This document shows, piece after piece, positions 1 through 64,000 of a DNA stretch of 64,000 bases. Each line of letters opens with the position of its first letter. Position 1 is the first letter of the stretch. The position numbers and the translations under genes are program-made. The notes below the pieces were generated by a model that worked only from the letters and a program-made list of their open reading frames with translations, did not search any database and was not told the DNA's origin. Source of the stretch: Macrostomum lignano (Eukaryota); the NCBI GenBank assembly GCA_002269645.1, contig NIVC01001816.1:124001-188000 (forward strand). The letters run 5' to 3'.

Positions 1-340
1 CCCATTGAAAAAGGTTTTGGTTTGCATAGTTGAATATTATCCAGGCTTTTTTGTGCCCTATATCGGTGTGAACTTTCAAGAAAAAGCTACTCATGAAGCA
101 CTCTCAAAACTACAAAGTTGGAACTTTGCAAGTCTCCTCAGTAGAAAATAAAGGCAAATATTCGTTGAACGAAACAGAGGCCTCGGACAGATCTCTATAC
201 GCATATGAGCTAGGTCTCATATCCAAGTAGACTTTTTTCACCTGGGCATGCACCTGGGGAAAACCGAGAAGAAGGAAGAGAGAGAAGAGAGAGAGGGAGG
301 TCTGATAAGCACCGCATGGAGATTTCGTCAATAGACTTGA

Positions 341-7561
<7,221 letters not shown>

Positions 7562-9277
7562 ATGTTAGTGCGGCATGCGTCGGTGTCGATTCACAAACAA
7601 TAACAAATAACAAATAGTTTGGACCAACAAGTATTTAATCTGATCCATAGCGGATGTGAAACCTGCTGAAATCATGGGTTATAGCTGTTAAGTGCTATTT
7701 ATTTGATCAAATTTCACTGTGCCAATAGAAGGTGACGTCAAAAATGCAATCTGTTCAACTATGAGTATAGCAAATGCCCTTGGCATTCGTTCGATGGTCT
7801 AAAATATGGTCCATGATTCTGGGGCTGATCTTGCTCCTCCGCAGCATTATCACTGCTTTTGACAGTCTTGTCTAAATGAAAATCTAAGGGTGAAACTACA
7901 GAGCCGCTATGGACCAAATTGATGCTTGTTGGACCAAATTAAATGCTACCATTGTAGAAAAAGCTCCATTGCTTTGACAAGCATACGGCTCGTACCTTGG
8001 ATTAAATTCGATTCATGTAGGCCCAAATGGGCTGCAAAAAGCTAAACTTGCATTCGATCAACAAATTACGTAGTTAGTTAAGACATTGTTCCGTTGTTAG
8101 TCAATGTTACCGCTTTATGGCTCTTTAACACCGTCAGAAATCTCACGAACGATTTAAACTTGCAACGGTGCGAAATTGGAGGCTCGTATGTCAACAACAT
8201 GCATTGACAACCAAAGTAGGACGACACTACATTCGATTTTTTTCTTAGAAATGAGCAGTTCTAGGGCAAGGAACAGTGTTTGTCGTTAGTGCATCTAGTA
8301 AGTCGAGTGTAACTTCGTACTACTGCAGCTGAATTAATATATATTCACTTTCTTTGCTGGATCAATTTTTTCACCTTGCAAAGACACCATTTTTACGGGA
8401 TCGACTAACATACACTTTTACACTAACGATATAGCTCTAAAAATTGATAATTCCCATTTTAGTCTTGAGATGTTACTCAATTGTACCTGTAGACTGGAAC
8501 AGTTGGACCTGCTCATATTTTCGTTATTGGGTTAAATGTATAAAATTTGATGCTGCGTTTAACTTTGTTTGTTTTTCGTCTAATCCTGAGTTGTATCGAT
8601 ATATTGCAGGTTTTAATTTTAATTTCCTCTGTAAATTTTGGGAAATTGTTAAAAAAACTTTTAGACACTACTTATAGGCTGGATTTGTCAGTAGAATGCG
8701 TCAATTTTTGTCATAGCTAGTCGTTTTAAAAGTGACAAATATTAACAAATTGACTGTACGATGTATAAGTAAGAGTATATTGAATGTTTTTCATTTATTC
8801 TGATGATATTCAAACTCAAACTGCTTTTTCTTTACAGTCATTTCTGCCGAAGACTGTGATGTTTAACCATGCAGAATAGATATTTGCTGTCCGGATATAA
8901 ATGTTAATAAAATAGCTGAACTGCCTGTGTGCATCTGTGCAACTTTTCTTCATAAAACACAGTGTGTACGAGCATGGCTAATTAATTTACCTCGTAGTTA
9001 ATTAGTTTTGTTAATCTTCTTATGCGCTCGTAACTAAATCTACTTTTTGATTTCTATTAGCTAAAAAACTGTGCTAGGTTCTACTTCGGTGGATGATGCA
9101 GTGTAGTACAGAATTAAATAATCATCGAGTACTTCTGACAGACTTTTAACGATGCTATCGCAATTTATATCGGTTTCCTAAGGCTAATTATACAACACAA
9201 ATATCTAATAGAGTTGTTATATTGTTGTTATAAAGTTGTTAAAGTTGTTATATTTCAAGAGCTTTTACTCAAAATTG

Positions 9278-12200
9278 TTAATAGATGATGCAATCCAACG
9301 GTCGCTTCCGTCCCAGCTTAGTCCAGACGAGCTCGATCAACAGGATGAGCAGGCCGATGGTGTACAGGCAGCCCGTGATCAGCAGGCAGCCGCTTACGCC
9401 TTCCAAACTGATGCCGTCGGCCTCCGTGGATCTGCCGTCTCCTTTGCCGCAGTCGGTGAAGTTCTCTCTGGACCAGTAGAAATCGAAGAGTCTCTGCATC
9501 AGTCCAGACTCGTGCATCTTCTGCAAGCTGATGGGCGAGCGTTGATTGTGGACAAATTTAGCGTGGTTATTTTTAGCCTAGCGTAGCCTAGTGGTCTAGC
9601 GTAGCCTAGTGGTCAAGCGTAGCCTAGCGGTCTAGCGTAGCCTAGTGGTCTAGCGTAGCCTAGTGGTCTAGCTTAGCCTAGTGGTCTAGCGTAGCCTAGT
9701 GGTCTAGCGTAGCCTAGTGGTCTAGCGTAGCCTAGTGGTCTAGCGTAGCCTAGTGGTCTAGGGTAGCCTAGTGGTCTAGCGTAGCCTAGTGATCTAGCGT
9801 AGCCTAGTGGTCTAGCGTAGCCTAGTGGTTTAGCGTAGCCTAGTGGTTTAGCGTAGCCCAGCGGTCTAGCGTAGCCTAGTGGCCTAGCTTAGCCTAGTGG
9901 TTTAGCGTAGCCCAGCGGTCTAGCGTAGCCTAGTGGCCTAGCTTAGCCTAGTGGTTTAGGGTAGCCTAGTGGTCTAGCGTAGCCTAGTGGTCTAGCGTAG
10001 CCTAGTGGTCAAGCGTAGCCTAGTGGTCTAGCGTAGCCCAGCGGACTCGCTTAGCCCAGTGGTATAGTGTAGCCTACATGTAGTGGTCTAGCGTAGCCAT
10101 TTGTTACAATGTTACAATTGTTACAATAGTAGCAAACTTATAGTAAACTAATAGTTAGTTTGTCAACTCCAATGGCAATCTTTTGAGCAACCGAAGCAAA
10201 TAACTGGGTAGCATAGGTCGTTAGCTAAAATTTTACTTGTAGTCGAACATTTGAGCATAGAAAGCGTCTTCCGAGTACATAAGCGCCACCGTAGATGGAT
10301 TGAAAGTCTCCGAGAGCATGTAGTACAAGGAGCAGTGCCTGATTGCTTGGCCCAACAGAAAGGTGTAGTCATTTATGCAGGCTGCGTCATTTTTCGGTGG
10401 CTGAGAAAAGTTTTGTTTTAGAACTTCCTTTAGTGACTTGGAACGTTTAATTTGCTTAGTGTCAACAACCCGAAACACGACAATTCAAGACTCACATTAT
10501 ACGGACAGTATTCTCCAGCTGGCATGACCACCATTGCGTCAGCGATTTGCTTGTAGATGCCTGACTCGGCAGTAGTGAGCAAGGTGTAATGGTTCGTGCC
10601 GGTTGGAACGTAGGGCTTAACAGCGGTTTGAGAGACCAGGTCTGTCAGGGTTTTGATCGGATAGTCCGTGACAGTCACAGTCAGGTGAGCAGTCAAGTCA
10701 CCTGTAATGATAATTAGGAATGGTAGTAGCTTATTACCCTAGAAATTAATTATACATTAGCTCATAAAAGCACTAGCAGACGCACCGGTAAAAGCTCCAA
10801 ATATGATCAAGGTAAACATCCACCAAAATGCCATAACAGTCCTTGGCGACATCGCAAACGGGTAGAAGTCCTGGCCCTGCTGCAGGAAGCTCCCGATAGC
10901 GCTCCAAATGTACTCATGCAGCCAGATCTCATCAGAAACTGCGTACTCAAGGCCCAAGTTGTAAGCCGAGAATGGAGAGTAGTAAGCAAGGACCCACATG
11001 ACAACTGAGGCGCATGCCAAAGTGCCTAGCAGGAGGTACCACACAGACGGACTCAACGGAGTAAAAATGTTCCACATCTTTGTGTCTGGTGGCGGTTTCG
11101 GCACCATGACTGCGGTGGATTGGTCGAACAGCGGCGTTGAGAAGTCGATAACGGAATCGCGAATTGAAGTCTTGGTGAAGGGGCCAGCTCCCAGGTGTGA
11201 GATCTGGACGCCGGGAAATCAGATATAAGCAAGTATAAATAACTGATATCATTCTTCACCGAAAAAAATCTTGAGAAAACATGACAGCCCACGCACTCCA
11301 CGCTGAAGCTCTCCGACACATCCTGAGAAGTAGGGTTTGCCTGCCTGGGGCGCACCCCAGTTACCGTCGTCAGGTGCCTTAGTGATGTATCTGCATTTTC
11401 AGGTAAAACTCCCATCCAACTTATACTTTAATAAGGCAGGTAATTAAGGACGACTATAAAAAGGTTACCTAAAATCCATTTTCTGAGCCAAAATGTCCAG
11501 CACATCTCGAGTCATTCCTCGAATAATCACAGTTTTGTTTGGGAACTCAGCAACAAAGTCTGTCATCGGAGAGGTCTGAAAAGTTAGAAGAAAACTCATT
11601 CATTTGATCTGAATGTTGAGATAATTTTGAGAGAAAGCTGCGGTTGAGAGAAATGCATTTCCAAAAGACATGTAGAACAACAAAAGAGATTTGTCAAAGT
11701 AACTAACTCTAGGGGTACACATAACCAAGGTCTGGTTCTTGAATCCCATGAAGGTGTTCGGGAATGCCAAGCTGACTCCCTTGTAGTGGAACAGCTTGCT
11801 CAGAGCTCCGCTCGATGCATCGAACTGAGCCGACCTCAGCATCGAGACCGGAGACGACCACAGCTCATTGTAGGACGCGACCACTTCGACTCGTTGCGAG
11901 CTGAAGTGTCTGGTCGAGCTGTTGAACGAGATCAGGCCTCGCTGAGTGTCATAGTCGCTGATCTGCACATCGAGTAGGGATTGGGGAGAGACCAGCTCGA
12001 AACTAATAATGCTTGTCAATGCTTGCTAGCTAGTGAGCTCACTCACACTCATGAGTCTGTTGAGCACAGTCGAGCCCGATGTCCAGTGGCGCAGAGGCGC
12101 ACACGAGGCGTTGCCGGGAGAGAATCCCGGATCCAGCAGCGAGTCGTTGAGCGCCTTGGCCATGGCTTCTACGGCGTCTACGAAGCGAGCGTCCAGAGTC

Positions 12201-13549
12201 TGTCGAATGCAAATGCGACGATCGAGTGCGACAGTGGCATGCGTTGCACACGTGCGGTGCTGCATGATGAATCCCTGCAGCCATCAAGCAGCACACATGA
12301 AACGCTCACCCGAAGCCAGTCCGTCTGGCACTGAGGAAACACATCCATCACTGCTGCTGTGCACTCGGTGAACACGCTGCCTCTCAGCAGAGCGACGTTC
12401 GCGTTCGCCGGCGTCACGCTGAGCACATCGGCCTTGGACAGTCCGGTGTCGAGCACGAGCCAGAAGTAGTTCTGCTGCATCACTGCAGCTTCACTGGCGA
12501 GCCTGAGCACACTGAGAGCATTGCGAGGAGAGGCGAGCAGCAGCAGCTTGAACACTTTCTTCTTGACCAGCCGCTTGAGGTGGTGCACCAGGTCAGGAGT
12601 AACAGAAGCGTTGACAGAGTCGTCCACTCGGAATGTGAGACTGCTCACACCGGCAGAGGAGAGACTGGACTGCAGGTTCTGCAGCATCAGTGAATCTGAA
12701 TCAATTTTATGGTTCGTATTATGTTAATATTTATAGCTAGAAAAAGTGCTACCGTATGAAACCTGACCCGAATACCGGAAAAAGTACATAAAATAAAGAT
12801 TTTGCAAAACATTCAAACCTTGTTTTTTATCGTAAAGCATGGCGACTTTGTTGAGTTCCGATTCGTCTTTGAATATGCTTGCCGCTGCGCGCATGATGTC
12901 GTGAGAGCTGTGTCTGGCTACCACAGTGTATCCTGCTATTTTTTAGGCAAGTTTAGATTGGCCAGCTTATTAATACTGAATGAAATTGTCAAAAGAACTT
13001 TAGAAGACAAGCTGCAGCATACCTTTGCTCAGCCGAGCAGAGTCGCACAGTCCAGTCGGCAGGGCGATCAGCGGCAGCTGCAGAGACTTGCTCAGTGAGC
13101 TCACTTCATCCAGTAGAGAGCAGCTGCCGACGCCAATCAGACCTGACAGGCCGCTCTTCGAGCACACTGCGGAGCGAGACACAGACACATGCACAGTTTC
13201 ACAGCTCGCACTCACACTTGCATTCGTACAATTCATGCTTCAATTGTGTGCATTGATTGAGCAGGTTGAGCAGAGCAGCGATTGAGTCGCGTAGCAAATG
13301 CTTCAACTCACCAGTCCTGACAGCCTGGTGTGAGCTGCACGAGCTCACATTGACATGCACATATGAGAGTGTGTGGCCCTGCAGCACTCTCCAGTTGTAG
13401 TTGACCCGTCTGGCGAAGGCGACGTCGATGAGCGAGCTGTTCAAGTTTCCGGCCTCCGTGATCACGCCAACTCTCAGGTCCAGGGCGGATGAGCTGCCCA
13501 GATAAACTGAGAAGGCAGTGACTATTGCTAACACGCGTGCAACTGCCAT
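9278..13549 (-). CDS. Ionotropic glutamate receptor-like subunit, paralog A (signal peptide, ATD, S1, M1-M3, S2, M4); 12 exons, 842 aa
   Basis: Exons 13549-13312, 13166-13023, 12932-12819, 12695-12310, 12199-12047, 11962-11708, 11575-11469, 11390-11297, 11203-10786, 10701-10496, 10400-10237, 9527-9278 sum to 2529 nt, all GT-AG and in phase. Motifs: DGNWG...GCVGELQRG, GPFTKTSIRDSVIDFSTP, WSAIGSFLQQGQD (pore), WWMFTLII, LQKMHESG..QRL...YW, C-terminal M4. The exon 5 acceptor has an alternative in-frame candidate ~85 nt upstream. Confidence 0.9.
9576..10098. repeat. 18-bp minisatellite in last intron of iGluR paralog A
   Basis: Unit CTAGCGTAGCCTAGTGGT; period 18 between 9581 and 9599. Confidence 0.95.
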
Positions 13550-14269
13550 TACTTTGGAGTTAGTTGATTAGTAGCTCGTAGAGTTGATTGTATTTGGATT
13601 CACATGCAAGGTCTTTTTATATAGGGATATCAGCAGCCAATCAAGTCCAAGTCAGCTACCGTTGGAAATAACTCTCAGGCAGTTTCCATCGCTTACTTTA
13701 TTTTTATATAGCTTGCGAAGATTTTTAAGTTCACTTATCATGCCGATTCTGGTTTTCAGTAATGTAAAAGAGTCTTCCTTAACTTCTTTTGCAGTTGAAT
13801 AGCAGAAATAACTTTGCCTGTGCACAAATATGTGTGCTTCTGCGTGCTGAGGGTTCAGCAGAACCAGTTTGAATGCTTGTATCCTCGGCGGCTGCGGGAT
13901 CCCCTGTCACGTGTGATTTGCAACAGTGCTCCAAGCCTTCCTACAGACTAACCAACTAATAATTCATCGCAAAAAACGTGACAGAGCGTCAAAGTTATTT
14001 AGTACTTGTTGACAAAATTTCTCCCGCGCATATCTCCTTTTGTAAAGTTAATGAATCTTAGTCATAGGTAAGAATTGAAACCTTCAAGCATTTAGGTATA
14101 TGCACTGTACTTGATAGTCTGATAGATTGACAGATTTTGCTATTAAATGTGCCACTGATTGACTGGAAGAAATCATTGGGTCATTGTAGAAGCAGTTTGC
14201 GTCAAATTTTAGCCCAAGCTATTTAAGTGCTGATGCACTAAATTCGCCAAATTTATCAGTGCAGCAGTG

Positions 14270-14505
14270 TATGTATGTGTGTGTGTGTGTGTGAAGCCAG
14301 AGTCTGTCGCTGACACGTCCATCAGTTGCTGCCGACTGCATCCACATCCGGCCCGCGCCCCAGCTTGGCACGCAACCATTTCCAGAACTTGGTGACTCCT
14401 TGCTCCTTGCTGTTCAGGTCCCGCATGCAAAGCAGCCCGAGTTCCTCGCGTCGGCTCCACGTGGCCGGACACTCCACCAGATGCTCAAGGGTCTCGCTCG
14501 CTGAG
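14270..14505 (-). mobile_element. 3' end of a 5'-truncated non-LTR retrotransposon (host of the nested insertion), with (CA)n tail
   Basis: Minus strand continues the reading from 20333 as ...SASETLEHLVECPATWSRREELG...GSN*, then a short UTR and a (CA)n/CATA tail at ~14270-14293. AGTGCAGCAGTG at 14258-14269 recurs at 20535-20546 (candidate 12-bp TSD). Confidence 0.75.
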
Positions 14506-14980
14506 GCCGGGGCTGTTGCCCCCAGGACCCCGGGTCCTGCACGTAATGGCGTGGTGAACTATCTGTGCAGTATGAGACTGGTATGGCCTTTATCCCAGCC
14601 AGCGATGCTCACACCTGCCTCCCCTGGCGGGCTGATAGCTCAAGAGACTCTGTCTCCTGATTTTCACCTTGCAGGGCGCACTTCGAAGGGTACTCGTCCC
14701 GTGGGTGTTAAGGCAGGCCCCCTTGGGCCCTGCCGAGCTGATTCGTTGGCGCCGGGTCCTGGTGTGACCATAAACGCACCCTCTAATGTCCCAGTGTAAC
14801 TCCGTGCTGATGGACGCTTGGCCAGGGAGTAGTCTGGTCGCTAACGGTTCCCCTTGCGCTTTTGGGTCCCCCGCAGGGTGGTATTTTGCTTTTTGGGGGC
14901 CTGCCGCTTGGTTTGGGGTTGCGGCCTTGCGGCTCCTTGCCTGTGTTCTGCAGGAAGTCCCACCTTTTTACTTCCAGCCA

Positions 14981-16501
14981 ATGGCTTCTAACCGAAGTAA
15001 CAAACCGGCTGTGGATGACACAGTGCCTCCGGCCTCGGCTGGGGCCGTGGACTCCTCGGCCATACCACCTGCTACCATCGGGGACGCCTCGGCGAGACCC
15101 GTGGAGCCAACTCTGAGCGGTGCCTCCGAGAAGACACCTGCTACTCCAGCTGCTAAGAAACGCAGCACCACCTCTGGAGCTGCCCGCCGTCGACTTAACA
15201 AGGCGAGGCGGGCCAAGGAGGGCGGAAGCCAAACCGGTGCCAGGGGCCAACGGCCCGCGGCAGCGGAAGCTTCCCAGTCTGGGGCGGTGGCGGAAGAGGG
15301 CCTCGAGCCCACGGAAGCCCCTGCCCAGGATAGGGAGGCCGATGCAGCCGGGAGGGTGGACAGCCCACCTGAAGAAAGCTCCACTGACCCCCGGGCCTCC
15401 TACGCTGATGCGGCAAAGAGGCAACCGGCGGTTGTCATCCTGGGAAAGGACGCGCGCCTGTCTCCCGATCAGCTGAAGCAGGTGAGAAGTGCCGTTGATG
15501 GCCTCCTGTGGAAGCAAACTCTGAAGGGCACGCCTCTGAACATTCATTCGAATGCGACGAGGGACTCGTGCCTTCTCATTTGGCCCAGTGATGCTGACTC
15601 GGGTCGGCGGCTCCTTGAGCTGCTGCCCGAGCAGAGCTGGGACCTCAACCTAGCCTTCTGCAGAGAGGACGAGCGCCCCCGGACCAAGAGGCATCGAATC
15701 TGGGTCCCGGCCAGGAGCGTTGTTACCTCTGCTGACGAGCTCCGGAAAGGACTGCTAGCAGTCAACCGGGAGCTTCCCGCCGCGGGCCTAGTGGTGCATG
15801 ACACCCTTAAGCGCACCGACGGCACTGGCTTCACAGCCATCCTGGGGCTGTCGGACGCCTGGATGAGGCGTTATCCACACGGCAGCTTCATCAACGTCGG
15901 CCTTTGGAAGCTGCGCATCCGCTCCTACGAGGCCGACCCTCCCCGTGGCAGTGAGCAGGGCGGGCGGGATGCGGAGGCGGCCGGGGCCGAGGCGCAAGCC
16001 TCTGCTCAGACTGCCAAAGCAAACCGCCCTGCCCGGCAGCACGGCCGCACGGGCAAAGCTGAGCGCGCTGCTGAGGGCGGAGGCGACCGACGCCCGGCGC
16101 GCAGCACCAAGCGGCGCGGCCTGTACCAGCGTGCAGCTGAGGCAGTCCGTACCGCCAAAATCTCCCAGCTGAGGCGAGAGGTCGCCGGGACGCCTAGGCG
16201 CACCAGTTCGTCCAGGGAGGGTGGGGACGTCCCAGCTGGGCCCAACCCCTCGGGGCAGGGCCGACTGGAGACGGACCCGCCTGCCCAGGCGGCTGGCTGC
16301 TCCAGGGCATTGGGCCAATCTGAGGCGGAGGACCCCATGGATGGTGGGCAAAGGGCGGCGAACGCTGCCTACTGCCTTCCGGCCAATCGGGGGCCTTTTG
16401 CTGAAGAAGAGCCCATGGACACCGGCGACCCCGACCCGAAGCCGGTGAGCGCCGAGGAGGAGGAGGAACTCCTGGCGGCTGCAACATCCGATCTGCAATG
16501 A
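14981..16501 (+). CDS. Non-LTR element ORF1 (gag-like, DUF4780-like core, no CCHC knuckle)
   Basis: Long ORF with SYADAAKR motif and RIWVP...GLLAVNREL...LGLSD...INVGLWKLRIR core. Its TGA overlaps the ORF2 ATG (ATGA at 16498-16501). The in-frame ATG at 14981 was chosen as start. The domain name is from recollection, not a search. Confidence 0.75.
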   Translation: MASNRSNKPAVDDTVPPASAGAVDSSAIPPATIGDASARPVEPTLSGASEKTPATPAAKKRSTTSGAARRRLNKARRAKEGGSQTGARGQRPAAAEASQSGAVAEEGLEPTEAPAQDREADAAGRVDSPPEESSTDPRASYADAAKRQPAVVILGKDARLSPDQLKQVRSAVDGLLWKQTLKGTPLNIHSNATRDSCLLIWPSDADSGRRLLELLPEQSWDLNLAFCREDERPRTKRHRIWVPARSVVTSADELRKGLLAVNRELPAAGLVVHDTLKRTDGTGFTAILGLSDAWMRRYPHGSFINVGLWKLRIRSYEADPPRGSEQGGRDAEAAGAEAQASAQTAKANRPARQHGRTGKAERAAEGGGDRRPARSTKRRGLYQRAAEAVRTAKISQLRREVAGTPRRTSSSREGGDVPAGPNPSGQGRLETDPPAQAAGCSRALGQSEAEDPMDGGQRAANAAYCLPANRGPFAEEEPMDTGDPDPKPVSAEEEEELLAAATSDLQ

Positions 16502-19500
16502 TGCCAGCGACTACCTGGTGTCTGCAGATCAACACCCAGCACTGCGTGGCGGCGTCGGTCAACCTGATGCGCACGGCAGAGCAACAGCTTCCGGGCCTGG
16601 TCTTCGTACAGGAGCCCTGGATGACTAAAGGTAAGCCAAATAATGTGCCATCTGGCTACCACTGTTTTTGCATGGCGGGCTCTCAGCCTCGCCCAAGATC
16701 TCTGGTCTTTGCTGCAAAAGCTTTTGAGGCATGGATGAGACCTGATCTCTCGACTGGGGACATCTGTGTTGTTCAAATCAATAACCTCATTCCCAATAAA
16801 CCTGTGCTGGTAGCTTTTGCCTATTTCCCGGGCGATGCCCCAGTTGTCTGCGACGCGTTAGTCAACCTTACTGACTATGCTGCGTCCCATCGGTTCGAGC
16901 TGCTCATTGCAGGGGATGTGAACGCACACCACCTGCATTGGGGCAGCAAGAACATCAATAGCAGAGGCGAGGAGCTGCTGGCCTATGTCAGCAGCACTAA
17001 CCTCAACTTCTGTAACGTGGGCAATGCACCAACGTTCAATAATGGGCGGTGGGCCGAAGTCATCGACACCACCATCGCCTCACCCGGACTGCTTTCCGCA
17101 GTTACGGGCTGGCGAGTGTGGGACGAGGACTCGCTCTCGGACCACCGCTTTATCCGCTTTTGCATTGGGCCGACCAAGCAAAAGCCTAAGGTCACTTGGA
17201 GTCGGAACGTCAGGAACACCGATTGGGCCGCCTTTGGCTCGAAGCTGAGCCGCGGCCTTCGGGATCTTGACCCCCCCAGTGACCTCTCTGACTGCCAGGT
17301 GGTGGACGATCTCGCCTCCTCCCTGGGCGGGGCGATCACCACTGCCTTTGAAGCAGCCTGCCCCCTAAAGGCCTATAAAGGCAAGAAATCTGCTCCCTGG
17401 TGGAACCCAGAGCTCGGGGCCCTTCGGCGCCGAGCCAGGACCCTCCAAAGGCGAGCGCTCAAAACCAAAGACCCATCTGACAGAGAGGCCTATACCCGTG
17501 CGATCCACGAGTTTAAGGGCCAAGTCAGAAGGGCCAAGACGGCCAAGTGGCGCCAATATTGCGAAGGGCTTGAGGGCTCTCGCCCCGTAGCCCGCGTGGT
17601 TAAGGCACTCACTAATGACCGTTTTTCTAAACTCTCTGTTGTGAAGAGACCTGACGGCTCGGTCACAGAGAGTTCGGAAGAGACTCTAGAGCTCATGCTC
17701 AACAGTTTTTTCCCTAAATCTCCGACTCAGCAGGGCCCGCCGACCACACAGTGGGAGGGCAAGGCCTAGCAAAGTCTATGATCACCAAAGACCGCATTAT
17801 TAGAGCGGCAAGGTCCTTTAACCCGTTCAAGGCGCCTGGGCCCGACGGCATCTACCCAGCGTTCTTGCACGAGGCGGTGAAAAACCACCGCTTCCTGGAC
17901 CTGCTCTGTCGTCTCCTTCGAGCTTGTATGGAGCTGGGCTATGTACCAGTTGCATGGAGAGAGGCCCGGGTGGTCTTTATCCCCAAGCCTGGAAAGAGCG
18001 ACTACCAATCGGTGAAGGCCTTCAGGCCTATCAGCCTCACTTCTTTCTGCCTCAAGCTCCTCGAGAGACTGGTGCTTTGGCGCCTACTTTCGGTCGAGCT
18101 GAAGCGCTTCCCACGCTCGCAGAACCAGCACGCCTTCCGCGCGGGCAGGTCAACCGAGAGTGCTCTCCATGTCATTGTTGACTTCCTGGAGAGGGCCGTT
18201 CTTGGCAGCGGCTTTGCCCTCTCGCTTTTCCTGGACATTGAGGGGGCCTTCGACAACGTCATCTTCGAGGCCTTTTGCAGAGCCCTGGAATCCAGGGCCA
18301 CGCACCCTCACCTTGTCCGGTGGATCATGTTCATGATCCGAAACCGCACTGTTGTGGCCCACCTGAGCGGCAGCTCTCTTTCGGTGCCTGTCCTGAAAGG
18401 GGGCCCCCAGGGCGGCGTTCTCACCCCCGTTCTCTGGAACATGGTCATGGATGAGTTGCTTTGCAGTGATCTCCACGACCCCATTCTCAAGGTGGGCTAT
18501 GCCGATGATGTGACCGCGATATGCGCGGGCCCCTCGGTTGATACCATCAGAGACCTTCTGCAGGGCTTTCTGGGACGAGCGGAGCGTTGGGCAGACCAAT
18601 GTGGCCTTAGACTCTCAGAGTCGAAAACCACAGCAGTCATGTTTACCAACAAACTGCTCTGGACCATTAAGCCCCTCACCCTCTATGGAAAGAATATTTC
18701 CATGGAGAAGCAGGTCCGCTGCCTGGGCCTCACTCTGGACCACAGGCTTAACTGGACTCCGCACATTCAAACTAAAGCCAAAAAAGCCCTGGCTGTACTG
18801 GCTCAGATCAGGCGCGCCGTGGGCACCACCTGGGGGCTCACCCCCAGGAAGCTGTGGTGGATTTACACTGCCATCATCCGCCCCTCGATCAGTTACGCCA
18901 GCCTCGTGTGGGCTAGCGGCCTGAGCGTCAAGAGCAACCTCGACGCTCTCTACAAAATCCAGGGCAGAGCCTGCCGCATGACTATGGGCGCTCCACCCTC
19001 TACTCCTTTTGAAGGCATGAATGCCTTCCTCTGTGCCCCTCCTTTGGATATTTATATCAAAGGAGAGGCGGCGAAGAGCACCCGGCGTCTTCTGGATGCT
19101 GGGGTGGCCTTCAAGAAAGTGCGGGCCTTTAAGAAGCGGTCGCTTATCCCGCACTCTGACCTCTGCCTCAAGGCTCTCGAGGAGTGTGGCGGGCTCAACA
19201 TCCTCACGGACTCGATCCCAGCCACCCTTCTCCTGAGCCAAAGGTATAAGGTCACCATTCAGCCTCGACACGAGGCGAGTGACAGCTGGAGCGACTCTGA
19301 AGTCCACTGTTACACTGACGGCTCTATGAGGCATGGTCTTTCAGGCTTCGGAGCTTGCGTCTTCTTCAAGGGAGAAGTGGTGTGGAGCTACTCCCAGCAC
19401 ACTGGGCTCAACTCCAGTGTTTTTCAGAGCGAGGTGCTTGCCATCAGCTCCTGCGCGGCAGAGCTGCGCCGAAGGCAGCTTAGCGGCCGGAAATTTATTT

Positions 19501-20201
19501 TTCACTCTGACAGCCAAGCAGCCCTTCGGGCCCTCTGCCGCAGCACCGCCAGCTCCAGATCCGTCCTGGACGGCAACACCCAGCTCAACGGGCTTGCGCT
19601 AGGCAACCAGGTGGAGCTCAGATGGATCCCGGGCCACGCCGGCTTCCTCGGCAACGAGCGCGCTGACCTGCTGGCCAAGGCTGGCTCCGCCGGCGCGCTT
19701 TTGGGGCCGGGCCCGGGTGCCCCCATCCCCGCCTCGGTGATCAATTCCCGCGTTAAGCGCTGGGCTGACTCCGAGCATCTCCGCAGGTGGCACGACACCC
19801 GGAATTGTAGGCAATCCCGTGCTGCCGTCCCCTGTCCCTCTCCTCTCCTGCGTAGAGCCCTCCTCAGGCTCAACCGCAGAGACCTCAGAGCAGTTAGCAT
19901 GGCCCTCTCCGGGCATGGCTGCTTCTCTCGCCACCGCTTCCTTCAGGGCCAAGTACCCGAGGAGCGGTGCCCCTTCTGCCGCTCAGGCAGTGAAAACGCC
20001 GAGCATTTTATCTGCCACTGCCCGGTTTTCACCAGGGCCAGGCTTACTCACCTCGGGCCAAACCCGGTTCTCTCCGACGTTTGCAGGCCCGAGAGCATCC
20101 CGCTGCTCGCCCGGTACCTCAGGGACACCGGACGAGCTGATTTCTTCCCCACCGTCGGTGAGGAGGACCGCGCTGCAGGCGAGACCGACGGGTCCCCCTG
20201 A
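16498..20201 (+). CDS. Non-LTR element ORF2: AP endonuclease, reverse transcriptase, RNase H, C-terminal zinc knuckle; one frameshift near 17718-17769
   Basis: APE motifs VQEP, GDVNAHH, IDTTI, SDH. RT motifs KAPGPDG, FRPISL, QHAF, LDIEGAFD, PQGGVLTP, YADD, CLGLTLD. RNase H motifs YTDGS, SEVLAI, SDSQAAL, WIPGH..GNERAD. Knuckle CPFC...H..CHC. Split between ORFs 16498-17769 and 17751-20201. Confidence 0.95.
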
Positions 20202-20332
20202 GCGACACCACTTCAACGGAAGTCGTTGGTCGCCAGGGGCTAGCGGAATGGGCGGTCTCCTCCGCCTCCTCGCTGCATCCGCCGGACGCCCCCTGCAGCT
20301 AAGTCAAGCTAAGTCAAGTCTCGCTCGCTGAG

Positions 20333-20534
20333 CCGCACAAGAAGCAGTCCTCCGCGATTTCCTGGCCGATGCTGGGGCGGTATGCAGCCAGGTCCAGGGA
20401 AGTGACCGGTCCGGAACCGTCTGCTTCCGGACTGCCTCCTGACAGCAGCACTGCCTCCACACCTCCTCGTGGTGTGGTGTGGTTTCGACTAAGGGAGGCA
20501 TACCAGAGTCTAATGCTGACATTGTGAGTATGTA
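20333..20534 (-). mobile_element. 5' part of the truncated host LINE interrupted by the LOA-like element
   Basis: Minus strand reads RRFRTGH/(1-nt frameshift)SLDLAAYRPSIGQEIAEDCFLCGSASET, which joins across the 15-bp TSD to LEHLVECP, forming a complete C-terminal CCHC motif. Confidence 0.75.
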
Positions 20535-22094
20535 AGTGCAGCAGTGAAGCGTGCAACTCTGGAGAAGAATCATACGTGTTGTCAACGCCCAATAGAGAAC
20601 TTTGTTTAAATTTAATTGCATAGATTTATCTGGCGTTGCTCAACTGCATGTAAATTTCCGCAAGGTTAGGCTAAACATGGCTCTACAGCCACGCCCAAGC
20701 AGGCAGTTAAAGCATTGAAGGCATTCGGCTGTCTTTAGGAAATTTAATCGCTGATTTAAACAGATACTGCTGATGACATCAGCTCAACCTCCTGCTGCTA
20801 ATGAAGCTGACTGTTTTTTTACTTCATTAGTTTTCCCTGTTCGTACTGCCTGACCTGACTTTGATAATAGGGCCTGTCCCGTGTGGTGTCCCTTAGACGC
20901 TATGTCTCTTGTGCTGATGATATACCCTAAAAGAACGTTTTTTCGGAGCTTGTTTTGTGCATTCGAGTGCAACAGCAGAATAGGTTCTGCTCTGATTTCT
21001 ACACATTAATTGCTAGATTTTATTTTATATAATCCATAATGCAAATGCTATAGGATTACAGACCAGCTGCCAAAGTCTTCCGATCGAACTATAAATTGAC
21101 TCGATTCCGAAATGCAGTCTAAATTCTGTGCCTTCGAGTTTAGAGAACTGTCTCAAAGCTCGGGGGCCACTTTTGAGATAGAAAATGTTTGGTTAAGCAA
21201 GTTGGTAGCTTTAACTTCATCTTATATTCAGTTCTCAGTCATTGTTTAGTTATAATTTTTGGAGTGCTACCATACACTTTCTAATTATGGTTCTCTAGAA
21301 GTTCTTTTGAGGTAATTTTTACCGTCAGTGACTTATAATTCAATGATTATTGATAATTTTTTCAACCTGCTATCAGATTCAGACAGTAGGATTCTACATG
21401 GACTAAGAGAAAAACATGGCAAGCCTGCTTTCGCAAAGCGTCCACAAAACCGTGGAGGTCAGAGAAGATGTATCCCTGACACTGACTTAGTGGATGGATA
21501 AGGCTTTACATATCCTTCGATCTTAAAACTAGAATTTCGGGACAGTAAACGCTTGACCGATATTTGGCCTTCCGATGATGGTAAAATGCGCAGCATCTTG
21601 CACGTTATTTGGGGGGGGGTAGTAGAAAGTGAAGTTAACTTCTGTTCGACTATAGTTGGTACTTTTATAGTGCTTCCCGTGATGAATTTCAGCAAGAAAT
21701 CTCTGACAAAGTTTCAAATTAAAAAATCTTACTGCTGAGGATCAAGTATTTTACCTACTGACTCGAGAAGATTGAGACACAATGGAAGTTCTAGCAATAT
21801 TCTTCAAAGATATGATAAAATCCAGAATGCAACTTCCCTTAGATTTCAACTTCTCAATCATTATGTAGAAAAATTATTTCTGTCTCGTGGTGCACTTAAT
21901 AGTCAAAATATTTCAAATGATATTATGAAATATGCAATCAACACCCTCGAAGTGCAAATTTAATAAACATAATATAAGCTGCTTCCAGTAAACTGAAAAT
22001 GTTGATGTTAAAGCACGTTCTAACTACGCAGTGCAAAGTTATTATCTAATGTTGGATTTGTCGTCCAAACGTAGCCTAATATTTGAAATTTTAA

Positions 22095-25000
22095 TCAATA
22101 GAAGAAGCAATCCAGCGGCTGCCTCTTAGCCAGCTTAGTCCAGACAAGCTCTACCAATAGAATCAGCAGTCCCAGGCCGTAGAAGCAGAGAGTCGCTATG
22201 AAGCACCCACCAGCGCTCTCCAGGCTTATAGCGTCGGTTTCGGCAGAGCTGCCAACAGAGCAGACTGAGTCGCTGGACCAGTAGAGCTGGAACCAGCGCT
22301 GCAGTTGGCCAGTTTCGTGCAGTTTCTGCATGCTGCAAATAGAGTTAAACAGAATTCGGAACATGTTCTTCATTTGGTACTACTGAACAGTAGGATCACC
22401 TAAGCAGAGTCCTAGGTTCACCTAGCGAATGTCAATGTTTTCCTCGTTACATCTGAGTGGATTTTTTGTCCTAAAATATTTGTGCCTTTCTCTGCGCGTA
22501 ATCAATTTCTAATAAGGAATCGAAACAGCAAGGAGTAAAAAGTGAGTTTATGCTCCCGACTCTCTACTTTTTAAGGAAGATTGAAACTCACTGGAAGTTG
22601 AACAGTTCCGCATAAAACGCGTCATCCGGTAGCATCAAAGCAATTGGCGCAGTTAAAAACAATTCTTCGGCCATGTAAAATTGAGTACAATTCTTTCTGG
22701 CTATGTTTAGCAGGTAAGTGTAGTCCGTGAGGCAGGCCTGGTTAGGATTTGGCGGCTAAAAATGGGTTCGAAAATTACCAGATTAGTATGACAAACTGCT
22801 TCGTAGGTTATTTACGATGGCTGAGTAATTGACGACAGTAAGCTGAAATTCAAGTCAATTTGAGCTCATGAAAGTGAGATCTCGTTAATACTTTACCGTG
22901 CCCCCTGTTCCTGCTACACCGATACAAGCGTCAAACAATGCAATACAATGATCGAGTCGCTCACATCTGTCGGACAGTCATCGTAAGGCCCCAATTCAAC
23001 CATACTCTCGGTGATTTTCTTGTAGACACCAGATTCCGCGTTCAAAAGCAGAGTGTGCAGACTTGTACCAGCAATTACGTAGGGTCTGATTTCTGTTTGT
23101 CCTGTCAAATCGTCCAGGGTCTTGATGGGATAGTGCGTCACAGTCACCGTCAGGTGGGCCGTCAGGTCGCCTGAAATGACGCGAAGAAGATTCATTGCGG
23201 TTCGTTTTTCGTTTTCTTTTAGTACATTTTGTTCTGATTGAAAACAGAATTGAAGTATTGGTAGACGATCATTTTTTATTTTGCACTTTTGTCTAGTAGA
23301 GAATTTTCAATGAGGCTGCTCTCCAACGGAAACATTTTTTTCTTTTTCCTTTTAAAGCTGTCGCAGATCAAATGGACGCTGGTGTCACTTCAAATTTCCG
23401 TGTCAGTCGTACTTGGTACATCGTTGTTGTAGGGGCGTCCACCAAGAGACAGGGGCGCCTACCAAAACACCAAATATTGGCCCCTTTGTGTTACGCTCCC
23501 CCTACAATTAAAACTCTGCACACGCCATCGCTTTGAGCACAAAAGTGCCTATTGGTGAGTTTGTGGTTCAAACTAGCTCTGTAAAGCTATAGCTAACGAT
23601 TTGCGTTTGACTACTGCAAAGTCGTTTTGTAATAACTGATCAAGCCGTCTCACCGTTGAATGCGCCACAAATAATCACGGAAAGCAGCCACCAGAACGCC
23701 ATGGCTGTTCTAGACGACATTGCAAACGGATAGAAGTCTTGGCCCTGTTGCAGAAAGCTGCCTATCGCACTCCACAGGTACTCTTGAAGCCAGACCTCAT
23801 CAGCTATGGCAAACTCAAGATTCAAGTTGTAGGCTGTAAACGGTGAAAAATAGGCCAGGACCCAAGTGGCAAAGGTGGTGACAAACAGAGCTGCAACAAT
23901 TGAAAGCCAGACGCTCATAGTGAAAGGTGAGAACACTCTCCATAGTTTAGACTCTGGAGCCGGCCTCGGCAATAAAATAGCGTTCGATTCTTCAAACAGA
24001 GGAACGGAGAAGTCAATGACCTCGTCACGCGCTGCGGTGATGGTAAACGGACCGGCAGCAACTGCAACTTCCTGTAAATCGTTCCAATTGAAGTGCGCTG
24101 TGCATTATCTTTTATTTAGTCTATGGCGGAAGGCTTTAGACAACTGCAATCAAGGCGACAATGTCCGTCAGGCAGCCATGCAGTCAAGCCCATTTGCTGA
24201 CACCTGAGCACACACGTGCACACAGATACGACATACTCTGCTCCTCAGGGTATTACCCCCATGTGCTGGGCAAGAATCGCCCCAAGCACCAGGCCAGTTT
24301 TCTTTTGGAAGAGCCTTAAATTAATGTGGTCGAGCAAGGAATCAAACCTGGGCACTCTGTCACAAGAGTCAGGGGCGTTGCATACTCTTGGTCATTGGGG
24401 GGAAAGTACTATTGCATTCGTAAACAGTGGCAAAACTACTGTTAATAGCGATATGCGCTCAAGACGACACACAAATCTTGTAAGCGTCCTACGTTGTATA
24501 TGAGATCTGGCCTCTGTGAAGAAATTACGAAGCTACTGCAGACGTTTGTAGCAATAAAAAATCATGTGAAATTTATCGATTAAGGTCATAAAACACTTCG
24601 GTCACCTACTCACCCCTCTCTGCAACTCGCCAACGCATCCGTTAAAGTAGGTTGAGTTGACTTCAGGCGAGCCCCAGTTTCCGTCTGTCGAATCTTTCGT
24701 TAAAAATCTTCAACGTTTCGTCATAATAAAACTAGTACATATACTTATAAAAACAAGAAAAATACGAATGTAAGAATTATATCACCATACCGAAAGTCTA
24801 ACTGCGTTGAGAAGTATTCAAGGATGCTCAAAGTCATTCCGCTGATTATTACTGTCTTGTTAGGAAACTTCTCGACAAATACAGTCATTGGAGCGCTCTG
24901 TATGTTATTGTAGGTTATTGGTGAAAACGTTAGTACGATTTTACGTTCCTAAAAAATTATTCACAAAGTAAAGGCACAAACCTCGGGAGAGCAGACAATG

Positions 25001-26846
25001 ATGGTCTGGTTCTTGAAACCCATGAAGGTGTTCGGAAATGCCAAGCTGACTCCCTTGTAGCGGAACAGCTTGCTCAGAGCTCCGCTCGATGCATCGAACT
25101 GAGCCGACCTCAGCATCGAGACCGGAGACGACCACAGCTCATTGTAGGACGCGACCACTTCGACTCGTTGCGAGCTGAAGTGTCTGGTCGAGCTGTTGAA
25201 CGAGATCAGGCCTCGCTGAGTGTCAAAGTCGCTGATCTGCACATTGAGTAGGGATTGGGGAGAGACCAGCTCGAAACTAATAATGCTTGTCAATGCTTGC
25301 TAGCTAGTGAGCTCACTCACACTCATGAGTCTGTTGAGCACAGCCGAGCCCGATGTCCAGTGGCGCAGTGGCGCACACGAGGCGTTGCCGGGAGAGAATC
25401 CCGGATCCAGCAGCGAGTCGTTGAGCGCCTTGGCCATGGCTTCTACGGCGTCTACGAAGCGAGCGTCCAGAGTCTGTCGAATGCGAATGCGACGATCGAG
25501 TGCGAGATCGAGTGCGACAGTGGCATGCGTTGCACACGTGCGGTGCTGCATGATGAATCCCTGCAGCCATCAAGCAGCACACATGAAACGCTCACCCGAA
25601 GCCAGTCCGTCTGGCACTGAGGAAACACATCCATCACTGCTGCTGTGCACTCGGTGAACACGCTGCTTCTCAGCAGAGCGACGTTCGCGTTCGCCGGCGT
25701 CACGCTGAGCACATCGGCCTTGGACAGTCCGGTGTCGAGCACAAGCCAGAAGTAGTTCTGCTGCATCACTGCAGCTTACCTGGCGAGCCTGAGCACACTG
25801 AGAGCATTGCGAGGAGAGGCGAGCAGCAGCAGCTTGAACACTTTCTTCTTGACCAGCCGCTTGAGGTGGTGCACCAGGTCAGGAGTAACAGAAGCGTTGA
25901 CAGTGTCGTCCACTCGGAATGTGAGACTGCTCACACCGGCAGAGGAGAGACTGGACTGCAGGTTCTGCAGCACTGTTGTGCCTGCAGTGACCAAATGCAG
26001 ACTTGAATCATCGTGGGAGTACAATCACGTGCACAAGTGTGTATTTAGATAAAAATGATGTCTGATTATACAACGAAAATGCGAACGTCGTATTTTACTT
26101 TATTCACAGCACTCACTTTGCAGACCATCGTAGAAAACTGCCACACTGCTAATTATGGAATCCGAGGTAACAATGGAGGCAGCTGCAGCGACGATGTTTT
26201 CTGAGCTGTGGCTGCCCACGATTGTCATGTCTGCAATTCCGCGTGATTTTTACTTCAAAACCAGACATCTAGAGAAATGGTAAAAAGATACCAGACATCC
26301 ATCTCTGTTACCTTTGCTCAGCCGAGCAGAGTCGCACAGTCCAGTCGGCAGGGCGATCAGCGGCAGCTGCAGAGACTTGCTCAGTGAGCTCACTTCATCC
26401 AGCAGAGAGCAGCTGCCGACGCCAATCAGACCTGACAGGCCGCTCTCCGAGCACACTGCGGAGCGAGTCACACAGACACATGCACAGTTTCACAGCTCGC
26501 ACTCACACTTGCATTCGTGCAATTCATGCTTCAATTGTGTGCATTGATTGAGCAGGTTGAACAGAGCAGCGATTGAGTCGCGTAGCAAATGCTTCAACTC
26601 ACCAGTCCTGACAGCCTGGTGTGAGCTGCACGAGCTCACATTGACATGCACATATGAGAGTGTGTGGCCCTGCAGCACTCTCCAGTTGTAGTTGACCCGT
26701 CTGGCGAAGGCGACGTCGATGAGCGAGCTGTTCACGCTTCCGGCCTCCGTGATCACGCCGACTGTCAGGTCCAGGGCGGATGAGCAGCCGACTATTACTA
26801 ACCAGTAAACAAAGGCTACTTCTTTTACTGTCTTTGATGTTGTCAT
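22095..26846 (-). pseudogene. Ionotropic glutamate receptor-like paralog B; same 12-exon layout as A, one in-frame TAA at 25776-25778 (pseudogene, splice-rescued gene or assembly error)
   Basis: All exons recoverable with the same phases as A: MTTSK...SSALDLTVG, exon 3 DMTIVGSHSSENIV, SAPMTVFVEKFPNKT, DGNWG..GCVGELQRG, GPFTITAARDEVIDFS, WSAIGSFLQQGQD, GAFNGDLTAHLT, ACLTDYTYL, QKLHETG, M4. The only lesion I found is GCC AGG TAA where A has GCC AGT GAA. Confidence 0.8.
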
Positions 26847-29799
26847 CCTGACAAATAGTTTCAATGCAATAAGCTCAATGAGGTCTGCATCATTTGTAAG
26901 AAATGGCGGTGCGCGGATTCAAATCAGCCAAAGAAAGTTTGGTTTTTATAAATACATGCTCGTTCTAAGCCTGCATAAGCTTAAGTTAAATGGCACTCAT
27001 GGGCTGCGGTAATTCCTTTTGTGTTTCTGCTCAATAATGCCACCTATAAATAAGTCGTTCCTTCAGGCGCTCAGTAACAGTTGCCTAGAGCTAGAATCAG
27101 ATGAAAGACGACTGGTTTACCGTTTTATAGTTTCTCGTAGGGAGAGCTGGTAATTATCGCTCGATAAGCCCAACCAGGCGATATCTGTGGAATCTATGGA
27201 ACTTTTATGATTTGAAACAATATTTTTGCTTGAGGCCTTGCTTGCAGCTTGTCAGATTTCTTGGAATTCATCATAGGTCTGTGAATAAATGTTGACATTC
27301 ATATTCAATTTTCTCCGGAACACGGGTCGGTATCGCTCTGGCAATGTGAATATAAATTGAGTTCTCCGTTAACTAAGGCTCTACATTACTTCAGCACTTG
27401 GTCAATAAAATCGAGAACCAATGGCAACTTAGCCACTAGAGGCGGCACATTGAGTGCTCTTCAACCAGATTGATGAAATATTTCCTGCCTTCCTAGTTCG
27501 CCAGATCATAAAAAGCTTTACATATACCTTGCATGTTTTCTTATAAACCATTGTTGATACTCGTAGCGAGTGCCACAAGGGTGCCGCCAAGGACTACAAG
27601 TAGAAGGACGCAAGGCTCAGAATTGGAGAAAATTTGATTGAAGGCCGATTTTTGAATGTATCTCTACGCTACGAGCGTATTGATCGTAAGATGCTTATTT
27701 TGTCGCAGAATATGCAGTACCATATGCTGTTTCATTTAAGACATCAATAAAAGTTGAATAATTCGGAATTTAACAGTTTAAAATGCGTGTCAACAGTACA
27801 GTCATGTATCAGATGCTGAAAATTTTCAAATTAGATCTACAGAAGTAGGCCCAGAAGTAGTTCGCAGGGTAGTAAGTGCAACTCTATATCTAGCTATATA
27901 TAATAAAATCAAATAAGGATGTATTATAAAAAGATTAAAATGCTGCACCTGTTGTACACCAGTCGATAATACCTAGCTGTATCTTGCAACAATTATAAAG
28001 CATGTAACTACTTCTATTTCGGCTATGCAAGCCATTGCGAAAATCGGCCTCCAACGAATTTTCCACGAAATTTGAGTCTTGCGTCTTATATTGTTGTAGG
28101 GCTCTTGGCTTTCTGGTTATGAATCTCACTGCTGCAACCAAATTTGTTGTAGGGTTAACTTTTGCCTGTGGTTTAATCACAACGCTGCTACCAAAATCTG
28201 TTACAGGGGTCTTGGGGGAGGGAAGTTTTCCTATTGCTGACACCAATTGTTGTAGGGGTCGGGGAGTATTAACTTCGTTTATTAAATTATTGTAGGGAAT
28301 TTCGAGGGTCTCTTGGGATTTTAAAGAAAACACAATTTCTACTACTGATAGGAGTAAGCTCTAGGTTGCTCCTGGTGGCGTGAGTGTGTCCGAGCGGCAA
28401 GACACAGTTTCTATTCAGTCCGGTGGGATATGGATGGGGGAGGTAAGGGCTTCGCGGTGGATTAGAGTTGCCTGGCGCGCTAGTGGGGAATTCTAATGAT
28501 TAATAGGGAATGCTGGCGGGGAGGGCAGGTGGCTTCATTGGGAATTACGTAGCGGAATCAAGAGTCTAATATTAAGGGGGCAGTTAGTCTGGGCGGGCTT
28601 GGCAATCACTAAGTCTGGGGAAGCGCGGGAAGGGCTTCTTGGGACTATTGTACGTCCAAGAAAAAAAAAGGGGGGTGGTTTGCGTGGGCTTGGATCGCTC
28701 TGGAGAGCGCTCGAGGGAACAGGAGTGACTGTACGTTTCTGAGCAGCCTGGGGAAAGGGAAGGCTGAGCGCCTAAAAGAGGAACATTGAGTCAATCTATT
28801 TTTAGAACAAACTGTTCATACTCCAGACTTAGCACGGAGGCAGACAAGGGTGGTTTTCTCTTGCTGTATATTTGCGAGTATATATAGTATTTTCACTAAA
28901 TATGGCGGACAATTTTTAACAAATGCTACAAAAAGAATTATTTGGCAACAGATTTACAGTATAAAAATAACCATTTACTCACGTGTATTTACTTCTAATA
29001 AGGCTACGAGTAAGAGTGATAAAAATAGTTAATTTGCGTTAAAAACGTAAAACTAATGTATTGAGGCCACTAGACTATTAGTAAGGCATACAAGAAAATA
29101 AGCATACAAGTATTAATGAGTACATATAATAATGAGCCTGCCTCAATATATACGTTACTTTAGTCGTCCTTGGGTCCCGCAACACCGAGAGAGGCATGTG
29201 GCTCACAGATATAAAAGTTTTTCCTAATCCCACCCTTTATCCAAAAGCTTAAATTATGACCAAAAGCAAACTATTCGTATTTTGCTTCAGGACGCCATAC
29301 TGTCGCAGTTGTGTCAATCAGTGCAGTGGAAAACTTTTCAGTGTCATTAACTAGCAATCAGCACCCCCCGTTACGAATTCGAATTCAAAATATATTGTCC
29401 GACCGTATGTCCAGAGAAAAGAACCAGTGCCCATGGGCCCTGAGTTGGGCCTTACGGAGTGTGAGTACCAAAAATACAGACACTTTACATGTCAAATATT
29501 AAAAGCAGCGTCGTATATCATGCAGACTTCATTATTTGGGCGAAATTCAGATCAGGTTATGAGATTCAAATAAGAAATCTACGTGTAGCAGCTACATGTA
29601 CTTTAGTTGTGAGTTTGCGCTTTCGGCATCGGGTTGAGGCGAAATGCAAACATTTATCTTGGAAACCTGCAAACTCTGATATTTACTCGTATGTTCCCGT
29701 TTTCTGACCCTGTCGACGTCTCCATTATACGTCGTTACATGGATTCGTTGCCTAAAGGTGAAGGCAGGGACCCTGCGAACTACTGTGGTGGCTCACGAG

Positions 29800-30400
29800 G
29801 GGATCGAATTGCTGAGATTTCAGAGGTGCAATAGCAGGTTTGTTAGCAATCCAGTCGGTAGGGAAGCTATAGGTTCCTTACTGAGGATCTTGTTGAATAG
29901 TTGGCATAGTGCTTCTGAGAAGTCTTCTCCAAATGGAGAAGTGTTCGATCGACATCTACGGCTCGTAGCTACATGATGCACATGTATTTTGTCTTAATTT
30001 GCCAGGTGCTTTGCTAGTTTTAAATTTTCTATGCGTTTCATTATTTCTTCTGATGTGAAAGGAGAGTTGAAAGCATACAATATGCAATATTGAGAAATGT
30101 AGCGTTGTCAAGATGGAAGCTGTTGTTGGTAGTTTTGATGTCTTTTTTGCTTCGTTTAGTTGGTACATGTATGTATGTAAGTTCTGGAAGTGTAATTTTA
30201 AGTTTTCTTCAATTTGTATGCTAGAGTTTGCTTGACTAATATGTAGTAGGCTTTATGAGATTCCATAGCTCCTTTGCTTTAAGAAAAGCTTGGTTTATTA
30301 GGTTTTCCTTGCCTAGTACCACAGCTTCGTATTTCCGCTGTATGATGCTTTTCTCGTAAGATTTCCTATATTAGGACCCTCTTTTGATTAGGTTGCTGTC
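29800..30400 (-). mobile_element. Decayed LINE ORF2 remnant (linker and RT N-terminus)
   Basis: Across frameshifts and stops the minus strand reads KSYEKSIIQRK...KELWNLIK, NSPFTSEEIMKRIENLK/TSKAPG, and EALCQLFNKIL, matching the FTxxE...KxxKAPG and LxxLFN RT motifs. Confidence 0.55.
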
Positions 30401-31404
30401 GATCGGAATTGTGTTAAAATGTAAAGTTTAAACAGCTTCGATCCTCTGGAGGCATGCTTGAATGCATTTTAAAGCAATTAATTCTTAGGTAGGAGGCGTG
30501 TAACTGAAGCGAATTTTCTTTTAGTAAAAGTTTTCGCAGTAGCTCAGTGCTTATATTATTCGTTGCAATTTTCAATATCTTCAGGTTCAGTCAGTTTTTT
30601 GGTGTTTTACACAATAGCCTTTGTTTTAGGCTTTTTTGGCTTTAGTTTGTGTATCGTTTTCAGGAATTAGGAAAATTTATTTGATTTAGAAGTGGGCAAG
30701 GTGCTATACGTGCCTAAGCAGTACCGGGCAACGTAATAATTTTTTTTACATTTACTGTAAAAACGTACAAATATATATTTGAAAGATTAAAAACAGGGGG
30801 TAGAGCGAAAATATTCACACTTTACTTTAACTTTTTTCTTTGAATTTTTAGTTGTTTTATTTTAAAATAGAAATAAACTAAACAATGTAATAAACCGGAC
30901 AATTCGATGCCAAACATTCAGTCTCATAAACTTCGCAGGTATCACGTCACTTCGAAGTCTGGTTGTATTGTATGCTGAAGTGTTACTGTCTTTGGTTTAA
31001 TTTAATTTGATGCTTTTAAAAGTGGCATAAACTTAGATAAAAATATGTAAATAGTATGTAACTCGTTTGTTATACAACTTTTTTTAAGTTTCTAGTCAAA
31101 CTGTTTCGTTTTCTACGAAACTTGTGTTTTAAAAATCTTCCGTAAACAGCTGGACTACAGTACAACATATAGATAGAGACTAGCAATCTACGCCCCCCGT
31201 TGGGGAGCCAAAGAAATGCAATACACGTTTTTTAATAAGCTACATATTTCCTTGAAATCTTAAAAAATCTCCTGTCAAACCTTGTAAGCCTTGACATGTC
31301 AATAACTCCCCCCCACAAGCTTTAACATATCAACTTCCCCCCTTGACATCTCAGCAATGCCCCCAATAAGCCTTGGAAATCTAAAAATATCTGTCAACCT
31401 TCTA

Positions 31405-31461
31405 ACCCTAACCCTAGCCTAACCCTAACCCTAGCCTAACCCTAACCCTAACCTAACCCTA
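31405..31461. repeat. Telomere-like (CCCTAA)n tract in Helitron unit A; longer paralogous tract at 33527-33600
   Basis: CTAACCCTAACCCTAGCCTAACCCTAACC... visible at homologous positions in A and B. Confidence 0.85.
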
Positions 31462-31904
31462 AAGCATTGAAATTTCAGTAATTCTCTCTGAGAGTCATTA
31501 TAGCACTACTACAGCATTATAGCGATTCCCTGCAAGCCTCGACATCGTAGGGATTCCCAAATGAATCTCTTAACTTCGACATGAAGCTTCTTTTATTTTT
31601 TACATTACGCTTTTTTATCAGCGCCCCCCCCCGTGGCGAGCCAACAAAGAATGCAATAAAAAATTGAGTAAAGTACATGAACTTTGAAATAGCCTCTGAC
31701 TATTGCTTTGACATCTCAGAAACCCCCCCCCCCGTAATCTAAGTTATTCTCTGAGAGCCTTGACATCTCAGTAATTCTCCCCAGCACAGCATTATAGCTT
31801 CATTTAATTTTTACATGACACCCTTCATGTCTGACATGACGCTTCTTTTATTCTACCATGATGCTTCTTAATATTTTAAATGACACTTTCATTACTTTTT
31901 AAAT

Positions 31905-32712
31905 GAGGCTTCTATGATTTTTTCATGACGCTTCTATGATTTTTACATGACGCTTCTATGATTTCTTACATGACGCTTCTACGATTTTTAAGATGACGCT
32001 TCTATGATTTTTTAAATGACGCTTCTATGATTGTTTACATGGCGCTTCTATGATTGTTTACATGACGCTTCTATGATTGTTTACATGACGCTTCTATGAT
32101 TTTTTACATGACGCTTCTATGATTGTTTACATGACGCTTCTATGATTGTTTACATGACGCTTCTATGATTGTTTACATGACGCTTCTATGATTTTTTACA
32201 TGACGCTTCTATGATTGTTTACATGACGCTTCTATGATTTTTTAAATGACGCTTCTATGATTGTTTACATGGCGCTTCTATGATTGTTTACATGACGCTT
32301 CTATGATTTTTTAAATGACGCTTCTATGATTTTTTCATGACGCTGCTACGATTTTTTACATGACGCTTCTATGATTGTTTAAATGACGCTTCTATGATTG
32401 TTTACATGACGCTTCTATGATTGTTTACATGACGCTTCTATGATTGTTTACATGACGCTTCTATGATTGTTTACATGACGCTTCTATGATTGTTTACATG
32501 ACGCTTCTATGATTTTTTACATGACGCTTCTATGATTGTTTACATGACGCTTCTATGATTTTTTAAATGACGCTTCTATGATTGTTTACATGACGCTTCT
32601 ATGATTGTTTACATGACGCTTCTATGATTTTTATACGATGCTTCTATGATTTTTTAAATGACGCATCTATGATTTTTATATGACGCTTCTATGATTTTTA
32701 CATGACGCTTCT
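31905..32712. repeat. 20-22-bp satellite (CATGACGCTTCTATGATTTTTA) in unit A
   Basis: Directly visible. Confidence 0.95.
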
Positions 32713-33301
32713 TTTTAAAAAGTCTTTTAGTTTTCCTGACGTTGAAAAGCTTTAATTGAAAAAATTATATTCTATGAAAATTCGAACCATCGTCGCTGCA
32801 TTTATCAAATTTTGCACATATATATATAATTCAACAGTTTAAAATCCAAGCATAGAGTAAATCACACGAAGCAGTTATGACATAATCAGTTTCTCAGTCA
32901 GTCAGTATCAGTTAACAATATGGTTACGCAATTTAAATCAAGTCTGGTGCTAGGCTTCCACACTGCATTTTCAATTCAAGTCAGAGTTACAATTCAGTTA
33001 TGATGCAATCTATTTCAGAGTCAGAATTCAACCAGTCAGTTTTTTCTCTAGCATTCTTACAATGCATTTCAAGTCAAAAAGTTTGCTTGACCTTTGCAAA
33101 AAAGCATGTTTTTCGAATATTTAATGCCTCTAGCATTGAGCAATTTCTTAGCCACGATGCATGTACCGTCACGGGAAAATTTCTGATCGAACAGTGCAAG
33201 TTCGAACAAAATCGGTCCAGCCATTTTTTCTCTAATCGATCACATAGATAGATAGATAGATAGATAGATAGACACAGACAGACCATTTTTAGTATATAGG
33301 A

Positions 33302-36300
33302 CTAGCAATCTACGCCCCCCGTTGGGGAGCCAAAGAAATGCAATAGCTACACGTTTTTTTAATAAGCTACATGTATCCTTGAAATCTTAAAAAATCTCCT
33401 GTCAAACCTTGTAAGCCTTGACATGTCAGTAATTCCCCACCACAAGCTTTAACATATCAACTCCCCCCCTTGACATCTCAGCAATGCCCCCAATAAGCCT
33501 TGGAAATCTAAAAAATCTGTCAACCTTCTAACCCTAACCCTAGCCTAACCCTAACCCTAACCCTAACCCTAACCCTAACCCTAACCCTAACCTAACCCTA
33601 AAGCATTGACATTTCAGTAATTCTCTCTAAGAGTCATTATAGCACTGCTACAGCATTATAGCGATTTCCTGCAAGCCTCGACATCGTAGGGATTCCCAAA
33701 TGAATCTCTTAACTTCGACATGAAGCTTCTTTTATTTTTTACATTACGCTTTTTTTATCAGCAATCCCTCCCCTGAGGAGGCATCAAATAATGTAATAAA
33801 AAGTTTTCAATAAACTTTACATGATTGTTTACATGTAGCTTCTGACTTTAGCTTTGAAATCTCATTTATACCCCCGTGAGCCTTGACATCTCAGCTATTC
33901 CCCCCGTAAGCCTTGACATGTCAGCGATGGCCTCCATAAACCTTGAAATCTGAAAAATTCCCCGTTAACCTTGAAACCCGATAAAATATAACCCTCAACC
34001 CACACCTGACCTAAACCTAACTTTAACCCAACCTAAAGCCTTGAATCTCAGCAATTCTTCTCCCTCCAAGCTTTGACATCATAGCAATTCCCAAATAAAT
34101 CTTTTAACTTCGACATGACTTTTCTTTTATGTATTACATAGTGCTACTTTTATTTTTTACATGACTCTTCTTCTATCAGCGACCCCCCCGTGGCGAGCCA
34201 AAAAAGAATGTAATAAAAAAATTGAGTAAAGTACATGAACTTTGAAGTAGCTTCTGACTTTTGCTTTGACATCTCAGCAACCCCCCCCCGTAATCTCAGT
34301 TATTCTCTGAGAGCCTTTGCGTCTCAGTTTTTCTCCCCAGCACAGCTTATAGCTGCATTTATTTTTACATGACACCCTTCATGTCTGACATGACGCTTCT
34401 TTTATTCTACCATGATGCTTCTTAATTTTTTAAATGACACTTTCCTTAGTTTTTAAATGAGGCTTCAATGATTTTTTCATGGCGCTTCTATGATTTTAAC
34501 ATGACGCTTCTATGATTTTTTACATGACGCTTCTATGATTTTTTCTTGACGCTTCTATAATTTTTACATGACGCTTCTATGATTTTTTACATGACGCTTC
34601 TATGATTGTTTACATGACGTTTCTCTGATTGTTTACATGACGCTTCTATGATTTTTTTAAATAACGCTTTCTATGATTTTTAAATGACGCTTCTACGATT
34701 TTTTACATGACGCTTCTATGATTGTTTACATGACGCTTCTATGATTTTTTACATGACGCTTCTATGATTTTTACATGACGCTTCTATGTTTTTTTACATG
34801 ACGCTTCTATGATTTTTACATGACGCTTCTATGATTTTTTACATGACGCTTCTATGATTGTTTACATGACGCTTCTATGATTGTTTACATGACGCATCTA
34901 TCATTTTTACATAACGCTTCTATGATTTTTACATGACGCTTCTACGATTTTTACATGACGCTTCTATGATTTTTTACATGACGCTACTATGATTTTTACA
35001 TGACGCTACTATGATTTTTACATGACGCTACTATGATTTTTACATGACGCTTTTATGATTTTTTACATGACGCTTTGATGATTTTTTACATGACGCTTCT
35101 ACGATTTTGGCAGGACGATTCTATGATTTTACACGACGCTTCTATGATTTTACATGACGCTTCTATGATTGTTTCATGACGCTTCTATGATTTTTACATG
35201 ACGCTTCTATGATTGTTTACATTCTTCTATGCTTGTTTACATGACGCTTCTATGATTGTTTAAATGACGCTTGAATGATTGTTTACATGACGCTTGAATG
35301 ATTGTTTACATGACGCTTTTATGATTTTTACATGGCGCTTCTATGATTGTTTCATGACGCTTCTATGATTGTTTACATGACGCTTCAAGGATTTTTTACA
35401 TGACGCTTCTACGATTTTGGCAGGACGATTCTATGACTTTACATGACGCTTCTATGATTTTTACATGACGCTTTTATGATTTTTACATGGCGCTTCTATG
35501 ATTGTTTACATGACGCTTCTATGATTGTTTACATGACGCTTCTAGGATTGTTTACATGACGATTCTAGGATTGTTTACATGACGCTTCTATGATTGTTTA
35601 CATGACGCTTCTATGATTTTTACATGACGCTTCTATGATTGTTTACATGACGCTTCTATGATTTTTACATGACGCTTCTATGATTTTTACATGACGCTTC
35701 TATGATTTTACATGACGCTTCTATGATTTTTTACATGACGCTTCTATGATTGTTTCATGACGCTTCTATGATTTTTACATGATGCTTCTACGATTTCTGC
35801 AGGACGCTTCTATGATTTTTACATGACGCTTCCATGATTTTTTACATGACACTTCTATGATTTTTTGCATGACGCTTCCATGATTTTTTCATGACGCTTC
35901 TGTGATTGTTTATTTGACGCTTCTATGCTTTTTATATGACGCTTCTATGATTGTTTACATGACGCTTCTATGCTTTTTATATGACGATTCTATGATTTTT
36001 ACATGACGCTTCTATGATTTTTACATGACGTTTCTATGATTTTTTCATGACGCTCCTATGTTTTTTTCATGACGCTTCTATGATTTTTTCATGACGCTTC
36101 TATGATTTTTACATGACGCTACTATGATTTTTACATGACGCTTCCATGATTTTTTTAATGAATCTTTTAACTTCGACATGACTTTTCTTTTATGTATTAC
36201 ATAGTGCTACTTTTATTTTTTACATGACTCTTCTTCTATCAGCGACCCCCCCGTGGCGAGCCAAAAAAGAATGTAATAAAAAAATTGAGTAAAGTACATG

Positions 36301-39300
36301 AACTTTGAAGTAGCTTCTGACTTTTGCTTTGACATCTCAGCAACCCCCCCCCCGTAATCTCAGTTATTCTCTGAGAGCCTTTGCGTCTCAGTTTTTCTCC
36401 CCAGCACAGCTTATAGCTGCATTTATTTTTACATGACACCCTTCATGTCTGACATGACGCTTCTTTTATTCTACCATGATGCTTCTTAACTTTTTAAATG
36501 ACACTTTCCTTAGTTTTTAAATGAGGCTTCAATGATTTTTTCATGGCGCTTCTATGATTTTAACATGACGCTTCTATGATTTTTTACATGACGCTTCTAT
36601 GATTTTTTCTTGACGCTTCTATAATTTTTACATGACGCTTCTATGATTTTTTACATGACGCTTCTATGATTGTTTACATGACGTTTCTCTGATTGTTTAC
36701 ATGACGCTTCTATGATTTTTTTAAATAACGCTTTCTATGATTTTTAAATGACGCTTCTACGATTTTTTACATGACGCTTCTATGATTGTTTACATGACGC
36801 TTCTATGATTTTTTACATGACGCTTCTATGATTTTTACATGACGCTTCTATGTTTTTTTACATGACGCTTCTATGATTTTTACATGACGCTTCTATGATT
36901 TTTTACATGACGCTTCTATGATTGTTTACATGACGCTTCTATGATTGTTTACATGACGCATCTATCATTTTTACATAACGCTTCTATGATTTTTACATGA
37001 CGCTTCTACGATTTTTACATGACGCTTCTATGATTTTTTACATGACGCTACTATGATTTTTACATGACGCTACTATGATTTTTACATGACGCTACTATGA
37101 TTTTTACATGACGCTTTTATGATTTTTACATGACGCTTTGATGATTTTTTACATGACGCTTCTACGATTTTGGCAGGACGATTCTATGATTTTACACGAC
37201 GCTTCTATGATTTTACATGACGCTTCTATGATTGTTTCATGACGCTTCTATGATTTTTACATGACGCTTCTATGATTGTTTACATTCTTCTATGCTTGTT
37301 TACATGACGCTTCTATGATTGTTTAAATGACGCTTGAATGATTGTTTACATGACGCTTGAATGATTGTTTACATGACGCTTTTATGATTTTTACATGGCG
37401 CTTCTATGATTGTTTCATGACGCTTCTATGATTGTTTACATGACGCTTCAAGGATTTTTTACATGACGCTTCTACGATTTTGGCAGGACGATTCTATGAC
37501 TTTACATGACGCTTCTATGATTTTTACATGACGCTTTTATGATTTTTACATGGCGCTTCTATGATTGTTTACATGACGCTTCTATGATTGTTTACATGAC
37601 GCTTCTAGGATTGTTTACATGACGATTCTAGGATTGTTTACATGACGCTTCTATGATTGTTTACATGACGCTTCTATGATTTTTACATGACGCTTCTATG
37701 ATTGTTTACATGACGCTTCTATGATTTTTACATGACGCTTCTATGATTTTTACATGACGCTTCTATGATTTTACATGACGCTTCTATGATTTTTTACATG
37801 ACGCTTCTATGATTGTTTCATGACGCTTCTATGATTTTTACATGATGCTTCTACGATTTCTGCAGGACGCTTCTATGATTTTTACATGACGCTTCCATGA
37901 TTTTTTACATGACACTTCTATGATTTTTTGCATGACGCTTCCATGATTTTTTCATGACGCTTCTGTGATTGTTTATTTGACGCTTCTATGCTTTTTATAT
38001 GACGCTTCTATGATTGTTTACATGACGCTTCTATGCTTTTTATATGACGATTCTATGATTTTTACATGACGCTTCTATGATTTTTACATGACGTTTCTAT
38101 GATTTTTTCATGACGCTCCTATGTTTTTTTCATGACGCTTCTATGATTTTTTCATGACGCTTCTATGATTTTTACATGACGCTACTATGATTTTTACATG
38201 ACGCTTCCATGATTTTTTTAATGAATCTTTTAACTTCGACATGACTTTTCTTTTATGTATTACATAGTGCTACTTTTATTTTTTACATGACTCTTCTTCT
38301 ATCAGCGACCCCCCCGTGGCGAGCCAAAAAAGAATGTAATAAAAAAATTGAGTAAAGTACATGAACTTTGAAGTAGCTTCTGACTTTTGCTTTGACATCT
38401 CAGCAACCCCCCCCCGTAATCTCAGTTATTCTCTGAGAGCCTTTGCGTCTCAGTTTTTCTCCCCAGCACAGCTTATAGCTGCATTTATTTTTACATGACA
38501 CCCTTCATGTCTGACATGACGCTTCTTTTATTCTACCATGATGCTTCTTAACTTTTTAAATGACACTTTCCTTAGTTTTTAAATGAGGCTTCAATGATTT
38601 TTTCATGGCGCTTCTATGATTTTAACATGACGCTTCTATGATTTTTTACATGACGCTTCTATGATTTTTTCTTGACGCTTCTATAATTTTTACATGACGC
38701 TTCTATGATTTTTTACATGACGCTTCTATGATTGTTTACATGACGTTTCTCTGATTGTTTACATGACGCTTCTATGATTTTTTTAAATAACGCTTTCTAT
38801 GATTTTTAAATGACGCTTCTACGATTTTTTACATGACGCTTCTATGATTGTTTACATGACGCTTCTATGATTTTTTACATGACGATTCTAGGATTGTTTA
38901 CATGACGCTTCTATGATTGTTTACATGACGCTTCTATGATTTTTACATGACGCTTCTATGATTGTTTACATGACGCTTCTATGATTTTTACATGACGCTT
39001 CTATGATTTTTACATGACGCTTCTATGATTTTTACATGACGCTTTTATGATTTTTTACATGACGCTTCTACGATTTTGGCAGGACGATTCTATGACTTTA
39101 CATGACGCTTCTATGATTTTTACATGACGCTACTATGATTTTTACATGACGCTACTATGATTTTTACATGACGCTTTTATGATTTTTTACATGACGCTTT
39201 GATGATTTTTTACATGACGCTTCTACGATTTTGGCAGGACGATTCTATGATTTTACACGACGCTTCTATGATTTTACATGACGCTTCTATGATTGTTTCA

Positions 39301-42300
39301 TGACGCTTCTATGATTTTTACATGACGCTTCTATGATTGTTTACATTCTTCTATGCTTGTTTACATGACGCTTCTATGATTGTTTAAATGACGCTTGAAT
39401 GATTGTTTACATGACGCTTGAATGATTGTTTACATGACGCTTTTATGATTTTTACATGGCGCTTCTATGATTGTTTCATGACGCTTCTATGATTGTTTAC
39501 ATGACGCTTCAAGGATTTTTTACATGACGCTTCTACGATTTTGGCAGGACGATTCTATGACTTTACATGACGCTTCTATGATTTTTACATGACGCTTTTA
39601 TGATTTTTACATGGCGCTTCTATGATTGTTTACATGACGCTTCTATGATTGTTTACATGACGCTTCTAGGATTGTTTACATGACGATTCTAGGATTGTTT
39701 ACATGACGCTTCTATGATTGTTTACATGACGCTTCTATGATTTTTACATGACGCTTCTATGATTGTTTACATGACGCTTCTATGATTTTTACATGACGCT
39801 TCTATGATTTTTACATGACGCTTCTATGATTTTACATGACGCTTCTATGATTTTTTACATGACGCTTCTATGATTGTTTCATGACGCTTCTATGATTTTT
39901 ACATGATGCTTCTACGATTTCTGCAGGACGCTTCTATGATTTTTACATGACGCTTCCATGATTTTTTACATGACACTTCTATGATTTTTTGCATGACGCT
40001 TCCATGATTTTTTCATGACGCTTCTGTGATTGTTTATTTGACGCTTCTATGCTTTTTATATGACGCTTCTATGATTGTTTACATGACGCTTCTATGCTTT
40101 TTATATGACGATTCTATGATTTTTACATGACGCTTCTATGATTTTTACATGACGTTTCTATGATTTTTTCATGACGCTCCTATGTTTTTTTCATGACGCT
40201 TCTATGATTTTTTCATGACGCTTCTATGATTTTTACATGACGTTTCTCTGATTGTTTACATGACGCTTCTATGATTTTTTTAAATAACGCTTTCTATGAT
40301 TTTTAAATGACGCTTCTACGATTTTTTACATAACGCTTCTATGATTGTTTACATGACGCTTCTATGATTTTTTACATGACGATTCTAGGATTGTTTACAT
40401 GACGCTTCTATGATTGTTTACATGACGCTTCTATGATTTTTACATGACGCTTCTATGATTGTTTACATGACGCTTCTATGATTTTTACATGACGCTTCTA
40501 TGATTTTTACATGACGCTTCTATGATTTTTACATGACGCTTTTATGATTTTTTACATGACGCTTCTACGATTTTGGTAGGACGATTCTATGACTTTACAT
40601 GACGCTTCTATGATTGTTTACATGACGCTACTATGATTTTTACATGACGCTACTATGATTTTTACATGACGCTTTTATGATTTTTTACATGACGCTTTGA
40701 TGATTTTTTACATGACGCTTCTACGATTTTGGCAGGACGATTCTATGATTTTACACGACGCTTCTATGATTTTACATGACGCTTCTATGATTGTTTCATG
40801 ACGCTTCTATGATTTTTACATGACGCTTCTATGATTGTTTACATTCTTCTATGCTTGTTTACATGACGCTTCTATGATTGTTTAAATGACGCTTGAATGA
40901 TTGTTTACATGACGCTTGAATGATTGTTTACATGACGCTTTTATGATTTTTACATGGCGCTTCTATGATTGTTTCATGACGCTTCTATGATTGTTTACAT
41001 GACGCTTCAAGGATTTTTTACATGACGCTTCTACGATTTTGGCAGGACGATTCTATGACTTTACATGACGCTTCTATGATTTTTACATGACGCTTTTATG
41101 ATTTTTACATGGCGCTTCTATGATTGTTTACATGACGCTTCTATGATTGTTTACATGACGCTTCTAGGATTGTTTACATGACGATTCTATGATTGTTTAC
41201 ATGACGCTTCTATGATTGTTTACATGACGCTTCTATGATTTTTACATGACGCTTCTATGATTGTTTACATGACGCATCTATCATTTTTACATAACGCTTC
41301 TATGATTTTTACATGACGCTTCTACGATTTTTACATGACGCTTCTATGATTTTTTACATGACGCTTTACGATTTTGGCAGGACGATTCTATGACTTTACA
41401 TGACGCTTCTATGATTTTTACATGACGCTTTTATGATTTTTACATGGCGCTTCTATGATTGTTTACATGACGCTTCTATGATTGTTTACATGACGCTTCT
41501 AGGATTGTTTACATGACGATTCTAGGATTGTTTACATGACGCTTCTATGATTGTTTACATGACGCTTCTATGATTTTTACATGACGCTTCTATGATTGTT
41601 TACATGACGCTTCTATGATTTTTACATGACGCTTCTATGATTTTTACATGACGCTTCTATGATTTTACATGACGCTTCTATGATTTTTTACATGACGCTT
41701 CTATGATTGTTTCATGACGCTTCTATGATTTTTACATGATGCTTCTACGATTTCTGCAGGACGCTTCTATGATTTTTACATGACGCTTCCATGATTTTTT
41801 ACATGACACTTCTATGATTTTTTGCATGACGCTTCCATGATTTTTTCATGACGCTTCTGTGATTGTTTATTTGACGCTTCTATGCTTTTTATATGACGCT
41901 TCTATGATTGTTTACATGACGCTTCTATGCTTTTTATATGACGATTCTATGATTTTTACATGACGCTTCTATGATTTTTACATGACGTTTCTATGATTTT
42001 TCATGACGCTCCTATGTTTTTTTCATGACGCTTCTATGATTTTTTCATGACGCTTCTATGATTTTTACATGACGCTACTATGATTTTTACATGACGCTTC
42101 CATGATTTTTTACATGACGCTTCTATGCTTTTTACATGACGCTTCTATGATTATTTCATGACGCTTCTACGATATCTGCAGGACGCTTCTATGATTGTTT
42201 ACATGACGCTTCTATGATTTTTACATGACGCTTCTATGATTTTTTTATGACGCTCCTATGTTTTTTTCATGACGCTTCTATGATTTTTTCATGACGCTTC

Positions 42301-43540
42301 TATGATTTTTTACATGACGCTACTATGATTTTTACATGACGCTTCTATGATTTTTTACATGACGCTTCCATGATTTTTTACATGACACTTCTATGATTTT
42401 TTCATGACGCTTCTATGATTTTTACATGACGCTTCTATGATTTTTACATGACGCTTCTATGATTTTTACATGACGCTTCTATGATTTTTTACATGACGCT
42501 TCCATGATTTTTTACATGACACTTCTATGATTTTTTCATGACGCTTCTATGATTTTTACATGACGCTTCCATGATTTTTTACATGACACTTCTATGATTT
42601 TTTGCATGACGCTTCCCTGATTGTTTACATGACGCTTCTATGATTTTTTACATGACGCTTCTATGATTGTTTACATGACGCTTCTATGATTTTTTACATG
42701 ACGCTTCTATGATTGTTTACATGACGCTTCTATGATTTTTTACATGACGCTTCTATGATTGTTTACATGACGCTTCTATGATTTTTTACATGACGCTTCT
42801 ATGATTTTTACATGATGCTTCTACGATTTCTGCAGGACGCTTCTATGATTTTTTCATGACGCTCCTATGATTTTTTCATGACGCTTCCATGATTTTTTAC
42901 ATGACGCTTCTATGATTTTTTTACATGACGCTTCTATGATTTTTTAGTTTTCTTCTTGGTGTTAAAAAGCTTTAATTAAAAAAATTCCACTCTCTCAAAA
43001 TTTGAACCATCGTCCCTGCATTTAGCAGTCAGTCTGTTTACCTCTAGGCTAGCTCTCATCGTTTTGATAACATGAATTTTAGCACTTATAATTATAAGTT
43101 TCAAAACTCCAAGCATGGAGTAAATCACACGAGGCAGTTATGACATAATCAATTTCTCAGTCAGTCAGTATCAGTTAACAATATGGTTACGCAATTTAAA
43201 TCAAGTCTGGTGCTACGCTTCCACACTGCATTTTCAATTCAAGTCAGAGTTACAATTCAGTTATGATGCAATCTATTTCAGAATCAGAATTCAACCAGTC
43301 AGTTTTTTCTCTAGCATTCTTACAATGCATTTCAAGTCGAAAAGTTTGCTTGACCTTTGCAAAAAAGCATGTTTTTCGAATATTTAATCGCTTTAACATG
43401 GAGCAATTTCTTAGCCAAGATGCATGTACCGTCACGGGAAAATTTCTGATCAAACAGTGCGAGTCTCATGAAAATCGGTTAAGCCATTTTTTCTCTAATC
43501 GATTACAAGCAAGCAAGATTTTCATTTTTAGTATAAAGGA
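33302..43540 (-). mobile_element. Non-autonomous Helitron-like unit B, inflated to 10.2 kb by satellite
   Basis: Minus strand starts TCCTTTATACTAAAAATG and has the same 3' hairpin+CTAG as A. Shares ~430 bp of 5' and ~450 bp of 3' sequence with A. Confidence 0.75.
34101..42945. repeat. Same satellite in unit B with higher-order structure (2063-bp spacer+array blocks, plus ~1.5-kb duplication)
   Basis: Spacer beginning CTTTTAACTTCGACATGAC starts at 34101, 36164 and 38227. Diagnostic variant GACGTTTCTCTGATTG recurs at 38742 and 40239. Confidence 0.92.
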
Positions 43541-43918
43541 CTAGCAGGGGTAGGCTGTCTGCCAGCATCCAGAATTTTTATTATACCCCCCCCCCTTAAT
43601 TGGTTACGCAAGTTAAATAGAGTAATTATCTGGGCAGTGGGGCGGAGTGAGTTTTCTTATCAGTTGGCTCTGGCGCAATCATTAAAATTGGCAGTGAAGT
43701 TTCTCGCTGATAGAATTTTGCATTGAAAAAGCCCATTTAAAACAGTTTTTCGAATATTTAATCCCCTTAGCATTGAGCTAGAGCTTAATAAAATTACATG
43801 TACCGTCCCGGGCACATTTGACATCTTTTGGCGAAGAAACGGCGAAAATCGGTTGAGCCTTTCGGGAGATAATCGATTGCATACAAGCAAGCAAGATTTT
43901 CATTTTTAGTATATTAGA
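43541..43918 (-). mobile_element. Short Helitron-like unit C (378 bp)
   Basis: Minus strand starts TCTAATATACTAAAAATGAAAATCTTGCTTGCTTG (as in B) and ends CTAG. It has a different, weaker 3' hairpin (GCTG...CAGC) and no satellite. Confidence 0.6.
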
Positions 43919-44047
43919 CTAGCAATCTTCGCCCCCCATTGGGGGACATCTGGATAGAATCCTTGTTCTTTACAAATAACAAATAGACAGCGAAATAAAG
44001 CCTTCAAAAAACAACAAAATACATTCCCTCTAAAAACAAAACATCCC

Positions 44048-44650
44048 AAGACAGCAAGCATCCTCAGACAGCATTCAAGCATCGATCCCCAAATAGCAAG
44101 CATCCCCCAGACTGCAAGCATTCCCCAGGTAGCAAGCAACCCAAGATAGCAAGCATCCCCAGATAGCAAGCATTCCCCCAGACCCCAGATAGTAAGCATC
44201 CCGTAGACAGCAAGCATCCCCCAGATAGCAAGCATCCCCCAGATAGCAAGCATCCCCCCGATAGCAAGCATCCCCCGATAGCAAGCATCCCCCGATAGCA
44301 AGCAACCCCAGATAGCAAGCATCCCCAGATAGCAAGCATTCCCCGGACCCCAGATAGTAAACATCCCCCAGACAGCAAGCATCCCGCAGATAGCAAGCAT
44401 CTCCCAGATAGCAAGCATCCCCCCGATAGCAAGCAACGCCAGATAGCAAGCATCCCGCAGATAGCAAGCATTCCCCAGATCGCAAGCATCCCCCAGACAG
44501 CAAGCAACCCCTGATAGCAAGCATAACCTCGATACAAAGATACCTTATAGATATCTAGCAACCCCCTCTCAGATAGCAAATACCCTCCACCCACAAGAGC
44601 AAGCATCCCCCTGTAAGCAAGTATCCATCCTTAAATAGCAAGCATCCACC
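44048..44650. repeat. ~19-20-bp minisatellite (GATAGCAAGCATCCCCCA) in unit D
   Basis: Directly visible; source of the MLAIWG ORFs. Confidence 0.92.
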
Positions 44651-44689
44651 AGAGAACAAGTAGCTAGTTCTTAGCTTTATAATGGTTCC

Positions 44690-46225
44690 ATTTTGTTTGG
44701 CATGACACTTCTCTTATGTTTGAAATGGGGTCTCTTTTTTGTTTAAAAAGGGGGCTCTTTAATGTTTGACATGGTAGCTCTTCTATGTTTGACGTGGTAG
44801 CTCTTTTGTGTTTGACATGATAGCTCTTTAATGTTTGACATGATAGCTCTTTAATGTTTGACATGGTGGCTCTTTTATGTTTGACATAATGGCTCTTTAA
44901 TGTTTGACAAGGTGGCTGTTTTATATTTGACATGGTGGCTCTTTAATGTTCGCCATGGTGGCTCTTTAATGTTTGACATGGTGGCCCTTTAATGTTCGAC
45001 ATGGTAGCTCTTTAATGTTTGACATGGTGGCTCTTTAATGTTCGCCATGGCGGCTCTGTTATGTTTCACATGAAGTCACGTATACGTTTGACATAGTGTC
45101 TCTTCTATGTTTGACATGGTGGCTATTTTGTGTTTGACATGATAGCTCTTTAATGTTTGACATGGTGGCTCTTTAATGTTTGACATGGAGTCACATATAT
45201 TTTTGACATAATGGCTCTTTTATGTTTGACATGGTGGCTATTTTGTGTTTGACATGGTGGCTCTTTTATGTTTGAGATGGTGGCTCTTTTATGTTCGCCA
45301 AGGTGGCTCTTTAATGTTTGACATGGTGGCACTTTTATGTTTGACATGGTGGCTCTTTTTTGTTCGCCATGGTGGCTCTTTAATGTTTGACATGGTGGCT
45401 CTTTAATGTTCGCCATGGTGGTTCTTCTATGTTTGACTTGGTGGCTCTTTTATGTTTGGCATGGTGGCATGGCTCTTTTATGTTTGAGATGGTGGCTTAT
45501 TTATGTTCGCCAAGGTGGCTCTTTAATGTTTGACATGGTGGCTCTTTAATGTTCGCCATGGTGGCTCTTCTATGTTTGACTTGGTGGCTCTTTTATGTTT
45601 GGCATGGTGGCTTTTTTATGTTTGAGATGGTGGCTTATTTATGTTTGCCAAGGTGGCTCTTTAATGTTTGACATGGTGGCCCTTTTATGTTTGACATGAT
45701 GGCTCTTTAATGTTTGACAAGGTGGCTCTTTTATATTTGACATGGTGGCTTTTTAATGTTCGACATGGTGGCTCTTTTATGTTTGACATGGTGGCTCTTT
45801 AATGTTCGACATGGCGGCTCTGTTATGTTTCACATGGAGTCACGTATACGTTTGACATAGTGTCTCTTCTATGTTTGACATGGTGGTTAATTTGTTTTTG
45901 ACATGATATCTCTTTAATGTTTGACATGGTGGCTCTTTAATGTTCGAAATGGCGGCTCTGTTATGTTTCACAGGGAGTCACGTATACGTTTGACATAGTG
46001 TCTCTTCTATGTTTGACAGGGTGGCTATTTTGTGTTTGACATGTTAGCTCTTTAATGTTTGACATGGTGGCTCTTTTATGTTTGACATGGTGGCTCTTTA
46101 TGTTTGAAATGGTGGCTCTTTTATGATTGACATGGTGGCTCTTTATGTTTGAAATGGTGGCTCTTTTATTTTTGAAATGGTGGCTATTCAATGTTTGACA
46201 TGGTGCCAATTTTATGTTTGACATT
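44690..46225. repeat. 21-22-bp satellite (TTTGACATGGTGGCTCTTTAATG) in unit D
   Basis: Directly visible; source of the TLKSHHVKH ORFs. Confidence 0.92.
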
Positions 46226-49220
46226 GCGCTTCTTTTATGTTAAACATTTTGTGTTTTAAAGTGTTTTAATAAAAAAATTATTTTGCACTACTAAGATTCG
46301 AACTCAGGTCGCTACATTAGCACTCCAGTCTGTTAGCATCTAGGCTATCTCTTTTTAATTGGAGAACATGAATTGTGGCCATTATAATTCAATTCTTACA
46401 GCAAGTCAATTGAAGTAAAAAGTTATGACATAATCAATTTCTCAGTCAGCCAGTATCAGTCTCAATTTGAGTTAGCAATATGGTTACACAATTTAAATCA
46501 AGTCGTGTGTGCATTTCTTCAGCACTGTTTTGAACTTGTTGTGATGCAATCTTTATCACAATCGGAATTCAGTCAGTCAGTTTTTTCTCTAGCATTCTTA
46601 CAATGCATTTCAAGTCGAAAATTTGGCTTGACCTTTGCAAAAAAGCATGTTTTTCGAATATTTAATCCCTTTAACATTGAGCAATTTCTTAGCCAAGATG
46701 CATGTACCGTCCATGGAAAATTTCTGATCGAATGGTGCAAGTTTGAAGAAAATCGGTTGAGCCAATTTTTCTAAAATCTATCGCATAGCTAGTTAGTTAC
46801 AGACATTTCATTTTTAGTATATACGAAATCGCATACACTTAATGACTTAACACTTCTAGATTGAAGTGTTCTATCTTAGATTGACAGGGCAAACAGAATA
46901 TTCGTTTACAGTATTAACATCAGTACATGTATACGCCCCTTTTATTCAACATTATTTCATACGAAATTAAGAAATAGGCAAATAGCTAGGTCTATATCTG
47001 GCTAAGCCTAAATAAAAAAGTTATAATTATCAGTCGTCTAGACTCTTGTCTTGTAATTGTCTTTTGCCTATTGTTTTTTTGTAAAAATCGTCTCAAACCT
47101 TAATGGCAAATTTGTATTAAAAAATAGCAAAAATATGTATTAAAAAGTTGGTTAGGCCTAACTTTTTTTAATTCTAGGGGCGTAGGCTAGGTTCAGGGAT
47201 TGCAATCCCAGGATTTGGGTTACACCAAATTCATCAATATCTAATTAATTTGTCAACAGACTTAAAATAAGAAATTGACTGATTTGTCAACAGCTAAAAC
47301 AAGCTAAGGGAATTCATCAACAACAAGACAGACAGACTTGCTATAAAGTTTATTCCTTAATGCAATAACTGTAAATTTCTGTAATTCAATGAGCAAAATA
47401 TTGCCAAAGACTTCCATAAGACTTTATGAATATGCATTTTAAATGCTCTTATGCATACACAATTCAAAATCTAAAAAATGGGGCAATCAATAACAACAAC
47501 AACAATAACAAAATATGCGACCCCACACGCATAGTCACAGTTAGAGCAGGGCATGTCAGATGGCATGCTGCAGAGCCTGGGAACAAACAAAGTCCACTCT
47601 GTTGGTAGTGTTGGGTGCCCCAGAGTGGCAGAGTAGGCAGTCCATGGACCATGTATTGACAGGTTTAGGCCTGACCCTGCCTGAATGGACCCTGCAAGGT
47701 GAGCAGTAGGACATCTTAAATAGGTTGGGGACAGAAGCCCTTGGCCCAGATCACATGACCTGCCAATTGAAGTTGCCACCAGCGCAGAATGATAGATGGG
47801 CTCTGCAACTTGGCCTGATTGGGTAGGCCAGTAGCGGGCCATAGTTTAGATCATATATTAGTGTATGCCTCATTTGTGGTATTGCAATGCACCAAATAAC
47901 CTTTTTTGGTCTCTCATTTTGTCTACTAGGGGGCAAGGGGGTGACCACCCAACCCCCCTCCCCTAACTAGAGATATGCCACCATTGGCAACCTAGGATTT
48001 GGGGTCCCAAATCCTAGGACAAATTTTTGTTATTATTTTTATAAAAAGTGTTATAATATAAATAAAATTAGTTTATTAGGCCCCCCTATACTATGATAAT
48101 TTCTATTAATTGCCTCATATGGTATGGGACCTTTTTAAACCCCATATTACAAATTAAATGTGTAAAATTTATTTTAGTATAAATTTTGATACATTATATG
48201 CTTCCTTATTACTAATACTTTAATATTACTTACCTTAATATATCACAAGATGATGCTATATTTTATCTCCAAATAGATCATAGGCTTTATAAAAATACAA
48301 TAGAAGCAAAAAATGTTTAGCACATATTTTGCCTGGCTTAAAATTCCAACTTAGGATTGAATGCTAGGATTGGCCAAATTCTAAGATTAAATCCTAGGAT
48401 CTAATGATTGGTAAAGTTTAGGATTTTGCAATCCTTAGGCCTAGCCTAGGCCAAATTTTGAAAGTAAAGTGTCTTTACTCATATAATCAAGCTCTTAGTC
48501 TTAGGCCTAGTCTAGTCTAGGCAGTAGGCCCTATTCAGTATTCTATTATATTATATCAAGACAAGATACTGTAGTTTTTGAACTTTTAAAATTCAAAATC
48601 TCATTGAAGCCCTTTCCTCCTAATATTATTATTAATATTAGCATTGATAGATAGGCCACAAGGCCTAGAAACTAGAATAGTATAAATAGGCCTACTAGAT
48701 ATTAATTAAGTCTAGGAATAATCCCAAATCTCAATTGAATTTTGATTGTCTCAAAGGAACAAAAATAATGTGATGTTTTCTGACATTTATTATAGATTTA
48801 GATTTAACCTTTGACTTTAGTTGGTTATAGTTACCATATTGCAGATTGTTATATATACACAGGAAAATACTCTGCTATCTAGTAAAGTATATGCCAATAA
48901 AGTATAGGCCTATTAATTAGGTGTTCTAGTAAATTGTATGCCAATAAAATTGTGTGATTAACAAGCATAAAAACAATTCAACAAGCAATAGACCTAGCAA
49001 ATAGTTGCTGCAGAATAATAAAACCTAAATCATTTCAAAATAACAAAAATTAATAAAACAAAATAGTTTTGTGTATTATTGATTTGAATACATTCTTTAC
49101 TAGTAACTGTAAAAAATTGTCTATTCTTTAAAAAGCTAACTTATTGTCATATTTGAGAAAGTAACTTTATTATAGCAAAGGGTTGTTTAGTATAATTTAT
49201 GCAATGATGTTAAATTCTTC

Positions 49221-49518
49221 CATACATGCGCAACCTCCGAAATTCGGTCGGCCATGCGACTTAGTTTTAACAAAAATGCGACGTAGTTTTTGGCCCAAAA
49301 TGCGACTTACATGTAAAAAAACCCTAAAGCAAAATAAACGCAACTTTGGGTAAACGGCAGGAGTAACTATGACTGTTTTATTAAGCTAAAATGCCTCGTC
49401 AGCTACTTAGTACTACTCTTCAGGTTATTTTTTGGGTGGGCATTTTTGCGACTTCCTTGATTGGCCGCCAAATCGGTCGGCCGAATCGGCCGACTCGGCC
49501 GACTGTTGCGCATGTATG
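49221..49518. mobile_element. 298-bp MITE, hAT-type
   Basis: Perfect 14-bp TIRs CATACATGCGCAAC / GTTGCGCATGTATG; 8-bp TSD AATTCTTC at 49213-49220 and 49519-49526; subterminal CGGCCGA and ATGCGAC repeats. Confidence 0.9.
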
Positions 49519-50376
49519 AATTCTTCTATGCTTTTGTATGCTGCATCATAAGCTTGAATAAATATAGTTAAGAGTTGTAAGCCAATGATTGTGCTAAAAT
49601 GAATTTGTATTTTTTCTTTGTATACCAAATGTATATTAGCCAAAGCATTTGTATTCCAGAATTTTCCAGCATATACTATACCTGCAATATGGTATAGTTA
49701 TAGAAACACATACTTTCTATATCTAGTTACAAGTACTATTTTAACACTAATAGGATAAAACTAATAGGATAAAAAACAAAATTTGTTGATATCTGAATAA
49801 AAGCCATCAGATATTTGCCTAGACTACAGAATTTTAGGAAATTCTAGATTCATAGAATAATTACTTAAAACATTTTAATTATAATTCATAAGTGAAAAAC
49901 TTTTTATGATATCATTTTTAGTATTTTTGGTAAATATATAGCCAGTTTATTTTGCTTTTATTAAAAAATCTCATTTTAATTTTCTAATAATCATCAAAAT
50001 GAGAAAAGATATATCCCTATCTCCCCTCCTAGCTAAACTACTATTTAAGTATTTCTTATTTTGTTCTATTAGTATTCATATTCTATATCATATTGCAAAC
50101 TGTTAAAAGCTAGAAAGTATTTAGCTATCTAGTAAAAAATATGCCAATGCCAATAAAGTAAGTCAATTAAGTGTAGAGTTCTGCTATAGCTATGGATATG
50201 GCTATAGGAAGTTATAGATAGAGATTTTTTGGCAAAGCATAATATGGATACAAGTAATGTTTATAGTTATGGCAACATACCTAGTTTATGTATCTAGTAA
50301 TTGAGAATTGAAAGACCATTGTAGCTATTAATTTAATAGGGTTACAGTAGTTGAAATAAATGAATATTTATAGTTT

Positions 50377-50573
50377 TGTAAGACCGTGGGTTGAATTGCA
50401 GTGAATAACAAAACGTGAGGAGACCTCACTGGCTCACGCCAATATATTTAATGCCAAAGTTGGGGTGGGTGTAACCACCCTAAGAACGCACACGCTGCAG
50501 CGCTAAAACCTCAACCCCCAAACCAGCCAGACGTGCACATTTAAGTGCACGCGCACCAACAAGCCAGCCTACA
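50377..50573 (-). mobile_element. 3' LTR (197 bp) of Ty3/Gypsy element
   Basis: TGTA...TACA termini. On the minus strand it is preceded by the polypurine tract AGGGGGAAAG-TAG just after the pol end, and it contains ATTAAA. Confidence 0.8.
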
Positions 50574-52626
50574 CTACTTTCCCCCTAGAAGCAAAAGACA
50601 GTTCCAGAGTCAAGCAAAGCCCGCCATGTACAAGTCAGGTGGCCGCCGCTCTCTCGCCGACCGCCGCGGAATCGTGACCAACTCGGCCGGTGCCGCCGGC
50701 TGCTCCTCTGGTGCCTCGTCTGCCTGCAGCTCGGGCCAGGTCACCGCGTCGCCGCCAGGATCGACCGCCTGCCTGGGGGGCTCAGCGGCGGTGCCGTCGT
50801 TGTCGGAGTCGGCGGCTGGTGGTCTGCTGCGGCCGGAAGCTCCAGTGACGCCCGCCGCTGCACGAAGCGCTTGAGGTGGTCGTGGTGCACCACCAGCCGG
50901 CGCCTCAGGACTCGGTACGGCCCCTTCCACTTGGCGCTCAGGCACCGCGTCTGGCCGCGCTTGACGAGCAGCATCACGAGCTGGCCCTCTTCGAACGGCA
51001 CGAACCGAGAGTCCTGGTTGGCCAGCCGGTTGCGCTCGACCTGGGCGCTCCGCAGTCGGCCGTGCACCGTGTCGAAAGCGCTCTGCAGGTTCTCCTGAGT
51101 CCGCCGCAGGAAGCCGTGATGTCCACCGTCGGCTGCCGGCCGGTCGCCGCTTATCAGCCAGCTGTCGAGATCCAGCCTCAGTGGCCAGCCGTGGAGGACC
51201 TGGTACGGACTGAGGCCGGTGTTGCTGTGCACGGAGGTGTTGTAGGCCCAGGTCACATACGGCAGCTTGCTGTCCCAATCCTGCTGGTTCTCGGCCACCG
51301 TCGTCGCCAGCATATCGCCGAGCGTCCGGTTGCCTCGCTCGACGATTCCGTTGCCACTCGGATGAAACGGCGACGTGCGCGTCTTTTCAACGCCCAGCTG
51401 CTCGCAGAGCCGGCCAAACACCTCGCTCTAGAATTGCCGTCCCTGGTCACTGTGCAGCACCTGAGGAGCGCCGTGACGCAGAACCACCGACTTGAGCAGT
51501 GCATCCGCCACCGTCACCGCGTCGATCGCCGCCAGGGCTGCCGTCTCTGGTCTCCATCCACTTTGAAAAGGCGTCGCACATGCTCAGGATGTACGCCTTG
51601 CCATCAGTCGTACGCGGAAGCGGCCCTTTGATGTCGATCTGCACCAGCTGCCACGGAGCCGTCGGCTGGCACGTCGATTGTAGCGGCGCCTTCTGCGGCT
51701 TGGTTGGACTCTTCTTGGCGAGGCAGACCGCGCAGCTGGCCACCCAGTTTTCGACGTCCCGTCGCAGACCAGGCCACCAGCAGCGCTCAGACAATCTCGC
51801 TCCGGTCCTGTCGACGTCTAGATGTCCGCTCTGGTCGCACGAGTGCGCCTGCTGCAGGAAATGTGGCCGCAGGTGACCGGGAATGACTGGCCGGCCACCC
51901 ACCAGCCGGACACCCGCCGAGCTCACCGAGGCCTCGTCCAGCAGCTCGCGAACCTGCGCCGCCCATGAATCGGACAGGCTGTCAATCCCTTCGGTCAGCG
52001 CCTGGAACGCCTTGCTCAGCAGCGGGTCTTGCAGTTGCTCCTCATGCAGGCGGCTGTCGTCCCACCGAGGCTGCAGGCGCGTGCCGGCCATCCGGCTCAG
52101 CGCATCCGGAACGACGTTGTCCCTGCCAGGCCGGTACAGCAGCTTGAACGAAAACTGCTGCAGCGTAGAAAGCCATCGCGCCAGCCGACCTTCGGGGTCC
52201 TTCTTTGTCAGCAGACCTTGCAGTGGCCGGTGGTCCGAGTAGACTGAAGCTCGGGACACTCAGCAGGTACGTCCTGAAGTGCTTCAGACTCCAGACCAGC
52301 GCCAGCAGCTCGCGGTCGGTCGCCGAGTAGTTGCGCTCGGCCTTGTTGAGGGTGCGGGAGGCGAACGCCACAGGCAGCGCAGCTGAGCACGAACTGCTTG
52401 GTAAAATCCGGCAGCCTCAGCACCGGAGCCGTCGTCAGCCGGTCCTTCAACTCGCGGAACGCTCGCTCGCAGTCGCTGCTCCACGCGAAGTCCCTCGATT
52501 TCACGCTGACGTCGTGCAGGACCCTCGCCGTCTGGCTGAAGCCTGGGATAAACCGACGGTAGAACCCCAGCATTCCAAGAAACCGCTTCACCTCCTCGGT
52601 CGTCGTTGGGCTGGGCATGCTGCATG
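50574..52626 (-). pseudogene. 5'-truncated, disrupted Ty3/Gypsy pol (RT end, RNase H, integrase, GPY/F)
   Basis: [56 protein letters not shown] (AH..GHL..WWPGL...C..C), PWQLVQIDIKGP, FHPSGNGIVERGNRTL, KWKGPYRV, in RT-RH-IN order. There are frameshifts near 52245 and 51545, a TAG near 51428, and apparent internal deletions near 52375 and 50880. Confidence 0.93.
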
Positions 52627-53784
52627 AATAGGGTTACAGTAGTTGCAATAAATGAATATTTATAGTTTCATATTGAAAGAGTCCCTGGAAGTTTCAAAGT
52701 CCCTAGAAGTTGGGACTCTAGCATTAGCATATATTGTTAATGCCATTTCCACATTTTGGTTGGGTGGTAGGAGCTAAATTTAACATGAAAGTTTTCACTT
52801 TTAAAGGGGAGCTCTTAAGTCACTTCAATGATTTAAAGACTTTAACTTAGCAATGGAAAATTTCAATGCATAAGATTGAAGAAAAAATATTTATTAGTTT
52901 TAAAGCAAATCCTAGGCAATTTCTTCAACAATTTTGGCATGGCCCTAACAGATAATAGTAAATGCTAAGCCTGCCAACTTTGCAAATCAAGGGTATGGTC
53001 AGACTGCCAAGTTTGTACTGTGGATTCATAGTTATATAGAAGCTCTCTGCATTAGCCTTTAGACAGTCTTTTTGTCATGGCTCAATTGAAAAAAGCATAG
53101 ACTGGTTTGCTAAATTAACTGTACAAGATAGAATCATTGTACATGGGAATTAGTGTTGTGTTTTATGCACTTATTTAGTGTTGAGCCAAAGGCTATTATC
53201 AAAAGAGCATAGCTTAAGTTGAATGTATATTTTGTTTAATGCATATTCTATGGTTTAAGGATATATGTCAAGGCAAGCCTTTATAGAGTCAGTCAGTAGC
53301 TGTTTAGGACAGACAAATAAGTTAACACTGGGACGACAACTTGGAATAAAGTTACCTTAGTACATTGGAATTGGATCGGTATACAACAATTAGCCAAGCC
53401 CATTCTTGGATGGAATACTCAGCTGGACCCTAGACAGAGGCATTGTTAAAGAGAAATATTAGAATAGTTTCAGATAATGATCAATTGTCACAAGACCTCT
53501 GACACCATATAAAAAAACTAATAATTAGCACTGGGTTTCCCTACTGATTATTAAATTGCTTGCTAATAGTATTAAATGTATTGAAATAGCTATAATTGTT
53601 TTATTTCAAGGAATAAAAGCAATAAGGAAGATCAGTATATAGGATGTACAGAAACAGCTATAGTTGTTGATTTAAAAAATGATTATTGTACTTTTGTTTA
53701 TGTGCTAAGTTATAAGCACTTTTATTTATCAAAATTTTAAGGAAAAGTCAATATTAGTTTGTTTAACTTTCTAATTTATTTCAG

Positions 53785-56700
53785 AAACTCTGCCAGTTCT
53801 GCAATGGTGAGGTGGCCAGAGCCACTCTGTCGCACGATAAGGCCTGCTTAGATTGCGGCGCAGTGCAAGACCAGGCTGTTAAAGTTGATTCAGCCACTGG
53901 GGCAACAGTTTTAATGGGTAGTTGCGAGCTTGTCACCGATCCAGATGCCGTTGGTGGAGCGCCGTTTGATACTGAAGGCGTTGCATTTGCTCAGGTAACT
54001 CATTTGTTTAATGGTGTCAGTAGCTGACCTGATTCAGGTTAGGTTTTGGGTTTTGGTTTAAATTATGCTTTAGGTTAAGATTTAGGTTAGGGTTGAGGTT
54101 AGGTTTAGATTAGGTTTAGATTAGGTTTTAGATTAGGGTTTAGATTAGGGTTTAGAATGGGGTCTAGGTCAGGTTTTAGGTTAGGGTTTAGATTTGGTTT
54201 TAGATTAGGGTTTAGGTCAGGTTTTAGGTTAGGGTTTAGATTTGGTTTTAGATTAGGGTTTAGGTCAGGTTTTAGGTTAGGGTTTAGATTTGGTTTTAGA
54301 TTAGGGTTTAGGTCAGGTTTTAGGTAAGGTTTAGATTTGGTTTTAGATTAGGGTTTAGATCAGGTTTTAGGTTAGGGTTTAGATTTGGTTTTAGAATAGG
54401 GTCTAGGTCAGGTTTTAGGTTAGGGTTTAGATTTGGTTTTAGATTACGGTTTAGGTCAAGTTTTAGGTTAGGGTTTAGATTTGGTTTTAGATTAGGGTTT
54501 AGGTCAGGTTTTAGGTTAGGGTTTAGATTTGGTTTTAGATTAGGGTCTAGGTCAGGTTTTAGGTTAGGGTTTAGATTTGGTTTTAGATTAGGGTTTAGGT
54601 CAGGTTTTAGGTTAGGGTTTAGATTTGGTTTTAGATTAGGGTCTAGGTCAGGTTTTAGGTTAGGGTTTAGATTTGGTTTTAGAATAGGGTCTAGGTCAGG
54701 TTTTAGGTTAGGGTTTAGATTTGGTTTTAGATTACGGTTTAGGTCAAGTTTTAGGTTAGGGTTTAGATTTGGTTTTAGATTAGGGTTTACGTCAGGTTTT
54801 AGGTTAGGGTTTAGATTTGGTTTTAGAATAGGGTCTAGGTCAGGTTTTAGGTTAGGGTTTAGATTTGGTTTTAGATTAGGGTTTAGGTCAGGTTTTAGGT
54901 TAGGGTTTAGATTTGGTTTTAGATTAGGGTCTAGGTCAGGTTTTAGGTTAGGGTTTAGATTTGGTTTTAGAATAGGGTCTAGGTCAGGTTTTAGGTTAGG
55001 GTTTAGATTTGGTTTTAGATTACGGTTTAGGTCAAGTTTTAGGTTAGGGTTTAGATTTGGTTTTAGATTAGGGTTTACGTCAGGTTTTAGGTTAGGGTTT
55101 AGATTTGGTTTTAGAATAGGGTCTAGGTCAGGTTTTAGGTTAGGGTTTAGATTTGGTTTTAGATTAGGGTCTAGGTCAGGTTTTAGGTTAGGGTTTTGAT
55201 TAGGTTTTAATGTTACGGTTTACCGTAGATAAAGTTTTAAGTTAGGGTCTTGCTTTGGGTTCAATTGAATTTAGTTAAAAGTTTAGGTTAGGGTTTATAT
55301 TTTAGATAGACTTGGATTTAATATTAGGGTTAGCAGTGTCACATTCTGGCAGTCAGTTGTCGTAGACGAGGAACTAATGATCTGTAATTCAGTCCAGTGC
55401 TGTCTGGCCTATACTATATCAATCTCAAATTCCAACTACCAGGCCCGGTCTCGAGTGGCTCTGGCTCGCTGCTTGGGTGTATCTAATGTAAACTCAAATG
55501 CTAATCGTGCAACAACAACTACTACTGATAGTAATAAGCTGTTGCTTCGAACGCCGCTTGGTCGCAGGATGTCTCGCAGGCTGGTTGGCCTGTCGCAAAC
55601 GCTCGGCATTCGCAATCAAAGCGATTTAGACCGGATTCGCCTGGCGCTCGGACAGTTATTGGCCGAGAAGCCGAATATTCGAGAGTCCGGCCTGCGTGGC
55701 AAGTTAGCCTGCGTATTGCACCTGCTGTGTCCGGGGGTTAGTCTGGCAAAAGCTAAGCTTGTATGCCAGGCGCCTTCTTGCGCCAGTCTGAAAATTATGG
55801 AGTCTGTTAAACGTTCTCTAGTTGAACGCGGCTGGAACCTGACTGGAGGGTCCGCTGCGGCTTTTCTATGTGAAAATAATGATGTAAGTGGCAAATCTTG
55901 CTAGTTAATGTACGTTTGAGGCAACAATTTAATCAAGAGAGCATTGAGAAAGGAAATCCAGTTAATGTACATCCAGATATTGGGGTAGGAAATCCACTTA
56001 ATGTACATCCAGATATTAGGGTAGGAAATCCACTTAATGTACATCCAGATATTGGGGTAGGAAATCTCGTTAATGTACATCCAGATATTAGGGTAGGAAA
56101 TCCACTTAATGTACATCCAGATATTGATGTAGGAAATCCCGTTAATGTACATCCAGATATTGGGGTAGGAAATCCACTTAATGTACATCCAGATATTAGG
56201 GTAGGAAATCCCGTTAATGTACATCCAGATGTTGGGGTAGGAAATCCCGTTAATGTACATCCAGATATTAGGGTAGGAAATCCACTTAATGTACATCCAG
56301 ATATTGGGGTAGGAAATCCACTTAATGTACATCCAGATATTGGGGTAGGAAATCTAGTTAATGTACATTGAGATGGGGGTAGGATATCCAGTTAATGTAC
56401 ATTGGGATGGGGATAGGAAATCCAGTTAATGTACATTGGGATGAGGGTAGGAAATCCAGTTAATGTACATTGGGATGGGGGTAGGAAATCCAGTTAATGT
56501 ACATTGGGATGGGGGTAGGAAATCCACTTAATGTACATCCAGATATTGATGTAGGAAATCCCGTTAATGTACATCCAGATATTGGGGTAGGAAATCCACT
56601 TAATGTACATCCAGATATTAGGGTAGGAAATCCCGTTAATGTACATCCAGATGTTGGGGTAGGAAATCCCGTTAATGTACATCCAGATATTGGGGTAGGA

Positions 56701-57567
56701 AATCCACTTAATGTACATCCAGATATTAGGGTAGGAAATCCCGTTAATGTACATCCAGATGTTGGGGTAGGAAATCCCGTTAATGTACATCCAGATATTA
56801 GGGTAGGAAATCCACTTAATGTACATCCAGATATTGGGGTAGGAAATCCACTTAATGTACATCCAGATATTGGGGTAGGAAATCTAATTAATGTACATTG
56901 AGATGGGGGTAGGAAATCCAGTTAATGTACATTGGGATGGGGATAGGAAATCCAGTTAATGTACATTGGGATGGGGGTAGGAAATCCAGTTAATGTACAT
57001 TGGGATGGGGGTAGGAAATCCAGTTAATGTACATTGGGATGGGGGTAGGAAATCCAGTGAATGTACATTGGGATGGGGGTAGGAAATCCAGTCAATGTAC
57101 ATTGGGATAATCGATGCAATGTACATGAAGTGCATTCTCACCCACCACTCCAGAACGCATTCTACTCTCTGCTATCGCCCGATGGCGCTGCTCGTTACGC
57201 CAGCTCAGAAGTGGCAGCGGACGCGGCCGCACTGACGGACACTCTGGCATCGTCTTGGCGAGCCAGCAGCATTGCTAGATCACGCCTGCGACGACTCGGC
57301 CTTTACTTGGCTCTGATGAAGCACGGTCTGACTAAAGGCGAGATTCTGACAGCTCTAGCCGGGCCGATCAACCAGCGGGATCTTCATTTATTTTCTGAGG
57401 CCAAAGAGCAGGCTTTGAGACTGTTGCGCCTGCATCCGCTGTTGCAGCATCGCGCAGACTTGACCGAAGCTCAACTGCATCGCTACCTGCAGGATCTCAT
57501 CGATTGGAGGCAGCGGCTTGTGAAGGAACGACTGGCGCTGGTTGGCGATGCCGATTGCCCCCTGTAG
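53785..57567 (+). CDS. Divergent TFIIB-related factor (BRF2-like); start exon not identified
   Basis: Exons 53785-53994 (LCQFCNG...ACLDCGAV, zinc-ribbon spacing), ~55539-55883 (helical, LACVLHLLC) and 57154-57567 (W...LYLA; DLTEAQLHRYL resembling the BRF homology-II motif) are GT-AG and all phase 0. The gene model is fairly secure; the family call is inference from recalled motifs. Confidence 0.55.
54030..55330. repeat. 48-bp satellite built from telomere-like hexamers, intronic
   Basis: Unit TTAGGG TTTAGG TCAGGT TTTAGG TTAGGG TTTAGA TTTGGT TTTAGA with degenerate flanks. Confidence 0.92.
55948..57105. repeat. 36-bp minisatellite (two variant blocks, duplicated), intronic
   Basis: Unit GTAGGAAATCCACTTAATGTACATCCAGATATTGGG; 12-aa periodic ORFs (GNPLNVHPDIGV). 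Confidence 0.95.
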
Positions 57568-58195
57568 CGAAATTTACAATGTCCTAACTAAACTACTTAC
57601 TACGTGCTTGTAAGTAGAAATTTAAGTTTTTTATCCTCTAATCTGAGAAAATAACAACAAAATGTCTGTTTCTACTTATTCAGTAGCTGCGATAGGAAAT
57701 ATGATCAAATCATAATTTTTTTTCCTCATAATTGAAAATTTTTATATGCTACTTGCACTACTTACCGCTTCTAAGTGAGTAAAATTGTACATACTTTGTT
57801 CTCAGCTTGTTCTTAAACTAGTTAATTCCGATATCTATTTGCATTTAAATAATGATTTTAGAGTTTTTTGTCATATGTTCTGTACTATTACTTTGGTATT
57901 AATTTCATGTTGGGCATGTAAAGTTACGCTCAGCAATTAACCACTTCTCTCTGCATTCAACTTTTTAAATAATGCGCTCGACACCGCAAGTTACACCGAC
58001 TATAATATATCAAGTGCTGCTTTTTTACTACTTACAGTAGCGTATTCGACTCCTGTTGGTTTCTTAATTGAAATTTCGAAATATTCTTAGTCATAGGTGC
58101 TCTGTCTGCTTATTGGTATGATCTGCTCCTGGAAAATGTCAAGCAGTTTGGCTCTTGCTTTCAGTTCAATACGACTTTGGGACTAGGCTAGGCTA

Positions 58196-59017
58196 ACCAA
58201 TCAGTGAAATCCCAATCAGTGAAATCCCAATCAGTAGAATCCCAATCAGTGAAATCCCAATCGGTGAAATCCCAATCAGTGGAATCCCACTCAGTGGAAT
58301 CCCAATCAGTGCAATTTTCTCAGTGGAATCCCAATCAGTCAAATCCCAATCAGTGAAATCCCAATCAGTGAAATCCAAATCAGTCAAATCCCAATCGGTG
58401 GAGTCCCAATCGGTGGAGTCCCAATCAGTAAATCAGTGAAATCCCAGTCAGTGGAGTCCCAATCGGTGGATTCCCAATCGGTGGATTCCCAATCAGTGGA
58501 ATCCCAATCAGTGGAATCCCAATCAGTGGAATCCTCTCAGTGAAATCCAAATCAGTGGAGTCCCAATCGGTGAAATCCCAGTCAGTGGAGTCCCAATCGG
58601 TGGATTCCCAATCAGTAAATCAGTGAAATCCCAGTCAGTGGAGTCCCAATCGGTGGATTCCCAATCAGTGAAATCCCAATCAGTGGAATCCCAATCAGTG
58701 GAATCCCAATCAGTGGAATCCTCTCAGTGAAATCCAAATCAGTGGAGTCCCAATCGGTGAAATCCCAGTCAGTGGAGTCCCAATCGGTGGAGTCCCAATC
58801 GGTGGAGTTCCAATCAGTGGAATCCCAATCAGTAAATCAGTGAAATCCCAGTCAGTGGAGTCCCAATCGGTGGAGTCCCAATCGGTGGAGTCCCAATCAG
58901 TGGAATCCCAATCAGTGAAATCCCAATCAGTCAAATCCCAATCAGTCAAATCCCAATCAGTGGAATCCCAATCAGTGGAATCCCAATCAGTGGAATCCCA
59001 ATCAGTGGAATCCAACT
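58196..59017. repeat. 15-bp minisatellite
   Basis: Unit CCAATCAGTGGAATC. Confidence 0.95.
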
Positions 59018-59083
59018 CAATGAAAGTGTTTATAAAGAGAATTTTTTAGAGACTGACTAATTCCAATTTCCAGAACAAAGGTC

Positions 59084-59329
59084 ATGAGTTCGAATCCTAC
59101 AAACACATTTATTGCTGCTTTTAAATCGAAACTCCGCACAGTGCCGAAGCACAAGCTGGTCACGGTGTTTCTGTTTGGCAGCTTGTTCTCGAGCGGTATT
59201 GGCTACTATAAGTATAGGTTCTCTGACGATCACAGGTTAGACTTTATCGAGGCTGAGCTTGCTGAGATGAGAGCGAGGACTCGATTGCAGCAGCAGCAGC
59301 AGTTGGAATCCGCTCGCCAAGCGAAGTGA
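59084..59329 (+). CDS. Putative 81-aa single-pass membrane microprotein
   Basis: Non-repetitive ATG-TGA ORF with a basic N-terminus, hydrophobic LVTVFLFGSLFSSGIGYY segment and coiled-coil-like C-terminus; a branch-point plus acceptor (CTGACTAATTCCAATTTCCAG) ends 10 nt before the ATG. No family recognised. Confidence 0.55.
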   Translation: MSSNPTNTFIAAFKSKLRTVPKHKLVTVFLFGSLFSSGIGYYKYRFSDDHRLDFIEAELAEMRARTRLQQQQQLESARQAK

Positions 59330-59392
59330 CCGCTTTTACTGCCTGCTTTTTGCTTGCTGGTACTGACTTCTTTGTTAAATCGCTAGAGGCAG

Positions 59393-59657
59393 GTGTGAGA
59401 TCTAGAGAGGTAGATGTGAGATCTAGAAAGGTAGATGTGAGATCTAGAAAGGTAGATGTGAGATCTAGAGAGGGAGGTGAGATCTAGAGAGGGAGGTGAG
59501 ATTTAGAAAGGGAGATGTGAGATCTTAAGAGGTAGATGTGAGATCTTAAGAGGTAGATGTGAGATCTTAAGAGGTAGATGTGAGATCTAGAGAGGGAGGT
59601 GTGAGATCTAGAGAGGGCGATCTGAGATTTAAACAGGGAGGTGTGAGATCTAGAGAG
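59393..59657. repeat. 21-bp minisatellite
   Basis: Unit GTGAGATCTAGAAAGGTAGAT. Confidence 0.9.
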
Positions 59658-60514
59658 AGTTGTACCGATACGCACCGTAGCTTTCAGGCGGAGTAGCTCG
59701 AGTTTATTTATTACGCTTTTAATATTTTCATATCACTTTAATAGCATAAATTTTGTCACAGTCGTTAAAATGTATTCAGCTATAGTAAATACCGATGTAC
59801 GTTGTTTAAATAAAATTCTAATTTATGTCATGCTTGAATTGTATGCTAAGAACTCGAATTTAATTAGCTATTAACTATTTGAATATTTTATTTGAGCATG
59901 CATGTACACTCTGTGCAAACAGTAAACATGGAAATGAATTCTTTAATGAATTAATTAATTTAAAAAACGCAGTTAAAATCTAATTTATCTAATACATAGA
60001 TAATTCTTTATTCTACGCAAAGAAACGTGTGTATAATTTAACAAAATTCATGTCTTGTACATGGTAAGGATCGCATGCATTTACACGGCGTGTACATGAA
60101 TTATGGTTACGGTTAGCATTGCGAAATATTTGTGGGAATATATAAAAATTGTTTTCTTATTTATAGAAGTCAACGAACAGAAAATGAATCTCTGGGTCTA
60201 AAAATATAAAAATATGGAGATCAACTACGTAATTAATCATTTTTAATTGCGGGTTGTTTTGAAAAGTTACGCTTGCAGTTAAGCTCGAGTTTTTATAAGA
60301 ATCGAATTTTAACAAAAACTACTAATAGTAGTTAAATAGTTTTTTGCGGTGTAGAAATAGGGAGATAAAAATAGTAAATCGGATTTCGCATCCAACACAT
60401 TTTTCATGTTGCGTTTGCAACATCCAACATGATACATACAATGGGTGTGAGCACCCTGTGTTGCAGGGGAGTAGCATATGGCGCCTTTTGCACATAGTGA
60501 TGGCGACAAATTAT

Positions 60515-61441
60515 GAAATGGCGCCCCAATAACTAAGATGGTGCCACCACAACTCAAATGGCGCCACCAAAATTGAAATGGCGCCACCAAAACTGAAATG
60601 GCGCCACCACAACTAAAATGGCGCCACCAAAACTGAAATGGCGCCACCACAACTGAAATGGCGCCACCACAACTGAAATGGCGCCACCACAACTGAAATG
60701 GCGCCACCACAACTGAAATGGCGCCACCACAACTGAAATGGCGCCCCCATAACTGAGATGGTGCCACCAGAACTTAAATGGCGCCACCACAACTGAAATG
60801 GCACCACCACAACTGAAATGGCACCACCAAAACTGAAATGGCGCCACCACAACTGAAATGGCGCCACCACAACTGAAATGGCGCCCCCATAACTGAGATG
60901 GCACCACCACAACTAAAATGGCGCCACCAAAACTGAAATGGCGCCACCACAACTGAAATGGCACCACCAAAACTGAAATGGCGCCACCACAACTGAAATG
61001 GCGCCACCAAAACTGAAATGGCGCCACCACAACTAAAATGGCGCCACCAAAACTGAAATGGCGCCACCACAACTGAAATGGCACCACCAAAACTGAAATG
61101 GCGCCACCACAACTGAAATGGCGCCACCAAAACTGAAATGGCGCCACCAAAACTGAAATGGCGCCCCCATAACTGAGATGGTGCCACCAGAACTTAAATG
61201 GCGCCACTACAACTGAAATGGCGCCACCAAAACTGAAATGGCGCCACCACAACTGAAATGGCGCCACCAAAACTGAAATGGCGCCCCCATAACTGAGATG
61301 GTGCCACCAGAACTTAAATGGCGCCACCAAAACTGAAATGGCGCCACTACAACTGAAATGGCGCCACTAAAACTGAAATGGCGCCACCACAACTGAAATG
61401 GCGCCACCACAACTGAAATGGCGCCACTACAACTGAAATGC
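60515..61441. repeat. 20-bp minisatellite
   Basis: Unit AACTGAAATGGCGCCACCAC. Confidence 0.95.
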
Positions 61442-61795
61442 ACGCACTCAAAATGAAAACGATGCCTTTGAAATGACATTTTCTACGGGTTTACAGTGAA
61501 AATCTACGGGTAGAGAGAATTGTGTTTAAACTGTTTAACAGTAAAGTATTTTAAACTATTTTTGGTTGCATTTAAAATGGATACCCATGCACATTATCCA
61601 TATTAATGGCAGTAGAAAGTTTCACATTATAAACAGAAATTACAGCAATTAATTATATATAAGCTTGTTTCGTGTCGACTGGTAACATAGAAAAATAAGT
61701 GCGACTTTGTGTGTCCAAAAGCATGTTAAACCTGTTCAGCAGTATCCCGGCAAGTACTGGAATCTGTTTCTTAGAAAAAAATCACAGCTCCATCA

Positions 61796-63005
61796 TCACA
61801 CTGCAGTCATGGCCAGGCCTGTGGCCTCCCCAGCCTCCTCGGCCTGCACCATGGTGCACCTGGCGCCACTGACCGCCCGCGCAAGCAGGTCCGCCTGGCC
61901 GCGAAGCACGCGGACGTTCCAAGCGAAACTGTCGGCAATTTTGGCCACCTTGCGCGGCTTATAGCCGGCCGATGAGCACATGGGTGCCAAATCGTCGTAG
62001 AACTGCATGCAGGCGGCCTCGCAGTCTTGCAGTCGGGTGTGCATGCCCGGCCCGAGCTGCATCAGCTTCTTGCTCTCCGTAACCAGCTGCAATTGTTTTG
62101 GAGAAAATGAAATTAGTACAAGGTTTTAATATGTCACAATACAAATTATACATGCAATATTCGTATCTTGCCTACTTTTAAGTAGTGCAGTTTGAATTTT
62201 TACACAAATTAAATTACACAGTAAATATTCCCATTTTGACTACTTAAAAGTAGTGCAGTTTGAATTTTTACACATTATATTTCGCCATCCCTCTGCTTAC
62301 TTATTAGTAGTTCACTAAGAATTTGATGCTATTGCGTCAAACCAACTCAAATAAACACACCGACCTGCTCAAACGCGACTAGAGATTTTTTCAACGGTTC
62401 AGGCAGCGGCACCAGCGCTTCCAGACAGGGGCAGCTGGCCTTGCAGATCATTCGGAGACCGACAGCCTGCGGGCCTGAAGTGGCTGTTGAGTCTGAGCCA
62501 GCAGCAGCAGAAGCCCCAGATGAGGCGGCAGCGGCGCAGCTGCTGGCTCTGGCGGCCATGACCCTGACGCACTGCTTCACATTGGCGATGTGCGACAGGC
62601 CGCAGGCGTCCTGCAGCCCGGCCAGCGCCCTGTCGAATCCCTCGCGCAGTCCGGCCGCCTCGCGCAGTGTCGGCAGAGCCGCTTTAAACGCGTCGTCGAT
62701 GTCGCGAAATCCGGTCGGCCGGAGTCGCGGATAGCCGCCGCCGGACCCGATGGACTCGACTCGCTCGCCGCTGTCGCCGCCTCCGCCGTCGCTGCCACCG
62801 CTGCTGGTGCGCGCTTTTAAATTCGGTTCCAAAGAGGAGCCGACGTTGAAATTTGTTGAATTTGAAGATTTCTTGTTCGAGGAGGCGAAGCTTCGTTTGC
62901 CAAGACGGCCGCCGCCGTGCCGGTTCGTCACGGCCACGTGCAGGAACAGGTGCGCCTCCGGCAGCGGCTCGCCGTCGCTGTCTAGCAGGCGGACGTGTCG
63001 ATAGC
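61796..63005 (-). CDS. PLCL: Phospholipase C-like protein (PLCL/PRIP family), last two exons; gene continues beyond the window
   Basis: Exon 63005-62365 (GYRHVRL...AHLFLHVAVTNRHGGG, end of C2 domain; IDDAFK...LREAAGLRE...CGLSHIANVKQC) and exon 62086-61796 (MQFYDDL...KIADSFAWNVRVLRGQADLL), in phase. These match the PLCL1/2 C-terminus as recalled (HVAITNRRGGG; CGLSSVANLMQC; ESFTWNITILKGQADLL). Confidence 0.88.
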
Positions 63006-63165
63006 CTGACAACGATTAAAAAAGCTGTAATTTAGGTTGCAATTTGCTTTGATTGCTACTGACCTAATTTTCAGTACGATTTTCAGGATTTTATTTGAAA
63101 TTTATTGAAAATATTCATCTGAAGAAGAAAATTACAAAATAAATTGTAAAACTTTTTCGTTTCAG

Positions 63166-64000
63166 CAGGATAGATTAGCAATCCATTCTGATAGGATAGA
63201 TTAGCAATCCATTCTGATAGGATAGATTAGCAATCCATTCTGATAGGATAGACTAGCAATCCATTCTGATAGGATAGATTAGCAATCCATTCTGATAGGA
63301 TAGATTAGCAATCCATTCTGATAGGATAGACTAGCAATCCATTCTGATAGGATAGATTAGCAATCCATTCTGATAGGATAGATTAGCAATCCATTCTGAT
63401 AGGATAGATTAGCAATCCATTCTGATAGAATAGATTAGCAATCCATTCTGATAGGATAGATTAGCAATCCATTCTGATAGACTAGACTAGCAATCCATTC
63501 TGATAGAATAGATTAGCAATCCATTCTGATAGGATAGATTAGCAATCCATTCTGATAGAATAGATTAGCAATCCATTCTGATAGGATAGATTAGCAATCC
63601 ATTCTGATAGGATAGATTAGCAATCCATTCTGATAGGATAGATTAGCAATCCATTCTGATAGGATAGATTAGCAATCCATTCTGATAGGATAGATTAGCA
63701 ATCCATTCTGATAGGATAGACTAGCAATCCATTCTGATAGGATAGATTAGCAATCCATTCTGAAAGGATAGATTAGCAATCCATTCTGATAGGATAGATT
63801 AGCAATCCATTCTGATAGGATAGATTAGCAATCCATTCTGATAGAATAGATTAGCAATCCATTCTGATAGGATAGATTAGCAATCCATTCTGATAGGATA
63901 GATTAGCAATCCATTCTGAAAGGATAGATTAGCAATCCATTCGGATAGGATAGATTAGCAATCCATTCTGAAAGGATAGATTAGCAATCCATTCGGATAG
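63166..64000. repeat. 26-bp minisatellite in PLCL intron, runs off the window
   Basis: Unit ATAGGATAGATTAGCAATCCATTCTG; period 26 between 63181 and 63207. Confidence 0.96.

What the first reader, a model, noticed from the sequence alone, without database searches (positions are those of the whole stretch)
11728..26786. Patchwork homogenisation of two iGluR paralogs: ATD nearly identical, ligand-binding and channel halves strongly diverged
Seen: A 11728-12685 vs B ~25005-25972, and A 13021-13495 vs B ~26310-26786, are almost identical including introns 1, 4 and 5. Signal peptides, exon 3 with its flanking introns, and everything from S1 to M4 differ heavily, with unalignable introns. The tracts begin right after the signal peptide (SSALDL), stop at the exon 2 donor, resume a few codons into exon 4 and end at the ATD-S1 linker (KNQT). 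Established: ATDs steer iGluR subunit assembly. Inference: recent DNA-level gene conversion confined to the ATD, possibly keeping the subunits co-assembling while ligand specificity diverges.
Basis: partly seen in the sequence, partly recalled or inferred. Interest (0 to 1): 0.7.

Follow-up and report, generated by a model that had tools for sequence, protein, structure and literature searches.

The report
Shared receptor head kept identical by gene conversion
Two neighbouring glutamate-receptor-like genes of the flatworm Macrostomum lignano share a nearly identical outer domain, introns included, because a family of at least eight such genes keeps copying that segment between members while the ligand-binding and channel parts stay very different; this is a clear but ordinary kind of gene conversion in a gene family where it had not been reported.

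Summary
On the minus strand lie two 12-exon iGluR genes of Macrostomum lignano: A (9278-13549) and B (22095-26846). Two tracts are about 97.5% identical, introns included. Everything else is 53-66% identical in exons and unalignable in introns. Synonymous divergence is 0.02 inside the tracts and saturated outside.

Gene conversion limited to the amino-terminal domain (ATD) is the right mechanism, but it is not a private A-B event. At least eight M. lignano genes with different signal peptides, and at least five different ligand-binding halves, carry the same ATD core (0-9 differences in 342 residues). A and B are no closer to each other than to those genes. Shared polymorphisms fail the four-gamete test.

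A second subfamily in another assembly shows the same mosaic: 98-99% identity over 1.5 kb, ending within two codons of the same ATD/S1 junction. GC3 and intron GC are raised inside the A/B tracts, which fits repeated GC-biased conversion.

Copy B carries one in-frame TAA inside the tract. The co-assembly idea remains untested.

Verdict: real, family-wide, domain-bounded concerted evolution. It is a new member of a known kind, closest to regional conversion in protocadherin clusters. Moderate interest.

The parts
9278..13549 (-). Gene A: a 12-exon ionotropic glutamate receptor-like gene with an intact 842-codon ORF. Exons, listed high to low: 13549-13312, 13166-13023, 12932-12819, 12695-12310, 12199-12047, 11962-11708, 11575-11469, 11390-11297, 11203-10786, 10701-10496, 10400-10237, 9527-9278.
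   Evidence: Manual splice model with GT-AG at every intron. Pfam hits to ANF_receptor, Lig_chan-Glu_bd and Lig_chan. Best PDB matches are GluD1 and GluK2, E about 1e-40. UniProt A0A1I8H6T5 (P0021) is identical over exons 5-12 where it is modelled.
22095..26846 (-). Gene B: a paralog with the same 12-exon structure, 840 codons and one in-frame stop. Exons: 26846-26603, 26455-26312, 26230-26117, 25981-25596, 25473-25321, 25236-24982, 24897-24791, 24707-24614, 24071-23654, 23170-22965, 22755-22592, 22332-22095.
   Evidence: Splice model. UniProt A0A1I8H5G6 (P0001) matches its C-terminal half at 95-99%. P0018 and P0027 match its N-terminal half.
13020..13498 (-). Homogenised tract 1 in A: distal exon 1, intron 1, exon 2 and 3 nt of intron 2. 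It encodes the start of the ATD, including the stretches aligned with helices B and C.
   Evidence: 97.7% identity to B 26309-26789. Alignment. dS 0.023. Five of its nine substitutions lie in the first 55 bp, giving a frayed 5' edge.
26309..26789 (-). Homogenised tract 1 in B.
11729..12686 (-). Homogenised tract 2 in A: exon 4 from its 10th nt, intron 4, exon 5, intron 5, and exon 6 up to ...FPNTFMGFKNQT. It covers the rest of the ATD up to the ATD/S1 junction.
   Evidence: 97.4% identity to B 25003-25972. dS 0.022. Intron GC is 0.49-0.57, against 0.25-0.41 in introns outside the tracts apart from A's minisatellite-bearing intron 11 (0.50).
25003..25972 (-). Homogenised tract 2 in B.
12687..13019 (-). 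Unconverted island in A: intron 2, exon 3, intron 3 and the first 10 nt of exon 4. The exon 3 sequence is unique to A among the known family members.
   Evidence: Exon 3 is 53% identical at nt level and 45% at aa level to B, with dS 2.0. The flanking introns have GC 0.30-0.34. Family alignment.
25973..26308 (-). The corresponding island in B. Its exon 3 is of the type shared, at about 75-100% aa identity, with family members C-H.
25776..25778 (-). In-frame TAA in exon 4 of B (codon 236), where A and the family members aligned have GAA (Glu).
   Evidence: No other disabling lesion was found in B. P0027, a B-like copy in UniProt, has the intact ...LRLAREAAV....
25506..25517 (-). 12-bp tandem duplication (TCGCACTCGATC) in intron 4 of B. 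It is the only long indel inside the tracts.
14300..20500 (+). Non-LTR retrotransposon (LINE) lying between the two genes, antisense to them, with GC about 0.6. It is not part of the homogenised DNA.
   Evidence: Pfam hits to Exo_endo_phos_2, RVT_1 and RNase_H on ORFs 16405-17766 and 17718-20198. GC profile.

Best explanation
**What it is**
- A and B are two tandem members of a Macrostomum lignano iGluR subfamily.
- The amino-terminal domain (ATD) of this subfamily evolves in concert through repeated non-allelic (interlocus) gene conversion. The rest of each gene evolves independently.

**How it works**
- Homologous-recombination repair of breaks in the ATD-coding DNA uses another family member as template.
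- This copies a few hundred to about 1,500 bp, exons and introns alike.
- A tract can only start and finish where donor and recipient are still alike.
- So exchange is confined to the existing homology block. This holds for the signal-peptide exon end, the LBD/channel half and, in gene A, the exon-3 island.
- Once a flank has diverged, the edges keep themselves sharp.

**Shown here**
- The DNA-level mosaic.
- The family-wide sharing of the ATD core.
- The reticulate pattern of shared polymorphisms.
- The same 3' edge in a second subfamily.

**Inferred**
- The process is old and recurrent. The basis is the raised GC3 and intron GC in the tracts, as expected from GC-biased conversion.
- Selection against homogenising the ligand-binding domain, and perhaps in favour of a common ATD, helps to fix the edge at the protein-domain boundary. 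That edge lies 21 nt upstream of the exon boundary.
For: **1. The tracts are DNA-level copies**
- They are 97.4-97.7% identical and include three introns.
- dS is 0.02 inside, against saturation outside.

**2. The tracts are internal to the gene**
- Both ends of each tract lie inside the gene. The 5' exon part, the promoter side and the 3' half are unrelated.
- A simple duplication or a single crossover therefore does not fit.

**3. ATD and LBD divergence disagree**
- LBD+TMD identity: A-B 0.56, A-O 0.55-0.57.
- ATD identity: A-B 0.91 including exon 3, A-O 0.50.

**4. The sharing is family-wide**
- Eight different N-termini (A-H) and at least five LBD types (A-E) carry the same ATD core.
- They differ at 0-9 of 342 residues.
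- Identity drops to 55-64% in the 74 residues just after ...KNQT.

**5. The pattern is reticulate**
- All four combinations occur at site pairs 219/361 and 172/361.
- The S/L polymorphism at position 361 segregates within gene types C and D.

**6. Independent replicate in assembly GCA_002269645.1 (locus L001)**
- O2 is 98-99% identical to O1 and O3 over 1.5 kb of ATD, introns included.
- Identity then falls to 45-66%. LBD aa identity is 0.70.
- The edge is at GFKN|, within two codons of the A/B edge.

**7. GC content**
- GC3 is 0.75 inside the tracts, against 0.56-0.62 outside.
- Intron GC is 0.49-0.57 inside. Outside it is 0.25-0.41, apart from A's intron 11 (0.50), which holds an 18-bp minisatellite.
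- Raised GC3 is the same criterion used for protocadherin regional conversion (PMC1852091).

**8. Tandem order in an older annotation**
- P0032, a fused B+A model in the UniProt set, shows the same B-then-A order.
Against: - DNA of the other A/B-type family loci could not be fetched. Family-wide sharing therefore rests on predicted UniProt proteins from a fragmented assembly. Some of those models are fused or truncated.
- The GC shift is strong in the A/B tracts but weak in the O cluster: intron GC 0.33-0.44 inside against 0.26-0.44 outside.
- No reads were available, so base-level errors cannot be excluded. This includes the TAA in B.
- Conversion cannot start between sequences as different as A's exon 3 is from the family's. 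The island therefore needs an extra assumption: early escape, selection, or replacement from an unknown donor.
- Whether selection or homology limits alone set the edges is not resolved.
Confidence: 0.85

Rival explanations
1. A single recent conversion event, or two, passed directly between the neighbours A and B. No other genes were involved.
For: A and B lie 8.5 kb apart in the same orientation, and proximity favours exchange. The two tracts have the same divergence, 2.3% and 2.6%, as one event would give.
Against: In the core tracts A-B differ at 8 of 342 residues. Each differs from unlinked family members (C, D, F, H, B2) at only 4-9. C, D, F and H are closer to each other (0-5) than A is to B. 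Most A-B differences are private changes away from a family consensus. Four-gamete violations show several exchanges.
Confidence: 0.08
2. Chimeric genes arose by unequal crossing-over or exon shuffling. One ATD-coding 5' half was joined to different LBD/channel 3' halves and the products then duplicated. No ongoing conversion is involved.
For: The family sits in tandem arrays. This is seen in the window for B then A, and in fused models for E then H and F then G. The 3' edge is the same in all members and lies next to a motif conserved across subfamilies, FPNTF-GFKN.
Against: A crossover would also carry the promoter and signal-peptide exon, yet each gene has its own and the 5' edge lies inside exon 1. 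No two genes were seen to share an LBD half, which such crossovers would produce. A has an internal island. Polymorphisms are shared reticulately. GC is raised specifically in the tracts.
Confidence: 0.06
3. Assembly or polishing artefact. Reads of one paralog overwrote the other in the consensus.
For: M. lignano is highly repetitive and partly polyploid, and this window is full of satellites. No reads could be examined.
Against: The same mosaic is in proteins predicted from a different assembly and annotation (P0018, P0021, P0027, P0032). The same kind of mosaic is in GCA_002269645.1 for the O genes. Polishing cannot turn about 55% identity into 97.5% with sharp in-frame edges. The tracts retain 22 substitutions and 2 indels, so they are not a collapsed copy.
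Confidence: 0.02
4. Extreme purifying selection on the ATD protein, without any DNA exchange.
For: The ATD core protein is nearly invariant across the family.
Against: Introns 1, 4 and 5 are 98.6-99.1% identical, and synonymous divergence is 0.02 against saturation next door. Within the tracts dN/dS is 0.5-0.9, which is not strong constraint.
Confidence: 0.01

Closest known systems
Regional gene conversion in clustered protocadherin genes of teleosts and mammals (Noonan et al. 2004; Yu et al. 2007, PMC1852091)
   Same: - Tandem paralogs of a neural surface receptor share one segment at over 97-99% nucleotide identity.
- The remaining segment stays divergent and defines each paralog.
- GC3 is raised in the homogenised part.
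- The homogenised part distorts trees.
- From my own knowledge: the homogenised protocadherin part contains the promiscuous cis-interaction domain (EC6). The iGluR ATD is likewise the assembly domain.
   Different: - Here the unit spans several exons with their introns rather than part of one large exon.
- The homogenised part is N-terminal.
- The family is an ion-channel family in a flatworm.
- At least some members lie in different arrays.
- One member (A) keeps a 333-bp unconverted island inside the block.
Concerted evolution and escape from it in classical tandem families (globins, opsins, RHD/RHCE, MHC, KIR). Cited from my own knowledge.
   Same: Interlocus conversion tracts of 0.1-2 kb. 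Mosaic genes. Edges that sharpen where flanks have diverged. A stop codon in one copy can be erased or spread by the next conversion.
   Different: Those cases mostly involve 2-5 genes. The tracts rarely coincide with a whole protein domain across eight or more paralogs and across two subfamilies.
iGluR superfamily with ATD-guided subunit assembly (AMPA, kainate, NMDA, delta receptors)
   Same: - Same domain order: ANF_receptor ATD, S1, M1-pore-M3, S2, M4.
- 12-exon genes.
- QQG pore motif.
- S1 arginine present (..SIRDSVIDFS..).
- The closest solved structures are GluD1 and GluK2.
   Different: - Only distantly related to any vertebrate class (E about 1e-40, roughly a quarter of residues identical).
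- M3 reads AFTGDLTAHLTV instead of SYTANLAAFLTV.
- The acidic residue that binds the ligand's alpha-amino group is G in A and N in B. In the GluD1 alignment it corresponds to D in AFLWD. It varies among paralogs.
- The ligands are therefore probably not classical, and they probably differ between paralogs. This is an inference.

Membership tests
Ionotropic glutamate receptor superfamily (genes A and B) | LIVBP-like amino-terminal domain (Pfam ANF_receptor) | tested here: met
   PF01094, E 2.7e-18, residues 48-360 of A.
Ionotropic glutamate receptor superfamily (genes A and B) | Bipartite S1/S2 ligand-binding domain interrupted by a channel with M1, re-entrant pore loop and M3, followed by M4 | tested here: met
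   PF10613 (residues 446-534) and PF00060 (549-813) hit A. A aligns end to end with GluD1 and GluK2 chains. B has the same exon structure and motifs.
Ionotropic glutamate receptor superfamily (genes A and B) | Conserved M3 gate motif SYTANLAAF | tested here: inconclusive
   A reads AFTGDLTAHLTV and B reads AFNGDLTAHLTV. The motif is recognisable but diverged.
Glutamate/amino-acid-gated iGluRs (ligand class) | S1 Arg plus S2 acidic residue that bind the alpha-carboxyl and alpha-amino groups of the agonist | tested here: not met
   The Arg is present (SIRDSVIDFS). The position aligned to the GluD1 Asp in AFLWD is G in A (TFLLG), N in B, A in C and Y in O. This rests on sequence alignment only.
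Interlocus gene conversion / concerted evolution | Near-identity of a segment at synonymous sites and in introns, next to saturated flanks | tested here: met
   dS is 0.022-0.023 in the tracts, 2.0 in the island and saturated downstream. Introns 1, 4 and 5 are 98.6-99.1% identical.
Interlocus gene conversion / concerted evolution | Phylogenetic discordance between the segment and the rest of the gene | tested here: met
   ATD identity A/B/C/D is 0.90-0.97 and 0.50 to O. LBD+TMD identity is A-B 0.56 and A-O 0.55-0.57.
Interlocus gene conversion / concerted evolution | Both ends of the tract internal to the gene (non-reciprocal patch, not a crossover product) | tested here: met
   Tract ends lie at A 13498, 13020, 12686 and 11729, all within the transcription unit. 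The upstream region, signal peptide and 3' half are unrelated.
Interlocus gene conversion / concerted evolution | Repeated exchange among several paralogs (shared polymorphism, four-gamete failure) | tested here: met
   Tested at protein level only. Site pairs 172/361 and 219/361 show all four combinations among A-H.
Interlocus gene conversion / concerted evolution | GC enrichment of converted DNA (GC-biased conversion) | tested here: met
   GC3 is 0.75 in the tracts against 0.56-0.62 outside. Intron GC is 0.49-0.57 in the tracts against 0.25-0.41 outside, apart from A's minisatellite-bearing intron 11 at 0.50. The effect is weak in the O cluster.
Interlocus gene conversion / concerted evolution | Species-wise clustering of the converted segment when orthologs of sister species are added | not testable with these tools
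   No other Macrostomum species appeared in the protein searches.
Processed or unprocessed pseudogene (copy B) | Disabling lesion in the reading frame | tested here: inconclusive
   There is one TAA at 25776-25778. All splice sites are intact and there are no frameshifts. A B-like UniProt copy (P0027) is intact at this codon. It may be a very young lesion, a variant of one copy, or a base error.

The most novel reading that the evidence does not exclude
This flatworm iGluR family is built like a constant-plus-variable receptor set.
- One ATD is held identical across eight or more genes, in tandem arrays found on more than one contig.
- It is held identical by conversion whose edge is kept by selection at the ATD/S1 domain junction.
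- That edge is the same, to within two codons, in two subfamilies whose ATDs are only 50% alike.
- The shared ATD would act as a common assembly or anchoring module.
- The ligand-binding halves lack the amino-acid-binding acidic residue and vary at that pocket position. They would diversify as chemosensor-like units.
- Gene A's exon-3 island has survived between two converting blocks long enough for dS to saturate. It would then be a selected, subunit-specific patch on the ATD.
Probability: 0.3. Interest if true: 0.65.

Novelty: new member of a known kind. Interest (0 to 1): 0.5.

Why it matters
**For iGluR biology**
- ATDs are known to set which AMPA, kainate and NMDA subunits pair. A family in which many subunits carry the same ATD but different binding pockets predicts free mixing of subunits, or a shared extracellular partner.
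- That prediction can be tested by expression.

**For genome annotation and phylogenetics of M. lignano**
- The homogenised 1.4 kb will mislead any tree, ortholog call or read or transcript assignment that includes the ATD.
- Fused and truncated UniProt models of these genes (P0014, P0015, P0032) are probably a consequence.

**For evolutionary genetics**
- It is a clean example of domain-bounded concerted evolution with a GC-bias signature, in a recently duplicated flatworm genome.
- It includes a case where a nonsense codon sits inside a converting tract, and so can be either repaired or spread.

Tried and rejected
1. **Fetching DNA of the other family members.** P0012 is not on record, and only NCBI-annotated O-type genes could be fetched. 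Family-wide identity of introns in the A/B group therefore remains unverified.
2. **L002, a second copy of the O locus.** The window of DNA starts inside the ATD and has a 9.4-kb block between ATD and the rest. It gave no further replicate.
3. **AlphaFold2 model of a family ATD (P0017) from a 7-sequence alignment.** Mean pLDDT was 33 and pTM 0.19. It was discarded and no fold search was run. The placement of helices B and C (exons 1-2) and of the next strand-helix-strand (exon 3) rests on the HMMER alignment to GluD1 and on general knowledge of the LIVBP fold.
4. **Functional RNA in the conserved introns.** There were no Rfam hits in the whole window.
5. **A way to splice around B's TAA.** The substitution creates CAG|GTAAGC. 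No downstream AG restores the frame at a plausible intron length (checked by hand on the and 14 sequence). Rejected.
6. **Literature.** Three searches found no report of gene conversion in iGluR ATDs or in M. lignano receptor families.
7. **Purifying selection alone, and assembly artefact.** Both were considered and rejected (see rival explanations).


Full report
**1. What is in the window**

The region belongs to the flatworm Macrostomum lignano. UniProt A0A1I8H5G6 (P0001) matches the 3' half of one gene at 95-99%. P0021 matches the other gene, and all close database relatives are from this species.

Two genes lie on the minus strand, B upstream of A.
- I built both models by hand from GT-AG sites and reading frame.
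- A runs 13549-9278: 12 exons and an intact 842-codon ORF.
- B runs 26846-22095: 12 exons and 840 codons.
- Exons 2-11 have identical lengths in the two genes (144, 114, 386, 153, 255, 107, 94, 418, 206, 164 nt), with the same phases.

A is a typical iGluR.
- It hits ANF_receptor, Lig_chan-Glu_bd and Lig_chan.
- It aligns end to end with GluD1 and GluK2 chains at E about 1e-40.

Between the genes lies a GC-rich LINE on the other strand, at about 14300-20500. It has APE endonuclease, RT and RNase H domains.

**2.

BLASTN gives two matches:
- A 11729-12686 vs B 25003-25972 at 97.4%.
- A 13020-13498 vs B 26309-26789 at 97.7%.

Identity per feature:

| Feature | Identity |
|---|---|
| Intron 1 | 98.6% |
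| Exon 2 | 98.6% |
| Exon 4 | 96.9% |
| Intron 4 | 99.1% |
| Exon 5 | 98.7% |
| Intron 5 | 98.8% |
| Exon 3 | 52.6% |
| Exons 7-12 | 56-66% |
| Introns 2, 3, 6-11 | 40-56% (noise) |

- The first tract starts at the end of the signal peptide (SSALDL) and stops 3 nt past the exon 2 donor.
- The second starts 10 nt into exon 4 and stops after ...FPNTFMGFKNQT, 21 nt before the end of exon 6.

Inside the tracts there are 22 substitutions: 12 non-synonymous, 6 synonymous and 4 intronic. There are also two intronic indels of 2 and 12 bp.

Synonymous divergence is 0.022-0.023 in the tracts, 2.0 in the exon-3 island, and saturated downstream (pS 0.80). The longest identical run in the spliced CDS is 175 nt, against at most 65 nt in 10,000 permutations.

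**3. It is DNA exchange, and it is limited to the ATD**

Intron and synonymous-site identity rule out protein-level constraint.

Both ends of each tract lie inside the gene. Each gene keeps its own upstream region, signal peptide and 3' half. The pattern is therefore a non-reciprocal patch, not a duplication or a single crossover.

Divergence of the two halves disagrees.
- After the KNQT edge, A-B identity is 0.56. That is the same as A to a different subfamily, O (0.55-0.57).
- In the ATD, A/B/C/D are 0.90-0.97 identical, and 0.50 to O.
- A's exon 3 is 45% identical to B's, which is the depth expected for an unconverted ATD.

**4. It is not a private affair of A and B**

A search with A's ATD returned M. 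lignano proteins with eight different N-termini. They are A, B, and those I call C to H.
- All carry the same ATD core from ...SLIDVAFARR... to ...GFKNQT.
- Where the models continue, the ligand-binding halves differ. In the 74 residues right after the edge, A, B, C and D are 55-64% identical. A fifth type (E) is 48-49% identical in an S2 fragment.
- In the 342 core residues, A and B differ at 8 positions. Each differs from the other family members at 4-9. C, D, F and H differ among themselves at 0-5.
- Most A-B differences are private departures from a family consensus. This includes B's TAA where the other aligned members have GAA, and A's AGT where they have AGG.
- Several polymorphisms are shared across gene types, and pairs of them show all four combinations (positions 172/361 and 219/361). 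This is what repeated exchange among many members produces.
- Fused gene models place B before A (P0032), E before H (P0014) and F before G (P0015, P0016). The family therefore sits in several tandem arrays.

Caveat: these are predicted proteins from a fragmented assembly. I could not fetch their DNA.

**5. An independent replicate with the same edge**

The one family relative with NCBI annotation (P0034) led to locus L001 in assembly GCA_002269645.1. It holds three genes of subfamily O.
- O2 is 98-99% identical to O1 and O3 over 1.5 kb, from the last 35 nt of exon 1 through exon 6. All introns and exon 3 are included.
- Identity then falls to 45-66%, and LBD+TMD aa identity is 0.70.
- The edge is at ...FPNTFLGFKN|. 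That is within two codons of the A/B edge, again about 20 nt before the exon end.
- By alignment, the residues that follow (LVMCTPR.. in A, IRICSTE.. in O) are the first strand of S1. The edge therefore follows the protein-domain boundary, not the exon boundary.
- A further 98% patch of about 150 bp lies in exon 9 of O2.

**6. Signs that the process is old and recurrent**

- GC3 is 0.75 in the tracts of both genes, against 0.62 (A) and 0.56 (B) elsewhere.
- Introns 1, 4 and 5 have GC 0.49-0.57. The introns flanking exon 3, only 100-300 bp away, have 0.30-0.39. Introns 6-10 have 0.25-0.45.
- Raised GC3 is the criterion used for repeated regional conversion in fugu protocadherins (PMC1852091).
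- In the O cluster the shift is slight, so I treat this as supporting evidence, not proof.
- Conversion needs pre-existing homology. The simplest history is therefore continuous homogenisation of the ATD since the genes arose, with other segments escaping and diverging. It is not a recent invasion of a diverged gene. This is inference.
- On that view, A's 333-bp island (12687-13019) has stayed unconverted between two active blocks long enough to saturate dS. That needs selection for A's own exon 3, a heterology barrier, or replacement from an unknown donor. No similar donor was seen among the known relatives.

**7. Function**

By the GluD1 alignment, exons 1-2 encode the stretches corresponding to helices B and C. 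Exon 3 encodes the following strand-helix-strand.

In AMPA receptors the NTD dimer-affinity determinants lie largely in helices B and C (PMC7619101). The homogenised DNA therefore includes the canonical assembly surface.

An AlphaFold model meant to check the mapping failed (pLDDT 33) and was not used.

In the ligand-binding domain:
- The S1 arginine is kept.
- The acidic residue that holds the agonist's amino group is G in A, N in B, A in C and Y in O.
- This suggests non-classical ligands that differ between paralogs. This is inference.

B in this window has one TAA in exon 4 (25776-25778) and no other defect.
- A B-like protein in UniProt is intact at this codon (P0027). Two others have an odd local sequence there (P0018, P0032).
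- B may be a very young pseudogene, one variant copy, or a base error.
- Either way, a working A-B pair is not shown.

**8. Comparison and verdict**

The closest known case is regional gene conversion in clustered protocadherins. There a shared segment is over 99% identical among tandem paralogs, the rest is divergent, and GC3 is raised (PMC1852091).

The mechanism here is the same. The new elements are:
- the gene family;
- the multi-exon unit with its introns;
- the coincidence of the edge with a domain junction in two subfamilies;
- the internal island in one member.

Searches of the held literature found no report of this for iGluRs or for M. lignano.

I rate it a real feature and a new member of a known kind, of moderate interest. 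It is higher if selection on a common ATD can be shown.

Noticed in passing
window 25776-25778 (minus strand, exon 4 of B): There is an in-frame TAA inside the homogenised tract. The other aligned family members have GAA. It is the only defect in B. The same base change creates a consensus-looking donor, CAG|GTAAGC.
   Followed up: partly
L001 (GCA_002269645.1 NIVC01000067.1:181593-219642), about 3500-7200, 9988-13100, 24150-27800: Three genes of a second iGluR subfamily (O1-O3) show the same ATD-only homogenisation. O1 and O3 are themselves patchy (80-100% per 100 bp). O2 has no recognisable exon 1 upstream of the tract, which starts 35 nt before the exon 1 donor.
   Followed up: partly
L001 12271-12400 (exon 9 of O2): A short patch, about 150 bp at 98-99% identity to O1 and O3, lies in the channel-coding exon. 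It is surrounded by DNA at 60-83%. It is probably a separate small conversion tract.
   Followed up: no
L002 (NIVC01000845.1) 613-9992: The second genomic copy of the O3 gene has about 9.4 kb of unrelated DNA between ATD exon 4 and the rest of the gene. This is either an insertion or an assembly join.
   Followed up: no
window about 14300-20500 (+): A GC-rich (about 0.6) non-LTR retrotransposon lies between A and B. It has an ORF1 (14774-16498), an endonuclease ORF (16405-17766) and an RT-RNase H ORF (17718-20198). The last two are in different frames, so this copy may be frameshifted.
   Followed up: partly
window 9578-10076 (intron 11 of A): An 18-bp minisatellite of about 28 copies (CTAGCGTAGCCTAGTGGT) makes intron 11 of A 709 bp long, against 259 bp in B.
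   Followed up: no
window 31834-32712 and 34388-42946: A large satellite with a 22-23-bp unit has about 380 copies. It carries a 2.06-kb higher-order duplication at 98.6% identity (34094-38297 vs 36157-40363).
   Followed up: no
window 593-1147 and 4710-5054 (+): These are exons of a secretin-family (class B) GPCR. One has a hormone-receptor domain and the other part of 7tm_2. They are interrupted by micro- and minisatellites.
   Followed up: partly
window 50744-52633 (-): Fragments of an LTR-retrotransposon pol gene (RNase H, integrase zinc-binding and core domains) lie in several frames within a GC-rich block.
   Followed up: partly
UniProt models P0014, P0015, P0016, P0032: Several database gene models fuse neighbouring family members or skip exons. 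They do so at the points where the homogenised ATD repeats. This shows the shared tract confuses automated annotation.
   Followed up: partly
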